This document shows positions 1 to 64,000 of a DNA stretch of 64,000 nucleotides, piece by piece; positions within the stretch are counted from its first letter, which is position 1; every line of letters begins with the position of its first letter. Below the pieces are notes generated by a model. The model worked only from the letters and a program-made list of their open reading frames with translations, was not told where the DNA came from and ran no database searches. Position numbers and translations under genes: made by a program. This stretch comes from an uncultured Sutterella sp. (GTDB lineage Bacteria > Pseudomonadota > Gammaproteobacteria > Burkholderiales > Burkholderiaceae_F). The stretch is taken from assembly GCA_900542805.1 (NCBI GenBank), contig UQOW01000007.1, positions 10,771 through 74,770 on the forward strand. The letters run 5' to 3'.

Positions 1-656
1 TTTCATATTCTCGCACATACACCAAAGGCCGAATCACGATGTTGGTCTTGTCGTCACTACGCAGAATCGGCGGCATCGCTTTGATGCGTCCGCCGTAAAA
101 TAAATTAAGCAGCAGCGTGGAAACCACATCGTCCATTTGATGGCCGAGTGCAATTTTCGTGCAACCCGTTTCGCGGGCAACACGATACAAAATACCGCGA
201 CGCAAGCGAGCGCAGAGCGAGCAGATGTTTTTTTTCGTCGGAATCAGACGCTCGATAATCGCATGTGTATCCTGCGATTCGATGTGATAGGGAACACCGA
301 CAGCCTTAAGAAAATTTTCGATTATCTGCGCATCCGATCCCGGAATGTGTTGGTCGACGTGTACGGCAAGAAGGTCGAACTTTACCGGAGCTCTTTTTTG
401 TAATTTCATGAGCGTTTCCAGGAGGACATAACTATCCTTGCCGCCGCTCATGGCAACGAGAATCTTGTCTCCGTCTTCAATCATGTCGTAATCGGAAATC
501 GCTTGTGCCGTCAAGCGCACAATGCGTTTTTCCAATTTGCGAACCGAGACGGACGCGTGTGTGTGAACGCCGGGAGCAATCTCGATGGATTTTTTTTCAT
601 CTCGGTCGTTTCTCGGCGTCTTGACAGGAACAATCCGTATGGGCATTTCTGTCATA
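1..656 (-). CDS. ttcA: tRNA 2-thiocytidine biosynthesis protein TtcA (PP-loop ATPase); N-terminal about 218 aa, C-terminus runs off the window start
   Basis: Reverse translation from the ATG at 656 gives [14 protein letters not shown]...[28 protein letters not shown]. The SGGKDS PP-loop and the CxxC pair are typical of TtcA. The ORF was not in the track because there is no in-window stop. Confidence 0.8.
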
Positions 657-1038
657 ATGCTTTCTTTCTGAAAATTTCAATGCCGATACCGGCGGCTTGT
701 TTAACGGCTTCGGTCTTTTGGGTTTGAACGCGAACGGCAAGCACTCGGGTATCGCCTAGGAGCACCGTAGCGATGTGTTCGGCCAAGGTCTCTTGCAATT
801 GAATGTGTCCGGAAGCGAGAACCGTTTCAACGGCCTTCGGAACGGCCCGATAGTCGTAGACCGAGGCGATGTCATCGTCTAAGACAGCGTGGTCTTTGAC
901 CCAGACATCAATCGTAAAGAGCATTTCTTGAGATCGAGTTTTTTCCCAGTCCACAACGCCGATGTGCGCTTGGGTTTTGTAATCGGCCAGGTGAATCTTT
1001 CGGCACTGTGTTAACAAAAATTCAGTTAAACCGGTCAT
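652..1038 (-). CDS. folB: dihydroneopterin aldolase
   Basis: 128 aa. Size and sequence (…[21 protein letters not shown]…) fit the FolB family. There is a 4-nt ATGA overlap with ttcA. Confidence 0.75.
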
Positions 1039-2120
1039 TTCAGGGCTTCCTTTATGGCACAGAGGCGGGCATTTTGTATGCGCACGGTTGCAGGTATTTC
1101 GGATGGGCTCTTTAAAAGTGAGGCAGCGTCAACGGACAAGTAGGCAGCGCGGTGTGCTTTAAGAGGCCTCGGGCTAAAGTCCGAATTCGTGAAACAAAGA
1201 GTCTGAAGAAAGTACTCCAGTCGCTCCGGTCGCCTGAGGATATCAAAGGCGTTTAAAAGATTAAGGAAATCTTCGGCACTTTGTGCCGTTCGGGCTACAT
1301 CCCGGTACTTGACAAAGAGGGTGACGGCATCGGACACATCGTTCGGAAAACGGTGATGCCGGCAAAAATGGGCCGCATGGTCTTGAGATAAGCCGGAAAA
1401 AGCGATGCTCGTACGCACAGCTAAGGGGGCGTTTCCTGCCGCGGCGTGATCTAAGGCTCTTAAAAGGGATTCGGTTACGGGGCTTTCGGCAAAGACGCAA
1501 CTCCAAAAGCCGCAGTCCTTCAGAATTCGAATCATGCGAGACGGAACTGCTTCCATAAGTCCGCGCGATACCTCGGCCCACACGCGTTCAGCCACTAAGT
1601 GGTCGGCTTCGCCCGAGGTGACCATGGTTTTTAAAAGAGTCGCCGTTTCCGGGGCTACGGTAAAGTCGGCAAAGCGCGCCGCAAACCGAGCCAGACGCAA
1701 AATGCGGACCGGGTCCTCGCAAAAGGCGGGTCCGACATGGCGCAAAACTCGCTCAGTCAAGTCTTTTTTGCCGTTAAAGGGATCGATCAGGACGCCTTCG
1801 GGTGTCATGGCCATGGCGTTGATGGTTAAATCGCGGCGCGCCAGGTCTTCGGTTAAGGTTACGGACGGCAAAGCAAAGAATTCAAATCCGTGGTAACCGT
1901 GGCCGGATTTACGTTCCGTACGTGCCAGGGCATACTCTTCGTGTGTTTTCGGATGCAGAAAGACAGGGAAATCGTGTCCGACCGGAATAAAGCCGAGAGA
2001 CAGCATCTCTTTCGGACTTGAACCGACGACAACCCAATCCTTGTCCGAAGAGCGCACATCGCGCCCGGACATCCGCATGAGTGCATCACGCACGGCTCCG
2101 CCGACCAAGTAAACCTGCAT
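1035..2120 (-). CDS. cca: CCA-adding tRNA nucleotidyltransferase
   Basis: [15 protein letters not shown]… and GHDFPV…[10 protein letters not shown] are head-domain motifs of poly(A) polymerase / CCA enzymes. 361 aa. Confidence 0.85.
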
Positions 2121-2123
2121 GGG

Positions 2124-5100
2124 CTACGCTTCCTTTCTCTGTAAGGATTGTACTGGGTGCTTGGCAAAGAATGTTTTCAGAGCAACACCGGTAGCCGAGG
2201 GTACTTCGGAGACGGCAAGCGGCGTGCCTTGTGCAACGATTTGACCACCGCCTTCGCCTCCCTCCGGGCCTAGGTCGATGACGTAATCGGCTTCGGCAAT
2301 TAAATCCAAATTGTGTTCGATAACGAGGACGGTGTTCCCGGCATCGGTCAATGCTTGCAGTACATGAATGAGCTTTTGCACATCGGCCATGTGTAGTCCC
2401 ACCGTCGGCTCGTCGAGGATGTAAAGCGTCCGAATCCGCTTATTGGTCCGCCGGGATGTTTTGGCTTTTGCGAGTTCGAAAACCAGTTTAATGCGCTGGG
2501 CTTCTCCCCCGGAAAGCGTCGTCGAAGGTTGCCCGAGTTTTAAGTATCCTAAGCCCACGGATTGCATCATGCGTAGGCCCTCGGCCACTTTGGTGTTCTT
2601 TTCAAATAGGGGTAAGGCTTCGTCGACACTCATTTGTAAGATGTCGCCGATGGATTTGCCGTGCCACAGGACCGTTAGTGTTTCTTCGTCAAAGCGCTTT
2701 CCGCCGCATGTCGGGCAGGTCATGGTCACATCCGGCAGGAAATTCATCTCGACCATGACTTCGCCGCGTCCGCTGCAAGTCGGACACCGTCCGTCCTCAG
2801 TGTTAAAGGAAAAGCGTGAGAGCGTCCAGCCGTGTTCTTTGGCGGTGTTCGTGCCTGCAAAAAGCTCGCGAATTTGTGAGAAGAAGCCCACGTAGGTCGC
2901 CGGGCACGAACTCGGAGTTTTCCCGATGGGGGTCTGGTCCACTTCCAGAACGCGGTCAACGGCATCCCAACAGGCAATCGCCTTACACCCGAAGTATGAG
3001 ACAGGATGCTCTCTCGGTGTTTTGCTGAGGCGCATTTTTAGGAGCGGTAATAGGACATCACGAGCCAAGGTGGATTTTCCGGAGCCGGAAACGCCTGTGA
3101 GTGCCACGAGTTTTCCGAGCGGAATATTAACGGTGACATTTTTCAGATTGTGCTTTACTGCTCCGCTAATTTGCATAAACACATCGCTCTTTCGAATCGG
3201 GTGACGCACTTTTCCCGAATGCGGCATCGGATTTTTCAGGCATTGCCCCGTAATACTTTCCGGGGTGGCCGTGATATCGGCCAGTGTCCCTTCGCAGACA
3301 AGAGCCCCGCCCATACTACCTGCTCCCGGACCGATATCGACGATGTGTTCGGCATGTCGAATCATGTCCTCGTCGTGTTCGACGACAATGACGGTATTCC
3401 CCTTGTTTTTTAAGGCAATCAGTCCGTCGATTAAGCGGGCGTTGTCGCGAGCGTGGAGCCCGATGGTCGGCTCGTCTAACACGTAACAGACCCCCTGAAG
3501 GCTGTTTCCGATTTGGGAGGCCAAGCGGATGCGCTGAGCTTCACCGCCCGATAGTGTCGGGGCTCCGCGATTCAGCGACAGATACCCGAGTCCGACTTCG
3601 TGCAGAAAACGAAGGCGCGTGAGGACTTCTTGAACGGCGCCTTGTCCGATGGCTTTTTCGCGGCCGGCAAGACGCATCCGGGAAAAGAACGTTAAGCAAT
3701 CGTCGACGCTCATCGAGCAGATTTGGCCGATGTTGTGTCCCCGGAAAACAAAGGACAGAGCGGTTTTGTTAAGGCGCAGTCCCTGGCAAGTCGGGCAGGG
3801 CTCTTCGTGACCGTTGAACTGTCCGGTTCCTGCACAGGTCGGGCACCAGCCTATGGGGCTGTTGTAGGAAAAAAGTCGCGGATCAGGTTCGGGAATTTCA
3901 ATCAAACAATCCGGACACATGCGCTTGGTTGTTAAATGCCGGGTTCCGGCACAGGATTCTTCAATCCCGCCGTCGGCGTAGCGCCCCCATCGGACGGACA
4001 CCAATCCTTTCCCGTAAAGAAAAGCACGGGAAAGGGCGCGGCGTAGTAGCGATTCGTTTTCTGGGGTGGCAATCAGGGTTTGGATGGCAAGGTCCACTGA
4101 CGCATTGTCAGAAAAACTGAGCCGGTCAAAATTTTGTATGTCCGCCCATGTCCCGTCGTAGCAGAAACGGGAGCCTCCCGCCTCTCGTATGAGTTTTTTC
4201 ATCGTCGATGGATAAGCCGGTTTTTCCGGACTCGACAGGGAGATGGTCAGAGAAACGCGATGTCCTTTGTAGGTATTAAGGATTTCCCGACAAATCGCTT
4301 CTTCGGTTTCCTTTATGACGGCTTCACCGCATTTCGGGCAATGCGGCGTACCGAGTTTGGTGAAAAGAAGGCGCAGATAGGGATGAATTCCGGTCATCGT
4401 GCCGACGGTCGACTTCAGGCCGCCGCGACTCGTGCGCTGTTCGATGGCTACGGTCGGGGCAATCCCGATAATCTGCTCGACATCGGGTTTGGTGGGCGGC
4501 TGCACGAGGGAGCGTGCATAGGCGTTTAAGCTTTCCAGGTACCGGCGCTGTCCTTCGGAGAAAATAATGCCGAAGGCCAGAGTGGATTTTCCGGAACCGG
4601 AAACGCCCGTGACGACCGTCAGTTTTTTCTTCGGAATAACGACATTTAAATCTTTGAGATTGTGTTCGCGAGCCCCGAAAATGCCCATGTCGCCGGATTT
4701 AGCTTTTCGCCAAACCGATTGCAGGGAGCGCCCCATGGCCGGCGGGGCTACAACACGACTCGTGGTGACGGATAGGTCGGCCATTGAAGCGCTCGGATCT
4801 TGAAATGCTTTTCGGTAGGCAGCAAGGGCCTTAGCCGTGTAGGTTGTTTTACGCGTGAGTCCGTCTGGGGTTCCGGCGGCAACGAGTTGTCCGCCCTTAT
4901 CTCCGCCGTCCGGACCCAAATCGATAACCCAGTCACTGGCGTTGATGACATCCAAATTGTGTTCAATCAGGATGACGGTTGCGCCGCCATCGACAAGACG
5001 GCGTAAGGACGAAAGGAGTTTGGTGATGTCATCGAAATGCAGTCCCGTTGTTGGTTCATCGAGAACGAAAACGTGGCCGGCCACCGATCGGAGTGAATTG

Positions 5101-7715
5101 GCTCCGGCCAAGGTCTCGGCAAGCTTTAGACGCTGCGACTCGCCGCCCGAAAGCGTCGGGAGCGGTTGTCCGAGTCGGATGTAATCCAGACCGACGTCTT
5201 TTAGGGCGTTGAGACGGTTACAGATGTCTCGGTGATTCTTAAAGTACTCCAAGGCCTGTGAGACGGTCATATCCAAGACATCGGCAATCGATACGTCGTG
5301 TTGACCGTCCAGGTTAATGGTTACCTCTAGAACTTCCGGACGGTAGCGTTTCCCGTTGCAGTTCGGACACTTCAGATAAAGGTCGCTTAAAAACTGCATT
5401 TCGACGTGCTCGAATCCCGTGCCCTGACAGGTCGGACATTGTCCGAGTGCGGAGTTAAAACTAAAGTAGCCGGCGCTGTAATTGTTAGCACGCGCTTTCG
5501 GGGTGGCTGCAAAAATCTTTCGAATGGTGTCGAAGGCATCGATATAAAGGACCGGAGTCGACCGCTTCGTGGCCGAAACGGCACTCTGATTGATTAAGTG
5601 AATGTCTCGGAGGTTTTCGCATCCGAAAACTTTCGCATCGGGAACGGAGGAAACGACCTTCCCGAAATGCCGTTGCAAGAGAGGCACGAGGGTATCGATG
5701 ATGAGCGAGGATTTTCCCGATCCGGAAACCCCGGTGACGGTTGTCAGGTGGCCGATAGGAAAACGAACCGTGACGTTGCGTAGGTTGTGCTCGCAGGCAT
5801 CGGCCACTTCAAGCCACCGAGTTTGAGTGGTCGGAGTTTGACGCGTCAGCTCGGCATCGGGACGCCGCCGTCCGCTCAAATATGCTCCCGTGAGCGTGTC
5901 GGAATGACAGAGTCCTTCCGGTGTCCCGTCAAAGACGATTTGACCGCCTTTTTCACCGGACCCCGGTCCCATATCGATGATGCGGTCGGCAGCGAGCATC
6001 ACTTGCGGATCGTGTTCGACGACAACGAGGGTGTTGCCGGCATCGCGAAGACGTCGCAAGATTCCGTTGACACGGTCCATGTCGCGCGGATGTAAGCCGA
6101 CTGACGGCTCGTCGAGAACAAAGAGCGTGTCGACAAGGTTCGTTCCGAGGGCTGTGGTTAGGTTGACGCGTTGCACTTCACCGCCTGAGAGCGTGCGGCT
6201 TTGTCGATCGAGCGTGAGATATCCGACACCGACATCCGTTAGATAATTGAGGCGAGTTAATGCCTGTTCGAGCACAAGACGCCCCGGTTCATCGAGGACT
6301 TCTTCCCGAATAACTTGCAAGAAGGCAATGAGCGACGTAATCGGCAGGAGCATCAAGTCGTGTAGTGTCAGTCCGGGAATCGAATCGATGACCTTGCGGA
6401 TTCCCGGAGCATCGTTCGGGATAAATCGTGAGCGACCGGCAAGAGCGACATCGGCTGCGGCTCGGCTTCCGATACGCCACAAGAGGGCATCGGGTTTTAG
6501 ACGGGCACCTCCGCAGGACGGACACGTGATATAGGTCCGATAGTGCATCAAAAGCATGCGGGCCGTAAAGGTGTACTTAGCTTTATCCGCAATATAAGCA
6601 AAAAAACGCCGGATTCCGTACCACAGATGTCGGTTTCCCGAGCGCCAGTTTGCGTCACCGTTCCAAACCCAGTGTTTTTGCTCTTCGGTCAGATGGCAAT
6701 ACGGAATATCCGTCGGAATGCCGGCTCTTTGAGCGCAGTCCATCAGTTCGTCATAGCAATCTGCGTAAGCGCTGCCTTTCCCCCAAGGTTTGATGCAGCG
6801 TTCGCTTAGGGTTTTGTTCGCATCGGGAATCACGAGAGCTTCGTCGATATCGATGGTGCGCCCGAATCCGTGGCACACGGGGCAAGCCCCGAGCGGCGAG
6901 TTAAAGCTGAAGGTCGAATTCGTTGCATCAGCATAGGCAATGTCGCAGGCAGCGCACTTAAGGCCTTCGGCATACGGCCAAAGCGCTTCTTGACCGTCGT
7001 CGCTAAGGACGTGGACGAGAAACTTTCCGGCAAACGCGCCTTTGCCGCTTTTAAGAGCTGTCTGCACGGCTTCGAGGCCGCGAGAAAGATCGGTTTTGGA
7101 GACACGGAATCGATCGGCCACGACGGAAAGAATCGTCCCGTCGGGTGTTTTGCGCTCGGCGTGGATTCGTGTAAAGCCTCGGGCAGCAAGACCGTTAACG
7201 GCAAGCTCGCAGTCAAAATCTTTCGGGATCAGAACGTCAAATGTGATGACAAGCCGAGGGTCGGAAGCCGCGGTTGCCCGGGAGCAAATGTCCGCCCACA
7301 TGTCCATCGGCGTCATGCGACGCACGGGTTGTCCGCACTGTTTGCAAAATAGGTGAGCTTCCTTTTCAAACAGAAGCTTGAGGTAATCATTCAGTTCTGT
7401 CATCGTCCCGACGGTCGAGCGCGACGTACGGATACTGTTACTTTGATTGATGGCAATCGCAGGCGGAACGCCTTCAATGCTGTCGACATCGGGCTTGTCA
7501 CACTTGTCGAGGAATTGACGCGCGTAGGAACTAAACGTTTCCACATACAGGCGTTGTCCTTCGCTATAAAGCGTGTCGAAGGCAAGAGAACTCTTGCCCG
7601 ATCCGGAAGGTCCGGTAATGACGGTCCACGTATTCGTCTTAATGTCCAGATTAATATTTTTTAAATTGTTTTGTCTGGCACCGCGAATGCGGATTTTTTC
7701 AGAAACTTTTGTCAT
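2124..7715 (-). CDS. tandem-duplicated UvrA-like ABC ATPase (two UvrA units fused, four nucleotide-binding cassettes, 1863 aa)
   Basis: Four Walker A motifs: [61 protein letters not shown]. Four LSGGE signature motifs. Eight Cys-pair signatures: in the first half CKQC, CAAC, CPVC and CPSC; in the second half CPKC, CPDC, CPTC and CPTC. The second unit begins near residue 930. Confidence 0.85.
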
Positions 7716-7718
7716 GAA

Positions 7719-8537
7719 TCAGCAACCGGGTTTGGCCCAGCACGGGCAGGGTTCTTGAAATAAACGCCTGTCGCTTAGGCGCAAAGCGGAAAGAGCGCCT
7801 CCCCACAGACACCCCGTGTCAACGGCAATCGTGCGGGGACGAATCACGAGTCCGAGCATGGACCAGTGCCCGAAACAGATGGTCTTTTGAACAAGCCGAG
7901 GAAACTCGAACCAGGGACGGTATCCAGCAGGCATCTTCGCAATGCCTTCGCGAATCGAGTAGTCCGGAGTACCGTCGGACTTTAAAAATCGCATGCGCGT
8001 AAGTCCATTCAAAATACCGCGAAGACGCGCGTCTCCCGTGAGGTCGTCACGGAAAACGTCGGCGCCGTACATATTTTCCAGAGCTTGTTTCCAGGTGTCG
8101 GAGCGTAATTTTTCTTGCACTTCCGAAGATAATGATCGTGTTTTTTCCAGTGACCATTCCGGCGGAATTCCGGCGTGTACGAAAACCGTGTTTTGTGTTT
8201 CGATAAGAAGCGGTCTTGCTCGCAACCAGTCAATGAGTTCGTCACGGTCGGGCGCGGTCAGGATGTCATTTAAGGTATCTTTTTTGGGGCAAGGCTTTCC
8301 TGTGGCAACCAAGGCCAAAAGGTGCAAATCGTGGTTTCCGAGAATCGATTGCGCACGTCCGGAATCGCACAGGCTCTTGACGCAGCGTAGCGTCAAGAGC
8401 GACTGAGGTCCTCGGTTGACCAAATCGCCGAGGAAAACTAAGGACGCGTCTTCGGGAAGTTGTTCCAGAAGACCGGTAAGACTTTCGAAGCAGCCTTGTA
8501 GGTCGCCGATAGCAATACACTGGGTTTGAGAAAGCAT
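7719..8537 (-). CDS. apaH: bis(5'-nucleosyl)-tetraphosphatase, symmetrical (Ap4A hydrolase)
   Basis: IAIGDLQGC…GDLVNRG…GNHD metallophosphatase motifs and typical ApaH length (272 aa). Confidence 0.85.
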   Translation of the reverse strand: MLSQTQCIAIGDLQGCFESLTGLLEQLPEDASLVFLGDLVNRGPQSLLTLRCVKSLCDSGRAQSILGNHDLHLLALVATGKPCPKKDTLNDILTAPDRDELIDWLRARPLLIETQNTVFVHAGIPPEWSLEKTRSLSSEVQEKLRSDTWKQALENMYGADVFRDDLTGDARLRGILNGLTRMRFLKSDGTPDYSIREGIAKMPAGYRPWFEFPRLVQKTICFGHWSMLGLVIRPRTIAVDTGCLWGGALSALRLSDRRLFQEPCPCWAKPGC

Positions 8538-8726
8538 CGCAAAAAACCAAGGAAAGGCAGGCCATAAGCCTGCCGAGGATTAAGCGGACAATGGTAAACT
8601 CAGTCCGATAGGTTCCTGAAAAGCGGTCTCGGAAAAAAGATGTATTCGAAAAAATGCGGTGAATTTTTCCGAAAGCCAAAGAATCATTTTATCTGAGTTG
8701 CATCGATTTGACAGGGGGAAGTTCTT

Positions 8727-9566
8727 GTGAAAATAGTTCGCAAAGTTGTGTTCCCGGTCGCCGGCCTCGGCACCCGTTTTTTGCCGGCTACAAAAGCCAT
8801 GCCCAAGGAAATGCTTCCTGTCGTCGACAAGCCTTTGATTCAGTACGCGGTCGAAGAAGCTGTCAGAGCCGGTGTCACGGAGATGATTTTTATCACGGGT
8901 AAAACAAAGCGGTCGATTGAAGATCACTTTGATCACAATGCGGAACTTGAGTGGGAGCTCGAGCAAAAGGGTAAGGCCGAACTTCTTGAGATTGTCCGGA
9001 GCATTGCGCCCTCGAACGTGCACTTCGTTTATACGCGGCAACCCGACCCGTTAGGCCTCGGTCATGCGGTTTTATGTGCGGAATCTGTGGTCGGGGACGA
9101 ACCCTTCGGTGTGATTCTGGCCGATGATTTAATTGATGCCGAGTCGCCGGTCATCGGCCAATTGATTGAGGCGCGTGAAAACGTCGGAGGAGGCAACATT
9201 TTGGCCGTTCGTAATGTGAAGCGTTCCGATACCAATAAGTACGGTATCGTCGGCGTCGATGACGAGCGGGCAACGACAAGTCGCGTGGGTGTAATGGTTG
9301 AAAAGCCGGATCCGGAAAAAACACCGTCGACGTTAGCGGTCATCGGACGCTATGTGCTCGAGCCTGAGATTTTTAAAGTGCTTAAAAGCGTACAAAAAGG
9401 TGCGGGCGGAGAAATCCAACTGACCGATGCCATTGCCGCGATGCTAGGGGGACATAAAACGTATGCCCATCGCTTTGACGGGTTGCGTTTTGACTGCGGT
9501 GACAAGCAGGGCTTCTTAGACGCGACGGTGCACTTTGCGCGCCGCGCCGGGTATACGATTCGTTAG
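8727..9566 (+). CDS. galU: UTP--glucose-1-phosphate uridylyltransferase
   Basis: [35 protein letters not shown] is the canonical GalU N-terminus. GTG start with a GGGGGAA RBS 7 nt upstream. Confidence 0.9.
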
Positions 9567-9570
9567 ATTG

Positions 9571-10062
9571 TCAGCTGCGGATTTTTTTCAGCAAGGCTGT
9601 CGTCGAGTGATTAAATTCAAAGGCGACGGTGACGGTCTTGGCGCCCCAGGTTGCCGCAAGGCGAGCTTCGGGCAAATCTTCAATTCGATAGTCGCCGCCC
9701 TTGACGTAGATATCCGGTCGCGCACGGTCGATGACCTTAAGCGGCACTTTCTCATCGAAAATCACCACCAAGTCCACGCTCTGTAACGCAGCTAAGACAG
9801 CAGCTCTATCCGCTTGCGTATTAATCGGCCTGTCAGGGCCTTTGCCGAGCAAGCGCACCGAAGCATCGGAATTGACGGCCACGATAAGACTCTTGCCGAG
9901 GGCGCGGGCTTGTGCCAGATATGTCACGTGTCCGCGGTGCAAAACATCGAAAACACCGTTAGTCATCACAATCGGGTGCGGCAATGCACCGGCGCGCTCT
10001 TTTAAGTCCTCGTAGGAGACGATTTTGTTTTCAAATGACGGGGCAGGGAGATGTTTTGCCAT
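9571..10062 (-). CDS. hldC: D-glycero-beta-D-manno-heptose 1-phosphate adenylyltransferase (stand-alone RfaE domain II)
   Basis: 163 aa cytidylyltransferase-fold protein with VMTNGVFDVLHRGHVTYL. This matches the C-terminal domain of HldE / RfaE2. Confidence 0.75.
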   Translation of the reverse strand: MAKHLPAPSFENKIVSYEDLKERAGALPHPIVMTNGVFDVLHRGHVTYLAQARALGKSLIVAVNSDASVRLLGKGPDRPINTQADRAAVLAALQSVDLVVIFDEKVPLKVIDRARPDIYVKGGDYRIEDLPEARLAATWGAKTVTVAFEFNHSTTALLKKIRS

Positions 10063-10323
10063 GGCGAATCCTTTTTTGCGCCATTGTAACGAGACAGCAT
10101 CGAATCAGCTGTGTGGAATCTTAAGGGAGCAGGTCATGCTCATGGCGACCGAACTCGGAAAGACAATCCAAGCACACATAGATGCAACGGGGGATGAGCG
10201 TTGCACGAGTCATTGCGCAATCTTTCCGAGACGGGACAGGAGCCTTTGTCACAGGAAAAGTATTTTTTTAGTTGTCGGTCTTGATTTTTTCAAATCGACG
10301 CTTTATAGTTCCGATTCCTTTTT

Positions 10324-10399
<76 letters not shown>

Positions 10400-10407
10400 A
10401 ATTTAAG

Positions 10408-10483
10408 GTCCCTATCGTCTAGAGGCCTAGGACACAACCCTTTCACGGTTGGTACAGCGGTTCGAATCCGCTTAGGGACGCCA
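10408..10483 (+). tRNA. tRNA-Glu (anticodon TTC)
   Basis: GTCCCTATCGTCTAGAGGCCTAGGACA…CCTTTCACGG…GGTTCGAATCC…GGGACGCCA. Near-identical to canonical bacterial tRNA-Glu(UUC). Confidence 0.9.
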
Positions 10484-10495
10484 ACGTTGAAGAAA

Positions 10496-10540
10496 CCGGA
10501 GCCTGAAAAAGTCTTCGGTTTTTTTTCGACGTTGACAGGC
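10496..10540 (+). terminator. probable intrinsic terminator after the tRNA pair
   Basis: GAAACCGGAGCCTGAAAAAGTCTTCGGTTTTTTTTCG is an imperfect stem followed by a T8 run. Confidence 0.5.
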
Positions 10541-10682
10541 TCGTGCAGCCGAGCCGAACCTGCTTCCTTTTTCTTGACGGCTGTTCCTTCGACGATGCCT
10601 GACGGAAAAGGCGCAGGGCTTACCTCGGAGCGTTGTGCCTTTAGAGAGAATAGTTTCTCGTTACCTATGCAAAGGAAACGTC

Positions 10683-11273
10683 ATGGACAATTCGTCTTTT
10701 GATCGATTTAATGACAAACCGCCGCGTCGAGACCGTCGTGATCGGGACTTTTCCCGCTCGGACCGTCGGGATGATCGTTTCGGCTCCAAGCCGTACCGTC
10801 CCTACGCGGAAGATCGTTTTTCCGACCGCGGTGACCGTTTCGGGGGCTCGCGCGACCGATTTGATGACCGTCGCGGCGGATACCGAGACGCCAATCAGGA
10901 TGACCGCCGTCACGGGTACAGTGATTCGAAAGGACGTTTTTCCCGTTCGCCGCGTCGCGACTTTTCCGGTCAGTCCGGTCCGCGTGCGCGCGCTTTTGAT
11001 CGGCGTCGCTATATTGACCACGCTGCTTTCGTGAAGACGGCGACCGTGCGGTTGGATCCCGATGTCGCAGAATTTTTCCATTCGACAAAAGCTGTGAACG
11101 AAGCACTTCGCGGCATTCTTGCTTTAACAAAACTTGTAAGTTCCGAAAAGGCACCGGGGCCGCAAGAGGACCGCTTCGAAGAAGGGGAACAAGAGGCGCC
11201 AACCGAAAGCGCGATGCCTGAGGAAAAAAGCGACGAGACGGTCACTGAGATGCAGGCTCTCGATACGCCGTAA
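10683..11273 (+). CDS. hypothetical protein with Arg/Asp-rich 'DRF' repeats at the N-terminus and a ribbon-helix-helix-like (BrnA/DUF4415-like) C-terminus
   Basis: MDNSSFDRFNDKPPRRDRRDRDFSRSDRRDDRFGSKPY…DRFSDRGDRFGGSRDRFDDRRGGYRD…ATVRLDPDVAEFFHSTKAVNEALRGIL, then an acidic tail. The ATG at 10683 is chosen over the upstream ATG at 10635. Antisense ORFs here are repeat artefacts. Confidence 0.55.
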   Translation: MDNSSFDRFNDKPPRRDRRDRDFSRSDRRDDRFGSKPYRPYAEDRFSDRGDRFGGSRDRFDDRRGGYRDANQDDRRHGYSDSKGRFSRSPRRDFSGQSGPRARAFDRRRYIDHAAFVKTATVRLDPDVAEFFHSTKAVNEALRGILALTKLVSSEKAPGPQEDRFEEGEQEAPTESAMPEEKSDETVTEMQALDTP

Positions 11274-11385
11274 CGTCGGTCACAAGCCTTGGTGGGCACG
11301 ACTCAATCCCGATCAAGGCCTCGTGTCGAAGCGTTAAGTAAAGACGCAATCATTCGTTTTGTGTTGTTTTCGTTTAAGTTTTTAA

Positions 11386-11414
11386 TTGACAACACGTCGG
11401 GTGCGTGTCATAAT
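11386..11414 (+). promoter_or_regulatory. sigma-70 promoter of the rplU-rpmA operon
   Basis: TTGACA, a 17-nt spacer, then CATAAT. There is an AT-rich UP-like tract immediately upstream and the site lies about 115 nt before rplU. Confidence 0.65.
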
Positions 11415-11531
11415 GCGCACCTTTCCACGCAAGTGAGAAACGCGCGGGCGTTATAAAACGACTGCATTTCTTAGAACAAAAAGGCTTCGTCAACCGGTTT
11501 TTCCGGGCGCGGGGCGATGCGAGGTATATAC

Positions 11532-11846
11532 ATGTACGCAATTATCAAGTCCGGCGGAAAGCAGTATCGCGTCTCTGTCGGAGAAAATTTGAAGGTCGAG
11601 ACGATTGACGCCGACGTCGGTGCGCAGGTTGTCTTGGGCGAGGTTCTCGCCGTGAGCGATGATTCCGGTCTTAAGGTCGGAACGCCGTTGGTGGCAGGGG
11701 CGCAAGTTGTCGCAACGGTCCTTTCTCACGGCCGGGCCGATAAGGTTCGGATTTTCAAGTTCCGTCGTCGTAAGCACTCGATGAAGAGCGCCGGTCATCG
11801 TCAGAACTACACCGAGTTGAAGATTGACGAGATCAAGACGGCTTAA
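11532..11846 (+). CDS. rplU: 50S ribosomal protein L21
   Basis: [23 protein letters not shown]…FKFRRRKH. Start taken at the conserved MYA rather than the upstream ATG. Confidence 0.9.
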
Positions 11847-11878
11847 TTCTTAAACGTCAGCTAAGAGGATAAGACAAA

Positions 11879-12142
11879 ATGGCACATAAGAAAGGTGGCG
11901 GTTCTACCCGCAACGGTCGCGATTCCCAGGCTCAGCGTTTGGGTGTCAAGGTTTTCGGCAACGCTATGGTGACTGCCGGTAATATTATTGTTCGTCAGCG
12001 CGGCACGCAGTTCCATGCCGGTGACAACGTCGGCATGGGCCGTGATCATACGTTGTTCGCTAAGGTTGACGGAACGGTTGCTTTTGAAGTCAAAGGCAAA
12101 CGCAATCATCAGTTTGTGAAGGTCGTTCCGGTCGCGGGTTAA
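11879..12142 (+). CDS. rpmA: 50S ribosomal protein L27
   Basis: [24 protein letters not shown]…. Confidence 0.95.
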
Positions 12143-12177
12143 TTTCCGCGCGACGATTTCTTCACAAATCAAAAGAA

Positions 12178-12240
12178 GCCCCGCGCGCCTGTCTTGGTAT
12201 TGCAAGGCAGAGACGACACGGGGCTTTTTCTGTCTTTTTT
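12178..12240 (+). terminator. GC-rich stem-loop plus U-tracts between rpmA and obgE (terminator or attenuator)
   Basis: GCCCCG…CGGGGC outer stem with inner pairing, followed by TTTTTCTGTCTTTTTT. Confidence 0.55.
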
Positions 12241-12242
12241 AA

Positions 12243-14468
<2,226 letters not shown>

Positions 14469-14472
<4 letters not shown>

Positions 14473-14939
14473 GAACCGCCTGCGTATCCGTTTTGCCGCC
14501 ACGCTTCGAAAACCGTGACGGCAACGGCGTTACTTAAATTTAGGGATCGGTTGCCCGGAATCATCGGCAATCGGATACGTTGCTCGGAGGGAAAGGCATT
14601 GCGAATGGCATCAGGCAACCCGTGTCCTTCGCTTCCGAAAATAAGCCAATCGCCCGGATGAAACGTTGCTTTGGAAAAGATTCCCGAGCCTTTGGTCGTC
14701 ATGGCAAAAATACGACAGCGGTCGGGATCGGCTTTCTCAAGGAAATCTTCCCAACTCTTGTAGACCGTCATGAGCGTCATTTCGTGATAGTCCAGACCGG
14801 CACGAATCAGATGTTTGTCGTCGATACTGAATCCCAATGGCTCGACAAGATGCAATTGGCATCCCGTATTGGCACAAAGACGAATGATATTTCCCGTATT
14901 CGGCGGGATTTCCGGGTACACAAGAACAACGTGGAACAT
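14469..14939 (-). CDS. trmL: tRNA (cytidine/uridine-2'-O)-methyltransferase TrmL (SpoU family)
   Basis: [26 protein letters not shown]…[11 protein letters not shown]. 156 aa. Confidence 0.85.
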
Positions 14940-14941
14940 AG

Positions 14942-15922
14942 TTATTTTTTCTCATCCCGAGAGGGTTCGCGGAGCATACTCTCGCGCATCTTCGCCAGGG
15001 CCTTCTTTTCAATTTGACGGACGCGCTCGGAGGAGATGCCGAATTCATCGGCCAGTTCCTGCAACGTCATCGGTGCCGTATTGCCGTCGGCATCTTCGGC
15101 AAGCCAACGCGCTTCGATTACTCGGCGCGAGCGCGGGTCAAGTTCTTTTAAGGCCGCACGCAATTTGGCTTTGGTGTGCGATTCGGTGTCTTTTTGCTCG
15201 ACGTCTTCAAGCGGAGTCGGTTCCTCGGAGGCTAAGTAATCGATCGGGGCAAAGCTGTTTCCTTCCTCGTCGTCGCTGTCGGACCCTTCCATCGATAAAT
15301 CCGCACCCCCCATGCGCTTTTCCATCTCGAGAACTTCGTCGGGTTTTACGTCGAGGGTCTGAGCGATATGTTCGGCCTCGGGCTTTGTGAGCGACTTGTC
15401 GCTTTCTTTCATCTGGCGCAGGTTAAAAAAGAGTTTGCGCTGATTTTTCGTTGTCGCCACTTTCACCAGTCGCCAGTTGCGAATGACGTAATCTTGAATT
15501 TCCGAACGAATCCAGTGAACGGCAAACGTCATGAGCCGAACGCCCTTGTCCGGATCAAAATGTTTGACGGCTTTCATCAGACCGATATTGCCTTCCTGAA
15601 TGAGGTCGGCATGTGGGAGTCCGTACCCTAGATAGCCTCGAGCCACGGAAACAACGAGTCGCAAGTGGCTGAAAATAAGCTTTTGGGCAGCCGTCAGGTC
15701 GTTTTTGTCGCGCAGTTGAACGGCTAAGGAATGCTCTTCTTGCGCACTTAAAACCGGAGCAGCATTAGCCGCGCGAATATAGGCATCGATGTCGCCCAAG
15801 CTCGGCGGAAGCAGGGCCGGGACGTTGGACTTGTAGGGGACAAGAGCAGCGCCGGATTTGCGCTCGGGACTTTTGGTGTTCTCTCCGGGGGCTTGGGCGG
15901 AAATAGGCTCGACTTGACTCAT
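14942..15922 (-). CDS. rpoH: RNA polymerase sigma-32 (heat-shock sigma factor)
   Basis: Sigma-70 family regions 2 and 4 plus the RpoH box QRKLFFNLR. Acidic linker. 326 aa. Confidence 0.9.
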   Translation of the reverse strand: MSQVEPISAQAPGENTKSPERKSGAALVPYKSNVPALLPPSLGDIDAYIRAANAAPVLSAQEEHSLAVQLRDKNDLTAAQKLIFSHLRLVVSVARGYLGYGLPHADLIQEGNIGLMKAVKHFDPDKGVRLMTFAVHWIRSEIQDYVIRNWRLVKVATTKNQRKLFFNLRQMKESDKSLTKPEAEHIAQTLDVKPDEVLEMEKRMGGADLSMEGSDSDDEEGNSFAPIDYLASEEPTPLEDVEQKDTESHTKAKLRAALKELDPRSRRVIEARWLAEDADGNTAPMTLQELADEFGISSERVRQIEKKALAKMRESMLREPSRDEKK

Positions 15923-15982
15923 AGTGGAGAAACTGTAACACGCTCTAGGGGAACTGAAAACGACGGGTGACGGAAAATCGTA

Positions 15983-16888
15983 TCAGTTTGTTTTGCATTC
16001 CTTGCGTATGGCTGCCGAGGCAGCTAGGTTCCCGATAATTGCCCCGAGACAGGCGGCGGCTAAGACGTAAACGGCGCACCAGTTCACTGCCGGTAGTGCC
16101 AGATGTAGGGTAACGGAATAAAGAGCAGCAAAATTGGCAACGGGTTCAGCCAAAAGTGCGATGGCAAGGCGTGTTAAGCCTAAACTGAAAAGGGCCGAGC
16201 AACCAAGCGTGATAAATCCGCGCCAGATGTACGGACGCTTGATAAAGCTCGGATACGCACCGAACAGATAGAGGGCTCGAATTTCGGCTACTTGTGCGAT
16301 TGTTGTTAAGCGGACGGAGGCAGCAATGACCAAAAGAACCAAAATGCAGACGATGGTGCCCAAAATGCCGGCGACGATGGTTACCGCTTTTATAAGAGCG
16401 CCCACGTGCAAGGCCCACGTGTCGTCATAAGCGACCGAGTCAACTTCCGAGAGTTTTTCAATATTCCCGGCCAGCGTACGAATCTGATCACGTGTGGCGG
16501 TTTTTTTACACGTTGCAACGATTAAATCTGGCAAGGGATTGGTTTTGGATTGTCGGGTTTTAATGCCGAGGCTGGCGTTAACGGAGGCAAGAGCCTCGGC
16601 TTTCGGGATAATCCGAATGTGATCGATAATCGGAGAGGATTCGATTTTCTGCGCCAATTGTCGAACGGTTTTCTCACCGGCACTGCGTTGGGCAAAGACC
16701 GTGATTTCCGTCACAAGCGGGACGGACACAATCGGTTGCGAGAGCGACCAAGCCAGGGTACCGAGGAAAAACGGGATGGTCAGGGTAAACCCAGCAAGTG
16801 ACAAAGCGAGGAAAAACTGACCGAAGGCGCCAAAAATGCCGCTCATGGTTCGCGAGAAAGCCCAACGCCAAGCAGAGAAAAGCCTCAT
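15983..16888 (-). CDS. ftsX: cell division ABC transporter permease FtsX
   Basis: Four-TM FtsX topology and sequence. Start overlaps the end of ftsE by 4 nt. Confidence 0.85.
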   Translation of the reverse strand: MRLFSAWRWAFSRTMSGIFGAFGQFFLALSLAGFTLTIPFFLGTLAWSLSQPIVSVPLVTEITVFAQRSAGEKTVRQLAQKIESSPIIDHIRIIPKAEALASVNASLGIKTRQSKTNPLPDLIVATCKKTATRDQIRTLAGNIEKLSEVDSVAYDDTWALHVGALIKAVTIVAGILGTIVCILVLLVIAASVRLTTIAQVAEIRALYLFGAYPSFIKRPYIWRGFITLGCSALFSLGLTRLAIALLAEPVANFAALYSVTLHLALPAVNWCAVYVLAAACLGAIIGNLAASAAIRKECKTN

Positions 16889-17547
16889 CGTACGTCTCCG
16901 AGCCCTAATTGAATCGGGCGACAGGGTACGGAACTCGGCGAAAGTTCCAAGTGTGAGGCGACGATGACGGCAACTCCGTATCGGGAAAAGTCGGCCAAAA
17001 GGTCCATGAGTTTTTGGGCGTTATCCACGTCCAAATTGGCGGCCGGTTCATCGGCCAAAATCAAAACAGGGTGGTTGACAACGGCCCGGGCCAGACAGGC
17101 TTGTTGCTTTTCACCGGCCGAAAGTTTTGCCGGAAGTAAGGGCGCAAGCGAGAGAATGCCGCAACGCTCCAAAGCGGCTAAAGCCCGTTTTTTGGCTTCG
17201 TGAAACGATTCGTCGGCAGCAATGGCCGGTAGCATGACGTTTTCGAGCACGGTGCGGTCTTCTAAAAGCAGACCGCCCTGAATCATGATGCCCATCGTGC
17301 GGCGTAACCACAGTCGTTGCCTCGGGGTAAAGTCGTTAATAAGTTCTCCGGCCACGAGAACTTTGCCCGAAGTCGGTGTCATTAGTCCGGCAACAAGGCG
17401 AAGGGCTAAGGACTTTCCGGATCCCGTCGGTCCGTGCAGGCAAACAAATTCGCCGCGCGTGACGTTAAAGGTAAGCGGCGGAATCGGGCGAACGTCGGGA
17501 AGTTCACAGACGGCGTTCACAAGTTCCACAAGCGGCGCATTAATCAC
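16885..17547 (-). CDS. ftsE: cell division ABC transporter ATP-binding protein FtsE
   Basis: GPTGSGKS Walker A, LSAGEKQ signature, ILADEP Walker B. Confidence 0.85.
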   Translation of the reverse strand: MINAPLVELVNAVCELPDVRPIPPLTFNVTRGEFVCLHGPTGSGKSLALRLVAGLMTPTSGKVLVAGELINDFTPRQRLWLRRTMGIMIQGGLLLEDRTVLENVMLPAIAADESFHEAKKRALAALERCGILSLAPLLPAKLSAGEKQQACLARAVVNHPVLILADEPAANLDVDNAQKLMDLLADFSRYGVAVIVASHLELSPSSVPCRPIQLGLGDVR

Positions 17548-18466
17548 GGTATTCGCCTCGCTCGATGCCTAACAGGGCATCGGCATAAGAGTGTGCCTGA
17601 AACGGTTGTAAGTCATCAATCTGTTCGCCTACACCGATAAAGTAAATCGGAAGGGGCTTTTGACGGTTTTGCTCGGCAATAGCGACAAGAACGCCGCCTT
17701 TGGCCGAACCGTCGAGTTTTGTGACAATGAGCCCTGTTAGGTCTGCTGCCTGATTAAAGGCCGTAACCTGAGTTAAGGCATTTTGACCAGTCGTGCCGTC
17801 GACAACAAGGATAACTTCGTGTGGGGCTCCGGGCAGGGCTTTCCCAGCGGCATGTCGTACACGCGATAGTTCTGCCATCAAGTGAGTCTGTGTCGGTAAG
17901 CGCCCTGCCGTATCAACGATGATGACATCGGTACCGCGAGCCCGCGCAGCGGCAATTGCATCAAAAGCCACGGCGGCCGGGTCGCCTCCGGTTTGGGCGA
18001 TGACATCGATTTTGTTCCGCTCGGCCCAGATATCGAGTTGCTCGCGTGCCGCGGCACGGAACGTGTCGCCTGCCGCTAAAAGAACGGTTTTTCCCTGTGA
18101 AGCAAACCACTTGGCGATTTTTCCGATGCTTGTGGTCTTACCGGCACCGTTCACACCCACCATCATAAGAACCAAGGGTTTGTTCGCGTCGGTTCGAAGG
18201 GTTTTCTCAACAGTTTCAAGTCGCGCGGCGATTTCGTCGCGAAGGGCGAGACGAACTTGTTCGGGGGTACGCAAACCCTGAAGTTTTACGGTATCCCTCA
18301 GACGCTTTAAGATGTCCGTCGTCGTGCGGATGCCGACATCGGCGGCGATGAGTGTTTCTTCGAGATCCTCGAAAAACACTTCGTCAATCACGGCGCCGGA
18401 AAAAAGACCGGCCAGTTGAATCCGAGACCGTTCAAGACCTTGTTTTAAGTGTGAAAAAAAACTCAT
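17540..18466 (-). CDS. ftsY: signal recognition particle receptor FtsY (short form)
   Basis: MSFFSHLKQGL… N-terminus typical of betaproteobacterial FtsY, and an NG domain with GVNGAGKTT. The longer upstream start at 18550 is rejected because it would overlap rsmD. Confidence 0.85.
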   Translation of the reverse strand: MSFFSHLKQGLERSRIQLAGLFSGAVIDEVFFEDLEETLIAADVGIRTTTDILKRLRDTVKLQGLRTPEQVRLALRDEIAARLETVEKTLRTDANKPLVLMMVGVNGAGKTTSIGKIAKWFASQGKTVLLAAGDTFRAAAREQLDIWAERNKIDVIAQTGGDPAAVAFDAIAAARARGTDVIIVDTAGRLPTQTHLMAELSRVRHAAGKALPGAPHEVILVVDGTTGQNALTQVTAFNQAADLTGLIVTKLDGSAKGGVLVAIAEQNRQKPLPIYFIGVGEQIDDLQPFQAHSYADALLGIERGEYRD

Positions 18467-18476
18467 TGGTAAGCCG

Positions 18477-19097
18477 ATGAAAAAAACCGTGAGAAAAAAT
18501 TCAAACGCTAGTTTAGCAACAGCAAGGGCCGCAGGGGGCGTCGTCCGCATTGTGGGCGGAAGCTACAAGCGAACCCCGATTAAGGTTGCAGATTTTGTCG
18601 GCTTGCGCCCGACGCCCGAGCGCGTTCGCGAGACGGTTTTTGACTGGATAGCGCACCTGATCGGGGGATGTGCCGGGCACACGTTTTGCGACATGTTTGC
18701 CGGAAGCGGGGCGCTCGGTCTTGAGGCGGCTAGTCGCGGGGGCGATAAAGTCGTCTCAATCGATAAGAACCGAGCCTGCACAAAGGCCATTGCCGGTCTT
18801 GTTCAAAAACTCGGAGCTACTTCTTGCGTTCAGGTCGTGTGTGCAGATGCGATACAGTATCTGGAAAAGACCGAGGAACTCTTTGATGTGATTTTCATCG
18901 ATCCCCCGTTTGCCACGTGCCTGCAGCTGAAGGCTGCAGGCGCGGCTCGGACACGCTTGCGCAAAGGAGGGCTAATCTACGTCGAAAGCGATAAATCTAT
19001 TTCGGAGGCTGATTTTCAGGCGCTCGGATTATCCATTTTGCGTCAGGGAAAAGCCGGACAGGTGCATTTTTTTGTCCTCAAGGCGGATTTTCCGTAG
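18477..19097 (+). CDS. rsmD: 16S rRNA (guanine966-N2)-methyltransferase
   Basis: RIVGGSYKRTPIKV…GLRPTPERVRETVFDWI…DMFAGSGALGLEA…IDPPF. Divergent from ftsY, as in E. coli. Confidence 0.85.
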   Translation: MKKTVRKNSNASLATARAAGGVVRIVGGSYKRTPIKVADFVGLRPTPERVRETVFDWIAHLIGGCAGHTFCDMFAGSGALGLEAASRGGDKVVSIDKNRACTKAIAGLVQKLGATSCVQVVCADAIQYLEKTEELFDVIFIDPPFATCLQLKAAGAARTRLRKGGLIYVESDKSISEADFQALGLSILRQGKAGQVHFFVLKADFP

Positions 19098-19129
19098 AAT
19101 GCCCAATACTGACCGGAAACGGGGTTGAT

Positions 19130-19615
19130 ATGACCTGTGCGGTATTTCCCGGGACCTTCGATCCGATGACCCTGGGACATATGGATATTGTTCGTCGGGC
19201 GGCCGGCATTTTCGATACGGTGATTGTTGCCGTAGCCGAGAGTGCGGCAAAAAACCCGCTCTTGACCCTTAAAGAGCGTATGGATTTGGCCCGAGAGTTG
19301 ACAGAGGGTATGCCGGGCGTATCGGTCGAAGGCTTTTCCGGCCTTTTGAGTGATTTTGTTGTAAGTCGTGGGGCGTCCGTCGTTGTTCGCGGCATGCGTC
19401 CTGTGGGTGATTTTGCTAATGAGTACCAGATGGCGGCGACAAACCGTCTTCTGATGCCCGGAGTGGAGACGGTATTTCTGATGCCCTCTGCTCAATATCA
19501 GTTCGTTAAGGGCTCCCTTGTTCGGGAGATAGTCAGAATGGGAGGCAGTGTGTCGGCCTTTGTTGCGCCGGCCGCGACCAAAGCACTCGCGGCCAAACTT
19601 CGTACACGGGATTAG
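19130..19615 (+). CDS. coaD: phosphopantetheine adenylyltransferase
   Basis: AVFPGTFDPMTLGHMDIVRRA… (T/HxGH motif). Confidence 0.9.
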   Translation: MTCAVFPGTFDPMTLGHMDIVRRAAGIFDTVIVAVAESAAKNPLLTLKERMDLARELTEGMPGVSVEGFSGLLSDFVVSRGASVVVRGMRPVGDFANEYQMAATNRLLMPGVETVFLMPSAQYQFVKGSLVREIVRMGGSVSAFVAPAATKALAAKLRTRD

Positions 19616-19667
19616 TCGGTTTCCGACGTCCCGACCTTTTGACTTACCTATTTAAAGAGAATCAAAA

Positions 19668-21209
19668 ATGCAACCTTATGATGCACAATGGTTATCCATT
19701 GTTCCGCCGATTGTCGCTATCGGCTTAGCCTTGATTACAAAGGAAGTTTTTTCCAGCTTGTTCATCGGCATTTTGACCGGCACGCTTATTTACGCGTGCG
19801 GCACAGGTGCCAATATCGTGATGGGAACACTCGAGACAGCCTTCAAACTCATGGGCGCCAAGCTCGACTTTGACATCATTATTTTCTGCTCCTTGCTCGG
19901 AGCGCTGGTTTATATTCTGAACATGTCGGGCGGCACGATGGCCTACGGCAGAGTCGCGGCCCGAGCCATTAAGTCGCGTCGCTCGTCTCTGATGTCGACA
20001 AGCGGTCTGGGTCTTGCAATTTTCATCGACGACTATTTCAGCTGTCTGACAGTCGGCACGGTGATGCGCCCGATGACGGATTTATATAGAGTCAGCCGCG
20101 AAAAGTTAGCCTACATTATCGATGCCACAGCCGCTCCTCTTTGCATCATTGCTCCGATTTCTTCGTGGGCGGCTGCTGTCGGATCGTCCTTAAAGAGCAC
20201 GGGCGCCTTTGACAACGAACTCGGCGCCTTCGTTGCGACGATTCCGTGGAACTTTTACGCACTCCTTTCGTTGCTGATGGTTTGGATGATTTGCATCAGT
20301 AACCGCGATTACGGTCCTATGCGTAAGGCTGAATTGCGGGCGGCGCGCGGCGAGATTTCGGAAGGAAAGATTCAGGAATCGAATATTAAAGTCAGTCCGA
20401 AGGGCACTCCTTGGGACATGATTGTTCCATTGGTCGGTTTGATTGTTTTTGCCGTGCTCGGATTGATGTATTCGGGCGGCTACTGGGGTGCCGAAGCACC
20501 GTACCGCGGATCATTTACGGCGGCTTTGGGAAATAGTTCCGCCTCTCCCTCGCTTGTTTGGGCCAGTTTCGGCGCCTTGGTTGTGGCGTTTGTCATGTAT
20601 ATTCCGCGTAAGCTCGTGACATTCTCCGAATTCATGAATGGTATTGTCGAAGGCATCCGTCTGATGCTTCCGGCGAACCTGATTCTGATTTTGGCCTGGA
20701 CGCTTTCCGGTGTTTGCCGTGATTTACTCTGCACGCCGCAGTTCGTGCAGTCGGTTGTGTTGCACACGGGTATGAGCGCGATGTTCCTGCCGTTCTTCAT
20801 CTTCCTGATTGCCGCTTTCTTGTCGTTCTCGACGGGCACGGCTTGGGGTACATTCGGCATCCTCATCCCGATTGTCGTTCCGATTATCGTGGCCTTAGAC
20901 CCGGGCCTGACGACCGTGGCGCTCTCGGCCACGTTGGCCGGTTCCGTGTTCGGCGATCACTGCTCACCGATTTCGGATACGACAATTTTGGCTTCGGCCG
21001 GTGCCGGGTGTAGCCACATAGCTCATGTCACGACGCAATTGCCGTATGCCCTGACGGTTGCGGCCTGTGCGGCCATCGGATACCTTGTGGCTGGAATGAC
21101 GAGCGGATCGCTGATTTTGAGTTTCGGCGCGGCTGCCGGGACACTCGTGGTCGGGTTGCTGATTTTCCACGCACGTTCGGAGCGACTTGAACCCGACGCC
21201 AACCTGTAA
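19668..21209 (+). CDS. Na+/H+ antiporter NhaC-family membrane transporter
   Basis: 513 aa polytopic protein. The N-terminal region and overall architecture fit the NhaC family. Confidence 0.7.
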   Translation: MQPYDAQWLSIVPPIVAIGLALITKEVFSSLFIGILTGTLIYACGTGANIVMGTLETAFKLMGAKLDFDIIIFCSLLGALVYILNMSGGTMAYGRVAARAIKSRRSSLMSTSGLGLAIFIDDYFSCLTVGTVMRPMTDLYRVSREKLAYIIDATAAPLCIIAPISSWAAAVGSSLKSTGAFDNELGAFVATIPWNFYALLSLLMVWMICISNRDYGPMRKAELRAARGEISEGKIQESNIKVSPKGTPWDMIVPLVGLIVFAVLGLMYSGGYWGAEAPYRGSFTAALGNSSASPSLVWASFGALVVAFVMYIPRKLVTFSEFMNGIVEGIRLMLPANLILILAWTLSGVCRDLLCTPQFVQSVVLHTGMSAMFLPFFIFLIAAFLSFSTGTAWGTFGILIPIVVPIIVALDPGLTTVALSATLAGSVFGDHCSPISDTTILASAGAGCSHIAHVTTQLPYALTVAACAAIGYLVAGMTSGSLILSFGAAAGTLVVGLLIFHARSERLEPDANL

Positions 21210-21225
21210 AGAGTTTTCGGTCGAA

Positions 21226-21268
21226 AAAATCGCGCTGATGGGGTCAAATCGGCGCGATTTCTCTTTTA
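21226..21268 (+). terminator. intrinsic terminator after the nhaC-family gene
   Basis: AAATCGCGC…GCGCGATTT 9-bp stem followed by CTCTTTT. Confidence 0.6.
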
Positions 21269-21322
21269 ACGAAGACTGAAAATTATTAGAATCGGGAAAA
21301 CTCTCCACAAGTCGCCAAAAGC

Positions 21323-22465
21323 ATGATTTTTCGCCGCAGTTTCCTTAACGAGCTCGCCAATAGTGCCGGCGGGGTCTTTACCGTGATTTTTTCGATTGTT
21401 TTGACAGTCGGATTGGTCGGGGTTTTGCACGAAACGGCAGGCGGCAGTTACGACTCTTCGTCCGTTTTAGAGATTACGCTTTATACGGGGCTTGCCAATT
21501 TGGCTCCCCTCATGACGGCTTCTCTGTTTGTTGCCGTTTTAATCACGTTAATCCGCACCTGGCAAGACAACGAGATGATTGTGTGGTTCTCGGCCGGCGG
21601 ACGCAGTTTACTGGACTGGATCGGACCGGTTTTAAAGTTTGTTTTCCCTTTTGCCGTTCTCGTGGCGGTCCTGTCGCTTTCGGTCAGCCCCTGGGCCAAG
21701 GAGCAGATGGAGCAAAGCGCCCGAGAGTTTCAGCAGCGCGATGATGTCAGTCGTATTGCTCCGGGGCGCTTTATCGAGACGAACGGCGGGCAACGTGTCT
21801 TTTTTATCGAAGAAGTTTCCAAGGACGGTACTCGCGTCAAAAACGTTTTTATGAGCATTCGCGAGAATGACAAAGAGACGATTGTTCGCGCTCAGTCCGG
21901 CGAAATTAAGCGCAACGCGCTCGGAGATCGTTTTGCGGTTTTATATAACGGGAAGCGCTACGATACGGGGAGCGGATCGGACGCGGCCTGGCGCGTAATT
22001 GAATTTAAAACATACGAATTGCGCTTGGATACAAAGACCGGTCCCATCTCCGGTTCGTCCGATGTCGATCAGGTACCGATTCAGACGCTCATGGGAATGG
22101 ACACGGCTCGCGCCAAAGGGCAGATGTTTTGGCGTTTTACCTGGCCCTTTGCCGCGCTTATTTTGCCGTTTTTGGCCATTCCGCTTTCTTTGACGAACGT
22201 ACGGGCCGGAAGAAATCTGAATCTGTTGGCGGCGGCGTTGATTTTTATCTTGTATCTTAATGCCGTTTCCATCGGCGTGGCGCGCGTGAAGACCGAGCGC
22301 CTTGATTGGGTGGTCGGTCTTATGTTGATTAACGGGTCGTTCCTTTTCATCACCGTACTTCTTTTCGTGCGACGAGTTTGGATGCAACGTTGGTTGCCGC
22401 AATGCCTGACGGATTTGCCGTATCGCATCGGTCGTTGGGTGAGGCGTCGGGAGAGGAAAGCATGA
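21323..22465 (+). CDS. lptF: LPS export ABC transporter permease LptF
   Basis: YjgP/YjgQ-family permease. Precedes lptG with a 4-nt overlap. Confidence 0.8.
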   Translation: MIFRRSFLNELANSAGGVFTVIFSIVLTVGLVGVLHETAGGSYDSSSVLEITLYTGLANLAPLMTASLFVAVLITLIRTWQDNEMIVWFSAGGRSLLDWIGPVLKFVFPFAVLVAVLSLSVSPWAKEQMEQSAREFQQRDDVSRIAPGRFIETNGGQRVFFIEEVSKDGTRVKNVFMSIRENDKETIVRAQSGEIKRNALGDRFAVLYNGKRYDTGSGSDAAWRVIEFKTYELRLDTKTGPISGSSDVDQVPIQTLMGMDTARAKGQMFWRFTWPFAALILPFLAIPLSLTNVRAGRNLNLLAAALIFILYLNAVSIGVARVKTERLDWVVGLMLINGSFLFITVLLFVRRVWMQRWLPQCLTDLPYRIGRWVRRRERKA

Positions 22466-23607
22466 GAATCGTGACCCGACAGCTCACAAAGGAAATTCTC
22501 ATCGCGACAGCGTTCGTGATGGTTTCGCTTTTGGCGCTTTTCGCCTTCTTCGATGTTGCCGGACAAAGTTCGCGCATCGGAACGCGCTACGGCATCGATA
22601 TGGCCTTGCAGTTCGCCGTCCTGAATTTGCCGCGTCGGTTTTATCAAGTCATGCCGATTGCCGCGCTTTTGGGCGGTATATATACGCTCTCCCGCTGGGC
22701 TGCCGAATCCCAATTCGTGGTTTGGCGCATTTCGGGGTTGTCGGCTTGGCGTTTGGCTCAGATGCTTTTGGCGCCGGCATCGGTCCTGATTGTTCTGACG
22801 TATGCGGTCGGAGAATGGGTTGCCCCGGCCACCGATAGGGCCTACACGGATTTGCGGCGCATCAATGTGTACAACACGAACTTAAAACGCGTTTACGGCT
22901 TTAAGTCCGGCGTGTGGGTTAAAGATATCGTCAAAGCCAAAGACGGAAGCCCCGAGCTGCTTCGCTTTGTCAATGTCGGGAGTTTGTCGGTTGGCGAGCA
23001 GATGGAAACAGGTGCTTGGCGTGTTTTTGAGTTTTCTGCCCGCGACAATTCCCTGTTGCGAATCATTCACGCTACGAATGCTACGCATGTTCCTTCGCGT
23101 GGATGGCATTTGAAAAACGCCCGCATCGAGACGTTGCCCGCCGTCGGTAGAGACGACGGACCGATGATTGAAAGGGCCACGATTCAGACGGCCGCGGACC
23201 TTGTTCTTCCCAGTGACATGCAACCGGAGATCTTAGAAGTTTTAACCGTCAAGCCCTCGGCGATGGGAATCGGTGAGTTGCACGAGTATATCGGCCACTT
23301 AAAGCAGATGCGTCAGGAAACAAAACGCTACGAAATTGAGTTTTGGAACCACATCGTTTACCCGATTCTCATTTTCGTGATGCTCATGGTCGCCATGCCT
23401 TTTGCGTATTTAAACGCTCGGGCCGGCGGCATGGCCGTCAAGATTTTCTGCGGTCTTGTGATCGGTGTCGTCTTTTTCGGAATCGACAACGCCTTTACGT
23501 TTGCCGGCACGACCAGTGCTTTACCGGCGATGATGATTCCTCTCGTTCCAGTTGTTTTGATGCTTTTTGCCACAAGTGCGGCGCTCTGGTTTGCAGAACG
23601 CCGTTAG
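22462..23607 (+). CDS. lptG: LPS export ABC transporter permease LptG
   Basis: MRIVTRQLTKEILIATAFV… (YjgQ family). Start taken at the ATG overlapping the lptF stop. Confidence 0.8.
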   Translation: MRIVTRQLTKEILIATAFVMVSLLALFAFFDVAGQSSRIGTRYGIDMALQFAVLNLPRRFYQVMPIAALLGGIYTLSRWAAESQFVVWRISGLSAWRLAQMLLAPASVLIVLTYAVGEWVAPATDRAYTDLRRINVYNTNLKRVYGFKSGVWVKDIVKAKDGSPELLRFVNVGSLSVGEQMETGAWRVFEFSARDNSLLRIIHATNATHVPSRGWHLKNARIETLPAVGRDDGPMIERATIQTAADLVLPSDMQPEILEVLTVKPSAMGIGELHEYIGHLKQMRQETKRYEIEFWNHIVYPILIFVMLMVAMPFAYLNARAGGMAVKIFCGLVIGVVFFGIDNAFTFAGTTSALPAMMIPLVPVVLMLFATSAALWFAERR

Positions 23608-23627
23608 GGGACGATGAAGTCCGCAAA

Positions 23628-24362
23628 TCAGTGCGACAAAATCTGCGACAGGAACTTTTGGGCGCGCTCCGAGCGCGGGGCGTTGAAAAATTCGACCTTC
23701 GGAACGTTTTCCAGAATTTCTCCGTGATCGACGAAAATCACGCGGTCGGCCACTTTCTTGGCAAAGCCCATTTCGTGTGTGACGACCATCATGGTCATGC
23801 CGTCACGCGCTAGTTGCACCATCACGTCCAAGACTTCGTTAATCATTTCCGGATCGAGGGCCGACGTCGGTTCGTCAAAGAGCATGCAAATCGGATCCAT
23901 AGCCAGTGCACGAGCAATGGCCACACGCTGCTGCTGACCGCCCGAGAGTTGGCCGGGGAATTTTTCAGCTTGGCTTAAAAGCCCGACACGCTCCAAAAGC
24001 TTTAAACCGCGTTCCGTGGCTTCGTCACGCCCGCGCTTTAAGACTTTCATTTGTGCCAAACGCAAGTTGTCGATAATCGAAAGATGCGGGAAAAGCTCGA
24101 AGTGCTGGAAAACCATGCCGACGTGGCTACGCAATTTGGCTAAATCAGTCTTCGGGTCCCCGACACTGACGCTGTTGACAAGGATTTCTCCTTCCTGAAA
24201 CGGCTCTAAGGCGTTGACGGTCTTAATCAACGTGGATTTGCCCGATCCCGAAGGGCCGCAGACAACAACGACTTCTCCCTTTTCAACGGAGACGGAACAG
24301 TTTTTTAATACCTGAAAATCTCCGTACCACTTGCTTACATTGCGGATCTCAATCATTGCCAT
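23628..24362 (-). CDS. polar amino-acid ABC transporter ATP-binding protein (GlnQ-like), no cognate permease adjacent
   Basis: MIEIRNVSKWYGDFQVLK…GPSGSGKST…LSGGQQQRVAIARALAM…LFDEPTSALDPE. Confidence 0.85.
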   Translation of the reverse strand: MAMIEIRNVSKWYGDFQVLKNCSVSVEKGEVVVVCGPSGSGKSTLIKTVNALEPFQEGEILVNSVSVGDPKTDLAKLRSHVGMVFQHFELFPHLSIIDNLRLAQMKVLKRGRDEATERGLKLLERVGLLSQAEKFPGQLSGGQQQRVAIARALAMDPICMLFDEPTSALDPEMINEVLDVMVQLARDGMTMMVVTHEMGFAKKVADRVIFVDHGEILENVPKVEFFNAPRSERAQKFLSQILSH

Positions 24363-24633
24363 GGTAAAAATACCCTCGGTAAATCGCTAATTAATCCGAA
24401 ACGGATGCTTCGGAAACAGAGTAGGCGGGAACGATAGCACGGTCTGGCTTTAAGGTACTACTCGCGGAGCGGTTTGTTTTTTTTCGACCGGATAACGAAG
24501 AAAGAATAGGACGCACCGAAACGGTGCATACGCGCAGTCTCGGTGCGTTGCAGCGGCTTGCGTGAGCCGTTGTTGCATCATTGTCTCAGCAATTTATCGT
24601 AAAAAAGCGCTGAAAACCTCGGATTTATTGAGC

Positions 24634-24650
24634 TGGCACGAAAATTGCTT
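24634..24650 (+). promoter_or_regulatory. sigma-54 (RpoN) -24/-12 promoter upstream of the TAXI-TRAP operon
   Basis: cTGGCACGaaaaTTGCTt is a perfect match to TGGCACG-N4-TTGCW, about 70 nt upstream of the TAXI gene start. Confidence 0.65.
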
Positions 24651-24720
24651 TATAAGAAGGTAAGGGCATTACCAAATGCCTCATACGAAAATCCAAAAGG
24701 TATTTAGTCGGAGAAAAAGC

Positions 24721-25686
24721 ATGTTTAAGAAACTTCTTCCTTTCGTTATGGCCGGTGCTCTGGCCTTAGGCGGTGTTGCGATGGCCAAGGATACGTTCGT
24801 GACTATCGGTACGGGTGGTATCACGGGTGTTTATTACGCTACGGGCGGCGCCTTAGCCAAGATCGTTAACGCCAAGCGCTCGACCTATCACGTCCGCGCC
24901 AGTGTGGAAAGCACGGGCGGTAGCAAGTTCAACATCAATGCGGTTTCCACAGGTGATTTGGACTTCGGTATTGCTCAGGCCGATACGCAGTACATGGCTT
25001 ACTTCGGAAAGGATGTTTGGGAAGGTAAACCCGTTAAGAAGTTGCGTGCAGTTTTTGCCTTGGCTCCGGAAGCCGTGACTTTCGTTGCCGCCGAAGATAG
25101 CGGTATTCGTTCCATTAATGATGTCAAAGGCAAGATTATTAATCTCGGTGATGCCGGATCGGGTAACCGCATCAATGCCATGGATATTTTCAAGAATTTC
25201 GGCATTGTTCCGGGCAAGGATTTCCGTGACGAGAAGTTAAAGCCGGCGGATGCGCCGCGTGTTTTGCAGGACGGTCGTATCGACGGGTTCTTCTACACGG
25301 TCGGTCATCCGAACGGCAACATCAAGGAAGCAACGGCCGGAAAGCGTGTCTGCCGCATTGTCCCGATTACAGGTTTGGATAAACTCTTAAAGGGTGCGCC
25401 GTATTACTCGATGACGACGATTGATATGAGTCAATACCCCGATGCGGCTAACAGTAAAGACAAGGTCGAGACGCTCGGCATGCTTGCCACGCTTGTGACA
25501 TCCTCGGATGTTCCCGATGATGTAGTCTATGCCGTCACCAAGGAAGTGATGGAAAACCTCGATAAGCTCAGAAAGTTGCATCCGGCGCTGGAGAGCATCA
25601 CCGTAAAGAGCATGCTCGAAGGGCTTTCGGCTCCGATTCATAACGGTGCCATGCGCTACTACAAAGAAGTCGGTTTGATTAAGTAA
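24721..25686 (+). CDS. TRAP transporter solute receptor, TAXI family
   Basis: Signal peptide MFKKLLPFVMAGALALGGVAMA followed by KDTFVTIGTGGITGVYYATGGALAKIVN, the TAXI hallmark. Confidence 0.85.
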   Translation: MFKKLLPFVMAGALALGGVAMAKDTFVTIGTGGITGVYYATGGALAKIVNAKRSTYHVRASVESTGGSKFNINAVSTGDLDFGIAQADTQYMAYFGKDVWEGKPVKKLRAVFALAPEAVTFVAAEDSGIRSINDVKGKIINLGDAGSGNRINAMDIFKNFGIVPGKDFRDEKLKPADAPRVLQDGRIDGFFYTVGHPNGNIKEATAGKRVCRIVPITGLDKLLKGAPYYSMTTIDMSQYPDAANSKDKVETLGMLATLVTSSDVPDDVVYAVTKEVMENLDKLRKLHPALESITVKSMLEGLSAPIHNGAMRYYKEVGLIK

Positions 25687-25707
25687 GTTCTGTTTTTAAT
25701 TAAAGTC

Positions 25708-25737
25708 AATCAATGGGCCGTTCCCGATCCTTCGGGA
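25708..25737 (+). other. intercistronic RNA stem-loop between the receptor and permease genes
   Basis: GGGCCGTTCCCGA-TCCT-TCGGGAATGGCCC forms a 13-bp stem with one G·U. Confidence 0.55.
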
Positions 25738-25793
25738 ATGGCCCGTACATATCAAGAAAAAAGCAAGAAGCGCCAAGTCAATAGGATTGAGAA

Positions 25794-27908
25794 ATGAGCG
25801 ACACAGAAAAAATCGTATTGCCCGACGCGGGCCCAAAAAAGAAAAAAGACGATGACATCATCGGAGAATATCGGCAGGAGGTCACCGAAGGCGATCATGG
25901 TCTGGAAGGGGACAAGTCGGGCATTTCGACGGCTATTACGTTTATCGTGGCGTTATCCTGGTCGCTTTTCCAAATGTCCACGGCCAGTTGGCTTTTGCTC
26001 GATTCCTTGTACGTCAAAGCTTTCCACTTGGCTTTTGCTATGGCCCTGGTGTTTTTGAACATTCCGGCCATTAAAGGCGCCAAGCGCTACCGTTGGGACT
26101 TGCGCATCCTTCTGGCGATGAACCGCGTGACGCTTTTTGACTGGGCCGTGGGCCTAGTTGCCGTCGCAGCCGCTTTGTACGTCTTCTTCGATTACGAAGG
26201 CATTGCCGACAGAGCCGGGCAACCCAATGCGCGCGATATCGTCATCGGTTTGATTTTGCTCGTGACGCTTCTGGAAGCCACACGGCGCGTTTCGGGACCT
26301 GCGCTTCCGATTATCAGTCTCTTATTTGTCGCGTATGTCTTCTTCGGACCGTATCTGCCGGATCTATTTGCCTTTAAGGGTGTAAGCCTCTCGCGTTTTA
26401 TCTCGCAGATTACGATGGATACACAGGGCATTTACGGTGTTCCGCTGCATGTGTCGGCAACGGTCGTGTTCCTCTTCGTGCTTTTCGGAACGATGCTTGA
26501 CCGGGCCGGCGGCGGGTCGTTCTTTACACGTATTGCCGTTTCCGGACTCGGACAGTACCGAGGCGGTGCGGCAAAAGCAGCCGTTGCCGGGTCGGCTCTT
26601 TCCGGCATGGTTTCCGGTTCCTCCATTGCCAATGTCGTGACGACCGGTACCTTCACGATTCCGCTCATGAAGCGCATCGGGTACACGGGAACCAAGGCAG
26701 CGGCCATTGAAGTGGCTTCGTCAGTTAACGGACAACTTGCGCCTCCCGTAATGGGTGCGGCAGCCTTCATTATTGCCGAGTACGTTAACGTGCCGTACGT
26801 GGAAGTAGCCAAAGCCGCTGCGATTCCGGCGTTTGCCGCCTACATGGGTTTAATTTGGATTACGCATATCGAGGCCTGCAAGCTCGGACTTAAGGGTCTG
26901 CCGAAAAACGAACTGCCGCATTTTTGGGTTGAGATGAAAAAGGGAATGCACTTTTTGCTCCCTCTTCTCATGCTCCTTTACGAATTGATTTTCTTGCAAC
27001 ACTCGGCCGAACTCAGTGTCCTTCGCGCCATCCTCGTTTTGGGCGTCATCATGCTCTTGCAGCCGGTTGCCGTGGCGCGTGTGCGCGGCACACCCTTGTT
27101 GCCGGCACTTCGGACCGGGTTTAAGACACTAGTTGACTCGTTAGCGGCCGGTGCCAATAACATGGCCGGTGTGGCTCTTGCCACGGCCTCGGCAGGCATC
27201 ATTGTCGGGTGCGTCTCCATGGGTTTGGGGCAACAAATCACAAGCCTCGTGGAAGTGCTCTCGATGGGCAACATCTTCCTACTGATTTTAATTACGGCGC
27301 TCGCCAGTCTTTTGCTCGGCATGGGATTGCCGACGACGGCAAACTACATCATCATGGCCTCTTTGACGGCTCCGGTTCTTGTAGATCTGGCAACCGGCAT
27401 GAACGTTCACGGTGTGGATATTGCGATTACGCTGATGGGGGCGCATCTGTTTTGCCTGTATTTCGGCGTGATGGCCGATGCGACGCCGCCTGTGGGCTTG
27501 GCGGCGTATGCCGGCGCGGCCATTGCCCGTGTCGAACCGATTCGGGTCGGCTGGCAGGCGTTTATCTACGATATCCGTACCTTCATCATCCCGGTGGTGT
27601 TCCTATTTAATGCAGACTTGCTCTTAGACGGCATTGATAGTTGGATGGTCGGATTCTTTCTGTTTGCTATGACCAGTTTGGGAATGATGTCTCTGAGTAG
27701 CGCGTTCGAGGGCTGGTTCATTCGGGAGATGAACCTAGTCGAGCGCAGCATTTTGCTTTGTGCTTCGGCTGTGCTGATGTTCCCGTTCCTCGTGACGGGT
27801 GCGTTCTTGCCCTATGAGATGCGGTGGTGGGGTTATACGGTCGGTTTAGCTCTCCTCGGTCTCGTGTACCTGTGGCAACGCCTGCGGTATCATGAAACAC
27901 TCTTTTAA
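25794..27908 (+). CDS. TRAP transporter fused 4TM/12TM permease (TAXI-associated)
   Basis: 704 aa polytopic protein with a DctM-like core, immediately downstream of the TAXI receptor. Confidence 0.8.
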   Translation: MSDTEKIVLPDAGPKKKKDDDIIGEYRQEVTEGDHGLEGDKSGISTAITFIVALSWSLFQMSTASWLLLDSLYVKAFHLAFAMALVFLNIPAIKGAKRYRWDLRILLAMNRVTLFDWAVGLVAVAAALYVFFDYEGIADRAGQPNARDIVIGLILLVTLLEATRRVSGPALPIISLLFVAYVFFGPYLPDLFAFKGVSLSRFISQITMDTQGIYGVPLHVSATVVFLFVLFGTMLDRAGGGSFFTRIAVSGLGQYRGGAAKAAVAGSALSGMVSGSSIANVVTTGTFTIPLMKRIGYTGTKAAAIEVASSVNGQLAPPVMGAAAFIIAEYVNVPYVEVAKAAAIPAFAAYMGLIWITHIEACKLGLKGLPKNELPHFWVEMKKGMHFLLPLLMLLYELIFLQHSAELSVLRAILVLGVIMLLQPVAVARVRGTPLLPALRTGFKTLVDSLAAGANNMAGVALATASAGIIVGCVSMGLGQQITSLVEVLSMGNIFLLILITALASLLLGMGLPTTANYIIMASLTAPVLVDLATGMNVHGVDIAITLMGAHLFCLYFGVMADATPPVGLAAYAGAAIARVEPIRVGWQAFIYDIRTFIIPVVFLFNADLLLDGIDSWMVGFFLFAMTSLGMMSLSSAFEGWFIREMNLVERSILLCASAVLMFPFLVTGAFLPYEMRWWGYTVGLALLGLVYLWQRLRYHETLF

Positions 27909-28093
27909 TTGATTCTGTTTCCCATTGTCGACACGCCCGAGAAATCGGGCGTGTTGCGTATCGGATGAGACGATCCGTTTCCTGACTTCTCGGTTTTCGT
28001 CAAGTCTGAAAGCGAGTTCCTGTGAAATCCATCGGATACAAGAATTTGCGCCTCCTGTTTAGGGAGGCTCAAGGGAATTCGGACGTAAAAACT

Positions 28094-29545
28094 CTACTTT
28101 TTATCCGGTGTGGTTTGCGACGTCTTTTTGGCTTTCTTCGCGGCAAGGACATCGGCGTGTGTGGTCACGGGTTTCCCGACTAAAAAGTTCACGGCCTGCG
28201 TGAGAGGAAAATCGCTCTTGTCGCCGAACGTGTAACGTAAGGACGGCATCATTTCGTTTTCTTCCTCTTTCAGAGCATCTTTTTCGGAGGATTTTGTCTC
28301 TGAAGTTTCCGCGTCAATGTGTCCGGAAAGATCGGCCTCGCGAATCGCAAAGGACGGGTAGTTTCCCTCCGGTGTGTCGTCAACGAGGATGTCAGGCGTG
28401 ATGCCCCGGGCTTGAATCGAGCGCCCGAGCGGCGTGTAGTAGCGCGCCGTAGTCATCTTAAGTCCGAGCGTTTCTCCGGTTTTGATAGGAAGCGGAATAA
28501 TCGTTTGGACGCTTCCCTTTCCGAAGGTGCGTGTTCCCATCAATGTGGCACGCTTGTGGTCCTGTAAGGCGCCCGAGACAATTTCGGAAGCCGAAGCCGA
28601 GGCACCGTTCACGAGAACCACAATCGGCACGGTTTTGATGAGGAGAGGAAGCCCCTTTAACACGTCGGAAGTATCGTCGCCTACGGCATAGTCTTGATAG
28701 GAGGCTTTGAAGACGCGCTCGGAGGCTTTGTCGCGTCCCTTGGTTGAGACCACGGGAACTCCGTCTTTTAAAAAGGCGGCGGAAACACCGACTGCGGCAT
28801 TCAGTAGACCTCCCGGATTGTTGCGCAAATCGAGCACCAGGCCTTTTAAGTCTTTATCACGCGACAATTGCGTCAAGGCCTTTGCGACGTCAGCCGTGGT
28901 TTTTCCCTGAAACTGCGAGATACGGATGTACCCGACATGATGGTCAAGGGCTTTGGACTTGACCGACTGAATCTTGATAATGGCCCGTACCAGGTGAATG
29001 ACTACGGGTTTGATCTCCCCTTTGCGAGCAATCGTCAGCGTGATGGGGGTGCCGGGTTTACCGCGCATCAGCTTGACGTTTTCATCGAGTGAGCGGTCGG
29101 CACTGACTTTGTCATCGATTTTGATGATGATATCTCCGGCACGCACACCCGCACGGGCCGCCGGGGTGTCGTCGATGGGACTGACGACGCGAACGCCTTG
29201 GACGTCTTTGGTTATTTCGATACCCAGACCGCCGAACTCACCGGCCGTGCTTTCCTGCAGGTCTTTGTAGCCCTTCGCATCTAAAAACGAAGAGTGCGGG
29301 TCAAGCCCGGATACCATGCCTTTAATGGCGTTTTCGATGAGTTTTTTGTCGCTCACTTCATCAACGTAATAATTCTTGATACCGCCGAAAATCTCCGCAA
29401 ACAAGCGAACGTCATCGACCGGAAGCGGCGGTTCCTTTACGGAGGCCGAACATACAAGAGGCAATGCCAAGAGCGTCAGAATGACGGCGGGACGAGGTAC
29501 AAGCGTCATGATTTCTTTCAGTGAGTTAATTAATGCGCTAGCCAT
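28094..29545 (-). CDS. ctpA: carboxy-terminal processing protease (S41 family, Prc/CtpA)
   Basis: Signal peptide, a PDZ region, then GLVLDLRNNPGGLL and the S41 catalytic region. Confidence 0.85.
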   Translation of the reverse strand: MASALINSLKEIMTLVPRPAVILTLLALPLVCSASVKEPPLPVDDVRLFAEIFGGIKNYYVDEVSDKKLIENAIKGMVSGLDPHSSFLDAKGYKDLQESTAGEFGGLGIEITKDVQGVRVVSPIDDTPAARAGVRAGDIIIKIDDKVSADRSLDENVKLMRGKPGTPITLTIARKGEIKPVVIHLVRAIIKIQSVKSKALDHHVGYIRISQFQGKTTADVAKALTQLSRDKDLKGLVLDLRNNPGGLLNAAVGVSAAFLKDGVPVVSTKGRDKASERVFKASYQDYAVGDDTSDVLKGLPLLIKTVPIVVLVNGASASASEIVSGALQDHKRATLMGTRTFGKGSVQTIIPLPIKTGETLGLKMTTARYYTPLGRSIQARGITPDILVDDTPEGNYPSFAIREADLSGHIDAETSETKSSEKDALKEEENEMMPSLRYTFGDKSDFPLTQAVNFLVGKPVTTHADVLAAKKAKKTSQTTPDKK

Positions 29546-31011
29546 TTGTCCGGGTCAAAGGGTTTTCCTTTGTAGCGCAATTCAAAGTATAAGCCCGGGT
29601 GCTCCTCACCCCCGGAGTTACCGACGCCGGCAATTGTTTCGCCTTGTCGAACCGAATCGCCGACGGATTTGAAAAGCGATTCGTTGTTCGCATACACCGA
29701 CAGGTAATTCGATCCGTGATCGAGAATCATGAGGTTACCGAAACCGCGCATCCAATCGCTGAAAACCACCGTCCCCGGAGCTGTCGCTCGCACGGCAGCT
29801 CCCGTTTTGGCACGAATCAACAAACCGCGCCAGGGAAGCGAGGCAGCCGCTCCCTGACGGCTTTGACCGAAGGAGGCAACGACGGTTCCTTTCACAGGCA
29901 TCGTCAGGCGTCCTTTGAGCGCTCCGAAATTGCCCAGTGTCGGAGCGACGGCAATGCGTCCGGAATGATTCTGTTTGGTGCTCTTTGAGGCAATCGCGCG
30001 ACGCGATTGTTCCGAGGCGGCGCGTTTTCTTTCGGAAGCCGCTCGCTCGGCTTCTTTCTTTTGTGCCAGCGCAATTTGTTGGTCGATTTTCGCAATTAAG
30101 CCCGAGAGTTCTTTTTCGTTTTTCACTAAACGGTCGTAACGCTCTTTTTGAGTTTTGATTTCGCGGTTGAGGCGATCCAAGGCCGCCGAGCGTAAGGCCT
30201 TATCTTTTTCAAGTTCGGTGCGATTGCGTTTTTCATCAGCCTCGATGCGCACGAGTTCGGTGCGCGCGGCTTCGGTTTTTCGGGCCACGGCCTGAATGTT
30301 TCTTTGGCGATGTTCGAGGCGGTCAATCGTGCGATTTTGTTCTTGGGCCAAGTACGTTAAGACGGCCGAGCGTCTGGATAGTTCGTTGGGATTGCCTCCG
30401 ACGAGCGCCGTTTGCCAGGGGTGGCGCATGGAATTTAAGAATTGAGCCTGTCCGATGGAGCTGACGATTTCTTCGGCATCATTGACCTTCAATCCGACGA
30501 TGACCGCTTCGTTTTTTAGGTCGGCCAAGCGAGCCGTCGTCTCGTTTTTCTTTTCGGCCAATTCTTTGAGAGACCGGTTGCTGTGCGAAATGGCTTTTTC
30601 GCTTTCTTTTAACGCTTCTTCGGCCGACTGAGCTCTCGATTGCTTTTGCGCCAGGTCTTTTTGTAGGGATGTCAATTCCGTTCGGACCGAGCGCTGTTGC
30701 CGGACAAGGGAGCTCTTTTCTTGAGTTACCGACCGAGACGTCTTCGCCGGAGTTGCCGGAGACGTCGGCTTTTGAGCGACGGACGGTTTACTTTTCCGAG
30801 GTGCGGGTTTCGGTTTCGTCGCTGAGGACTTAGCCGGCTGTGTCGATTTGGCTTTTAAACGCGCTCGCGCCTTTGTCAGGGCTTCTTCTTTTCGCTTCTC
30901 AACGCTCTTTGAGGATTGTGCGGCATAGGCTTGCGGTACAAAAGAGCCTTCCTCGGTCAGAAGAAATGATGCGCAAAGAACGCTGACGAAAATGAACTGA
31001 GCCCGAAACAT
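29530..31011 (-). CDS. envC: murein hydrolase activator EnvC-like (coiled coil plus M23 peptidase/LytM domain)
   Basis: Signal peptide, about 300 aa of heptad-rich coiled coil, and a C-terminal M23 domain (…GFGNLMILDHGSNYLSVYANN…GNSGG…). Confidence 0.8.
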   Translation of the reverse strand: MFRAQFIFVSVLCASFLLTEEGSFVPQAYAAQSSKSVEKRKEEALTKARARLKAKSTQPAKSSATKPKPAPRKSKPSVAQKPTSPATPAKTSRSVTQEKSSLVRQQRSVRTELTSLQKDLAQKQSRAQSAEEALKESEKAISHSNRSLKELAEKKNETTARLADLKNEAVIVGLKVNDAEEIVSSIGQAQFLNSMRHPWQTALVGGNPNELSRRSAVLTYLAQEQNRTIDRLEHRQRNIQAVARKTEAARTELVRIEADEKRNRTELEKDKALRSAALDRLNREIKTQKERYDRLVKNEKELSGLIAKIDQQIALAQKKEAERAASERKRAASEQSRRAIASKSTKQNHSGRIAVAPTLGNFGALKGRLTMPVKGTVVASFGQSRQGAAASLPWRGLLIRAKTGAAVRATAPGTVVFSDWMRGFGNLMILDHGSNYLSVYANNESLFKSVGDSVRQGETIAGVGNSGGEEHPGLYFELRYKGKPFDPDKWLAH

Positions 31012-31106
31012 TGCCTTAGCAACCTAATTTGGACGCAGTGTACAGAAGCCGACTGCATTTTCAAGCAAGTCGGCTTCCCAAGAGAGCGAGTTAAACAAGC
31101 CCGAGA

Positions 31107-31856
31107 TTATTTTTTTGCCTTGCCCTGGGCGGCAACAGCAGCCATCGCGGCGGCAATTTCGTCGGCATTACCCAGGTAGTAGTGGCGAATCGGTTTCATC
31201 TCATCGTCAAATTCATAAACAAGAGGACGGCCTGTCGGGATGTTGAGCTTGACGATGGCTTCGTCACTCATGGCATCCAAGTGCTTGACAAGGGCGCGCA
31301 GCGAATTGCCGTGCGCGGCAATGATGACGCGCTTGCCGGCGGCAACTTGCGGCTTGATGGTGTTTTCCCAGTAGGGAACGACACGCGCGACGGTGTCTTT
31401 GAGGCATTCCGTAAGAGGAAGCTCCTCGGGCGTCAAATCGGCATAGCGCGGATCGTGTCCCGGCCAGCGCGGATCGTCCTTGGTAAGCGGGTTGGGGGGT
31501 GTGGCATAGGAACGGCGCCAAATCAGAACTTGTTCTTCGCCGAATTTTTCGGCCGTTTCCGCCTTATTTAAACCCTGCAACGCACCGTAGTGGCGTTCGT
31601 TTAAGCGCCAGTTGCGTGTGACGGGAATCCACATCTGATCGAGCCCGTCCATCACAATCCAAAGCGTGCGAATGGCGCGTTTTAAGACGCTTGTGAAGGC
31701 GACATCAAACGAGTAACCCTCGGCCTTTAACAGTTCGGCGGCTTTTTTTGCTTCCGCACGGCCTTTTTCCGTTAAATCGACATCGGTCCAGCCTGTGAAA
31801 CGGTTTTCCAGATTCCACTGGCTTTCTCCGTGCCGCATCAGTACGAGTTTATGCAT
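31107..31856 (-). CDS. gpmA: 2,3-bisphosphoglycerate-dependent phosphoglycerate mutase
   Basis: [32 protein letters not shown]… (RHG motif). Confidence 0.95.
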
Positions 31857-31958
31857 CTTTTCTCTCCCAAAGAGGTTAGTTTTTATAGTTCGCCATTCTA
31901 TAATGTTGCGGTTGCCCTCACCAACCGGAGGGGGCGCTTTTTTGTCGGAACCAGAACT

Positions 31959-32363
31959 GTGAACGGTTTTCTCTTAAACAACATCCTCCTCATTGCCATC
32001 ATTTTCGTTTGCGTGTTCTCCTTAAGCTGGCCTTTAATCCAGCGCCGTCGCGGCGGGGCAGAACTTGACAGCACGTTGGCAATTGACCTTATTAACCACA
32101 AAAACGCCCAGATTGTCGACCTAAGGCAACCGGAAGATTTCAAGCGGGCGCACATTGCCAATGCCATCAATTTGCCGGCAACGTCTATCCAGAATTCACT
32201 CGGAAAACTCAGCCGTGAGCGTCCGATTCTTCTCGTGGATGCCGACGGTCGTCGCACGCAGATGGTGGCTCAACTTTTACGCGGAACGGGATTCAAAGGG
32301 GTTTACGTGCTGCAAGGAGGCTTGAATGCCTGGCGTAGCAGCGGAGTCCCGTTCACTCGCTAG
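31959..32363 (+). CDS. membrane-anchored rhodanese-domain protein (YibN-like)
   Basis: N-terminal TM helix and a rhodanese fold (…[21 protein letters not shown]…). GTG start is inferred. Precedes secB as in E. coli yibN-grxC-secB. Confidence 0.65.
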
Positions 32364-32391
32364 TTCACAACTGATTTTTAAGGAATTTATC

Positions 32392-32907
32392 ATGGCAGAA
32401 GAAAACACAACGACGCCGGAACAGGAAAAAGAAGCGACCGAACAGGCCGAGCCGAGCTTCCAGATGGTTCGCGCCTTTTTAAAGGACGCTTCTTTGGAGA
32501 TGCCGCATGCTCCGGATATCTTTTTTGAAGACCATGACGAGCAACCGACGGTGGACTTTAAGTTCGGCGTTGCTGCTCGTCCTTTGGCGCTAAAGGACCT
32601 TTACGAGGTTGTTCTTCGTGCCACGATTACCGTCGGTTTCAAAGAAAAGACGATGTTTCTTGTCGAAGGAAGCCAGTCCGGCGTTTTCGAACTGAAAAAC
32701 CTTCCGGAACAGGCGCTTGCCCATGCAACGAATGTGATTTGTCCGTCCGTGTTGCTTCCGTACTTGCGCGCGAACTTGGCCGATATCATCAATCGTACCG
32801 GATTGCCGACCGTCAATCTCCCGGAAGTGAATTTCGAAGCCCTCTTGCAGCAACGCATCGCCGAGGCCAAGGCCGCTCAAGAAAAGCAACAGCAGGCTCA
32901 GGCTTGA
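32392..32907 (+). CDS. secB: protein-export chaperone SecB
   Basis: MAEENTTTPEQEK…FQMVRAFLKDASLEMPHAP…VVLRATITVGF…. Confidence 0.85.
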   Translation: MAEENTTTPEQEKEATEQAEPSFQMVRAFLKDASLEMPHAPDIFFEDHDEQPTVDFKFGVAARPLALKDLYEVVLRATITVGFKEKTMFLVEGSQSGVFELKNLPEQALAHATNVICPSVLLPYLRANLADIINRTGLPTVNLPEVNFEALLQQRIAEAKAAQEKQQQAQA

Positions 32908-32950
32908 TTTTTAGCTAGTGGCCGAGCTCGAAAATCAAAAGGGAACGAGT

Positions 32951-33604
32951 ATGGAAAATATAATCCGTATTGCGTTGGTGGACGATCACACATTGTTTCG
33001 TAGCGGTTTGAAGGCGCTTTTGAGCCGTCAGGCTGATTTTGAGATTGTCGGAGAGGCTTCCGACGGACTCGAAGGCGTCAAACTCGTTGAGCAAGTTAAG
33101 CCTGATTTGGTGTTGCTTGATTTGGATATGCCCGTGATGAACGGACGCGAAGCGCTCGCTCAGATTATGGAAACGAATCCGGACGTCACGGTTCTGATGC
33201 TCACGGTGAGCGAAGACGGCGAGGATTTAACCGAATGCATGCGACTCGGGGCAAGCGGGTATCTACTGAAAAAGATTGATGCGGATTTTCTCTTGCAGAG
33301 CATTCGCCGAGCCGTTGCCGGGGATAATGTGATTTCTCCGGAAATGACAAGTGCCCTTTTGATGCGGCTTCGCACGGATAAACTGACGCCGCCGGCACCC
33401 GGAATCGAATCGCTCACACCGCGTGAGCGTGAGACGCTTGCCTGGCTCACTCGCGGCGTTTCCAACAAGGAAATTGCTCGAGAGCTCGATCTGGCCGAAT
33501 CGACCGTGAAGGTTCACGTGCAAAGCGTCTTACGGAAACTTAACATCCGAAGCCGTGTTCAGGCGGCTGTTTTTGCCGTCGAGCACCACTTAGATAAGAT
33601 TTAA
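32951..33604 (+). CDS. NarL/FixJ-family two-component response regulator (REC plus LuxR-type HTH), no adjacent sensor kinase
   Basis: IRIALVDDHTLFRSGLKALL…DLDMP…GASGYLLK, then LTPRERETLAWLTRGVSNKEIARELDLAESTVKVHV. Confidence 0.85.
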   Translation: MENIIRIALVDDHTLFRSGLKALLSRQADFEIVGEASDGLEGVKLVEQVKPDLVLLDLDMPVMNGREALAQIMETNPDVTVLMLTVSEDGEDLTECMRLGASGYLLKKIDADFLLQSIRRAVAGDNVISPEMTSALLMRLRTDKLTPPAPGIESLTPRERETLAWLTRGVSNKEIARELDLAESTVKVHVQSVLRKLNIRSRVQAAVFAVEHHLDKI

Positions 33605-33620
33605 CTCGGATACGCTCAAA

Positions 33621-33654
33621 CGCAAAGAGGCGCAGTCGAATGCGCCTCTTTGCG
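33621..33654. terminator. bidirectional hairpin terminator between the convergent response-regulator and transporter genes
   Basis: CGCAAAGAGGCGCA-GTCGAA-TGCGCCTCTTTGCG is a perfect 14-bp stem. Confidence 0.6.
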
Positions 33655-33675
33655 TATTCGGAAGTCAAAGGCGAG

Positions 33676-34911
33676 TTACTCCGACTTCTTTCTGTTTATG
33701 TCGTGGTCGACCATCGCGGCAACGCACGAATCGGACCAGACGTTTAGCGTGGTTTCAATCATATCGATGACGGCGTAAAAGGGCAGAATCACGCCCATCA
33801 GGCCGATCGGAACGTTCATACTTGCCAGAAGGCTGGCCGACAAGAAGAAGCACCCCATCGGAACACCGGCATTTCCCACGGCTGCAAGTGTCGAAATCAG
33901 AATCCAGGCCAGAACGGTTCCGAACGTAATGTCCAGACCGGCGTTTTGCATCAAATAGATGACGGTCACGAGGATAAAGGCCGCACATCCGTTCATGTTA
34001 ATCGTCGTGCAAATCGGCAAAACGAAACGGACGACTTTGGGCGAAACCTGCAGATTGTTCTCAGCGCTTTGCATCGTCACAGGCAAAGTTGCGGCCGAGG
34101 ACTTGGAAAAGAAGGCAAGAGTCAAAGCCGGGAACATGGCCCGCGCCACTTTAATCGGATTTAAACCGCGTAAAAGAAGCATCAAGGGCAAGATGATGAT
34201 CATCTGCACGAAATTGGCCGTCAGAACCGTTGCAAAGTACGAACCCAAACCGCCGACATTGACGCCGGCGTTAATTTCCGACATCAGCTGCGAAACGAAG
34301 CCGAAGATACCGATCGGCAAAAACAAAATAATCCAACTGATGAGCTTGAAAAGCGTCGCTTGCAGACCGTCGAAGAAATTTAAAACCGTCGTCTTCCCGG
34401 CAGACTCATCGGGCAAGTGCGATAAGGCCAAACCGAAGGCTGCGGCAATCAGGAGAACGGCAAGAACGTTTCCGGAAAGGAAGGGGGCAATGACGTTGTT
34501 GGGAATGGCCGAGAGCAGGTACTCCATGTAAGAGTGTTGCACAATGCCTTCGGGAGCCACGGCCGCTGCTGTCGTAACGTTTGCCGGTGCAAACATAAAA
34601 AAGAGAGCGGCAGCAAGGGAAGCCGCCAAAATCGTCGTCAGTAACGTGTAAAAAATCGTGTGGCGGAAAATACTGGCCGAGTCCTTGGCGCGAGAGGCTC
34701 TTCCGAGTGTTGCAATAATGGAAACGGCAATCACGGGAATGGCAATAAATTTAAAAAGTCGCACGAAGATATTAGCAATGAGGTCGCCCCCTTGTACCGT
34801 CAGGTCCGTGCCGACGTACCCGTTAAGAACGCCCAAAACGATGGCGATTACGTAAAAAAGGGCCATCTTTTTTTGGTTTGCAGAAAAGCCTGTAGTTGCA
34901 CCCGTTGACAT
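33676..34911 (-). CDS. dicarboxylate/amino acid:cation symporter family transporter, SstT-like (serine/threonine)
   Basis: 411 aa. PIGIFGFVSQ…, SSAATLPV and TINMNGCA resemble the DAACS/SstT helical-hairpin motifs. Confidence 0.65.
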   Translation of the reverse strand: MSTGATTGFSANQKKMALFYVIAIVLGVLNGYVGTDLTVQGGDLIANIFVRLFKFIAIPVIAVSIIATLGRASRAKDSASIFRHTIFYTLLTTILAASLAAALFFMFAPANVTTAAAVAPEGIVQHSYMEYLLSAIPNNVIAPFLSGNVLAVLLIAAAFGLALSHLPDESAGKTTVLNFFDGLQATLFKLISWIILFLPIGIFGFVSQLMSEINAGVNVGGLGSYFATVLTANFVQMIIILPLMLLLRGLNPIKVARAMFPALTLAFFSKSSAATLPVTMQSAENNLQVSPKVVRFVLPICTTINMNGCAAFILVTVIYLMQNAGLDITFGTVLAWILISTLAAVGNAGVPMGCFFLSASLLASMNVPIGLMGVILPFYAVIDMIETTLNVWSDSCVAAMVDHDINRKKSE

Positions 34912-34993
34912 TTTTTATCCTGAAGATTGACGGAGAAAGAATACATTTTATGCGAGAATTCTCGTTCTTTTTTTGTGGGAATTCTGAGAACAT

Positions 34994-35719
34994 ATGTCGG
35001 GATTCGGAACTCTGATTAACATGGCGGCCATTGTTTTGGGTGGATTCGTCGGCCTTTTCTTCGGCCGATATCTTTCCGAAACCATGCAAAAATCGCTCCT
35101 TGCAGTCACTGGGGTTTGTGTTCTTTTAATCGGCATTCTCGGACTGGTCTCGGAAATGATTACCGTCACAGACGGAAAACTGACAAGTGCTAACCCTCTG
35201 ATGTTGATTCTGTGTCTAGTGATCGGAACGGCCGTCGGCGAATGGTTCGGACTAGAGGCGAGGATTGAGCGCTTCGGCGTGTGGCTTAAAGCGCGGAGCG
35301 GAAGCGAAAAAGACCCCGGGTTTTTAAATGCTTTCGTGTCCTCCTCTTTGGTCGTTTGTGTCGGTGCGATGGCCATTGTCGGGGCCATTGAAGACGGGCT
35401 TTCGGGCAATATTGCCATGCTTGAAGCCAAATCCGTCCTCGATGCCATCATCATCATGATTATGGCGGCCTCACTCGGACGCGGATGTCTGTTCTCGGCA
35501 ATCCCCGTTGGGTTACTTCAGGGGAGCGTGACGGCCTTGGCCGTTTGGCTCAAGCCTTTTATGACGCAGGCCGTTCTTTCGGCGATTTCCGCCGTCGGTT
35601 CGGTGATGATATTTTGCGTGGGACTTAATCTTGTCTTCACGCTCAAAATCCGTGTGGCCAACACGTTGCCCTCTTTGGTTTTAACTGTCCTTTGGGCAGC
35701 GCTCCGAATCTCTTTTTAG
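34994..35719 (+). CDS. DUF554 (YqgA-like) inner-membrane protein
   Basis: MSGFGTLINMAAIVLGGFVGLFFGRYL… Length and hydrophobic pattern match E. coli YqgA. Confidence 0.7.
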   Translation: MSGFGTLINMAAIVLGGFVGLFFGRYLSETMQKSLLAVTGVCVLLIGILGLVSEMITVTDGKLTSANPLMLILCLVIGTAVGEWFGLEARIERFGVWLKARSGSEKDPGFLNAFVSSSLVVCVGAMAIVGAIEDGLSGNIAMLEAKSVLDAIIIMIMAASLGRGCLFSAIPVGLLQGSVTALAVWLKPFMTQAVLSAISAVGSVMIFCVGLNLVFTLKIRVANTLPSLVLTVLWAALRISF

Positions 35720-35804
35720 TCCGCGGCAATATTTGCTAGCATAGCGTCTGACTAAAAAAGTTGTGAGACAGAATCAATCAACTCACAACGCGACGGAGGG
35801 CGTA

Positions 35805-36146
35805 ATGGGAGACTGCATTTTCTGCAAGATTATTCAGGGAGGAATTCCCTGCAAAAAGATTTATGAGGATCAAGAATTCCTCGCTTTTCACGACATCAAT
35901 CCGGCAGCACCGATTCACTTTTTGATCATTCCGAAAAAACACATTGTTTCTTTGGCCGATGTGACGGACGAAGATACGGCAATGCTCGGAAGACTGATGG
36001 CTTTGGTTCCGAAACTGGCAAAAGAAAACGGGTGCACGGACGGATTCAGAACTATTATCAATACGGGTAAGAACGGCGGACAAGCCGTTGCCCACTTGCA
36101 TATCCACGTTTTGGGCGGTCCCCATCCGTGGCGTCAAGTTGCCTAA
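35805..36146 (+). CDS. HIT-family (histidine triad) nucleotide hydrolase
   Basis: MGDCIFCKII… and HLHIHVLGG (HxHxHxx motif). Confidence 0.85.
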   Translation: MGDCIFCKIIQGGIPCKKIYEDQEFLAFHDINPAAPIHFLIIPKKHIVSLADVTDEDTAMLGRLMALVPKLAKENGCTDGFRTIINTGKNGGQAVAHLHIHVLGGPHPWRQVA

Positions 36147-36168
36147 TCGTTAAGCAAAGGAGCACGTT

Positions 36169-36804
36169 ATGGGATCCATGTCCATTTGGCATTGGCTGAT
36201 TGTCGTTCTCGTTGTGGTGTTGATTTTCGGTACCGGAAAACTTAAAAACGCAGGGCGCGATTTAGGTAACGCCGTCAAGGGTTTCCGCGAGGGAATTAAA
36301 GAGGGCGAAAAAGACACGATTGAGGAAAAAAAGGAAGCGGTGCCCGCATCTGCCGAAAAGACGGCAACCGAAGCGCCGGTCGCTGTTGCGTCGGTAGCAT
36401 CCGCACCGGTGCCGACACCGATTGAGGCGTCGCCAGCTCCTGTTGCAATCGAGAGTGCAGCTGCCGTACCTGAAAAGGCACCTGTGACCGTGAGTGAAGC
36501 AAAACCGGAAGCCACGCCTGTCGCCGAGATCGGGGTGGATGTTCCGTCCAAAAAGCCGACTCATAAAACCGCCGCCCGAAAGACGACCAGGAAGGCGACA
36601 ACGGCCAAGACGTCTGCAACAAAGAAAGTCGCTACCCAAAAGAAAACGGCTATGACCAAGAAAGTAACGGCAAAAAAGACGGAGACCAAGAAGGCCGCCG
36701 CTAAAAAGACGACCGCAGAGAAAAAGACGGGGACGGCAAAAAAACTGACCGCTAAGAAAGTCGTCAAAAAGACGACCAAGAAGGCTACCGCAGAGGCAGT
36801 CTGA
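36169..36804 (+). CDS. tatA: twin-arginine translocase TatA with a long Lys/Ala/Thr-rich C-terminal extension
   Basis: [42 protein letters not shown] is the canonical TatA TM helix plus amphipathic helix. An Ala/Pro/Val-rich linker and a KKxTAKK repeat tail follow. 211 aa total. Confidence 0.8.
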
Positions 36805-36865
36805 TTAGACGGCGTTAACTGGGGGGAGAAATCTCCCGGCTAAACGAAGGCGTCTTCTCTAAGGT

Positions 36866-37432
36866 ATGTTTGATTTAGGTTTTTCCGAAATCATCGTTAT
36901 CGGTATTGTGGCGCTCGTGGTCCTCGGTCCCGAGCGTTTGCCCGTTGTTGCGCGCGTTGCCGGGAAGTATTTTTCCAAAGCTCGGCGCGTCATCGATCAA
37001 CTGAAAGAAGACATCGAACTTGAATCGGAAATGGCCGAGCTCAAAGCTCTTCAATCGCAGGCTCATGACATTGCTGAGGAAGTCACGCACAGTGTGCGCG
37101 GTCAGATGCAATCGATTCAAGGAGAAGTCGATTCCTTGCGTCAGGATTTAGATATTCTCGGCAACAAGGATAAGGACGGCGCTTCGGAAGGGAATTCGCC
37201 CGCAACAAGCCAATTACTCGGCAAGGACACGGAGGACTTTACCGCTGTCTGCCCGGTGCAATCGCCGTCTTTTTCCCGTCGTTACAAGGAAGAGCCCGAT
37301 GTGCAGGAACTAGCGGAGCAAGTCGAACGCTTAAAGCGGGATATCGGTGAGACTGCGGCCTCGCTTACGGTGCGTCGCAATCGGCGCTATGCCGTTCGTT
37401 CGCGGACCAATCGCGTCCGTATTTATCGGTGA
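36866..37432 (+). CDS. tatB: twin-arginine translocase TatB
   Basis: MFDLGFSEIIVIGIVALVVLGPERLPVVARVAGKYF…. Confidence 0.85.
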   Translation: MFDLGFSEIIVIGIVALVVLGPERLPVVARVAGKYFSKARRVIDQLKEDIELESEMAELKALQSQAHDIAEEVTHSVRGQMQSIQGEVDSLRQDLDILGNKDKDGASEGNSPATSQLLGKDTEDFTAVCPVQSPSFSRRYKEEPDVQELAEQVERLKRDIGETAASLTVRRNRRYAVRSRTNRVRIYR

Positions 37433-38235
37433 GTACGTCCATGGAAAAGAAAGACGAAGAGGACAAACTCGACGATCCGGCCAACGATCAGCCTCTGATG
37501 GCACATCTGATTGAATTGCGCGAACGCACGGTCAAGGCGGCTTTAAGTGTCCTGATTGTTTTTGTCGCCATGTCGCCTTTTATGAAGGAGATTTTTGACT
37601 GGCTCTCCAAGCCGTTGATGGTGGCACTACCGGATGGCGCGAAACTTCTTTCCACCGGTGTTGTCGCACCCTTTATGGTGCCTTTAAAGGTTACGCTTTT
37701 TTGTGCATTCGTCGTGGCCTTGCCGTACGTGCTCTATCAGTTTTGGGCCTACATCGCCCCGGCACTTTACAAACGTGAAAAGCGTCTGGCGCTTCCCGTG
37801 ATTGTCTCGAGCGTTTTGATGTTTGCCATCGGTATGGCGTATTGCTACTTTGTCGTCTTTCGGATGGTCTTTCAGTTTATCGCCGGTTTCTCTCCGGATT
37901 CGGTGAATTTTGCGCCCGATATCGATAGTTATTTCGGCTTTGTCATTACGATGTTCTTCGCGTTCGGATTGACCTTCGAAGTGCCGATTTTCGTCATGGT
38001 TTTAAATCGTGTCGGCATGGCCTCGGCTAAGCGTCTGAAAAAGATTCGCCCGTATGTCATCGTCGGCGCCTTCGTCGTAGCGGCTATTTTTACGCCGCCC
38101 GATGTCCTCTCGCAATTACTACTTGCTCTGCCGCTTGTCGTTTTATACGAATTCGGCATTGTTCTTGTGAAGGTTTTCGGACGTAAAGACGATTCGGATG
38201 AGGACGAGAACTCGGAAACCGCAGACGACTGTTAG
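37429..38235 (+). CDS. tatC: twin-arginine translocase TatC
   Basis: …MAHLIELRERTVKAALSVLIVF… with a six-TM TatC pattern and an acidic C-terminus. Confidence 0.85.
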   Translation: MSTSMEKKDEEDKLDDPANDQPLMAHLIELRERTVKAALSVLIVFVAMSPFMKEIFDWLSKPLMVALPDGAKLLSTGVVAPFMVPLKVTLFCAFVVALPYVLYQFWAYIAPALYKREKRLALPVIVSSVLMFAIGMAYCYFVVFRMVFQFIAGFSPDSVNFAPDIDSYFGFVITMFFAFGLTFEVPIFVMVLNRVGMASAKRLKKIRPYVIVGAFVVAAIFTPPDVLSQLLLALPLVVLYEFGIVLVKVFGRKDDSDEDENSETADDC

Positions 38236-38282
38236 GTTTCAAGCGCTCAATATGTCACGCTTTTTTCAGGGTCATTGCAGGC

Positions 38283-39509
38283 ATGGCGACACAAAAGCCC
38301 TCTTCGGATTTGTCCTTTGAACCGACATTTGCTCATGTCGCTGTCCTGGGCGTTACCTGCTCGCTCGGTCCGTTTGCCACGAACGGAATTGTTCCGGCTT
38401 TCCATGCGATTTCCGAGACTTTCGGCATGTCCCTTGCGGACATGCAGCAGATGCTGACGGTGTACCTGGTGGCACTTGCCATCGGATCGCTTTTGGTCGG
38501 AAGTCTTTCCGATGCCTTCGGTCGCAAAAGCGTATTAGCCGCCGGCATGGTGCTTTTTTCGGTCTCTTCAGTCGGAGCCTTGTATTCGGATTCGTTAGCG
38601 ACGATGAATGTCTGGCGATTCTTGCAGGGCCTCGGAGCGTGTACCGGACAGGTCATTACACAAGCAATGGTGCGTGATAGGTGGAGCGGACTTTCAGCCG
38701 CGCGCGCCATGAGCATTATCGGAATGCTCTTTAGCGTTGCTCCGGCCGTCGCCCCGATTGTCGGCGGGTGGCTGGTCGTTCGTATGGGCTGGCAGGCCTC
38801 GTTCTGGTTCCTGATGGCGTACTCCCTGAGTATTTGGGCGATTACGGTTTTCGTTTTAAAAGAGACGCTCCCGCGGGAAAAACGACTGCACTTTGATCTT
38901 TGGGCACTCCTTTTAAGTTACGGGACGTGCTTGAAAAACCCGGCTTACACGGCCGGTATCATCTCCAACGGTTGCAGTTTCATGGGCATGATTTTGGTTG
39001 TTGCCGGTGGAGCGGACTTTGTGGTCAACGTGATGGGATTCGGAGTCGACGGCTTTGCTTGGCTTTCCGTCCCGCTTGTTGTGGCGTCCGTCGCGGGTTC
39101 GTTTTTGGCGCCGCCTCTTGCACTGCGACTCGGTACCCGCAATTTGGTTGTCGGAGCCGGAGTACTGTTGATTCTTTTTGAGTTCACGATGACCTATTGC
39201 ATGCATGAGGCAAGACCGGGTTATCTTGAAACGCTGCTAATCGGGTTTGTCTTTAATTTCGTCGGTAATCTCGTTCGACCGGTCGTTATGGCGATGAACT
39301 TGGATTACCACCCTCGGTGCCGCGGACTGTCAGCCTCGATTCAACAAGGATTTCACACGCTCGGATTTGCCTTAAGTTCGGCCGTTTTGGCTCCGCTTTG
39401 TATTGGGCAGGCTTGGAAGTACGCCCTCGCGATGGGCGTCTGCGCAGTTTTGGCATTACTTTTCTGGATGATTGCCTTGCATTATCGCAAGGCGTACTTG
39501 CCGGCCTAA
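38283..39509 (+). CDS. MFS transporter, Bcr/CflA drug-efflux subfamily
   Basis: 12-TM protein. The SDAFGRK motif after TM2 fits the DHA1 Bcr/CflA family. Confidence 0.75.
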   Translation: MATQKPSSDLSFEPTFAHVAVLGVTCSLGPFATNGIVPAFHAISETFGMSLADMQQMLTVYLVALAIGSLLVGSLSDAFGRKSVLAAGMVLFSVSSVGALYSDSLATMNVWRFLQGLGACTGQVITQAMVRDRWSGLSAARAMSIIGMLFSVAPAVAPIVGGWLVVRMGWQASFWFLMAYSLSIWAITVFVLKETLPREKRLHFDLWALLLSYGTCLKNPAYTAGIISNGCSFMGMILVVAGGADFVVNVMGFGVDGFAWLSVPLVVASVAGSFLAPPLALRLGTRNLVVGAGVLLILFEFTMTYCMHEARPGYLETLLIGFVFNFVGNLVRPVVMAMNLDYHPRCRGLSASIQQGFHTLGFALSSAVLAPLCIGQAWKYALAMGVCAVLALLFWMIALHYRKAYLPA

Positions 39510-40141
39510 GTTCGCGAAGGGCCCCGGAGGGCAAGGCCGGTTCCGAAAGCGACAATGACGAGCAGAAAGAGAACGGAAAAAACGGCACAGCACTGAGCCA
39601 TGTTCAGCCAATGCTCGGTCGGAATCAGATACCAGCCTCCCGCCTCGTTGTATAGATTAATCCAAAACGACTGCAGATTCGAAAGGACGGCCTCAGGGGG
39701 AACAACCGGCGTATCGATGCCGCATTCGCCCGAGGCGGCAAACCAATCCGGGAACCAAACGTCGAGCGGTAGCCCTAAGGGGTAGTGTGTCGTTGTCGAA
39801 CAACCCGTCAGACCGAATAGCGCATCGGAATCCGTATCGTGCATGGCTGCGTGAATACGGGAGAGGCGCAGTGAGCAAATCAGTCCGTACATTGCACCGT
39901 ACAAGGAAAGCGCGATGCCGGGGACGGTCAGCCACAGAACTCTCGGATTGAGGGCGATAATCAGAGCTCCGAGCGCCACGAGAATGAAGGCAAAGCGGAT
40001 ATAAACGCACTGTTCGCACGGCTCCATGAAAAGCCACTTCTGAAAGACCGCATGTGCAAAACCAACCAAGAAAACAGCAAAACCTGCAACAAGAATCCAA
40101 GGTGTGCGTTTTGTAGCGAGGGTGCGAAGACAAGAGAGCAT
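39506..40141 (-). CDS. dsbI: DsbB-family disulfide oxidoreductase (DsbI-like partner of DsbL)
   Basis: MLSCLRTLATKRTPWILVAGFAVF…MEPCEQCVYIRFAFI (CxxC in periplasmic loop 1) and a second Cys pair, CSTT…GEC, in loop 2. Adjacent to a CPFC DsbA-like gene. Confidence 0.7.
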   Translation of the reverse strand: MLSCLRTLATKRTPWILVAGFAVFLVGFAHAVFQKWLFMEPCEQCVYIRFAFILVALGALIIALNPRVLWLTVPGIALSLYGAMYGLICSLRLSRIHAAMHDTDSDALFGLTGCSTTTHYPLGLPLDVWFPDWFAASGECGIDTPVVPPEAVLSNLQSFWINLYNEAGGWYLIPTEHWLNMAQCCAVFSVLFLLVIVAFGTGLALRGPSRT

Positions 40142-40151
40142 CCAGTGTCCT

Positions 40152-40799
40152 TTAGGGCAAAGTCGACAGCTCCCGAATGATATTTCCGAAGTCGGTCTTG
40201 GAGCGAGCGGCTGTGTTACGAACCAAAAATCGCCCGTTGACCACATACGCCGGAATTCCTTGAATAGCAGCAATGTTTTTGGACGGACGCCAAGCCTTTA
40301 CCAGCGAGAGGACGTCGGAATCGAGTTTTCTTCTCAGGAAAAAGCCCCTTGTCAGACCTGTTGCGTCCGTGAGGGTTTTTAAAAAAGCGTCTTCACCGCC
40401 TGCCCAGCGCTCTTTTTGTTTCAGATACGCAAAATAAAGGGCATCTTTGGCTTGCGAAAAAAGGTTCGTTTTGTCCGAAAGAGCGATTCCGTTCTTCTCG
40501 TCTTCCCGTTGGCATAGTGCCAAGAACAGGGCTGCCGTTTGTCCGTATTTGGCTCGGCTTTCCAGAAAAACGGGAACAAAACGCAGACCGAGATCCGGGA
40601 GAATCTCACTACAAAGCCACGGGTCGATGCTCTTGTCATAACGATAGCAAAACGGGCAATCGTACGAGAAAATTTTAATCAACGTTTTCGTAGCAGCTTC
40701 AAACGGGGTTTCCAGGGAAACGTAGGTTGCTTCCTTGGCCCAAAGGGGAAAGGACAGGCCGGCTAAGGCTGCCAGTCCGAGAGCTCGCCGAGAAATCAT
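40152..40799 (-). CDS. dsbL: periplasmic DsbA-like thiol:disulfide oxidoreductase with a CPFC active site (DsbL-like)
   Basis: Signal peptide followed by SYDCPFCYRY, a thioredoxin-fold CxxC identical to the DsbL active-site tetrapeptide. Confidence 0.7.
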   Translation of the reverse strand: MISRRALGLAALAGLSFPLWAKEATYVSLETPFEAATKTLIKIFSYDCPFCYRYDKSIDPWLCSEILPDLGLRFVPVFLESRAKYGQTAALFLALCQREDEKNGIALSDKTNLFSQAKDALYFAYLKQKERWAGGEDAFLKTLTDATGLTRGFFLRRKLDSDVLSLVKAWRPSKNIAAIQGIPAYVVNGRFLVRNTAARSKTDFGNIIRELSTLP

Positions 40800-40916
40800 A
40801 AAACATCCTTTTCCAGTATCGCTTAGGCCACGTAATCATAGCGTTTTCTATCGCCAGGAAAAGTAAATTTGCTAGAGTGTTGCCCGTTGTTTGTTTTGTG
40901 GCTAGGAGAAATGACG

Positions 40917-42209
40917 ATGACTGTGCGGGTGCTGACCGGTATTAACACAACGGGAACGTTGCATTTAGGGAATTATTGCGGAGCGATTCGCCCCTGCATT
41001 CAGGCGTCTCACAAACCCGATGTGGAAAGTTTCTTTTTTATGGCGGACTTGCACGCCCTGATTAAGTGCCAGGATGCCGACCGCATTGAAAGAAGCCGCA
41101 TGCAGATTGCAGCGAGCTGGCTCGCAGCCGGGCTCGACCCGAACCACTGCACTTTTTATCGGCAAAGCGACATTCCGGAAATCCCGCTTCTGAACTGGCT
41201 TTTAAATTGCGTCTGTGCTAAAGGCTTGATGAATCGGGCTCATGCGTACAAGGCTTGCGTCGAGGCCAATGCAGCGGCCGATGCCGATCCCGATGCCGGG
41301 GTTTCGATGGGGCTTTTTTGCTACCCGGTCTTGATGGCCGCCGACATCCTGATGTTCAATGCCAATCTTGTTCCGGTCGGTCGCGATCAGATTCAGCATT
41401 TGGAAATGGCACGTGACATCGCGACGCGTTTTAACAATTTGTACGGACGTGGAAAGGACTTCTTTGTGCTTCCGTATGAACAAATCGACGAGCATGTTTC
41501 CATCTTGCCGGGCTTAGACGGCCGAAAGATGAGCAAAAGTTACAACAACGTCATTCCGCTATTTGAGGGCGGACATGCTGCGCTCGAGGAGGCGATCAGC
41601 CGCGTCGTAACCGACAGTCGCCTACCCGGCGAGCCCAAAGACCCGGAAAGCACGTCGCTCACGCAAATCTACGATGCCTTTGCCACGGAGCAGGAAAAAT
41701 CCCTGTTCCGAGAGGAGCTTCGCGACGGTCTCGGTTGGGGCGAAGCCAAGAAGCGCTTAGTGACCCAAATCGAAAAGGAAATCGGACCGATGCGCGAAAA
41801 GTATGCGTTCTTTATGGCGCATCCGCAGGAACTCGAAGACATCTTGCAGGCCGGAGCAAAAAAGGCGCGTCGCTTGGCTACACCCTTCCTGGCAACGCTA
41901 CGCGAAGCCGTGGGCTTGCGGCAATTTCATGCCGTCGGAGCTGCCGAAAAAGGAAAGGTTTCGACCAAGAAAAAGGCAACGGCTGCTCTCAAGCAATATC
42001 GAGAAGAAGACGGTAAATTCTATTTCAAGCTGACCGATGCCGCCGGGCGTCTGTTGCTCACCTCCCGGCCTTTTGAGAGCGGGAAAGAGGCCGGAATGGT
42101 CGTCGGACAGATGAAACAAGGAAAAATGCAGGATGTTTTGCCGCAAGTCGTATTTGCCGACGGCGTGACCGAAGAGACGGTGCGCCAGGCCTTAACGGAA
42201 CTTGCCTAA
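40917..42209 (+). CDS. trpS: tryptophan--tRNA ligase with a C-terminal YegP/DUF1508-like extension
   Basis: TGINTTGTLHLGNY (HIGH-type), KMSKS, and a C-terminus EEDGKFYFKLTDAAGRLLLTSRPFESGKEAG resembling DUF1508 repeats. Start taken at the second ATG, 8 nt after AGGAG. Confidence 0.85.
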   Translation: MTVRVLTGINTTGTLHLGNYCGAIRPCIQASHKPDVESFFFMADLHALIKCQDADRIERSRMQIAASWLAAGLDPNHCTFYRQSDIPEIPLLNWLLNCVCAKGLMNRAHAYKACVEANAAADADPDAGVSMGLFCYPVLMAADILMFNANLVPVGRDQIQHLEMARDIATRFNNLYGRGKDFFVLPYEQIDEHVSILPGLDGRKMSKSYNNVIPLFEGGHAALEEAISRVVTDSRLPGEPKDPESTSLTQIYDAFATEQEKSLFREELRDGLGWGEAKKRLVTQIEKEIGPMREKYAFFMAHPQELEDILQAGAKKARRLATPFLATLREAVGLRQFHAVGAAEKGKVSTKKKATAALKQYREEDGKFYFKLTDAAGRLLLTSRPFESGKEAGMVVGQMKQGKMQDVLPQVVFADGVTEETVRQALTELA

Positions 42210-42350
42210 GAAAGGCCGAACAGAATAGGTTACGCGGCCGGAGGTCTCGGTTTCAGAGCTTTCGGCTGACTTTTCTCAGAGGGCCTAGGAAAAATCCCCG
42301 AGGCGGATGTGTAGCGCACAAGACAAATTCTTGCTACAGTACGACGTGTT

Positions 42351-42425
42351 ATGACAAACATCGAGAACAAATTTTTCGGCTGGTGGCTCTGGCGGTACGA
42401 TCCGTCAGCGTTTGTTGCTGTTTAA
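42351..42425 (+). CDS. Trp-rich leader peptide (24 aa, MTNIENKFFGWWLWRYDPSAFVAV)
   Basis: Short ORF with three Trp codons at 42381–42392. It overlaps RNA segment 1 of an attenuator, immediately upstream of trpB2. Confidence 0.7.
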   Translation: MTNIENKFFGWWLWRYDPSAFVAV

Positions 42426-42489
42426 TCGTTACGTTTTCGTTTTAAAGGCTGACGGATTGAAAGGAGTGCTTTCAGTCCGTTTTTTATTG
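42379..42489 (+). promoter_or_regulatory. transcription attenuator with three alternative pairings (1:2 pause, 2:3 antiterminator, 3:4 terminator plus U-tract)
   Basis: 1:2 is GCUGGUGG with CCGUCAGC. 2:3 is AUCCGUCAGC with GCUGACGGAU. 3:4 is ACGGAUUGAAAG-GAGUG-CUUUCAGUCCGU, followed by UUUUUUAUU. Confidence 0.7.
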
Positions 42490-42521
42490 CCTGAAATCTT
42501 TCCTCAATCAAGGAGACAACC

Positions 42522-43892
42522 ATGGAAAAGATGCCCTACAAGACCTACCTGGAAGAAAATGAGATTCCGACGGCCTGGTATAACCTGCGGGCGGATATGA
42601 AAAACAAGCCTGCTCCGATGCTCAATCCGGCGACGTTAAAACCTGTGACAGCAGCGGATTTAACGCCGGTTTTCTGCGAGGAACTTGTTTCTCAGGAGTT
42701 AAACGTCACCGATCCGTGGATTGATATCCCCGGGGAGGTCCTCGATTTTTACAAGATGTACAGGCCTTCGCCCTTAATTCGGGCGTATTGCTTGGAAAAG
42801 GTTTTGGGAACGCCGGCGAAGATTTTCTACAAATTCGAAGGGCAAAACACCTCGGGAAGCCACAAACTCAATTCGGCGATTGCTCAGGCTTATTACGCCA
42901 AAAAGCAGGGGCTTAAGGGCGTGACAACCGAAACCGGTGCGGGACAGTGGGGCACAGCTCTTTCGATGGCCTGTGCCTACTTAGGGCTTGACTGCAACGT
43001 TTTTATGGTCAAGTGCTCGTATGAACAAAAGCCGCAACGTAAAGAAGTGATGCGTACGTTCGGTGCAACCGTAACGCCTTCGCCTTCGAACACGACGAAA
43101 ATCGGTCGTAAGATGCTCGAGGAATTTCCGGGAACCACTGGTAGCCTCGGTTGCGCCATTTCCGAGGCCGTCGAGTCCGCCGTCAGTCGCCCCGGATATC
43201 GGTATGTGCTCGGCTCAGTCCTTTCGCAGGTGTTGCTGCACCAAACGGTTGTCGGTCTTGAGTCGCAGGCCGCATTGGCTCGCTACGGTCTGACACCGGA
43301 CATCATCATCGGATGCGCCGGGGGCGGATCGAACCTCGGGGGACTCATTAGTCCCTTCGTCGGGGAGAAGATCAAAGGAAAGCTCGATAGCCGCATCATT
43401 GCCGTGGAGCCTGCAAGTTGCCCGAGCCTGACGCGCGGACGCTATGCCTACGACTTTTGCGATACGGGTCGCGTATGCCCGCTCCAGAAGATGTACACAC
43501 TCGGATCTAGTTTCATCCCGTCGGCCAATCACGCCGGAGGACTGCGTTACCACGGTATGAGCGCGATTGTTTCGCAGCTGTATGCAGACGGTCTAATCGA
43601 AGCGCGAGCCGTCGAACAGACTTCGGTTTTTGCTGCCGCGGAAAAGTTTGCCCGTTGCGAAGGAATTCTGCCTGCTCCCGAAAGCAGTCACGCCATTAAG
43701 GTTGCGATTGACGAGGCCTTACGGTGCAAAGAAACCGGTCAAGAGAAGGTCATTCTTTTCTGTCTGACGGGAACCGGGTACTTCGACATGTCGGCTTACC
43801 AGCGCTTTAACGACGGCGCGATGAGCGACACGATTCCGTCCGATGCCGACCTTGAGAAGAGTTTTGACAAAATGCCTGAGGTGAACCTGTAG
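42522..43892 (+). CDS. trpB2: TrpB2-type tryptophan synthase beta-like PLP enzyme (stand-alone, indole-salvaging type)
   Basis: YLEENEIPTAWYNLRADM…RPSPLIRAYCLEKVLGTPAKIFYKFEGQNTSGSHKLNSA…TETGAGQWG. This is the COG1350/TrpB2 N-terminal extension plus the PLP-lysine motif. RBS AAGGAGA. Confidence 0.8.
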   Translation: MEKMPYKTYLEENEIPTAWYNLRADMKNKPAPMLNPATLKPVTAADLTPVFCEELVSQELNVTDPWIDIPGEVLDFYKMYRPSPLIRAYCLEKVLGTPAKIFYKFEGQNTSGSHKLNSAIAQAYYAKKQGLKGVTTETGAGQWGTALSMACAYLGLDCNVFMVKCSYEQKPQRKEVMRTFGATVTPSPSNTTKIGRKMLEEFPGTTGSLGCAISEAVESAVSRPGYRYVLGSVLSQVLLHQTVVGLESQAALARYGLTPDIIIGCAGGGSNLGGLISPFVGEKIKGKLDSRIIAVEPASCPSLTRGRYAYDFCDTGRVCPLQKMYTLGSSFIPSANHAGGLRYHGMSAIVSQLYADGLIEARAVEQTSVFAAAEKFARCEGILPAPESSHAIKVAIDEALRCKETGQEKVILFCLTGTGYFDMSAYQRFNDGAMSDTIPSDADLEKSFDKMPEVNL

Positions 43893-43962
43893 GACTTTTT
43901 CAGGTCAGAGTACGGCGCCGGTTTCGAGGCACCGTACTCACTTACGAATCGCGTTGGCAAAG

Positions 43963-44826
43963 TTACCGATGCCTCACGACCGTCAAGACCTTTGACCGAA
44001 AGGCCTCGGCTAAGTGTTCGGCGATGTAAACGCTTCTATGTTGTCCGCCCGTACAGCCGATTGCTACCGTCAGGTAATGGCGGTTTTGGCTTTCGTATGA
44101 AGGAAGCCACTTGTCGATGAAAGTCGTAATGTCCGAAAGCATCTCTCGAACTTGCGATTGGGAGTCGAGAAAATCAATCACGGGTTTATCCAGACCCGTG
44201 AGCGATCGTAAGGCTTCGTCGTAAAACGGATTCGGGAGGTTGCGCACGTCAAAAACCAAATCGGCCGCAACGGGAAGGCCCTTTTTAAAGGCAAAACTTT
44301 CAAAGTCAAGCGTCATCGAAGAGGGCGGAATGTCGGCAAACTCCGTGACCCACTGCCGCAGTGTATTCGGCAAAACGCGCGTTGTATCAATGATGTGAGC
44401 CTGTTCGGAAATCGGCGATAAGAGATTCCGTTCCAGGTGAATAGCTTCCGAAAGCGTGTGTCCGCTTTGGCTTCCGAGACGAACTGAGAGCGGGTGTCTG
44501 CGGCGTGTTTCGGAAAAGCGCTTAACGAGTTCGGTGTTGGAGGCCGTCAGAAACAAAATACGCACGTCGATTTTTCGAGCGCACAGTGCCGTCAGACAAT
44601 CCGTGAATTGATCCGAGGTTGTCAACCCCCGAGCGTCGACGGCAACGGCAATGCGATCGATGCCGCGACTGTGCAGTTTTTCCAGAACGGGCAGTAAGAA
44701 ATCGAGCGGCAGGTTATCTAAACAGTAGTAGCCGCTGTCTTCCAATTGGCGAATGGCTACGGATTTACCCGATCCCGAGAGACCTGTGACAATGACAACG
44801 CGTAACCCGGACGCGGAGTTTTTCAT
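43963..44826 (-). CDS. rapZ: RNase adapter protein RapZ (YhbJ)
   Basis: MKNSASGLRVVIVTGLSGSGKSVAIRQLED… P-loop, with a conserved C-terminal region. Confidence 0.85.
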   Translation of the reverse strand: MKNSASGLRVVIVTGLSGSGKSVAIRQLEDSGYYCLDNLPLDFLLPVLEKLHSRGIDRIAVAVDARGLTTSDQFTDCLTALCARKIDVRILFLTASNTELVKRFSETRRRHPLSVRLGSQSGHTLSEAIHLERNLLSPISEQAHIIDTTRVLPNTLRQWVTEFADIPPSSMTLDFESFAFKKGLPVAADLVFDVRNLPNPFYDEALRSLTGLDKPVIDFLDSQSQVREMLSDITTFIDKWLPSYESQNRHYLTVAIGCTGGQHRSVYIAEHLAEAFRSKVLTVVRHR

Positions 44827-44830
44827 GTGG

Positions 44831-45313
44831 TTACTCCTTTCCCGGTGTTGCTTCAGGGGGGTTCCAAGCAGCAATGACGTCCAAAGCTTGTTTCGCGGAG
44901 GGCGCTTTCATCAGGGATTCTCGGACTTCTTTGTCGCGCAGAAATTCGGCCACATCCGAAAGAATGGCCAGATAGGCGTCCGGGTTGCTTTCCGGAATGG
45001 CCACGGCAAAAAACAGTTGTGCCGTCGTCTGCCCCGGTCCGTCGTAATCAATCGGCTGTTTGGTTCTCACCAGGCAGAGCCCGGGATCGACAATTCCGTT
45101 AATACGGGCATGGGGAATGCCGGCGCGACACCCTAAGCCCGTCGGTCCGAGTTTTTCGCGTGCAATCAGGGCATCGAAAACGCTTTGCGCCGGGACTCCG
45201 GAAGAGACGGACAAAATTCGGGAAACTTCTTCGAAAAGGCGTTTTCGGCTCAAGACATCTAAGTCAAGCAGGATGTTTTCATTCGGATTTAATAACGGAG
45301 CAATGTGATTCAT
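44831..45313 (-). CDS. ptsN: PTS IIA-like nitrogen regulatory protein (EIIA-Ntr)
   Basis: 160 aa EIIA fructose/mannitol-type fold. Sits between rpoN and rapZ as in the canonical locus. Confidence 0.8.
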   Translation of the reverse strand: MNHIAPLLNPNENILLDLDVLSRKRLFEEVSRILSVSSGVPAQSVFDALIAREKLGPTGLGCRAGIPHARINGIVDPGLCLVRTKQPIDYDGPGQTTAQLFFAVAIPESNPDAYLAILSDVAEFLRDKEVRESLMKAPSAKQALDVIAAWNPPEATPGKE

Positions 45314-45392
45314 CGTCGGTCAATTTCAAACAAACCTTCGAAAAGTATATACGCCCGCGAGGGCGAGCGAATTATTTCGGTCGAGTTGATGA

Positions 45393-46805
45393 CTACGAGC
45401 AAAGGCGCAGTCGTTCGTTTTTCGGGGGGATTTTGTCCATTTCCCGATATTTGGCAACGGTGCGACGTGCGATGCGGATTCCCTGCTCGGCAAGTTGTTG
45501 TGTCAGTTGGGCGTCGCTCATCGGGCAGGCCGGATTTTCCTCGGAAATCAGCTGGCGAATGCGTTCCCGAACGACAGTGCTCGAGAGTAATTCGGGAGCT
45601 TCGTCCGAGGCAACGGAGCCGGAGAAAAAGTGCTTTAACGGGAAAAAGCCGAAGGGTGTTTGGATATATTTCCCGGCTACGGCACGACTGACTGTGGACG
45701 TGGAAATGCCGAGATTTTCGGCAACCTCCTGCATTCCGAGCGGCACGAGTGCTTGCGGACCTTCGACAAAAAAGCGGAATTGTCGCTTAAAAAGCGCGCG
45801 TCCGACTAGGAGCAGTGTTTTCTTGCGTCGCATCAGAGCATTGATAAAAAGGCGCGCCTTTTGGGCATAAGGCTCCATCGCTTCGCGTTCGGGGGCATCT
45901 TTCGGCCCTTTGTGCAAAAGGGCATAGGTGGGAGAGTCAAAAGCAATGCGCTCGGAGGCATCGTCCTGAAAAATAAGCGTCAGGGCCCCGTCCTTTTTTT
46001 CAACGGTAAAGTCTGGAAAAACGGTATGGTCCGTCAGACCGACAAACTGTGAACACGGATGCGGGTCTAAAGACCTTAAGATGCAAAGCGCGGCTCGAAC
46101 ATCATTTAGGTCTCGGTGAAGCCGCCGGGCAATCGCGGCCTTGTCGCCTTTAAGCAACAGGTTCGGGCATTCCTTGAGAATTGAATCGGCAAGAGCTCGG
46201 GTTGCCGTTAATTCATCGTTCGGAGCGGCTTTCAGTTGCAACGAAAGCACTTCAAGCGCGGAGGTGGCACCGACCCCCGTAGGATCGAGGCTTTGTAGCG
46301 TTTGTAGGGCTTCTTGCCAGGCTTTTTCGGAGGCTGAAATCGGACAGGTGTTTGCCATCGATTCCAAAGTCTCTTCGAAGAGCCCGTCTTCATTGAGGTT
46401 CCCGGCAAGCCACTGAACAAGGTCTTTTTTATCTTCGGGAATGGTAAGAAGACGAATTTGCCTTGTCAGGTGCTCCAAAAGCGTCGTCGGGTAGCTTAAG
46501 AAATCCGTCGGGTCGACAGTCGAGTCTTCCGGGGGAGTGTTTTTCCAAGTAATAAGCGACGTTGTTCCCGGAAAGTCAGCCGATACTCCCACCGGTTCGT
46601 CAAACGGAGTTTGTATCGAAACGCTCTCTTGCGTCTGATCGACATCTTTTGTGAGCAAAAACGGGTTTTCTTCGATTTGGCGCGCAATTTCGGCATTCAC
46701 ATCTTCGCGACTTAGCGTCAAGAGCTTGGCTGTTTCCAGAAGCAACGGCTTCGGAAGTTGCTTTTGTTTCCCGGCAACGTTGATATGTAAAGACGATACC
46801 GCCAT
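45393..46805 (-). CDS. rpoN: RNA polymerase sigma-54 factor
   Basis: C-terminal RpoN box ARRTVAKYRE plus an HTH. 470 aa. Lies downstream of lptB. Confidence 0.9.
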   Translation of the reverse strand: MAVSSLHINVAGKQKQLPKPLLLETAKLLTLSREDVNAEIARQIEENPFLLTKDVDQTQESVSIQTPFDEPVGVSADFPGTTSLITWKNTPPEDSTVDPTDFLSYPTTLLEHLTRQIRLLTIPEDKKDLVQWLAGNLNEDGLFEETLESMANTCPISASEKAWQEALQTLQSLDPTGVGATSALEVLSLQLKAAPNDELTATRALADSILKECPNLLLKGDKAAIARRLHRDLNDVRAALCILRSLDPHPCSQFVGLTDHTVFPDFTVEKKDGALTLIFQDDASERIAFDSPTYALLHKGPKDAPEREAMEPYAQKARLFINALMRRKKTLLLVGRALFKRQFRFFVEGPQALVPLGMQEVAENLGISTSTVSRAVAGKYIQTPFGFFPLKHFFSGSVASDEAPELLSSTVVRERIRQLISEENPACPMSDAQLTQQLAEQGIRIARRTVAKYREMDKIPPKNERLRLCS

Positions 46806-46810
46806 AGCGC

Positions 46811-47593
46811 TTACATTCGGAAGTCTTCCCCGAGGTAGATTGCCCGAACGGTCTGATTGGCGACAATTTGGGCGGGCGTGCCGTGCGCGAGAACTTCGCC
46901 GTTATTGATAATGAAGGCCCGATCGCAGATTCCGAGCGTTTCCCGGACATTATGGTCGGTGATTAAAACACCGATACCGCGTGACTTGAGATACCGCGTA
47001 ATGCGTTTGATTTCGTTAACGGCAATCGGGTCGACGCCGGCAAAGGGTTCATCAAGAAGAATAAATTGCGGATCGGCCGCGAGGGCGCGGGCAATTTCCG
47101 TGCGACGCCTTTCGCCGCCGGAAAGCGATAGGGCCATATTGGTGCGCAAATGCTCGATTTGCAGGTCCTTAAGGAGCTCTGTTAAGCGCGACTCAATTTG
47201 CTCGGAGGTTAATTTACGCCCGTGTTGATCTTCTTTGAGTTCGAGAATGGCTCGGATGTTGTCTTCAACCGTCAAACGCCGAAAAACACTGGCCTCTTGT
47301 GGCAGATATGTAATCCCTAAATGGGCACGCTTGAAAATCGGTAGGTGCGTGATTTCCGTATTGTCGATAAAGATTTTCCCCGCATTGGGAGCAATCAATC
47401 CGACAACCATATAAAAGCTCGTTGTTTTTCCGGCTCCGTTCGGTCCCATGAGCCCGACGATTTCGTTGGTGTTGACATCAAAAGAGACGCCGTTGACAAC
47501 GGTGCGCGATCCGAAACGCTTGACGAGTTTTTCAGCACGAAGCGTATGCACGGGAGTTTGAGTGACGGGCGAAGTGTCTTGCATAAGTGGCAT
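46811..47593 (-). CDS. lptB: LPS export ABC transporter ATP-binding protein LptB
   Basis: GPNGAGKTT…[15 protein letters not shown]…[11 protein letters not shown]. Confidence 0.85.
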
Positions 47594-47605
47594 ACTCTGT
47601 GGCTC

Positions 47606-48208
47606 TTATCGCATGTTGCGTAGTTTGGTTTCTCCGCGTAAGGCAGGCGGATTCGTGTTTTCCGAGGTCGGAGCGACCGTTTTGTCTTTAGGTCGTGGAC
47701 TTAAGATGGCGGAAATACGGGTTTTCCGTCCGTCGGTGCGTTCCCCAACAACGCGGCTTGTGGCATGCAGTAGGTCATAGGTAATGACCGAGCCTTCGGT
47801 CGAATCGAGCGCGTGCCCGTTTTCGGTACGGATGATTTTCGCATTGTCCTTTAATACGATGCGATCGAGCTTTTCTTGATAAACAGCTGTTAACGCGCTG
47901 GCATGAACCCACTCTTCGATACCCGGGGTTTTCATGTCACGCTTTTCCTTCATGCGAACCGGTCGGCCGGTGACCGTCAGTGTTCGATACCCTTTGGCGT
48001 CAATCTTCAAGTCAAGTCGGTCGCCTTTGATTTCCAAGGTTCCTTGATGCACCTCGACATTTCCCGAATAGGATGCCTTTTGACCGACTTCATCGCCGCT
48101 GAAGCTATCGGCGACAATCTCAATAGGCATGTCGCGGTCGCTTGTCTGAGCAAGACTGAGGGAAAAACCCGTCAGAGCGACCAAAGAAAAAACCCAAGCG
48201 TGTTTCAT
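47606..48208 (-). CDS. lptA: LPS transport periplasmic protein LptA
   Basis: Signal peptide plus an OstA-like beta-jellyroll (200 aa). Positioned between lptC and lptB. Confidence 0.8.
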   Translation of the reverse strand: MKHAWVFSLVALTGFSLSLAQTSDRDMPIEIVADSFSGDEVGQKASYSGNVEVHQGTLEIKGDRLDLKIDAKGYRTLTVTGRPVRMKEKRDMKTPGIEEWVHASALTAVYQEKLDRIVLKDNAKIIRTENGHALDSTEGSVITYDLLHATSRVVGERTDGRKTRISAILSPRPKDKTVAPTSENTNPPALRGETKLRNMR

Positions 48209-48226
48209 GGCTGTGTAGAGCGATAG

Positions 48227-48808
48227 TTAACGAAGCTTCTTTTTCGGGATGATAACCGTATGAACGTCCGAATACAGAGTCGCCGTCCGGTCCACATTGT
48301 CGAACGTAAAGCCGATACCGGTACTTGTGTCCGTGCCGTGCTCGATGCGCACGGGAGCTTCCCCCGTGACAACCTGTGTGTCGGTATTGACGACGGCACG
48401 CGATGTCGTCAGACGTAGCGGCGCATTGTTCTTATCACCGTTCCTCGTTAGAACGATATTGCCCGTAAAGACAACGGTTTGTCCTTCGTCCATCGTGCTG
48501 GCTGTATTCGCGGAAATCTTAAGTTGCGGTTTATCGGGGGACAGGGTCACAAGTTTGGGGCGAATACTCACGCTGTGACCGTCCGAATAGTGTTCGGCGT
48601 ACTCCGAAAACAGGCGGTGTTTGCCGGTCCCGTCGCGGTCAAAAATCGTGATGACACAGTCGCGCGTGGCAAAGTCCGGCGAGTCCTTATTGGGCTCGGA
48701 TGCGCCGTCGTCAAAATTCGATTTGATTGCGTAGTAAGCCGATGCGGTAACGAGGATAGCGAGCACCGCCAGCCCGAAAAACGAAATCAGTCGGTCACGC
48801 AGGTGCAT
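48227..48808 (-). CDS. lptC: LPS export system protein LptC
   Basis: MHLRDRLISFFGLAVLAILV… TM anchor. Position between kdsC and lptA. TAATG overlap with the kdsC stop. Confidence 0.75.
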   Translation of the reverse strand: MHLRDRLISFFGLAVLAILVTASAYYAIKSNFDDGASEPNKDSPDFATRDCVITIFDRDGTGKHRLFSEYAEHYSDGHSVSIRPKLVTLSPDKPQLKISANTASTMDEGQTVVFTGNIVLTRNGDKNNAPLRLTTSRAVVNTDTQVVTGEAPVRIEHGTDTSTGIGFTFDNVDRTATLYSDVHTVIIPKKKLR

Positions 48809-49350
48809 TAACGCGATTCTCCTTGCACGTAGTGCCGTGTAACCAAATCGTCCCAGCGATTTTGGGCACGCAAAATCAGTTCGGCAAGACTGCGGACGGC
48901 GCCGTTGCCGCCCGGGGCGGAGCTGACAAAGTCTGCCAGCGGCAAAACCTCGTTTGCCGCATCGGCCGGACAAGCGGCAAGGCCGGCTGCCTTAAGCGGC
49001 GGAATATCCGGAATGTCATCTCCCATGTAGGCCACTTCCTCAGTGTCAAGACCGAATGATTGCACTAATTCTTCAAAGGCACCGCCTTTAAAAGTCTTTC
49101 CTTGCATGACGGTTTTAATCCCGAGTTCGGCAGCGCGAGAGGCCGTTTGTTTCGAAAGACGACCTGTTAAAAGCGCGACGGGAATTCCGGCGCATTGCAG
49201 CAACTTAATGCCCAGGCCGTCTCGCGTGTAAAAGCGTTTGACGGCTTCCCCGTCATCGCCTATCCAAATCGATCCGTCCGTTAAAACGCCGTCAACGTCG
49301 AGAACGACAAGGCGGATGCGAGCGGCTTTACTCTGTAGTGTGCTATCCAT
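48808..49350 (-). CDS. kdsC: 3-deoxy-D-manno-octulosonate 8-phosphate phosphatase
   Basis: IRLVVLDVDGVLTDGSI… HAD motif I. 180 aa. Confidence 0.85.
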   Translation of the reverse strand: MDSTLQSKAARIRLVVLDVDGVLTDGSIWIGDDGEAVKRFYTRDGLGIKLLQCAGIPVALLTGRLSKQTASRAAELGIKTVMQGKTFKGGAFEELVQSFGLDTEEVAYMGDDIPDIPPLKAAGLAACPADAANEVLPLADFVSSAPGGNGAVRSLAELILRAQNRWDDLVTRHYVQGESR

Positions 49351-50366
49351 TAAATCACCTTGGCGCTCATCAAATCGTGCATATGCAAGGCCCCAATCAG
49401 GTGCCCCTTGTCGTCAACGACCAGAAGTTGGTTTTTCAGCGTCTTCTCCAGAATCTTAGCCGCTGTTGCAGCCATCTCATCTTGACCGATTGTCGTCGGA
49501 GTTTTTGTCATCACGTCGTCGATCTTAATGGCACGGATATCGCCGCGTTTTTCAATCAGACGTCGCAAATCGCCCTCGGTAAAGATACCTGTGACGCGGT
49601 CTTCGTTGTCGACAACGGCAGTCATGCCGATGTGCTTTTTGGTGATTTCGCGCACCGCATCCAAGACGCTCGTTCCTTCACGAACAGAGGGCACGTCGCT
49701 TCCGGCACGCATGATGTCGCGCACATGCGTCAGAAGGCGCCGACCGAGGGCTCCGCCCGGATGTGAGCGGGCAAAATCTTCTTTGGTAAAGCCTTTTTCG
49801 TGCATCAGGGCCACGGCGAGCGCATCGCCTAAGGCTAATGTCGCCGTTGTCGACGATGTCGGGGCAAGATTTAAGGGGCATGCTTCCGAGCGCACTCCGA
49901 TATCTAGGGCAACATCCGAGGCTTTCGCCAAGGCGCTTTTCGGGTTCCCGGTAATGGAAATCAAGCGAATGCCTTCGCGTTTTAAAACCGGGATAATCGT
50001 CAACAATTCATTGGTTGTTCCCGAATACGAGACGGCCACGACAACATCTTCGGCTGTAATCATCCCTAAGTCGCCGTGTGCAGCTTCGGCAGCATGCACG
50101 AAGAAAGCGGGAGTCCCGGTTGACGCCAGCGTAGCGGCGATTTTGCGTCCGACGTGAGCTGATTTTCCTACGCCGCTGACAATGACTCGACCGGAACTCG
50201 CTAGGATCAGTTGTACAGCTTGAGCAAAGGGACCGCTGCCGAGAGTGTCGGCAAGATGCTGAACGCACTGGGCTTCGCGCACAAGCACTTCACGTCCGAG
50301 GTCAATGGCACCGGACATATCATCATGGACGGGCATAGGGAAAACTCCGTTAATCAGTGCCGTCAT
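49350..50366 (-). CDS. kdsD: arabinose-5-phosphate isomerase (SIS plus tandem CBS domains)
   Basis: SIS domain (…VSGVGKSAHVGRKIAATLASTGTPAFFVH…) followed by CBS pairs. First gene of the kdsDC-lptCAB-rpoN cluster. Confidence 0.85.
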   Translation of the reverse strand: MTALINGVFPMPVHDDMSGAIDLGREVLVREAQCVQHLADTLGSGPFAQAVQLILASSGRVIVSGVGKSAHVGRKIAATLASTGTPAFFVHAAEAAHGDLGMITAEDVVVAVSYSGTTNELLTIIPVLKREGIRLISITGNPKSALAKASDVALDIGVRSEACPLNLAPTSSTTATLALGDALAVALMHEKGFTKEDFARSHPGGALGRRLLTHVRDIMRAGSDVPSVREGTSVLDAVREITKKHIGMTAVVDNEDRVTGIFTEGDLRRLIEKRGDIRAIKIDDVMTKTPTTIGQDEMAATAAKILEKTLKNQLLVVDDKGHLIGALHMHDLMSAKVI

Positions 50367-50977
50367 TGTAGCGAAAGGGCGACTTATCTCGGAGTCCGCC
50401 TTGGGAAAGATAAAGGAAAAACTGTGCAGCTTCCCCGGCTTTAATCGTCAGTGAAAAAACACGAAGGACGGGGTTTTCGTCATACCCGAAAGTCACATGG
50501 GAAAAACGATGTCGCTTTCTCGATTGATCTCTTGGCAGCCAGACCATCGCTGACGGCGGTTTGTCCTGGCGGAGAATATCTGCAAGGCCCTGAGCCAGTG
50601 GCCTTTCGAACCAGGATGGCAGCGCCAGCCCGATGTTGTTGATGAGGCCGGAAATCGTGACATGGAAAAGCGGCTTACTCTCGGCAAAAAACAGGAGCGA
50701 ATCGTCTGGGGATTAAAAGAGAGAGCCGAGGTTCCGGGAAAGGCTGTCCCTTAAACGGAGGTCTTAAACAGCATAACGAATTTGTGATTTTGGGCCGAGC
50801 CCCGGCACATGAACGGTGTGACGCGTCCGGCTCGAAAGTAGTAAAAATTGTCAGGTCTTTGCTCCGGGGTTACAAAGAGCGTGGCGTCCGAAACCCCGAA
50901 GTTTCAACCAATCGGATGCATTGCCTGTTGCTCGCAAAACTCTTCGATGCGTTGTATCGAAGAAACAAAAAAAGTCA

Positions 50978-51019
50978 TTTTTCGCGCGAAAAGCGATTCT
51001 TGTAACAAATTGTTGCAAA
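50978..51019 (+). promoter_or_regulatory. two adjacent palindromic operator-like sites upstream of the membrane-protein/amidohydrolase cluster
   Basis: TTTTCGCGCGAAAA is a perfect 14-bp palindrome. TTGTAACAAATTGTTGCAA is a 19-bp near-perfect inverted repeat overlapping a -35-like TTGCAA. A TATAAG -10-like box lies about 15 nt further on. Confidence 0.45.
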
Positions 51020-51127
51020 CGAAAGGCAAACCTCTATAAGATACAAAACAGATGGCGACCTGTTGCGTCTTCGGCAGTGTTCGTCGCTGTTTTTTTATTA
51101 GTTTTACTTTTTAACGGAAACTCCATC

Positions 51128-51910
51128 ATGCAAGCACTCGGTCGTTTCAAGCTCCACATTCTGGCGCTTTTAGTTGTAGTGGCCGCTGATGCCATCGGAA
51201 TTCAAAAATTCGGCATTGTTGTTCTGTTGCCGCTTTTGTATGCCATGGTGTTCGGCGCAATCCTTTCGATTCCTCGCTTAAAAATCCTTTCGATGGCAGA
51301 ACAGGAACGCGCAGCGCACTTTATGCCGATTGCGATGCTCTTCCTAGTGGCTTACTTGGGGTTGGGTATCGGACCGAATCTGGTTAAATTATTCGATTCG
51401 GGCCTGGCTCTGATTATGCAGGAATTCGGGCATTTCTTCGGCACCATGATTTTGGGTCTGCCGATGGCGCTTCTGTTGAAAATGGGGCGCGAGGCTATCG
51501 GTGCCTGCTACTCGATTGACCGTGAGCCGAACATTGCCATTATTGCCGAGAAGTACGGCATTGACTCTCCGGAAGGACGCGGTGTGATGGGTATGTACAT
51601 CTGCGGCACGATTTTCGGCGCAGCGTGGATTTCCGTGCTTGTCGGTGTGATTGCTCAGCTCGGATGGTTCCATCCGCATGCGCTGGCGATGGGTGCGGGT
51701 ATCGGCTCGGCCTCGATGATGGCTGCCGGTGTTGCGTCCATTGTGGCGGTGTATCCCGATCAGGCTGACGTTGTTCTGGCCTATGCAGGTGCCGCGAATC
51801 TGATGACCACGATTCTCGGAATTTATTTTGCTCTGTTCGTTTCCTTGCCCGTGATGGTCTGGGTGTACGAAAAGATTACCGGCGATCGCCGTGAACCTGC
51901 CGCGAAGTAA
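51128..51910 (+). CDS. polytopic membrane protein, DUF3100-like
   Basis: 260 aa, about 7–8 TM segments (MQALGRFKLHILALLVVVAADAIG…). First gene of a three-gene cluster ending in an M20D amidohydrolase. Confidence 0.6.
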   Translation: MQALGRFKLHILALLVVVAADAIGIQKFGIVVLLPLLYAMVFGAILSIPRLKILSMAEQERAAHFMPIAMLFLVAYLGLGIGPNLVKLFDSGLALIMQEFGHFFGTMILGLPMALLLKMGREAIGACYSIDREPNIAIIAEKYGIDSPEGRGVMGMYICGTIFGAAWISVLVGVIAQLGWFHPHALAMGAGIGSASMMAAGVASIVAVYPDQADVVLAYAGAANLMTTILGIYFALFVSLPVMVWVYEKITGDRREPAAK

Positions 51911-51920
51911 GGAGAAAAAC

Positions 51921-52376
51921 ATGATTGCAAAACTTAAGGACATTGGTTTTATTCTTCTTGTCACGGCGATTTTCTCAGTGATTGCTAACTGTGTCGGTTT
52001 TAAAGGGGATATTGCCTCAGGCTCGTTGGGCGCTCTCGTTTTATTGATTATTACGTTCATCGGATGCGTCATTGCGAATTTGCCGGGGTTTTCCAAACTT
52101 CCGACGGTCTTTTGGGTTTCTTTGGTGGCGGTGATTGTTTCCATTCCGGGCGTTCCCGGTAGCGAATGGATTGTTGCCCAAGTCAAGCACGTTAACTTGC
52201 TGGCCACGACAACGCCGATTCTGGCCTATGCCGGCTTGTGTGTCGGTAAGGATTTGGAAGCCTTTAAGGCGCTTTCCTGGAAGATTATTCCGGTGGCGCT
52301 TTGCGTTTCCGCCGGTAGCTTCATTTGTGCGACAATCCTTGCGGAAATCATCCTGCGGTTCGAACACGTGTTCTGA
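51921..52376 (+). CDS. small hydrophobic membrane protein (4 TM) co-transcribed with the DUF3100-like gene
   Basis: MIAKLKDIGFILLVTAIFSVIAN… 11 nt downstream of the preceding stop. Confidence 0.6.
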   Translation: MIAKLKDIGFILLVTAIFSVIANCVGFKGDIASGSLGALVLLIITFIGCVIANLPGFSKLPTVFWVSLVAVIVSIPGVPGSEWIVAQVKHVNLLATTTPILAYAGLCVGKDLEAFKALSWKIIPVALCVSAGSFICATILAEIILRFEHVF

Positions 52377-52528
52377 TACACGGCTTTTCCGAGCGGTGCA
52401 GAAAATCCTGTGCGGGTTTTCTGCATCACTCGGAATTACTCAGTGCCCGACCGGCAGTTTTTTGCCGCATCGGGTCGGGCGAAGTCTTCCTGCGGGGGCT
52501 TCGCTTTTTTATCAATTCGGGGGTTGTC

Positions 52529-53836
52529 GTGAACATTACGGAAATCAAACAGAAAGTCTTAAAAGCTATTGAGGCTCGGCGTGCGGATATCGAAGCGATT
52601 GCTCAGGCCATTTTGAAAGAGCCCGAACTCGGCTACAAGGAAATCAAAACATCGGCTAAGGTTCGTGCGGCGTTCGATGCTTTAGGTCTTGAGTACACAA
52701 CGGGCTGGGGTATCACGGGAATAAAGGCTCGCATTAAGGGCGGTAAGCCCGGCAAGACCGTGGCCGTTATCGGGGAACTTGATGCTGTCATTTGCAAAAA
52801 CTCTCCGTATGCCGCTCCGAGCGGTGCGGCGCACTGCTGCGGGCATAACGTGCAGATTGCCAACATGCTTGCCGTTGCGTGGGCCCTCGTGGATTCGGGC
52901 GTGATGAAAGAACTTGCCGGCGACGTGGTCTTTTTTGCCGTTCCGGCCGAGGAGTACGTGGAACTCGGGTATCGTGCCGAACTTGTCAAGCAAGGCAAGA
53001 TTTCGTACCTCGGCGGTAAAGAGCAGATTATCAAAGAGGGTGGGTTCGACGATATCGACATCGCTCTTCAGATGCATGTGGACATCACAGATAAGCCGGA
53101 GGGGTACTACGGGTCCGGAGCCAGTTGCAACGGTTTTATCGGAAAGATCGTCGAGTACAACGGACGTGCATCTCATGCGGCCGGCGCGCCCGACAAGGGT
53201 ATTAATGCCTTAAATGCCGCCATGATCGGCATGATGGGGGTCAACGCCATTCGTGACCGCTTCAAGGAGTCCGATTACGTGCGTTTCCATCCGATTTTGA
53301 CCAACGCCGGGGACCTTGTGAATGTCGTTCCCGATCACGTGACGATGGAAAGCTACGTGCGTGCGGCGACTATCGAAGGCTTAAAGCATTACAACGCCGA
53401 CATTAATCGGGCCTTGAAAGCCGGGGCCGACGCCATCGGTGCCGAATGTGTTATTCATGATATGCCCGGGTATCTGCCGCTGAGTCCCGATACTCGGTTG
53501 CGTGCCCTCTTGGAAGAAAACGCCCGTGCATTTTTCTCGCCTGAAGACGTCGGCGCCGGTCCGCACAACACCGCGAGTACCGACATGGGCGATGTCTCGC
53601 ATTTAATCCCTATTGTTCACGCTTGGGTCGGTTGCGCACGCGGATCGCTTCACGGTGCCGATTACAAGCTTGCCGACACGAAGACAGCCTTTGAGAGGTC
53701 GCCGGCGGTTTTGGCATGGACGGTTGTGGATTTGTTGGCCGGAAACGGGGAAGTTGCCGAGCGCATTTGCGAAAAATTCAAGCCCGTACTCACAAAGAAA
53801 ACGTATTGTGAGTTCATGGATTCGATTGGGAAATAG
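52529..53836 (+). CDS. M20D-family amidohydrolase (aminoacylase / hippurate-hydrolase-like)
   Basis: …AAPSGAAHCCGHNVQIANMLAVAW… metal-binding motif of M20D. GTG start with a GGGGG RBS 6 nt upstream. 435 aa. Confidence 0.75.
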   Translation: MNITEIKQKVLKAIEARRADIEAIAQAILKEPELGYKEIKTSAKVRAAFDALGLEYTTGWGITGIKARIKGGKPGKTVAVIGELDAVICKNSPYAAPSGAAHCCGHNVQIANMLAVAWALVDSGVMKELAGDVVFFAVPAEEYVELGYRAELVKQGKISYLGGKEQIIKEGGFDDIDIALQMHVDITDKPEGYYGSGASCNGFIGKIVEYNGRASHAAGAPDKGINALNAAMIGMMGVNAIRDRFKESDYVRFHPILTNAGDLVNVVPDHVTMESYVRAATIEGLKHYNADINRALKAGADAIGAECVIHDMPGYLPLSPDTRLRALLEENARAFFSPEDVGAGPHNTASTDMGDVSHLIPIVHAWVGCARGSLHGADYKLADTKTAFERSPAVLAWTVVDLLAGNGEVAERICEKFKPVLTKKTYCEFMDSIGK

Positions 53837-53877
53837 CGAAGTGTCATCGGGCGCTTAAAAAGCGCCCGATGCAGGAA

Positions 53878-54819
53878 TTAAAGCGCGTAGCCTAATGGCG
53901 CGTCGCCGTACGTTGCTATCAGACGCTCGATGAGCTCTTGCCGTGTCGGGCGGTAGGTTTGTGCGCCTTCGCTTTGCACTTTAAACGAGGCGAGAGTACA
54001 ACCGAGTTGCAAAGCGTGTTTCCAATCCAGGTTGTGAAGTACCGCGTGCAAAAGACCGGCACGGAAGGCGTCTCCCGCACCGATGGTATCTTGTGCGCGG
54101 ACAGCACAAGCGGAAACGTGGAAAGATTTCCGACGCGTCAAGACAGAGGCGCCCTTTTCCGCTTGTGTCACAATCAACGCATCGCACAAGGCCGTTATCG
54201 CCTCTTCTTTAAGGCCGGTTATGCGCTTGACCAGTTCAAGTTCGTAGTCGCTCATGACGACATAGCGAGCTTTGTGGAAACAACTTACTAACTCAGTCGC
54301 GGTAAAACGCGGCGTTATTTGTCCGGGATCGAAAAAGAACGGAATACCGCGTCGAGAGAATTCATCGATGCGGGCGAGCATCACCGAACGCGTTTCCGGA
54401 GAAACGATGCCGACTTTTACGCTCTCCTCGGGCCAAAGATCGGGTCGGGTGAAAAGAGCGGCGTTCGGACAAAAGGTTGCGATCTGCGAGCCCGAGGCAT
54501 CGGAAAGGATGACGCATTGAGCCGTGTAGGCGTTTTCAACGTATGTCGGAACAACGCGAATACCGCACTCGTGCAGATGGTTTAAGTACGCGTCGGCATC
54601 GTTTGCTCCGAAGGCACTCAAAAGAACGGTTTGATCTCCGAGCAGACGACAAGCGTAGGCGATGTTGCCGCCGCATCCGCCGAAACGGCGCTCCATGGAG
54701 GCGGCGGGAAAACACACGTTGAGGTGATCAAGGCGGCTTTGTATTAATTGCGATTGAAACCGTCCTGGAAACTTAAAGACGGTGTCATAGGCAGCCGAAC
54801 CGGCCACACAGATACTCAT
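53878..54819 (-). CDS. PfkB-family carbohydrate/nucleoside kinase
   Basis: N-terminal GG motif (…VAGSAAYD…GGCGGNIAYA…) and C-terminal TIGAGDAFRAGLL anion-hole / catalytic-Asp motif. Confidence 0.75.
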   Translation of the reverse strand: MSICVAGSAAYDTVFKFPGRFQSQLIQSRLDHLNVCFPAASMERRFGGCGGNIAYACRLLGDQTVLLSAFGANDADAYLNHLHECGIRVVPTYVENAYTAQCVILSDASGSQIATFCPNAALFTRPDLWPEESVKVGIVSPETRSVMLARIDEFSRRGIPFFFDPGQITPRFTATELVSCFHKARYVVMSDYELELVKRITGLKEEAITALCDALIVTQAEKGASVLTRRKSFHVSACAVRAQDTIGAGDAFRAGLLHAVLHNLDWKHALQLGCTLASFKVQSEGAQTYRPTRQELIERLIATYGDAPLGYAL

Positions 54820-55823
54820 GGGTATATCGGTGTGGCGATGCAACGGGAAGGCGTGGCGTTGGTGCGCATGTTGATACGCACCGTGAGCGAGCGCCCGGCG
54901 CCGAGGCTTTTTACCGAGGGGTCCGCAAGAAAATCCGCAGGCGTTAAAACCTGGCGGGTAATTTCTGCATCGTTATCATCGACAAGTTGTAACGAAAGAT
55001 GCGGCACGGCCTGCGCGATGGTCGATCCGTTCAGAATCGTCACTTCGAGAGTGTAGTTTCCCGGAGTTCCCGAACTTGTCAGTTGTGCTTTCGTCACGGC
55101 AAAGGCTTCGATGTTTTTCAAGAAGAAGCCCGGACAGGTGATTTTCGTGCAAACGGATTCGAAAAGAGATTTTGAGGACGGGAATTTCTGCAAAATCATC
55201 TGGTTAAACACAATCGCACCGACGGCAAGAATCACAAGCAAAAGGGCTCCGGTGATAACAGGACCGACCCACGTGTTCTTCTTTCGTTTCGGTGCCGTAC
55301 CGACGGTTTGCGGAACGTTTTTTTCGGATTCTGACTCTTTTGCTTCGCCTTGAGAAGTCCCTTTCGGTGCCGTTTCCGAGCAGCTCGGTATTCCGACGGT
55401 CGGCTCCGTCCGACCGGAAAAATCGCTCATCAAAATAGAGAGTTTTTCAAGCTCTTTTTGCGCATGCCGCGGAGGGGCGGGCAAAGGGACTTCCTGCGGA
55501 GCGAGGCTCGGCTCTTCAGGTGTTGCGGCTTGCACCGTCACCGGTGCATGAACGGGGGCCTGAATCGGGGGAGTTTGAAGAAAAGTGGACTCGCTCGGCA
55601 TCGCGTTTTCGGGCGCTACCGTTCCTGGCATTTTCTCCGGAATCGTCGCTTGCGTAGCGGGGTTCTGTTGCGGGAACAGGGCATCGGGTACGCACAGCAA
55701 ATCCCGTGTGGCATCGAAACACTTCAAACACTTGGAACACTTGACCGGGGCGGCCTCGGCCGTCTCTTGATTCGGTAGCAACCAAACGGCACCGCAATAC
55801 GGGCAACGCGTTACATAGGCCAT
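54816..55823 (-). CDS. MJ0042-type zinc-ribbon protein with a Pro-rich linker, TM segment and DUF3426-like C-terminal domain
   Basis: [17 protein letters not shown]…CSKCLKCFDA zinc ribbon, a Pro/Ala/Gln-rich spacer, and TM helix VGPVITGALLLVILAVGAIVF. Overlaps prmA by 13 nt. Confidence 0.65.
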   Translation of the reverse strand: MAYVTRCPYCGAVWLLPNQETAEAAPVKCSKCLKCFDATRDLLCVPDALFPQQNPATQATIPEKMPGTVAPENAMPSESTFLQTPPIQAPVHAPVTVQAATPEEPSLAPQEVPLPAPPRHAQKELEKLSILMSDFSGRTEPTVGIPSCSETAPKGTSQGEAKESESEKNVPQTVGTAPKRKKNTWVGPVITGALLLVILAVGAIVFNQMILQKFPSSKSLFESVCTKITCPGFFLKNIEAFAVTKAQLTSSGTPGNYTLEVTILNGSTIAQAVPHLSLQLVDDNDAEITRQVLTPADFLADPSVKSLGAGRSLTVRINMRTNATPSRCIATPIYP

Positions 55824-56737
55824 GATGATTCCTTCGGGTAAACCGATTGCTTTTTCCCTGTCAGGCAAATCCAGTCTTCTTGCTGTTTCCAGACCGAGAG
55901 TTTGACACCGATTGCCTCATAGGTGTTGATGATGTCTTGCGCTTGATGCGCCAAAATACCCGAAAGCGTCAAACTCCCGTTTTCGGAAAGATATCCGACA
56001 AGGGCAGGTGCCAATACTTTCAGAGGATTAGCCAAGATATTTGCAATGACAATGTCAAAGTGTCGATGTTCCAATGTTTCGGGTAGTGAAAACGTAGCGG
56101 TAACGGCGTTAATTTTGGCATTGTAACAGGCAGCTTCAACGGCTTGCGGGTCGATATCTGTCCCGACAACAGGTGCAGCGCCGAGCTTAGCGGCGGCAAT
56201 GGCCAAAATGCCGGTTCCGCAACCGTAGTCCAAAACCGACAGGCCCGAACGCACGTTTTCATCAAGCCACTTTAAGCAAAGGTGCGTTGTCGGATGTGCT
56301 CCCGTGCCGAAGGCAACTCCCGGATCGAGTCGGATGTTGACGGCCCTGGCATCGGGAAGTTCACACCAACTCGGAACAATCCACAGACGGTCGCTCACTT
56401 TGGTCGGCCCGAATTGCGATTGCGTTAACTTGACCCAATCGGTCTCGGGTACCGGAACAATCGATTCGATCGGCTCGGGCGGTTGCCCGATAAAGTCAAA
56501 GGCCGCTTTCACAAGAAAGGTCGGATTGCTTTTTTCATCAATAAGAAACTTAAGGCGTGAGCGCTTCCAGGCGCAGGTCGTCGGCTCTAATCCGGGCTCC
56601 CCGAAAAGCGGCTCTTCGTTGGCGTTATCGGCATCGGCATCCTCTAGCGTAATGCTCAGAGCGCCCCTATCTATCAGAGCGTCACCGAGGGACTCGGCTT
56701 GGTTTTGTGCAACAAGAAGCGTCACTTCACGCAGCAT
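55811..56737 (-). CDS. prmA: ribosomal protein L11 methyltransferase
   Basis: …[21 protein letters not shown]…[15 protein letters not shown]… Downstream of accC as in the conserved accBC-prmA arrangement. Confidence 0.85.
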
Positions 56738-58106
56738 TGCTCGTTTTCTCCTTACGCCGCAATTGCCATTCCGTCAGTTTTCTCTCCAGGTAATGGATGT
56801 CCCGTTCCCCTTGGGTAAAACCGGAGTCGGCTAAAACGGCGCGCAAAAGCGGCGTGTTGGTGCTGATACCTTCGCAGGCCAATTCCGTCAGGGCTACTTT
56901 CATACGAGCTAAAGCCGTTTCGCGGTCCGGACCGCTTGCAATGAGTTTGGCAATGAGACTATCGTAGTAGGGAGGAACGTTGTATCCGGTATATAGGTGA
57001 CTTTCCATGCGAATGCCCGGCCCTCCCGGAACGTGCCAGACCGAAACGCGCCCGGGACTCGGCCGGAAGGTAAACGGCGTTTCGGCATTGATACGGCATT
57101 CGATGGCTGCCCCACGCGGGATGATATCTTTCTGCTTGAGCGTTAAACGCTCACCGGAGGCCAGACGAATTTGTTCACACACCAAATCGATGCCGGTGAC
57201 AAGTTCCGTGACCGGGTGTTCGACCTGAATGCGTGTATTCATTTCAATGAAGTAAAAGTTCTCGTTTTCATACAAGAACTCAAAGGTACCGGCTCCGCGA
57301 TAGCCGATTCGACGGCATGCTTCGACACAACGCTCGCCGAGCCGTTCAATCGCTTTGCGAGAAATCCCGGGAGCCGGACTTTCTTCGATAATTTTCTGGT
57401 TGCGCCGCTGCATGGAGCAGTCGCGCTCGCCCAAATAGACGGCATTTTGGAAGTTGTCGCACAGAATCTGAATCTCGATATGGCGCGGATTTTCCAGGTA
57501 CTTTTCCAAATAAAGCTTATCGGAGCCGAATGCGTTTTTCGCTTCCGCCCGCAGTAGGGCAATGGAATTTACAAGTGCCGCTTCGGTACGCACGGCTCGC
57601 ATGCCGCGACCGCCGCCGCCGGCACAGGCTTTGATAATCACCGGGTAGCCGACTTCTTCGGCCAAATCCAAGACCTGTTGCGTGTCATCCGGCAGTTCCG
57701 TAAGGGACCCCGGAACACAGGGGATTCCGGCTTTGGCCATCATGCGCTTAGCATTGATTTTGTCGCCCATCAACCGAATGGTATCGCCGCGCGGGCCGAT
57801 GAAGGCAAAGCCGCTTTTTTCCACACGGTCGGCAAAGTCGGCATTTTCCGACAAAAAGCCGTACCCCGGGTGAATGGCCTCGGCGTCGGTGACTTCCGCG
57901 GCCGAAATAATGGCTGGGATATTCAGGTAACTCATCGACGGCGCAGGCGGGCCGATACACACGCTTTCATCGGCGAGCCGAACATGCATGGCGTCGGCGT
58001 CGGCCGTCGAGTGAACCGCTACGGTCTTGATATTCATCGTGCGGCAGGCGCGCAGGATTCTGAGCGCTATTTCTCCGCGATTGGCGATGAGGATTTTTCC
58101 AAACAT
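56727..58106 (-). CDS. accC: acetyl-CoA carboxylase biotin carboxylase subunit
   Basis: [22 protein letters not shown]… ATP-grasp domain. 459 aa. Confidence 0.95.
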
Positions 58107-58126
58107 TCCCGAGCAGTCCGAATGGG

Positions 58127-58600
58127 TTAACGGCGGATTTCAAACAACGGTTGGCCGAATTCAACCGGATCGCCGTTTTCAACGAGAACATTGACGATTT
58201 CCCCGTCAAACTCGGCCTCGATTTCGTTTAATAGCTTCATGGCCTCGATGATGCAGACGGTTTCGCCGGCACGAACTTTTTGTCCGACGGAAACAAAGGG
58301 TTTAGCTCCAGGGGACGGCGCACGGTAAAACGTGCCGACCATCGGGGCATTGATTGTTTCGGCTGCCGGAGCTGCAACGGGTGGATCGACTTTGGCTTCC
58401 GGTGCCGTGCTTGCCGGTTGTGCCGAAGGCGTACCCGTACACACGGGCGTTGCCTGCGTACGAATGCCGTCGGGACTGTTGACGATGCGAACGCGATCTT
58501 CGCCTTCGGTTAAATCGATTTCGGAAATTCCGGCTTCCTTTAATAAATCGATAATGCTTTTGAGTTTACGTAAGTCCATAACGTCATCCCACAATGACAA
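58127..58600 (-). CDS. accB: acetyl-CoA carboxylase biotin carboxyl carrier protein
   Basis: C-terminal …[15 protein letters not shown]… biotinyl-lysine motif (AMKL) and a Pro/Ala-rich linker. Confidence 0.9.
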
Positions 58601-58755
58601 TGTAAACGCCGAACTAGGTGTCTTTTTATCGGAATTATCGGCAATTGAGGCTAATTTCGTCTATCTTGTCAAGAGCAATTCCTGCAAGTTCTTTAGGCCG
58701 AATCATATACAAAAGCAGGAAAAACGACAAAAACGCCCTATCGACAACTGGAAAA

Positions 58756-59361
58756 TCACGGCAGGACAAGAACATCGGCCAGGTTTTCGGCGCTGATTCG
58801 TCCCGAAGCTTCCCAGGGACTTTGCCAGGCATCGGGGGAGCGTTTCCGGGGATTGCGAGAATTGAAGTGTTTCGGGAAGATTTCGATGCGGATAGCTTCA
58901 AAATCGCCGCAGAGGTCGTTTTTCAATAAAAAACCGAGAGTTAGGTCTTGCTTTCCGACCGGGCTCGGTTCGTCATCGATGGCCTGAGCGTCGATTCCTG
59001 TATCTAAAAGAAAGAGAAGAACGCTCTTGGCATCGTCTTCGAAAACCTCGATTCGAATACTCGTTTCCGGACCGGCACACCCGTTTAGGACAGCACCGCA
59101 CAGCCAGGCATCAAAGGGGACAAGCAAACGCAGTACTTTTAGGGCACAAAGGCGCTTGGTTTTTAAAAGACTTTCGTGGTCTTGAGGCTTGAATGTGGCC
59201 CAGGTCTCGCGTACGGCCGATTCCAAAACATCGGACCGAATACGGATCCCGTTTTCGCGTTGGGCGCAGTCGCGAGCTGCGGCCCAAGGTGTTCCGTCTA
59301 AAACAACAGACTCGGCGGCGGCCAAAGCAGCTTGACGCAAAAGACGCGACTTGATGTTCAT
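58756..59361 (-). CDS. hypothetical protein (about 200 aa, no family recognised)
   Basis: MNIKSRLLRQAALAAAESVV… starts at an internal ATG 58 bp from divergent mpl. The longer 241-aa ORF would overlap the mpl start region. Confidence 0.45.
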   Translation of the reverse strand: MNIKSRLLRQAALAAAESVVLDGTPWAAARDCAQRENGIRIRSDVLESAVRETWATFKPQDHESLLKTKRLCALKVLRLLVPFDAWLCGAVLNGCAGPETSIRIEVFEDDAKSVLLFLLDTGIDAQAIDDEPSPVGKQDLTLGFLLKNDLCGDFEAIRIEIFPKHFNSRNPRKRSPDAWQSPWEASGRISAENLADVLVLP

Positions 59362-59419
59362 AGTCCTTTTTTCGGGCGGTACAATCCGCTTTTCTTTTAC
59401 TGATTTTAGACACTTTCCG

Positions 59420-60760
59420 ATGCATATCCATATTCTCGGTATTTGCGGCACATTTATGGGGGGCGTTGCCCGGTTGGCCATCCAAGCCGGTCATACGGTC
59501 ACCGGTTCCGATCAGAACGTCTATCCGCCGATGAGTAATCAGCTCGAGGAGGCCGGGGTACGCATCGAACAAGGATATTCGGCCGACCAATTGGTTATCA
59601 AGCCCGACCTTTGGGTGGTTGGCAATGCCGTCAGTCGCGGCAATCCCCTCTTGGAGGCAATTCTCAATGCCGGAGAGCGGTACACGTCCGGCCCGCAGTG
59701 GATTAGCGAAACGGTTTTACAAGGACGCCATGTCCTTGCCGTTGCCGGAACGCACGGAAAAACAACGACCACATCCCTTTTAGCGTGGATTTTAGATTTC
59801 GCCGGAATGAACCCTGGGTTTTTAATCGGAGGGGTTCCGGCCGATTTCGGACACTCGGCGCAGCTCGGGACGGGAAAGACCTTTGTTATCGAGGGCGATG
59901 AGTACGACACGTGTTTTTGCGATAAGCGCAGTAAGTTTGTCCACTACAGACCGCGCACGGCAATTCTCAATAATCTGGAATACGATCACGCCGATATCTT
60001 CGAGAATCTCGTGGCCATTGAAAAGCAGTTTCACCATCTCGTAAGGACCATTCCCTCCGAAGGCCTTGTCATTTCTAATGCGAGGTCCGAGGCGCTCGAG
60101 CGCGTCTTAAAAATGGGGCTTTGGAGTCGCTTAGAGCGCTTTGACGACGCAAGCGGGTGGTCTCTTGACGAGCAGAACTCGGTTTTAAAGGCCGGGAAAA
60201 AGCTCGGGACTTTGGAGTTTTCGCTTGCCGGTCGTCACAACCGCTTAAATGCACTTGCCGCTCTTGCGGCCTCTTGCGACGTCGGCGTGTCGCCGAGCAA
60301 GGCCTTGGAGGCGCTTTCGCATTTTTCGGGCGTTAAACGGCGCTTGGAAGTGAAGGGAACGAAGCGTGGCGTGACCGTGATTGATGATTTTGCGCATCAT
60401 CCGACGGCGATTCGAGAGACGATTGCGGCATTACGGTCCCGCATGTCCGGAAAGGGCCGCATCCTTGCCGTGTTCGAGCCTCGCAGCAACACGATGAAAC
60501 TCGGAACGATGAAAGATAAGCTCGCAGATTCGCTTTCCGGGGCCGATAAGGTTTACTGCTACAGTGGGGCCGATGTCGGCTGGAACGCGGCTGAGGCGCT
60601 CGCTCCCCTTGCGGAAAAAGCGCAGTGTTTTTCTGGCGATATTGCGCTGCTTGTGGCGGCTGTAGCCTCCGAAGCGCACCGGGGCGACGCAATTTTATGC
60701 ATGAGTAACGGAGCGTTTTGCGGGGTGCAGGATAAGCTTCTGGCGGCACTTGCATCGTAG
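59420..60760 (+). CDS. mpl: UDP-N-acetylmuramate:L-alanyl-gamma-D-glutamyl-meso-diaminopimelate ligase
   Basis: MHIHILGICGTFMGGVARLA…AVAGTHGKTTTTSL… (Mur ligase family, Mpl-type N-terminus). Confidence 0.85.
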   Translation: MHIHILGICGTFMGGVARLAIQAGHTVTGSDQNVYPPMSNQLEEAGVRIEQGYSADQLVIKPDLWVVGNAVSRGNPLLEAILNAGERYTSGPQWISETVLQGRHVLAVAGTHGKTTTTSLLAWILDFAGMNPGFLIGGVPADFGHSAQLGTGKTFVIEGDEYDTCFCDKRSKFVHYRPRTAILNNLEYDHADIFENLVAIEKQFHHLVRTIPSEGLVISNARSEALERVLKMGLWSRLERFDDASGWSLDEQNSVLKAGKKLGTLEFSLAGRHNRLNALAALAASCDVGVSPSKALEALSHFSGVKRRLEVKGTKRGVTVIDDFAHHPTAIRETIAALRSRMSGKGRILAVFEPRSNTMKLGTMKDKLADSLSGADKVYCYSGADVGWNAAEALAPLAEKAQCFSGDIALLVAAVASEAHRGDAILCMSNGAFCGVQDKLLAALAS

Positions 60761-60767
60761 AGTCTTC

Positions 60768-61343
60768 ATGCTCGGAACAGTCCTATATTTGCACGGCTTT
60801 TTATCCGGTCCGACGGGACTCAAAGCGCGTCTTGTGCAGCAAGAGTGTCAAAAGCGTTCTTTGGCGTGTCTTTTGCCGGATTTAAATGAGGAACCCGCGA
60901 AGGTTTGGCAGCAACTGTTGGCGCTTTTAAAAACCTATGAGCCGGGCACAATCGGGATTGTCGCCTCAAGCCTCGGTGGGTTTTATGCTGCACGGGCCTT
61001 AGGAAAAGTGGCTTGTCGAGCGGTTCTTATTAATCCTGCGACACATCCGTGGGACGCCATCGACTCGTTCCTCGGAGAGCAAAAGACGTCAGACGGACGC
61101 CTTGTCGTGATTAAAAAAGAGTATGCCGAGCAGTTGCGGTCGCTCAAGGCGATGCCGTTTAAAAATCCGTCACGGGTGCTCATTGCACTTTCGACGGCAG
61201 ATGAAGTTTTAAATTGGAAAGAAGCGCGCGATGCTTTTTCACACTCGCCGCTTTTGATGCTTGAAAATGCGGACCACGCGGTCAGTCAGTTTGCACGGTA
61301 CGTTTCGCAGGTCATCGATTTTTTGACCGAGCAGAAAGGTTAG
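60768..61343 (+). CDS. yqiA: YqiA-like esterase (alpha/beta hydrolase, UPF0227)
   Basis: MLGTVLYLHGFLSGP…GIVASSLGGFYA (GxSxG). About 190 aa. Confidence 0.7.
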   Translation: MLGTVLYLHGFLSGPTGLKARLVQQECQKRSLACLLPDLNEEPAKVWQQLLALLKTYEPGTIGIVASSLGGFYAARALGKVACRAVLINPATHPWDAIDSFLGEQKTSDGRLVVIKKEYAEQLRSLKAMPFKNPSRVLIALSTADEVLNWKEARDAFSHSPLLMLENADHAVSQFARYVSQVIDFLTEQKG

Positions 61344-61347
61344 AAGA

Positions 61348-63324
61348 ATGCAGCTTTTTTTTGAAGAGGACGGAACCTACAAATCCGGCACGATTCTCAA
61401 ACACGAGGGTAATGCCTATCAGGTTGAGCTTGCGAGCGGAAAACGTACGAAAGTCAAAGGCGGCCACGTTCTCTTTGAATTCGATTATAGCGGTTCGGAC
61501 TTTATCGAGGCGGCCAAAAAGATCGCTTCCGAGATTGATCCTTCGTTTCTTTGGGAAGCCGCCGCCGATCAGGAAATCGACTATACGACGCAGGCAACCG
61601 AGTACTTCGGATTGCCGACTCCCGTTGAGCGTGCAGCCGTCTTTTTAACTTTGCAAGGTAATCCCGTCTACTTTTATAAAAAAGGTCGAGGAGTTTTTAA
61701 GCCTGCTCCGCGCGAGACACTCGAGCGGGCCTTGCAGGCCATTGAACGACGTAAGAAGCTTGAAGAGCTTCGAAAGAAGATGACAAGTGACATGGTCGCA
61801 GGCGTCCTTCCCGAGTCGGTTCGTGCCCAGGCCTATGCACTCTTGCTACGCCCGGATAAGAACTCCGTGGAATGGAAGGCGTTAAACGATGCCTCGAGCG
61901 TCGAGCGGATTTCGCCCTTGGCACTCCTGCTGAAACTCGGTGCCATCACAAGTCCTTACGCCTGGCATGTTCAAGGCTTTTATTTCGAGCATTTCCCGCA
62001 GGGCCAGGGATTTGCAAAAAACCTTCCGGCACCGGAGGCGTACGCCGGGGAATTGCCTCTTGCCGACGTTCAGGCTTTTTCCATCGACGATTCGTCGACA
62101 ACGGAAATCGATGATGCAACGAGCTTAACCGATATCGGAAACGGACGTCTGAAACTGGGAATTCACATTGCGGCGCCGGCACTTCTAATCGAAAGAGACT
62201 CGCTGCTTGACAAGGTTGCCCGAGAGCGTCTTTCGACGGTCTACGGTCCGGGGATTAAAACCACGATGCTTCCGACTGCTTGGATCGAAGCGGCAAGCCT
62301 GAAGGAAGGGACAAGAGCCCCTTGCGTTTCGCTTTATGCGGTTTTGGATGCCGAAACGATGACGGTTTTGTCGACGGAGACCTGTGTGGAACGAGTTCCG
62401 ATTCAGGCCAATCTCCGGTACGACACTTTCGAGCAGGACGTGACCGAAGAGGCGATTTTGTCCGAAACACTGCACATTCCGTATGCGCGGGAAATCAGTC
62501 ATTTGTGGCATTTTGCCAAGATACGTCAGAAAGTACGCGAGGATGTTCGCGGACGCCCCGAGATGCCGCCTCGCCCGGAGTGGTACTTTGTTTTAGAGGG
62601 CGAAGGAGAAAGCGCTCGTGCACAAGTCCGTTCTCGCATGCGCGGGGCGCCGATTGATTTGGTCGTCTCCGAGTTGATGATTTTTGCTAACGAGACGTGG
62701 GGCTTGTGGCTCGAAGAACACAATACCGCCGGCATTTACCGTAGCCAGCGCATGGGTCGTGTCAAGATGAGTACAACGCCCGGTCCCCACGACGGCTTAG
62801 GGGTAGCTGCTTATGCGTGGTCGACATCTCCCTTGCGCCGGTATGTCGATTTGATGAATCAGCGACAGATCGTCCGCGTTGCGATGGGGCAGTCGCCGGC
62901 CTATCAGCCCAAAGACATCGATTTATTTACGGCAGTGACGGCTTTTGAGTCTGCTTATGAGGCCTACAACGATTTTCAGCGTCGCATGGAGCGGTACTGG
63001 AGTCTTCGCTGGATTGAGCAGGAAGGTAAATCGCAAGTGACGGCACTCGTTGTCAAGGATGAATTGGTGCGTATCGAGGGTTTGCCGATGATGCAGCGCA
63101 TTCCGGGACTTCCGGAATTAGAACGCGGACGACGGATTCGGCTGCAGGTCCTCGGGTGTGATTACATCGAATTGGTGTTCGAAACGCGATTACTACAAGT
63201 GCTCGATGAAACGGAAACACTGCAAGAAGACGATGTCGAATTAATGGCCGAGGCCTCCGAGACGAGCGAGACTCCCGAGACTGTGGCCGTTGAAAATGAT
63301 GAAAAAAACGGGGAGGACACATAG
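61348..63324 (+). CDS. RNB-domain 3'-5' exoribonuclease (RNase II/R family) with an acidic C-terminal tail
   Basis: …FSIDDSSTTEIDDATSL… (RNB active-site DxxxxDD region) and a large RNB core. 658 aa. Confidence 0.7.
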   Translation: MQLFFEEDGTYKSGTILKHEGNAYQVELASGKRTKVKGGHVLFEFDYSGSDFIEAAKKIASEIDPSFLWEAAADQEIDYTTQATEYFGLPTPVERAAVFLTLQGNPVYFYKKGRGVFKPAPRETLERALQAIERRKKLEELRKKMTSDMVAGVLPESVRAQAYALLLRPDKNSVEWKALNDASSVERISPLALLLKLGAITSPYAWHVQGFYFEHFPQGQGFAKNLPAPEAYAGELPLADVQAFSIDDSSTTEIDDATSLTDIGNGRLKLGIHIAAPALLIERDSLLDKVARERLSTVYGPGIKTTMLPTAWIEAASLKEGTRAPCVSLYAVLDAETMTVLSTETCVERVPIQANLRYDTFEQDVTEEAILSETLHIPYAREISHLWHFAKIRQKVREDVRGRPEMPPRPEWYFVLEGEGESARAQVRSRMRGAPIDLVVSELMIFANETWGLWLEEHNTAGIYRSQRMGRVKMSTTPGPHDGLGVAAYAWSTSPLRRYVDLMNQRQIVRVAMGQSPAYQPKDIDLFTAVTAFESAYEAYNDFQRRMERYWSLRWIEQEGKSQVTALVVKDELVRIEGLPMMQRIPGLPELERGRRIRLQVLGCDYIELVFETRLLQVLDETETLQEDDVELMAEASETSETPETVAVENDEKNGEDT

Positions 63325-64000
63325 TGAGTCGACTTTTTTATGTCATCGGAAATCCGATTGAACACTCGCTTTCGCCGGTCATTCATGCCGCCTTTGCTCA
63401 AAAAGCCGGGCTAGACATTCACTACGAAAAACTCTTATTTGCCGTCGAGGACTTTGCTGGTCAGTTGCGCCAGCTTTTGGCGGCCGAGCCCGTGTATGGC
63501 GCCAATGTGACGGTCCCCTTTAAAAGAGAGGCATATAAGGCATGTACGACAATAAGTGAGAGAGCCCGCCTGGCAGGAGCCGTTAACACGCTTTCCTTTC
63601 AAAAGGGAGGAGTCGTTTTCGGTGATAACACAGACGGAATCGGCTTTGTGAACGATTTAAAGCGCCTTTACGGGGGAAATCTTTCCGAGGCACGTCTCCT
63701 TTTGCTCGGAGCGGGTGGTGCGGCGCGGGGCCTTTTGGCCGTTCTTCCGACTTATGTTCGCGCAGTTACGATTGCCAATCGCACTCAGGCCAAAGCCTTT
63801 GACCTTGCCGAGACATTCGGCGTTTCTGCAAGTTCACTGGAAGCAACGAAAAACGGCACTTGGGAGATTGTTGTCAATGCAACGAGTGCTAGTTTGTCCG
63901 ATGCAGTTCCGGCCGTCGACCCAGGGGTTTTCGCCCGAGCCGCGCTGTGCTACGACCTCATGTATGCTCGTACGGCAACGCCTTTTATGCAAACGGCCCG
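63324..64000 (+). CDS. aroE: shikimate dehydrogenase (N-terminal about 225 aa; continues past window end)
   Basis: VSRLFYVIGNPIEHSLSPVIHAAF…GANVTVPFKREA…LLLGAGGAARG. GTG start overlapping the previous stop. Confidence 0.8.
   Translation, partial: MSRLFYVIGNPIEHSLSPVIHAAFAQKAGLDIHYEKLLFAVEDFAGQLRQLLAAEPVYGANVTVPFKREAYKACTTISERARLAGAVNTLSFQKGGVVFGDNTDGIGFVNDLKRLYGGNLSEARLLLLGAGGAARGLLAVLPTYVRAVTIANRTQAKAFDLAETFGVSASSLEATKNGTWEIVVNATSASLSDAVPAVDPGVFARAALCYDLMYARTATPFMQTA

Follow-up and report, generated by a model that had tools for sequence, protein, structure and literature searches.

The gene described here, from a gut Sutterella sp., encodes two UvrA units fused in a single chain and is an unexceptional representative of a little-studied family, whose design is common and already annotated. 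Indeed, as a gene the double UvrA is unremarkable, since it occurs in hundreds of genomes and is already labelled UvrA by annotation pipelines. It is of value as a lead, because it represents a large and conserved family whose asymmetry matches one lately proposed, as a transient state, for the canonical UvrA2 dimer, in which one insertion domain recognises the lesion and the other yields to the first UvrB (PMC11985968). In the literature that we searched, we came across no experiments on a doubled UvrA.

Two non-identical protomers in one chain

Canonical UvrA subunits of ~940–1000 aa work as homodimers, whereas the Sutterella protein carries two non-identical protomers, 38% identical to each other, in one chain of 1863 aa (Table 1). 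The first-pass annotation, which was made from the 64,000-nucleotide stretch of DNA analysed here (the window), had read this gene as one continuous ORF with four ABC cassettes and as a covalent UvrA–UvrA fusion, and both readings hold: all four sets of ATPase motifs are there (Walker A at G35, G662, G1037 and G1541, four LSGGE signatures, four Walker B motifs of the form DEP and four H-loops), and each half aligns end to end with solved UvrAs, the N-half with residues 23–971 of Mtb UvrA and the C-half with residues 5–283 and 382–913 of T. maritima UvrA. The AF2 models of the halves (pLDDT 85 for the N-half and 82 for the C-half) match 2r6f and 3uwx with Foldseek TM scores of 0.77–0.79 and 0.82–0.84, respectively. 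The whole protein exceeds the cut-offs of the NCBIfam UvrA equivalogs (TIGR00630, 1845 bits against 729.8; PRK00349, 1875 bits against 1147), these scores being sums over two UvrA units; taken singly, the N- and C-halves score above the cut-off of TIGR00630 (887 and 965 bits) and below that of PRK00349 (902 and 980 bits). No internal start codon is conserved in the family alignment, where M1010 is Ile in 67 of the 91 members, so the fusion is obligate.

Table 1. Features of the double-UvrA gene and its neighbours, by position in the window.
Feature	Position	Strand	Remarks
apaH (Ap4A hydrolase), upstream gene	7719..8537	−	3 nt from uvrA start; NCBIfam PRK00166 297 bits, cut-off 176
Double-UvrA ORF	2124..7715	−	1863 aa plus stop codon; ATG start; uninterrupted
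N-half, residues 1–965	4821..7715	−	class-I-like UvrA protomer: NBD-I, UvrB-binding-like domain, insertion domain, NBD-II
Walker A of ATPase site 1 (GPSGSGKS, residues 35–42)	7590..7613	−	near-invariant in 91 family members
N-half Y64-A-R-Q67-F68	7512..7526	−	invariant, 91/91 members
N-half UvrB-binding-domain homologue, residues 121–253	6957..7355	−	between Zn1 cysteines C124/C127 and C254/C257
Insertion (DNA-binding) domain, residues 291–397	6525..6845	−	Pfam PF17755, E = 1e-10; sole copy in protein
Walker A of the remaining three ATPase sites	5709–5732, 4584–4607, 3072–3095	−	
N-half Zn3 module and β-hairpin, tip Phe775	5358..5438	−	cysteines and tip Phe invariant, 91/91 members
Inter-half linker, residues 966–1009	4689..4820	−	poorly conserved, length variable
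C-half, residues 1010–1863	2127..4688	−	UvrA protomer without insertion domain
C-half equivalent of Y-A-R-Q-F element, YARSL	4506–4520	−	probing Q and F changed
C-half UvrB-binding domain, residues 1123–1266	3918..4349	−	Pfam PF17760, E = 3e-11
C-half Zn2 module, insertion domain deleted	3786..3845	−	Cys pairs 13 residues apart
C-half Zn3 module and β-hairpin, tip Phe1659	2706–2786	−	cysteines and tip Phe invariant, 91/91 members
Short CCA-adding-enzyme-like nucleotidyltransferase, downstream gene	1035..2120	−	3 nt past uvrA stop; Pfam PolyA_pol head domain
folB	652–1038		after cca-like gene, 4-nt overlap

Judged by its motifs, each half has two competent-looking ABC ATPase sites, and in an alignment of 91 double UvrAs all four sites are near-invariant. 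All NBD cores have a dN/dS of 0.06–0.10. We count 12 CxxC pairs rather than the eight reported at first pass, and these give each half three Cys4 zinc modules, or six in all. The Zn2 and Zn3 cysteines are conserved in every family member; N-half Zn1, which is present in the Sutterella protein, occurs in just 58% of them. The halves are joined by a linker with a mean top-residue frequency of 0.28 and 24% gaps in the alignment, and the segment equivalent to residues 960–1015 varies in length from 35 to 97 aa across the family. Both halves and the linker are under purifying selection (dN/dS 0.09–0.22).

The idea that these are two complete UvrA units stands in part: both are UvrA-type protomers, but the C-terminal one does not have the insertion domain of ~100 aa. 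The half-by-half comparison with E. coli UvrA (40% identity for the N-half, 46% for the C-half) gives a similarly mixed answer, in that the UvrB-binding domain is found in both halves and the insertion domain in the N-half only. There, the Zn2 Cys pairs lie ~117 residues apart (113–119 aa in all family N-halves) and the insertion domain has a dN/dS of 0.09, whereas in the C-half of all 91 members the domain is absent and the Zn2 spacing is 14–47 aa. The Y64, Q67 and F68 residues of the N-half are the equivalents of Y62, Q65 and F66 of C. thermocellum UvrA, which insert into DNA (PMC12796330), while in the C-half element Q has become S in 58% of the family and F has become I in 60%.

For the UvrB-binding domain of the N-half, Pfam gives a weak match on the Sutterella sequence alone (E = 0.06), but the family profile matches E. 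coli UvrA 129–249 with E = 2e-15, the domain is modelled by AF2 at a pLDDT of about 90–94, its dN/dS is 0.11–0.20, and the canonical helix signature (D201 R202 … R212 … E215 … E/Q218 … A220 L221) is retained, with an E218Q change in Sutterella. The corresponding profile of the C-half, which hhalign relates to that of the N-half with a probability of 96.5%, matches E. coli UvrA 125–242 (E = 2e-22), and this domain too is confidently folded in the AF2 model. In the Sutterella lineage, the C-half domain is decaying, with a dN/dS of 0.31–0.50 and changes at 19 of the 31 positions (61%) that are invariant in other members. These losses, together with E218Q in the N-half, mean that coupling to UvrB may be weakened in this lineage.

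A widespread family and its relatives

The rarity implied at first pass is not borne out, since the architecture is widespread and the usual annotation of such genes is 'excinuclease ABC subunit UvrA'. The cluster of the Sutterella protein at 90% identity has 558 members, drawn from NCBI, ENA, Logan and MGnify; the 15 that are listed share a length of 1863 aa. Full-length collinear relatives are encoded at no fewer than 599 genome loci, complete chromosomes and isolates included, the best 80 of which are 48–53% identical over residues ~1–1855, and a further 193 plasmid records also carry a double UvrA. The family is large and mostly proteobacterial. We define it operationally by the layout A-U-I-A / A-U-A, that is, by a collinear full length, a single insertion domain (that of the N-half), a UvrB-binding-like domain in each half and all four ATPase sites intact; this layout is conserved across the 91 members, and the Sutterella protein shows every one of these features. 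Double-length UvrAs as a whole fall into more than 100 clusters at 50% identity, among which this layout is the commonest (48 of 152 scored sequences, counting the window protein and E. coli UvrA), but there are also doubled class-II-like proteins of about 1600 aa (A-I-A / A-I-A) and fully doubled ones (A-U-I-A / A-U-I-A), whose halves are not uniformly orthologous to those of the Sutterella protein. Similar in double length and split is the 1809-position 'excinuclease ABC subunit A' model NF001885 / PRK00635, which we take to be the chlamydial UvrA; the Sutterella N-half ends at about position 921–924 of the PRK00635 profile, and membership of this type is rejected by a score of 1138.7 bits against a cut-off of 3054.

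Compared with class I UvrAs (E. coli, G. stearothermophilus, M. tuberculosis and T. maritima), each half has the protomer fold (TM 0.77–0.84 to Bst UvrA), two ABC sites, three Cys4 modules, a Zn3 β-hairpin tipped by an aromatic residue and the UvrB-binding-domain fold, and the N-half alone adds the insertion domain along with the Y..QF element that probes DNA. The differences are a second protomer that lacks the insertion domain and, in the majority of members, Q/F, the modest identity of each half to E. coli UvrA with its score below the PRK00349 cut-off, and loci without ssb or uvr synteny. Class II UvrAs (D. radiodurans UvrA2, DrrC and Ecm16) retain the insertion domain but have neither the UvrB-binding domain nor Zn1 (PMC9328131, PMC5128194). 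The Sutterella protein shares with them the homologous ABC/zinc core, but both of its halves keep the UvrB-binding fold and Zn1, which rules out a class II (Ecm16/DrrC-type) identity, and it is the insertion domain that one half has lost instead. In addition, both half models have higher Foldseek TM scores to class I than to class II UvrAs.

In Sutterella, the double uvrA is part of a housekeeping operon, apaH–uvrA–cca–folB, whose gene order is conserved within Sutterellaceae; the downstream nucleotidyltransferase matches the NCBIfam CCA models below their cut-offs. The window contains no uvrB or uvrC, as first noted, and no second uvrA (all ORFs of at least 450 aa are other genes, and tblastn with E. 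coli UvrA matches the double-UvrA ORF only). Neither in the window nor at 81 related loci did we find uvrB, uvrC or mfd near the double-UvrA gene, and those 81 loci have no conserved neighbour gene; nor did we find ssb or uvr synteny around the loci, a LexA box (SOS box) upstream of the gene, or a biosynthetic or resistance cluster at its location. The early caution that this might not be 'the' UvrA but a paralogue agrees with what is seen in other hosts. Cupriavidus and Ralstonia have a canonical uvrA and, as a second copy on a secondary replicon, the double UvrA: it lies on chromosome 2 in a Cupriavidus and on a megaplasmid of ~2 Mb in Ralstonia, and C. metallidurans lists uvrA1 (CHR1) and uvrA2 (CHR2) together with uvrB and uvrC.

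Probable damage sensing and competing readings

[quoted passage not shown] In canonical UvrA, the dimer interface is formed via ATP-binding-I, and the DNA contacts and two UvrA:UvrB interfaces have been described (PMC12796330). The two halves of the Sutterella protein would fold back on each other via their ATP-binding-I domains to give an intramolecular head-to-head dimer, with duplex DNA bound in the groove between the two NBD-II/signature-II modules and distortion of the helix sensed in an ATP-dependent manner. The asymmetry of recognition-ID and support-ID, described alongside a hierarchy of A2B1 and then A2B2 (PMC11985968), would be transient in the homodimer and built into the double UvrA. 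Handing of the DNA to UvrB, or recruitment by Mfd, would most likely be retained, because the UvrB-binding fold that class II paralogues have lost is kept here. Such a single-chain UvrA would also be a handy mechanistic tool, in that its ATPase sites, insertion domain and UvrB-docking domains can be mutated independently.

A bolder version, which we hold to be unlikely, is that of an obligately asymmetric damage sensor, serving as the sole UvrA in host-restricted Burkholderiales (Sutterella, and perhaps Ca. Kinetoplastibacterium with its 0.82 Mb genome) and loading one UvrB in a defined orientation. The N-half, with the sole insertion domain, an intact Y..QF wedge and a canonical UvrB-docking helix, would be the 'recognition' protomer, and the C-half, devoid of an insertion domain, the 'support' protomer, whose second UvrB-docking domain would already be decaying in Sutterella. 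If true, a double UvrA with this fixed division of labour would put the recognition-ID / support-ID and A2B1 models of NER to a natural test.

It is also rather improbable, in our judgement, that the double UvrA is an accessory paralogue independent of NER, which, like Ecm16 and DrrC, would need neither UvrB nor UvrC and would bind DNA and spend ATP on removing DNA-binding toxins or unusual lesions, or on tolerating them. Ecm16 is indeed a UvrA-like protein able to act without NER (PMC9328131), and the coexisting uvrA1 of C. metallidurans, the secondary replicons of Cupriavidus and Ralstonia, the loci lacking uvr or ssb synteny, the gene lacking an upstream SOS box, and the divergence of the halves would all suit such a role. 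The drug-resistance analogy drawn at first pass is nevertheless not supported, since both halves keep the UvrB-binding fold, with the canonical helix signature of the N-half under purifying selection, the half models are nearer to class I than to class II, and the gene lies outside any biosynthetic or resistance cluster.

More doubtful is the reading that the halves of one chain do not pair with each other, and that N-halves would instead pair with N-halves and C-halves with C-halves across two chains, so that four protomers would form two DNA-binding saddles. The low identity between the halves and the difference in the interface-proximal Q/F element mean that homotypic pairing might be preferred, and the long and variable linker allows either topology, but both insertion domains would then fall in the N:N pair and neither in the C:C pair. 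Given that there is exactly one insertion domain per chain throughout the family, one asymmetric saddle per chain is the simpler explanation.

A component of anti-phage defence of the MADS type is highly improbable: PADLOC does report mad3 (480 bits) and mad8 (207 bits), but these matches cover only generic UvrA-type NBD segments, in seven and four stretches, the flanking housekeeping genes (apaH, cca-like and folB) match no defence model, and the 81 loci have no conserved neighbour. We give practically no credence to two adjacent uvrA genes joined through an error of assembly or sequencing, a concern of the first-pass annotation, or in a pseudogene. We found no evidence in favour of such a joining, and it is refuted by the uniform length of the listed cluster members from independent assemblies, by the same collinear ORF in at least 599 genomes and the plasmid records, and by the purifying selection on both halves and linker. 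For annotation, it follows that double-length genes should not automatically count as canonical uvrA, and that UvrA-type NBDs match some defence-system models.

One chain, two UvrA units

The first-pass annotation had reported a giant fusion of two UvrA units in a single reading frame, and this core observation is confirmed by ORF and motif scans, which find four Walker A motifs (at G35, G662, G1037 and G1541), four LSGGE signatures, four Walker B motifs (DEP) and four H-loops in the encoded protein. The eight Cys-pair signatures counted at that time should be revised to 12 CxxC pairs, lying at the places expected of three Cys4 zinc modules per half. The absence of uvrB and uvrC from the window still stands, since no ORF of sufficient size exists in the 64 kb, and besides this ORF the 64-kb window contains no second UvrA-like sequence. 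The AccC encoded in the window is identical to MCI6631385.1 from a Sutterella sp. MAG, which assigns the window to a gut Sutterella.

Features of the doubled uvrA region, in window coordinates
Feature	Position	Strand	Details
apaH–uvrA–cca-like–folB	652..8537	−	junctions 3 nt, 3 nt, −4 nt (4-nt overlap)
cca-like nucleotidyltransferase	1035..2120	−	361 aa, CCA-adding-enzyme-like, downstream of double uvrA
double-UvrA ORF	2124..7715	−	uninterrupted, 1863 aa, ATG start
tRNA-Ala(GGC) and tRNA-Glu(TTC)	10324..10483	+	tandem, 8 nt between

We are nearly certain that this is a genuine double UvrA in a single chain. Its 90%-identity cluster holds 558 sequences drawn from assemblies in NCBI, ENA, Logan and MGnify, and the 15 members listed are each exactly 1863 aa long. 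In addition, a scan of one genome per species returned at least 599 loci with relatives, the 80 retained ones all being collinear with the window protein over residues ~1–1855 at 48–53% identity, and 193 more records, from plasmids or megaplasmids, span 80% or more of it. Overall dN/dS is 0.13 against a 92%-identity relative and 0.09 against an 84%-identity one, with a value of 0.2 in the linker between the halves. The cluster, the collinear loci and the dN/dS values rule out a pseudogene, and the earlier concern that sequencing or assembly had joined two genes can be set aside with practically no doubt, given the constant length and the collinear relatives. Of 91 relatives, 67 have isoleucine in place of M1010, the methionine that opens the C-half; an internal start is thus not conserved, which makes the fusion obligate.

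The further claim that both units are complete holds for the N-half and fails for the C-half. Residues 1–965 align along their full length with class I UvrAs of known structure (such as Mtb UvrA 23–971) and contain an insertion domain (Pfam PF17755, E = 1e-10), whereas residues 1010–1863 align with T. maritima UvrA 5–283 and 382–913, so that precisely the insertion domain is missing. The UvrB-binding fold, which it had been proposed to look for together with the insertion domain, is found in both halves. That of the C-half is matched directly by Pfam PF17760 (E = 3e-11); the N-half region of the window sequence is barely matched by Pfam (E = 0.06), and as a 91-member profile it aligns with E. 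coli UvrA 129–249 (E = 2e-15) and with its C-half counterpart (96.5% probability). One AlphaFold2 model was made per half from family alignments; both are confident (pLDDT 85.3 and 82.4, pTM 0.75 and 0.74, for the N-half and C-half) and fold both UvrB-binding-like domains with the same order of secondary structures. By Foldseek, both models lie nearest to full-length class I UvrA (2r6f and 3uwx, TM 0.77–0.84), with class II UvrA (2vf7, 7sh1) more distant from each. A recent tandem duplication can be discounted, because the halves are 38% identical to one another, yet 40% (N-half) and 46% (C-half) identical to E. coli UvrA; from these identities we infer that the fusion is old, or is a joining of two genes that had already diverged.

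Copy number, distribution and gene neighbourhood

In a Cupriavidus locus (L035) the doubled gene is found on chromosome 2, and in Ralstonia on a ~2 Mb megaplasmid under the annotation 'excinuclease ABC subunit UvrA'; these locations make it look like a second copy in both genera. We also infer that Rmet_4549 of C. metallidurans is of the doubled type, an assignment made from genus and replicon and not from length. By contrast, the 0.82 Mb obligate trypanosomatid endosymbiont Ca. Kinetoplastibacterium crithidii carries a doubled UvrA of 1809 aa (P0207) on a contig of 816,901 bp, and the NER pathway is reported to be retained in Ca. Kinetoplastibacterium with 7–8 ORFs (PMC3616161).

Among the matches listed, relatives span the Burkholderiales (Bordetella, Achromobacter, Castellaniella, Variovorax, Polaromonas, Comamonas, Rubrivivax, Cupriavidus, Caballeronia, Ralstonia, Limnobacter and Thiomonas); others belong to Rhodocyclales (Thauera, Azoarcus) or to several Gammaproteobacteria, with isolated cases in one Nitrospirota and one Verrucomicrobiia MAG. 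Identities follow taxonomy, being 73–94% within families and 60–77% between them, and the Sutterellaceae proteins form a long branch at 51–57%. The two non-proteobacterial members, from Ca. Manganitrophaceae (Nitrospirota, L062) and Verrucomicrobiia (L078), share 72% identity with one another and 64–68% with gammaproteobacterial members from Steroidobacteraceae and Arhodomonas, a pattern that suggests horizontal transfer of the doubled gene.

Across 81 related loci the doubled uvrA has no family-wide conserved neighbour, and none has ssb, uvrB or uvrC beside it, unlike E. coli uvrA, which adjoins ssb. The commonest recurring neighbour outside Sutterellaceae is an MFS transporter, at 18 of the 81. 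A conserved operon partner might have offered a functional clue, but apaH, cca and folB are conserved as neighbours within Sutterellaceae only, where the gene order is kept in three other contigs (L083–L085) and followed by a tilS-like (ATP_bind_3) gene, and where the cluster adjoins rplU-rpmA-obg-proB. The closely packed junctions of these four genes suggest translational coupling. Searching for an SOS box of the form CTGT-N8-ACAG found none near or upstream of the apaH–uvrA operon, and matches across the window were below chance, although the Sutterella LexA motif may differ. An entirely different context is seen on a Ralstonia solanacearum megaplasmid (L082), where the doubled gene lies directly downstream of genes for a 1833-aa WGR-domain protein and an M48 metalloprotease.

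As for the cca-like product, its match to the multifunctional CCA enzyme is confined to head and neck (profile positions 1–209 of 409) and falls below every NCBIfam CCA cut-off, and hence the HD phosphohydrolase domain is probably missing. In one double-UvrA relative of 2256 aa (P0040) the doubled UvrA is joined to a PolyA_pol head domain, the equivalent of the uvrA and downstream cca-like genes (window 1035..7715) as one product; possible explanations are a genuine fusion, loss of a stop codon and an error in gene calling.

Conserved asymmetry and a candidate mode of action

In the alignment of 91 family sequences, the four ATPase sites hardly vary, nor do the cysteines of Zn2 and Zn3 in either half, and the Zn3 β-hairpin keeps its aromatic tip without exception in N-half and C-half alike. 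Equally constant is the asymmetry between the halves. The C-half is without an insertion domain in 91 of 91 members, its Zn2 spacing being 14–47 aa versus 113–119 aa in the N-halves (13 residues separate the Zn2 Cys pairs in the C-half of the window protein). Every N-half (91/91) has the Y-A-R-Q-F element in its ATP-binding domain I; at the C-half counterpart Q is replaced by S in 58% and F by I in 60% of members. In C. thermocellum UvrA with ATP bound, the matching Y, Q and F enter the DNA helix (PMC12796330). A signature seen in E. coli, Bst and Tma UvrA, D-R-F … R..E..E.AL, recurs in the last helix of the N-half UvrB-binding-like domain, with Q in place of the last E in the Sutterella protein, and is not retained in the C-half domain. 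R216 and E222 of Bst UvrA are candidate UvrB-contact residues. The least conserved part of the family proteins is the linker, which also varies in length.

The window protein departs from its relatives most clearly in the C-half UvrB-binding domain, where it is changed at 19 (61%) of the 31 positions that are at least 97% invariant in the 77 non-Sutterellaceae members; in the same comparison, the figure for the NBD cores is 3–15%. This domain also has the highest dN/dS in the protein, at 0.31–0.50, compared with 0.06–0.10 for the NBD cores, 0.09 for the insertion domain and 0.11–0.20 for the N-half UvrB-binding-like domain. One of two putative UvrB-docking modules thus appears, on sequence grounds, to be decaying or switching partner in the Sutterella lineage.

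How might such a protein work? Canonical UvrA dimerises head to head; the four NBDs of the dimer make a saddle for duplex DNA (PMC5128194), and the interface is built from the ATP-binding-I domains (PMC12796330). On damaged DNA its insertion domains become non-equivalent, as a recognition-ID and a support-ID; the first UvrB goes to the protomer with the released support-ID, and A2B1 precedes A2B2 (PMC11985968). The double UvrA has two UvrA-type protomers, four intact ATPase sites, two Zn3 hairpins, two UvrB-binding-like folds and one insertion domain, with purifying selection on both halves. We suggest that N-half and C-half would pair within the chain to give one UvrA2-like saddle, in which the recognition/support asymmetry of the canonical dimer would be permanent: the N-half would supply the sole insertion domain and the intact DNA wedge, the C-half would act as a partner lacking an insertion domain, and the whole would couple to UvrB or to Mfd, which contacts UvrA through a surface homologous to that of UvrB (PMC7835731). 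Class II paralogues that act independently of NER have lost the UvrB-binding domain (PMC9328131) and the double family keeps two copies of the fold, so such coupling is the more likely reading. As a whole, we think that a single-chain, asymmetric saddle coupled to UvrB or Mfd is a reasonably probable model.

An accessory protein working independently of NER would fit the paralogue status in Cupriavidus and Ralstonia and the lack of uvr synteny and of an SOS box, but the retained UvrB-binding folds weaken this idea and we consider it unlikely. The drug-resistance role raised at first reading does not hold for the class II type, whose defining loss of the UvrB-binding domain is seen in neither half. 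Pairing of like halves between chains (N with N, C with C), instead of the pairing within one chain that we favour, seems improbable to us. Finally, a defence-system component is a very remote prospect: PADLOC does score mad3 (480 bits over seven stretches) and mad8 (207 bits), but these are partial matches to UvrA-type NBD segments, and the neighbours are housekeeping genes. The mad3 and mad8 models match such NBDs strongly, so ordinary UvrA genes could be mis-flagged as MADS components if gene context is ignored.

Prior knowledge and the wider double-UvrA superfamily

The double-UvrA architecture is widespread, standard pipelines name it UvrA, and a related double form has at least one curated model of its own; that such a protein exists would not surprise a specialist. 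Reportedly, a doubled 'class III' UvrA is mentioned in the class-defining papers, Marszałkowska 2013 and Goosen & Moolenaar 2008. The literature that we searched, which excluded those two, contains no description of a doubled UvrA, and within it neither what doubled UvrAs do nor what their conserved asymmetry means appears to have been studied. We therefore see the lead in that asymmetry, together with the apparent decay of one UvrB-docking domain in the Sutterella lineage. The window protein is not a member of PRK00635, the NCBIfam double-UvrA model of 1809 positions, scoring 1139 bits against a cut-off of 3054.

When 1.84 billion cluster representatives were searched exhaustively with the N-half, 8752 matched at E <= 1e-30, and the best 150 of these representatives are nearly all ~1550–2340 aa long themselves. 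A stand-alone relative of the N-half has a sole candidate, P0263 (1013 aa), which is annotated as partial and lies on a 4.5 kb contig. Four candidates for a Chlamydia-type double UvrA among the representatives all fell under the PRK00635 cut-off. Across 110 double-length representatives the best matches of the halves are inconsistent and the halves are not uniformly orthologous to those of the window protein, making several fusion events likely.

Domain layouts (A, Walker A; U, UvrB-binding domain; I, insertion domain; '/', half boundary) were scored with home-made HMMs of limited sensitivity in 152 sequences, including the window protein and E. coli UvrA. The window layout, A-U-I-A / A-U-A, was commonest (48 of 152), followed by A-I-A / A-I-A (20, doubled class-II-like), A-U-A / A-U-A (12) and A-U-I-A / A-U-I-A (9). 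The A-I-A / A-I-A proteins (P0281, P0282, P0302, P0305, P0320 and others), of ~1590–1680 aa and with a UvrB-binding domain in neither half, look like a doubled class II UvrA.

Follow-up and report, generated by a model that had tools for sequence, protein, structure and literature searches.

The operon at 24721-27908 encodes a TAXI-family TRAP transporter and is most plausibly a system for nitrogen-scavenging amino-acid uptake that is controlled by a sigma-54 promoter and an NtrC-type activator (probability about 0.65). It was analyzed within a stretch of 64 kb, in the following called the window. A sigma-54 promoter and palindromic sites resembling NtrC enhancers lie upstream of the operon, and both recur in front of the orthologous gene in related bacteria. 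The coordinates of all features are listed in Table 1.

Table 1. Features of the TAXI-TRAP operon, its upstream region, and rpoN (positions in the window)
Feature	Position	Strand	Description
UAS1, CGCACCGAAACGGTGCA	24512-24528		Perfect palindrome core GCACC-N5-GGTGC (24513-24527), centered at ~-140 from the predicted start
UAS2 core, GCGCAGTCTCGGTGC	24531-24547		Right half-site perfect, left half-site degenerate; centered at ~-121
Sigma-54 promoter, TGGCACGAAAATTGCT	24634-24649	+	GG at 24635-24636, GC at 24647-24648; predicted transcription start near 24660
Predicted 5' leader, ~61 nt	24660-24720	+	Deduced from promoter geometry; ribosome-binding site GGAG at 24710-24713
TAXI-family TRAP solute-binding protein, 321 aa	24721-25686	+	Signal peptide MFKKLLPFVMAGALALGGVAMA; PF16868, 1.4e-81; TIGR02122, 296 bits versus 84
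Intercistronic stem-loop	25713-25746	+	15 bp including two G-U pairs, loop UCCU; 13-bp core 25715-25727/25732-25744
Fused TRAP (DctQ-DctM type) permease, 704 aa	25794-27908	+	PF06808, 6e-72; TIGR02123, 621 bits versus 321
G+C-rich stem-loop, 10 bp, ACACGCCCGA-gaaa-TCGGGCGTGT	27931-27954		23 nt past the permease stop codon, between convergent genes
rpoN (sigma-54)	45393-46805	-	TIGR02395, 343 bits versus cutoff of 277

Sequence, position, and uniqueness of the sigma-54 promoter

The sequence TGGCACGAAAATTGCT fits the -24/-12 consensus TGGCACG-N4-TTGCW exactly, with precisely 10 bp between its GG and GC dinucleotides. A first-pass annotation of this DNA had pointed to the element as cTGGCACGaaaaTTGCTt at 24633-24650, about 70 nt before the TAXI receptor gene and with about 270 nt of intergenic space upstream; position and match were borne out, and the two distances were measured as 71 nt (from the motif to ATG 24721) and 271 nt (24363-24633). 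The pattern TGGCACGNNNNTTGCW has this single match on both strands of the window, where 0.03 were expected, and the sole relative with one mismatch, located at 149-164 on the minus strand, lacks the GG.

The motif ends 71 nt upstream because the real start codon of the binding protein gene is ATG 24721. A longer reading frame beginning at the in-frame ATG 24676 was rejected, as this codon is not conserved, whereas GGAG and ATG 24721 are conserved among the orthologues; public gene calls agree on a binding protein of 321 aa. A comparison with Rfam at the gathering threshold gave two tRNAs only for the whole window, and no match, such as a riboswitch, for the predicted leader.

Conservation of the promoter

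For comparison, 33 related loci were fetched (~330 kb, almost all from Sutterellaceae), 32 of which were informative for the upstream sequence. The -24/-12 element precedes the orthologous gene in 27 of these 32 (25 strict and two degenerate matches), and the loci that keep it belong to Sutterella, Duodenibacillus, Parasutterella, and Turicimonas, the cultivable Parasutterella excrementihominis YIT 11859 (L018) and Turicimonas muris YL45 (L022) among them. The bases of the N4 spacer and the flanks of the element are variable, and the gene neighborhood of the operon differs between clades. In the Sutterella/Duodenibacillus clade, an unusually conserved orphan gene for a GlnQ-like ATPase runs in the opposite direction and shares the intergenic region.

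Judged by phylogenetic footprinting, the -24/-12 element is a genuine promoter. A chance or vestigial match, with the operon being read from an unrecognized sigma-70 promoter, is very improbable. Such a match could be invoked since at least one exact match occurred in three of 100 shuffled versions of the window and since three Sutterellaceae loci (L010, L014, and L027) lack such a motif in front of the orthologous operon. However, the motif is retained in 27 loci of at least four genera despite diverged surroundings, always 5' of the same gene and always together with enhancer palindromes, and no strict copy exists elsewhere in all 395 kb covered by the window and the related loci. Moreover, a simple scan of the region 24200-28200 detected no sigma-70-like promoter, against 3.0 expected.

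Palindromic enhancer sites upstream of the promoter

The check for inverted repeats in 24363-24630 that the first-pass annotation had recommended was run and revealed two sites, UAS1 and UAS2; the enhancer palindromes upstream of the operon are thus a new observation beyond that annotation. Within the window, UAS1 alone matches GCACCNNNNNRGTGC exactly (0.21 expected), and it agrees at 14 of 17 positions with the published NtrC enhancer consensus, TGCACC(A/T)4TGGTGCA (PMC4987338 Table 1; PMC8743547). The centers of UAS1 and UAS2 are 19 bp apart, and L001 and L002, the closest relatives, likewise have a second site with this spacing; several relatives show just one site even when up to two mismatches are allowed. 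The spacing of 19 bp is unlike that of the NtrC sites at E. coli glnAp2, which are ~32 bp apart.

The palindromes accompany the promoter throughout the family. All 28 promoter-bearing sequences contain GCACC-N5-GGTGC with at most two mismatches within 320 nt upstream, 27 of them in a copy with at most one mismatch, and the number of palindromes of this type ranges from one to four per promoter-bearing locus. Elsewhere, in the remaining ~330 kb, about 10 matches with at most one mismatch occur, and the five loci without the promoter have no such palindrome upstream of the gene. The family enhancer consensus is (T/C)GCACCAAAA(T/G)AGTGC(A/G), the commonest right half-site being AGTGC, not GGTGC. 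The predicted enhancer sites resemble NtrC sites, and the family consensus matches the published one. Other activators of the NtrC family could share a similar specificity. A search for an IHF-like site in the stretch from enhancer to promoter gave nothing convincing, the closest match having two mismatches. The terminator scan made a call at 24529-24511 on the minus strand, which was dismissed as being simply the palindromic enhancer site.

Targets of the composite pattern in a metagenome sample

A metagenome sample was scanned for the composite pattern of an enhancer site and a promoter separated by a gap of 74 to 104 nt, on contigs unrelated to this genome. In this sample, the pattern mostly precedes nitrogen-assimilation genes, and not dct-type genes. 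Specifically, the scan returned 120 loci, and in none of them does the matched promoter precede a gene for a relative of the binding protein. Among 107 first ORFs downstream of the pattern, 26 encode glutamine synthetase and 11 Gcw_chp proteins, followed by NirB-type nitrite reductases (six or seven), NrtA-like proteins (five), and PII proteins (three), while a few encode urea or amino-acid binding proteins, amidases, or NasT-like regulators. In 14 of the composite-pattern loci, the pattern is followed by a PII gene on the same strand, and the Gcw_chp-glnK arrangement is represented among the targets.

TAXI-TRAP transporter and its likely substrate

The permease gene directly follows the binding protein gene in every related locus that extends far enough. 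The solved structures closest to the binding protein are 9OZ4 (2.4e-78) and Vibrio cholerae VcGluP, 8S4J (2.7e-76). In the HMMER alignment to 8S4J, the VcGluP ligand residues Y45, S75, Q93, E125, and Y200 are conserved, and four contacts, which are water-mediated or made by the main chain, are changed (S40G, H123A, D157N, and M201T). In VcGluP, loss of Y45 and Q93 lowered the affinity 213- and 990-fold, respectively (PMC11574862). The ligand of the binding protein is therefore probably glutamate-like, and glutamate or one of its close relatives (e.g., glutamine) is the most likely cargo of the transporter; given the four changed contacts, a different amino acid or an organic acid could be transported instead. 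The VcGluP paper (PMC11574862) contains no mention of NtrC, and "sigma" refers there to electron-density contour levels.

The G+C-rich stem-loop behind the permease gene likely marks the end of the operon, a role predicted from sequence; since it is not followed by a T-run, it is not a canonical intrinsic terminator.

Hairpin between the binding protein and permease genes

The strong 13-bp stem-loop that had been noted at first pass between the receptor and permease genes is present and, judged by comparison of related sequences, is real and conserved as a structure. With -34.7 kcal/mol (z = -4.8), the whole spacer between the two genes forms a fold whose stability was not reached in 200 shuffles. 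All 11 predicted hairpin pairs remain intact across the 11 closest sequences, and compensatory double changes occur at two of these pairs. At the same position, a G+C-rich hairpin is predicted in almost all loci with a delimitable spacer, the sequences being unrelated. A REP-like repeat was considered and rejected, as the hairpin arm is unique in the window.

The hairpin would probably raise the ratio of binding protein to permease; it could shield the mRNA segment on its 5' side from 3' exonucleases or end a fraction of the transcripts. Its main function could be that of a partial terminator or attenuator, which would lower permease transcription rather than stabilize the upstream mRNA; we regard this as possible, yet as the less likely option. 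In some relatives (L011, L015, and L028), a run of T indeed follows the equivalent hairpin. By contrast, there is no U-tract 3' of the stem in the window (GUACAUAUCAAG) and in its closest relatives, the bases directly after the stem being GUACAUAUC, and the terminator scan did not call the hairpin. In this window, a canonical intrinsic terminator was rejected for want of a U-tract. Termination and mRNA stabilization would both lead to an excess of binding protein, and they are not mutually exclusive.

Sigma-54 factor and search for an activator gene

That rpoN is encoded in the same window, as stated in the first-pass annotation, is correct, but no special meaning attaches to it: the gene is unlinked to the operon, being located on the opposite strand at a distance of 20.7 kb, within the canonical kdsD-lptC-lptA-lptB-rpoN-ptsN-rapZ cluster. 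Its product has an intact RpoN box (ARRTVAKYR) and a divergent Region I, which scores 19.7 bits for PF00309, below the cutoff of 23.8.

The same annotation had seen no gene for an enhancer-binding protein within several kb, and this holds for the whole 64 kb and for the ~330 kb of related loci. Pfam detected no enhancer-binding protein among about 40 long ORFs of the window, and a six-frame scan for the activator motifs GAFTGA, Walker A, and ESELFGH was negative. A tblastn search with an approximate E. coli NtrC sequence gave no match in the window and the 33 loci, none of which has an activator gene within 6 kb. Likewise, no PII gene was found nearby. The earlier proposal of a distant regulator responding to a specific signal gains support and can be narrowed to an NtrC-type activator, so that the signal is probably nitrogen status.

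Proposed regulation and alternative activators

In the proposed mechanism, sigma-54 RNA polymerase would bind the promoter and would be unable to open it alone. An NtrC-type activator encoded elsewhere in the genome, whose presence is assumed, would bind the sites near -140 and -121, oligomerize, contact the promoter by DNA looping, and spend ATP on opening it. Nitrogen limitation would most likely be the signal, the analogous cases being the enteric operons glnHPQ and gltIJKL, both of which are NtrC/sigma-54 targets in Salmonella (PMC4987338).

An alternative, which we consider rather unlikely, is that the activator is a substrate-sensing paralogue of the NtrC family (cf. DctD, AauR, and MifR), which would answer external glutamate or dicarboxylate via its own sensor kinase instead of general nitrogen status. 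The departure of the family half-site AGTGC from the NtrC consensus would fit this idea, as would the fact that TRAP and acidic amino-acid transporters of other proteobacteria often have dedicated two-component sigma-54 activators, e.g., MifSR. Dedicated activators, however, usually adjoin their targets, and the neighborhoods searched above hold no such gene; in addition, DctD and AauR bind to sequences other than GCACC-N5-GGTGC, and the targets of the composite pattern in the metagenome sample are those expected for nitrogen assimilation rather than dct-type transport. Even less probable, in our opinion, is an NtrC-like activator dedicated to this transporter, in which case these reduced gut Betaproteobacteria would have kept very few sigma-54 targets, the TAXI operon among them. 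According to this speculative reading, rpoN would be retained largely to control glutamate-type uptake, and the divergent GlnQ-like ATPase gene of the Sutterella/Duodenibacillus clade might be a further target of the shared enhancer. We favor general nitrogen control via an NtrC-type activator.

Significance and comparison with known systems

To our knowledge, very few substrates and no regulators have been defined for the TAXI subfamily. Among the papers listed in a literature search on sigma-54 or NtrC in Sutterella or Parasutterella, none mentions either genus, and a search for a link of NtrC to TAXI transporters gave nothing relevant. A TAXI-TRAP amino-acid importer appears to be part of a sigma-54/NtrC-type nitrogen response, which provides a regulatory context for this subfamily and a concrete regulatory assignment for abundant, little-studied bacteria of the human and animal gut (Sutterella, Duodenibacillus, Parasutterella, and Turicimonas). 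As the mechanism is textbook, the value lies in annotation and physiology, not in the concept.

The DctB/DctD-controlled dctPQM operons of Rhodobacter and Pseudomonas likewise combine a TRAP transporter with a sigma-54 promoter and upstream enhancer sites, but their transporters are of the DctP type and carry C4-dicarboxylates, whereas the one described here is of the TAXI type. The activator genes of dctPQM operons are usually adjacent, and their enhancer sequence is different from that of the operon studied here. The intercistronic hairpin has counterparts in the REP stem-loops of malE-malF and hisJ-hisQ, where a stable hairpin also follows the gene of the binding protein and precedes that of a membrane component; this shared placement is in keeping with a requirement for binding protein in excess. 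In contrast to the REP elements, the hairpin is not repeated, and its effect on the mRNA is a predicted one. With respect to the proteins, VcGluP-VcGluQM (VC0430/VC0429) is similar in that the binding protein is ~50% identical and keeps the key ligand residues and in that the membrane partner is a fused QM protein in both cases (PMC11574862). The differences are the four altered secondary contacts and the status of the substrate, VcGluP being glutamate-specific and the cargo here being predicted.

The regulatory region is comparable to those of the enteric glnHPQ, gltIJKL, and argT-hisJQMP operons, which possess a -24/-12 promoter with TGCACC-N5-GGTGCA-type sites ~100 to 140 bp away, an activator encoded elsewhere, and a binding-protein-dependent importer for nitrogen sources of the glutamate/glutamine type (PMC4987338). 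While these enteric importers are ABC transporters, the TAXI-TRAP system is a secondary, ATP-independent one; furthermore, its host belongs to the gut Sutterellaceae, the family half-site is mostly AGTGC, and the activator is putative. Overall, the finding is sound and ordinary: what appears to be a common nitrogen-control design is placed on a less usual type of transporter.

Predicted sigma-54 promoter and gene start of the TAXI-TRAP operon

The pattern TGGCACG-N4-TTGCW has a single match on the two strands of the 64 kb, against 0.03 expected, and in dinucleotide-preserving shuffles of the window it was matched in 3 of 100 cases. The sequence read directly at 24630-24653 is gagcTGGCACGaaaaTTGCTttat, which agrees with the exact consensus match described in the first-pass annotation; the search for further sites suggested there returned none in the window. 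A relaxed pattern added one site only, at 149-164 (-), which lacks the essential GG. From the position of the GC element, transcription is predicted to start near 24660 with a leader of approximately 61 nt, in which no Rfam element reached the gathering threshold. A simple scan of 24200-28200 found no sigma-70 site (3.0 expected).

The ORF listing begins at ATG 24676, a start that was rejected because it is not conserved among the orthologues, whereas ATG 24721 is preceded by GGAG, is common to all orthologues, yields a typical signal peptide (MFKKLLPFVMAGALALGGVAMA/KD), and agrees with public gene calls of a 321-aa product. The promoter consequently ends 71 nt upstream of the gene, close to the earlier estimate of about 70 nt. 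The TAXI-TRAP assignment made from the sequence is borne out by the TIGRFAM scores of both proteins, and since the S41 protease gene that follows is convergent, the operon consists of two genes.

Positions of the features of the operon and its surroundings in the window
Feature	Position	Strand	Remarks
GlnQ-like ABC ATPase	23628-24362	-	Divergent from the operon, upstream side
Enhancer site 1	24513-24527		Intergenic; perfect palindrome GCACCGAAACGGTGC
Enhancer site 2	24532-24546		Intergenic; GCGCAGTCTCGGTGC
Sigma-54 promoter (predicted)	24634-24649	+	GC at 24647-24648
TAXI-family TRAP binding protein	24721-25686	+	PF16868, 1.4e-81; TIGR02122, 296 bits
Intercistronic stem-loop	25713-25746		15-bp stem inside the 107-nt spacer
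Fused TRAP permease	25794-27908	+	PF06808; TIGR02123, 621 bits
S41 protease	28094-29545		Convergent with the operon
rpoN	45393-46805	-	Within kdsD-lptC-lptA-lptB-rpoN-ptsN-rapZ

The GlnQ-like polar-amino-acid ATPase (NF007027, 304 bits, under the cutoff of 379) is an orphan, with no permease or binding-protein gene adjoining; its protein identity is 92 to 99% across the related loci L001-L009 and L033, against only 69 to 94% for the adjacent LptF and LptG. Between its gene and the enhancer sites, a conserved non-coding block at about 24425-24475 (gatagcacggNctggc...aaggtactactcgcgg), common to the window, L001, L002, and L007, probably serves the ATPase gene as promoter or leader. Elsewhere in the window, 2124-7715 (-) encodes a 1863-aa protein, about twice the normal length of UvrA, that combines UvrA interaction and DNA-binding domains with several ABC ATPase modules, and the adjacent tRNA genes 10324-10396 and 10408-10480 (+) are the sole Rfam matches.

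Conservation of the promoter and the enhancer palindromes

With one genome scanned per species, relatives of the binding protein turned up at 33 loci. The closest are from uncultured Sutterella (96% and 94% identity), followed by Duodenibacillus-like bins (84 to 89%) and by Parasutterella, Turicimonas, and other Sutterellaceae (74 to 80%), and the remainder are a Mailhella (71%) and a spirochaete (55%); an identical protein is present in many metagenome assemblies. The predicted sigma-54 promoter is conserved across the Sutterellaceae: a strict -24/-12 match lies 86 to 209 nt upstream of the orthologous ATG in 25 loci, and degenerate elements retaining GG and GC are found in L011 (TGGCACGATTTATGCA) and L013 (AGGTACGATTCTTGCT). 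The motif is absent in five loci (the Sutterellaceae bins L010, L014, and L027, the Mailhella, and the spirochaete); L029 is truncated. The N4 spacer varies by locus (GAAA, GGAA, GCTA, GGTT, GTCT, GCGT, and others) around constant TGGCAYG and TTGCW blocks, and the strict motif occurs nowhere else in the 395 kb of window and loci. The lptF-lptG-ABC/TAXI-QM/S41-M23 synteny is confined to the Sutterella/Duodenibacillus group; in other genera the neighbours differ, and the promoter is still kept before the TAXI gene.

The proposed check for inverted repeats upstream of the promoter uncovered the two sites listed in the table, the first being the sole GCACC-N5-RGTGC in the window (0.21 expected). 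In each of the 28 sequences with the promoter, between one and four sites match GCACC-N5-GGTGC with no more than two mismatches, centred at about -105 to -230 except for one distant two-mismatch match in L005, and 27 of the 28 have at least one with at most one mismatch; the remaining ~330 kb hold about 10 matches of the latter quality. None of the five promoter-less loci has such a site upstream of the gene, so promoter and palindrome are gained and lost as a unit. The family consensus, (T/C)GCACCAAAA(T/G)AGTGC(A/G), may be set beside the published NtrC enhancer consensuses TGCACC(A/T)4TGGTGCA (PMC4987338, Table 1) and TGCACCAnnnTGGTGCA (PMC8743547).

The stretch from enhancer to promoter in the window yielded no IHF-like site. 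In the Duodenibacillus-group loci (L003-L009 and L033), a conserved near-palindrome absent from the window, tttctaRgtagtactaactagRttt, lies between enhancer and promoter about 45 to 75 nt upstream of the -24 element and could be the site of a second DNA-binding or DNA-bending protein. In front of the TAXI gene, the ruminant Sutterellaceae bins L010 and L014 have neither sigma-54 promoter nor palindromes but another conserved element common to both, ttgcYtacaaaNctaRggtgttt, suggesting a replacement of the regulation in this lineage.

Identity of the activator

As the first-pass annotation had noted, no enhancer-binding protein is encoded nearby: Pfam searches of about 40 of the long ORFs of the window, a six-frame search for signature motifs, and tblastn using NtrC of E. 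coli as query found none. Its mention of rpoN in the window was correct, with RpoN box and DNA-binding domain intact; the gene lies 20.7 kb away on the opposite strand in its standard cluster, and the co-location has no evident meaning. The activator-interacting region I of RpoN is divergent (PF00309, 19.7 bits, below the cutoff of 23.8), and hpf is absent between rpoN and ptsN (44831-45313).

Which activator reads 24512-24547 was approached through a metagenome scan for GCACC-N5-RGTGC, 74 to 104 nt, and TGGCAYG-N4-TTGC, which matched at least 120 loci; the first ORF after each promoter was classed with Pfam (107 ORFs). Among the matches listed, glutamine synthetase was the first ORF in 26/107, NirB-type nitrite reductase in 6 to 7, NrtA-like binding proteins in 5, and PII in 3, a same-strand PII gene lay downstream in 14 loci, and rarer first ORFs encoded urea or amino-acid binding proteins, amidases, and NasT-type regulators. 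Flagellar and phage-shock families were absent from the 25 families tabulated for these first ORFs, and no relative of the window binding protein followed the promoter in the 120 loci listed. Judged by its downstream genes, the composite pattern marks the nitrogen (Ntr) regulon, which makes NtrC a more probable reader of 24512-24547 than another activator. None of the papers listed in the literature searches dealt with sigma-54 or NtrC in the Sutterellaceae genera studied. The second commonest first gene among the matches listed was Gcw_chp (PF09694, function unknown; 11/107).

Intercistronic hairpin

For the 107-nt spacer the fold energy is -34.7 kcal/mol (z = -4.8), and the strong 13-bp stem-loop reported earlier is the core of a longer, conserved stem. 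The consensus fold of the 11 closest sequences has 11 pairs and none broken, with compensatory double changes in two (U-A to C-G and A-U to U-A) and G-C to G-U changes in three; in more distant loci the hairpin at this position is unrelated in sequence. Hairpin-based differential expression of receptor and permease has well-known precedents and is a reasonable idea here, whether by mRNA protection or by partial termination. No U-tract follows the stem in the window, where the terminator scan made no call, and a T-run follows the hairpin in a few relatives; no repeat of a hairpin arm was found elsewhere in the window.

Probable cargo and overall reading

The best solved relatives of the binding protein are 9OZ4 (2.4e-78) and Vibrio cholerae VcGluP (8S4J; 2.7e-76), which is a high-affinity binder of L-glutamate and a weaker one of glutamine and pyroglutamate, affinity decreasing 213- and 990-fold in Y45A and Q93A, respectively (PMC11574862). 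In the alignment, the window protein keeps Y45, S75, Q93, E125, and Y200, whereas S40, H123, D157, and M201, which make water-mediated or main-chain contacts, are replaced by G, A, N, and T. From the conserved ligand residues, a glutamate-like amino acid is our best guess for the cargo, which would fit the regulation, as the Salmonella importers gltIJKL (glutamate/aspartate) and glnHPQ (glutamine) are NtrC/sigma-54 targets (PMC4987338). Other amino-acid-related uptake or processing genes in the window encode a sodium:dicarboxylate symporter family protein (33676-34911, -) and a DUF3100 membrane protein and, downstream of it, an M20 amidohydrolase (50921-51910 and 52325-53836, +); none has a sigma-54 motif.

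Taken together, the proposal that a distant regulator controls the operon through sigma-54 is supported and sharpened to NtrC-type enhancer sites, with which the promoter would drive a probably glutamate-type TAXI-TRAP importer. This would not surprise a specialist, but it helps to annotate gut Sutterellaceae as well as the TAXI subfamily, which is poorly characterised. The predicted system resembles the classic Ntr-controlled amino-acid importers in its control, but has a TRAP in place of an ABC transporter.

Follow-up and report, generated by a model that had tools for sequence, protein, structure and literature searches.

The window analyzed here, the whole 64-kb stretch of DNA, contains a stand-alone, monocistronic trpB2 that is flanked upstream by trpS and downstream by rapZ, which converges on it (Table 1). 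The trpB2 product scored 674.3 bits against NF009057 (cutoff 366) and 588.4 bits against TIGR01415 (cutoff 518.85). It contains a PALP domain by Pfam and reached 144.5 bits against the canonical trpB model TIGR00263, which is below the cutoff of 392.45. With scores above the first two cutoffs and under that for canonical TrpB, the product is a TrpB2-type enzyme, in agreement with the original prediction of a stand-alone TrpB2 paralogue at this position. Enzymes of the TrpB2 family make tryptophan from indole and serine (or phosphoserine), and the present gene would be called indole-salvaging by family knowledge. No further trp biosynthetic genes were found among the ∼40 larger ORFs of the window scanned against Pfam. 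The start of trpS was placed at 40917 because its homologues are 430 to 434 amino acids in length; in relatives, trpS is a separate transcription unit.

Table 1. Features of the trpS–trpB2 region (window coordinates).
Feature	Coordinates	Strand	Description
trpS (tryptophan--tRNA ligase)	40917..42209	+	NF008923, 662 bits (cutoff 597); upstream neighbor of trpB2
Predicted extended -10 element, TGcTACAGT (TGnTAnAnT)	42332..42340	+	6/9 positions invariant in 7 leaders
Putative transcription start	42346..42348	+	From the usual 6-8 nt between -10 hexamer and start; 5' UTR of 3-5 nt
trpL-like leader ORF	42351..42425	+	24 codons, MTNIENKFFGWWLWRYDPSAFVAV
Candidate regulatory Trp codons, TGG TGG CTC TGG (W11, W12, L13, W14)	42381..42392	+	Invariant in 9/9 homologous leaders
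Hairpin 1:2 (anti-antiterminator)	42389..42408	+	CUGGCGG 42389-95 with CCGUCAG 42402-08
Antiterminator 2:3	42398..42459	+	42398-42409 with 42448-42459, 12 bp in window
Terminator hairpin 3:4	42451..42481	+	13-bp stem, GAGTG loop 42464-68
Terminator T-tract, TTTTTATT	42481..42488	+	6/8 positions invariant
trpB2 Shine-Dalgarno (SD), AAGGAG	42510..42515	+	-8.5 kcal/mol to anti-SD; invariant
trpB2	42522..43892	+	TrpB-like PLP-dependent enzyme, 456 aa, monocistronic

Between trpS and trpB2, the original prediction had placed a 24-codon ORF with three Trp codons, followed by RNA segments arranged as in a ribosome-stalling attenuator. The ORF was recovered where predicted, 97 nt upstream of trpB2, with TGG codons at 42381-83, 42384-86 and 42390-92. 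Its ATG and reading frame are kept in all relatives. The position of the stop differs among them, following R15 in types B and C, where TAA replaces the TAC of the window, and following codon 24 in type A. The peptide core FFGWWLWR is kept across Sutterellaceae relatives and the peptide tail diverges. This tail is dispensable: whether the stop comes after codon 15 (types B and C) or after codon 24 (type A), a terminating ribosome would come to rest on or beside segment 2. Within codons 4 to 9, all four variable columns are third positions, a pattern that suggests coding constraint on the ORF.

The sequence elements of the leader, along with their mutual exclusivity, energies and conservation, were computed. 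The 5' arm of hairpin 1:2 (42389-95) covers W14 and R15, as expected from the overlap with Trp codons that had been claimed for it. The pairing originally given for this hairpin (GCUGGUGG with CCGUCAGC) is not the best available, at -7.7 kcal/mol compared with -10.6 kcal/mol for CUGGCGG with CCGUCAG, although either pairing overlaps the Trp codons; in MFE folds of the window the hairpin ranges from -10.6 to -12.8 kcal/mol. Segment 2 (ATCCGTCAGC, 42400-42409) is fully complementary to segment 3 (GCTGACGGAT, 42448-42457), and this alternative pairing, also foreseen, extends to 12 base pairs with an energy of -22.6 to -23.7 kcal/mol. The terminator consists of the arms ACGGATTGAAAG (42452-63) and CTTTCAGTCCGT (42469-80) around the GAGTG loop, and its energy is -18.5 to -21.1 kcal/mol. 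Its stem had been described as 12 base pairs with a T tail, which was confirmed; counting G42451.U42481 makes 13. Positions 42451-42459 are common to the antiterminator and the terminator 5' arm, and RNA folding gave the 1:2/3:4 and 2:3 structures as mutually exclusive, as had been anticipated. Energies are similar over three lineages (1:2, -12.8 to -15.3 kcal/mol; 2:3, -18.2 to -22.6 kcal/mol; 3:4, -17.1 to -18.5 kcal/mol). The T-tract ends 33 nt ahead of the trpB2 ATG and 21 nt ahead of AAGGAG; the ∼33 nt first reported as the distance to the ribosome binding site (RBS) is thus the distance to the start codon. AAGGAG is left free by the leader structures, with no sequestration. Note that the z-score for folding of the whole leader is modest (-2.37), and that at equilibrium the terminator is preferred even with segment 1 masked. 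The attenuation model therefore needs kinetic, co-transcriptional folding, as does attenuation in E. coli.

The element also precedes trpB2 in eight other Sutterellaceae contigs and represents three lineages in all; assemblies with the element include UQUS01, GCA_964509205.1, GCA_963629625.1, GCA_963624455.1 and CAVCTI01. Alignment statistics were derived from 7 leaders of these 3 lineages, a small sample with three independent lineages only; the Trp codons were checked in 9. Stem and Trp-codon positions are invariant at 54 of 56 sites, comprising segment 1 with the Trp codons (18/18), segment 2 (9/10), segment 3 (10/10), the remainder of the 5' arm of the terminator (5/6) and the terminator 3' arm (12/12). 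None of the five loop positions of the terminator is invariant, and the spacers reach 25% to 37%. Between lineages, trpB2 has reached saturation at its four-fold synonymous sites (24% to 42% identity). When counted as pairs, all seven of hairpin 1:2, the nine core pairs of the antiterminator (which has a 9-10 bp core in relatives) and 12 of the 13 in the terminator are invariant, the remaining terminator pair changing from A-U to G.U. Stem substitutions are of this type only, and the G.U change in locus L213, at the equivalent of window position 42452, leaves the base paired in both terminator and antiterminator. Comparison of trpS–trpB2 regions had been proposed as a check on both sequence conservation and compensatory stem changes. 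The ATG, Trp codons, four segments and T-tract are kept, and compensatory changes on both sides were found at no pair in the available Sutterellaceae sequences. Because covariation is absent, the hairpin structures rest on invariance and thermodynamics.

Sutterellaceae trpS loci that lack trpB2 also lack the leader, which travels with trpB2 rather than with trpS. An nhmmer search with the leader profile against 211 loci (1.5 Mb) plus the window returned the known Sutterellaceae copies only and no second copy in the window. A metagenome scan with a back-translated FFGWWLW pattern matched at least 120 stretches; the matches listed bring no new lineages, and all of these are chance or coding matches except one that is identical to the window. 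The motif TGGTGGNNNTGG occurs once in the window, compared with 0.27 occurrences expected. Taken singly, such pieces of the leader are weak, and it is conservation that lifts the element above chance.

The original prediction had named the lack of a usable RBS for the leader ORF as a possible objection. An SD is indeed missing in every lineage, where binding to the anti-SD is -0.6 to +1.2 kcal/mol (-0.6 kcal/mol in the window), weaker than that of the median random 20-mer (-2.9 kcal/mol). Translation is therefore predicted to depend on a near-leaderless start. The six invariant positions of the extended -10 element coincide exactly with those that define the consensus (T, G, T, A, A and T). 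The element always lies 10 nt from the leader ATG, yet the 10-nt spacer is only 30% invariant (7 leaders). A similar element (TGCTAGAGT at 40870-78) is present in the trpS promoter of the window. We infer that TGnTAnAnT acts as the promoter of the leader transcript, and its location exactly 10 nt upstream of the ATG suggests that this transcript is near-leaderless. Among the candidate start positions, G42346 is invariant in 7/7 leaders, and G42348 is invariant in a four-sequence alignment but is A in L206. A promoter giving a transcript start 3-5 nt before the AUG plausibly resolves the problem of the absent SD. In type C genomes the leader is cut off from trpS by a convergent gene and therefore needs its own promoter. 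Convergent ORFs occupy this interval in L002, L205, L210 and L212, and L213 has IS110 as well. Co-transcription with trpS as the sole source of the leader transcript is ruled out by the convergent ORF of type C genomes. Inspection of the 7 aligned leaders by eye yielded no convincing conserved palindrome that could serve as a TrpR-type operator at the promoter.

Immediately ahead of a gene for Trp synthesis lie Trp codons within segment 1, three hairpins that overlap one another, and a T-tract. This arrangement makes it likely that a ribosome-mediated leader-peptide transcription attenuator ties trpB2 expression to the supply of charged tRNA-Trp. The stalling logic that had been proposed is supported by both folding and comparison; the start site, SD-less translation, stalling geometry and response to Trp are predicted features of the model. 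The extended -10 promoter would start transcription just a few nucleotides before the leader AUG. When Trp is plentiful, the ribosome would translate the 15-24 codon leader to its stop and either cover segment 2 or, upon release, allow 1:2 to re-form. Segment 3, being free, would then pair with segment 4, and RNA polymerase would terminate at the T-tract near 42488 to give a leader RNA of ∼140 nt. When charged tRNA-Trp is scarce, the ribosome would stall at W11 or W12 (42381-86) and cover segment 1. Segment 2, which starts 14-19 nt downstream of the stall, would stay free and pair with segment 3 once the latter is transcribed, so that the 5' arm of the terminator is occupied and the polymerase reads on into trpB2. 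The spacing of the elements fits this scheme. The first Trp codon is 17-19 nt upstream of segment 2. In types B and C the leader stop precedes the core of segment 2 by 5 nt, and in type A it follows segment 2 at a distance of 14 nt. A ribosome stalled at the Trp codons would thus free segment 2 and one at the stop would mask it, by a geometric argument that assumes a ribosome footprint of ∼13-15 nt 3' of the A site. Since TrpB2 makes Trp from indole and serine by family knowledge, such a circuit would induce indole salvage under Trp starvation. The mechanism itself is a textbook one; what is unusual is the target gene, trpB2, and the lineage. A TnaC-like mechanism, in which the nascent peptide senses free Trp, was also considered and rejected: types B and C have no C-terminal tail, and a biosynthetic gene would call for the opposite logic.

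Several other explanations were weighed against ribosome-mediated attenuation. Either the leader peptide or the ∼140-nt RNA produced by termination might act in trans, besides or instead of attenuation in cis, as peTrpL and rnTrpL of Sinorhizobium meliloti do (PMC7298713, PMC6614838). Conservation of the N-terminal I-E-N/K-K/N-F-F-G-W-W-L-W-R beyond the needs of a pure codon sensor would fit such a function. However, the nine C-terminal residues exist in type A only and the window contains no second copy or target-like match, and we regard a role in trans as unlikely.

It is quite unlikely that the SD-less ORF is never translated and that the element is a constitutive terminator or insulator, with leak-through or another signal as the only source of trpB2 expression. 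In one variant, the element would be the real trpS terminator in types A and B, with 1:2 and 3:4 always formed (“super-attenuation”). The SD is missing in all lineages and the terminator is favored at equilibrium, as this account would have it. It also draws on the lack of a strong canonical terminator between trpS and the leader, where there is only a hairpin at ∼42235-42268 followed by CUUUUCUC. An untranslated ORF would not, however, be expected to conserve an in-frame ATG, Trp codons and stop, to vary in codons 4 to 9 at third positions only, or to hold a -10-like element at a fixed distance from its ATG. The perfectly conserved antiterminator arm in segment 2 would also be left without purpose, and in type C genomes, where a convergent gene parts the element from trpS, it cannot be the trpS terminator.

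A genuine terminator/antiterminator switch could instead be set by a trans-acting factor, either an RNA-binding protein or uncharged tRNA-Trp on the UGG-rich stretch, with no part played by ribosome stalling. In principle a tRNA anticodon or a protein could read UGG UGG CUC UGG, and a T-box that senses tRNA is indeed used by orthologues in Firmicutes. Here, though, positions 42150-42600 gave no match to a T-box or other Rfam family of this kind at E≤10, and neither a T-box sequence nor an array of TRAP-like (G/U)AG repeats occurs in the leader. Translation is indicated by the codon-position pattern and by an ATG, Trp codons and stop that share one frame, and control by such a factor is very improbable. 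Finally, the notion that a short ORF with TGG codons fell by chance beside an ordinary terminator can cite the lack of significance of TGGTGGNNNTGG on its own, found at least once in 22% of shuffles, and the fold z-score of -2.4, but it has almost no likelihood left, being effectively refuted by conservation of the whole architecture in three lineages with saturated neutral sites and by the presence of the element only where trpB2 is present.

Control of trpB2 by Trp is independently supported because orthologues of the gene carry other Trp sensors. Three Bacteroidales trpB2 loci have leaders of the form ...NNWWWR.. or ..SWWWH/R.. followed by a GC-rich terminator, and a Ruminococcus trpB2 has a T-box with a UGG specifier (105 bits). 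The proteins encoded by these orthologues are 75-80% identical (about 78%). The WWW leaders and the UGG T-box share with the Sutterellaceae leader both target gene and signal, namely the charging of Trp-tRNA, whereas their sequences are unrelated and the T-box differs in its sensing mechanism. Accordingly, nhmmer with the Sutterellaceae leader gave no match in the WWW-leader and T-box trpB2 loci. When the regions upstream of 80 trpB2 orthologues were scanned over 500 nt with a T-box regular expression and for runs of W codons, an obvious RNA sensor was missing from most Firmicutes loci, so that RNA-level control in response to Trp is not a universal property of trpB2.

One joint reading of these data, which is possible but more doubtful than attenuation itself, is that a Firmicutes-type trpB2 was transferred horizontally into Sutterellaceae and then gained a lineage-specific Trp attenuator with a near-leaderless sensory ORF. 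The leader would then be one of three unrelated Trp-tRNA sensors (WWLW leader, WWW leader and UGG T-box) with which the transferred gene was independently equipped in three gut phyla. If so, a leaderless-type leader peptide drives a classical terminator/antiterminator switch in a proteobacterium, and TrpB2 would stand out as an enzyme that gut bacteria induce upon starvation to salvage indole into tryptophan. The locus would also illustrate cleanly how regulation is rewired once a gene has been transferred.

The role of stand-alone TrpB2 is debated, with indole salvage, serine deaminase activity and another, unidentified function as candidates (PMC1854888). The predicted Trp-starvation switch on trpB2 would constitute regulatory evidence that the enzyme makes tryptophan in vivo, and in the indole-rich gut its substrate is most plausibly scavenged indole. 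This regulatory case is made stronger by the two other, unrelated Trp sensors on orthologues from other gut phyla. An SD-less, promoter-proximal leader ORF would also be a test case for the loading of the first ribosome during attenuation.

The leader resembles E. coli trpL (RF00513) in its short ORF, adjacent Trp codons in segment 1, 1:2, 2:3 and 3:4 pairings, U-tract and regulatory logic. The two also share a similar ...G-W-W-..-R core and, in types B and C, a stop between segments 1 and 2. In contrast, the E. coli leader has two Trp codons and controls trpEDCBA, while that described here has three (WWLW), precedes trpB2 alone, occurs in betaproteobacterial Sutterellaceae, lacks an SD and has a -10 element placed 10 nt from the AUG. 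Neither RF00513 Trp_leader nor the T-box RF00230 was found by Rfam over the window at gathering threshold, nor was a Trp_leader or T-box found over 42150-42600 at E≤10; the two scans gave only two chance-level matches. The element is a functional analogue of RF00513 that lies outside that sequence family, and would be an additional, betaproteobacterial Trp leader beyond the reach of current RNA family libraries. It is therefore missed by automatic annotation of Sutterella and Duodenibacillus genomes.

Outside Enterobacteria, Trp-codon leader attenuators have been described for trpE(G) of Sinorhizobium meliloti, the trp operons of Corynebacterium and Streptomyces, and trpS2 of S. avermitilis (PMC6614838; PMC1262725). 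These have in common with the present leader a Trp-codon peptide and a terminator/antiterminator, and differ from it in sequence, host and target gene. Attenuator segments that take part in multiple pairings can be conserved over long distances with little covariation (PMC1262725). Note that “trpB2A” of C. diphtheriae is a name for a second-copy gene, and that membership in the TrpB2 family is not stated in that report (PMC1262725). Full-text searches, which covered few subscription journals and not the principal comparative survey of attenuators in proteobacteria (2004), turned up no description of a leader of this kind on a TrpB2-type gene in Sutterellaceae. With regard to the start of translation, the closest parallel is provided by the leaderless poly-Cys short ORFs of mycobacteria, which are Cys-responsive attenuators (bioRxiv 10.1101/834739). 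In both cases a sensory ORF at the 5' end, SD-less (here by prediction), would stall ribosomes at codons for the end product. The mycobacterial elements start exactly at the AUG and control translation by RBS sequestration, whereas the Sutterellaceae leader has a terminator with a T-tract and a predicted 5' UTR of 3-5 nt.

The window is a chromosomal stretch from a gut Sutterellaceae bacterium, and a contig labeled “uncultured Sutterella sp. UMGS662” (L001) is colinear with it over 9.4 kb at 89% nucleotide identity. By profile matching, the PLP enzyme following the leader is a TrpB2-type protein, scoring 674 bits against NF009057 (cutoff 366) and 588 bits against TIGR01415 (cutoff 519), versus only 144 bits against canonical trpB (TIGR00263, cutoff 392). 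No trp biosynthetic genes were found among the ∼40 larger window ORFs scanned against Pfam. The 70-nt gap between convergent trpB2 and rapZ (43893-43962) holds a long hairpin, GAGTACGGCGCC...GGCACCGTACTC, with a T-tract on neither side, which may be a bidirectional terminator. For trpS, a mechanical ORF call from TTG 40869 is too long, and homologues point to the ATG in the table. Its promoter region carries an extended −10, TGCTAGAGT, at 40870-40878, like the one predicted for the leader, and its 5′ UTR is ordinary (∼35 nt, with AGGAGA) and lacks an attenuator. The C-terminal ∼80-100 residues of TrpS (41970-42209) extend past the class I catalytic core; they lie within the full-length NF008923 model and have no Pfam match in the window, and PF07411 is recorded for this extension in one homologue (P0144). 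Elsewhere in the window, an unusually long minus-strand ORF (2124-7715, 1863 aa, about twice normal UvrA size) combines UvrA DNA-binding and interaction domains with several ABC ATPase modules.

Features of the locus and of comparison loci (window positions unless an L number is given)
Feature	Position	Strand	Description
dsbB, dsbA		minus	first in local gene order, before trpS
trpS	40917-42209	plus	between dsbA and the leader
Leader ORF	42351-42425		MTNIENKFFGWWLWRYDPSAFVAV; TGG at 42381-42383, 42384-42386, 42390-42392
Helix 1:2 (anti-antiterminator)	42389-42395 with 42402-42408		CUGGCGG with CCGUCAG; −10.6 kcal/mol bare, −12.8 with two outer pairs
Helix 2:3 (antiterminator)	42398-42409 with 42448-42459		12 bp, one G·U; ∼−23 kcal/mol
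Helix 3:4 (terminator)	42451-42463 with 42469-42481		13 bp, 5-nt loop; ∼−18.5 to −21 kcal/mol; then TTTTTATT
trpB2	42522-43892	plus	456-aa PLP enzyme, directly after the leader
rapZ		minus	after trpB2, convergent
ORF	44831-45313	minus	between rapZ and rpoN; PTS_EIIA_2 domain known from counterpart in relatives
rpoN		minus	after ORF 44831-45313
Type C convergent ORFs	L002:3064-3555, L205:5382-5789, L210:4881-5291, L212:1482-1889	minus	between trpS and leader
L213 trpS-leader region	L213:3811-5139		convergent ORF and IS110 transposase gene
Bacteroidales leaders	L003:3656-3800, L055:3825-3900, L072:3750-3830		trpB2 begins ∼100-350 nt downstream, at 4001

The sequence features behind the original prediction of a Trp-codon leader peptide and attenuator were confirmed, with the ORF, TGG codons and three helices all located where it had placed them. 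Because bases 42451-42459 are common to helices 2:3 and 3:4, and 42402-42408 to 1:2 and 2:3, the three are mutually exclusive, as had been proposed. Two details were revised. Helix 1:2 exists, but the register first suggested for it (GCUGGUGG with CCGUCAGC), though possible, is weaker (−7.7 versus −10.6 kcal/mol). The T-tract stops 33 nt short of the trpB2 ATG and 21 nt short of AAGGAG, the 33-nt distance being to the start codon rather than to the RBS. Alone, the pieces of the leader carry little statistical weight: the Trp pattern is seen once in the window versus 0.27 expected (at least once in 22% of shuffles), and the whole-leader fold has a z-score of −2.37.

Relatives were gathered by TrpB2-based and TrpS-based searches. 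Homologous leaders were present in eight further contigs, not counting L172, whose leader stretch is identical to that of the window. Three lineages are represented: type A comprises the window, L001 and L081, type B is L206 (leader MRLIENKFFGWWLWR*), and type C comprises L002, L205, L210, L212 and L213 (leader M(I/T)FIEKNFFGWWLWR*). Four-fold synonymous sites of trpB2 are saturated between lineages (24-42% identity), and the Trp codons and stems are near-invariant. In an alignment of seven leaders (A2), invariant positions numbered 18/18 in segment 1 with the Trp codons, 9/10 in segment 2, 10/10 in segment 3, 5/6 in the remainder of the terminator 5′ arm and 12/12 in its 3′ arm, and 0/5 in the terminator loop, 14/38 in the segment 2-3 spacer and 5/20 between T-tract and SD. 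In each lineage the three hairpins are kept in competition, with comparable energies. Substitutions inside stems were confined to A-U to G·U, one of which, in L213 at the equivalent of window 42452, keeps pairing in terminator and antiterminator alike. No two-sided change occurred among the leaders compared, leaving the stems without formal covariation support. This is no surprise for segments that each pair in two ways, one of them encoding Trp codons as well; the same paucity has been noted for other attenuators (PMC1262725).

An unusable RBS had been named as evidence against the element, and the leader ORF indeed lacks an SD, since anti-SD binding by the 20 nt upstream of it ranges from just −0.6 to +1.2 kcal/mol across the lineages (trpB2, −8.5; trpS, −7.3; random 20-mers, median −2.9). 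Other features favor translation. A TGnTAnAnT element at 42332-42340 is conserved, its invariant positions being exactly those of the extended −10 consensus, and its distance to the ATG is 10 nt in every leader, although the intervening 10 nt vary. In type C, the convergent ORF means that a promoter is needed at this spot anyway. Together with the similar trpS element, these observations predict a transcript start ∼3-5 nt before the AUG, near G 42346 or G 42348, and leaderless-like translation. Every lineage preserves the frame from ATG through Trp codons to stop, and the four variable columns within leader codons 4-9 all fall on third positions (chance ∼0.005, hypergeometric estimate), which speaks for translation. 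The peptide tail past R15 occurs in type A only, with TAC there versus a TAA stop in types B and C, making the residues past the Trp block dispensable; either stop position sets the terminating ribosome on or beside segment 2. Within leader codons 4-10, a small A/U-rich hairpin (42362-42378, CGAGAA/UUUUCG) is kept in type C via G-C to G·U and G·U to A-U changes. These are also third-codon-position substitutions, making RNA and peptide constraint inseparable.

By its distribution the element tracks trpB2, not trpS. In type C, a convergent ORF of 135-163 aa separates trpS from the leader; scanning gave no Pfam match for that of L002, and none is on record for the others. Judged from these loci, the trpS-leader intergenic region is an insertion hotspot. 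The leader is absent from Sutterellaceae trpS loci without trpB2 (L207, L208, L209, L211), in which TrpS is 72-80% identical and neither trpB2 nor leader adjoins trpS; in otherwise syntenic L209 (L209:3501-8299) an autotransporter gene follows trpS. Given this absence in close relatives, trpB2 is a variable, accessory gene in Sutterellaceae. At L081 (622-3535) the leader is nearly identical to that of L001, yet its TrpB2 shares just 83% identity with the window protein, and the next gene is not a convergent rapZ but glyA (serine hydroxymethyltransferase), in the same orientation as trpB2. The locus may have recombined, or trpB2 and glyA may form a unit tying serine supply to Trp synthesis.

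The next-closest TrpB2 proteins (75-80% identity) come from gut MAGs of Firmicutes, Bacteroidales and Spirochaetes. In a neighbor-joining tree of the subfamily (window, L001-L084; no bootstrap), Sutterellaceae form one clade nested among Firmicutes, sister to L082, and a Bacteroidales group (L003, L055, L058, L072) forms another, a pattern consistent with horizontal transfer. Several “Bacteroidales” entries (L060, L068) barely differ from Firmicutes ones. The distribution as a whole suggests horizontal transfer, mis-binned contigs, or both. Three of the Bacteroidales loci (L003, L055, L072) carry an unrelated leader, without an Rfam match, that contains three consecutive Trp codons (..NNWWWRN.., ..NSWWWHS.., ..YSWWWRS..). 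Its stop region, GTCGTAGGAGG, is conserved, and it has a terminator rich in GC, AGCCCyGCCGC....GCGACrGGGCTTTTT. A Ruminococcus orthologue (L010) has a T-box leader (L010:3695-3945, 105 bits) with specifier UGG (Trp). At most Firmicutes loci, neither device was found within 500 nt of trpB2. Three unrelated RNA devices thus appear to couple the same gene to Trp-tRNA charging, a point in favor of Trp production as the role of the enzyme; that reading also leans on the TrpB2 literature (PMC1854888; PMC11085991).

The attenuation interpretation is supported, and classical ribosome-mediated attenuation is the best-supported mechanism. A ribosome stalled at W11 or W12 would mask segment 1 and leave segment 2, which starts 14-19 nt downstream, free to capture segment 3 ahead of segment 4 synthesis. 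With unimpeded translation, or none, 3:4 would form and transcription would terminate. In masked-fold calculations the terminator is still favored at equilibrium, so the switch would have to be kinetic, as in E. coli. Kinetic switching, the start site and the response to Trp are what we infer from these data.

Functionally, the element resembles the E. coli trpL attenuator as well as the alpha-proteobacterial and actinobacterial Trp attenuators (PMC6614838, PMC1262725). It has no match to Rfam Trp_leader at E≤10 and so is not a sequence member of that family, and full-text searches of an incomplete set of papers gave no earlier description. Its notable feature is an apparently near-leaderless leader ORF. 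Mycobacterial leaderless poly-Cys attenuators are a functional precedent for an SD-less, promoter-proximal sensory ORF, differing in that they act on translation, not termination (bioRxiv 10.1101/834739). The kind of regulator is well known; its target, a lone trpB2, and its lineage, the Sutterellaceae, are unusual.
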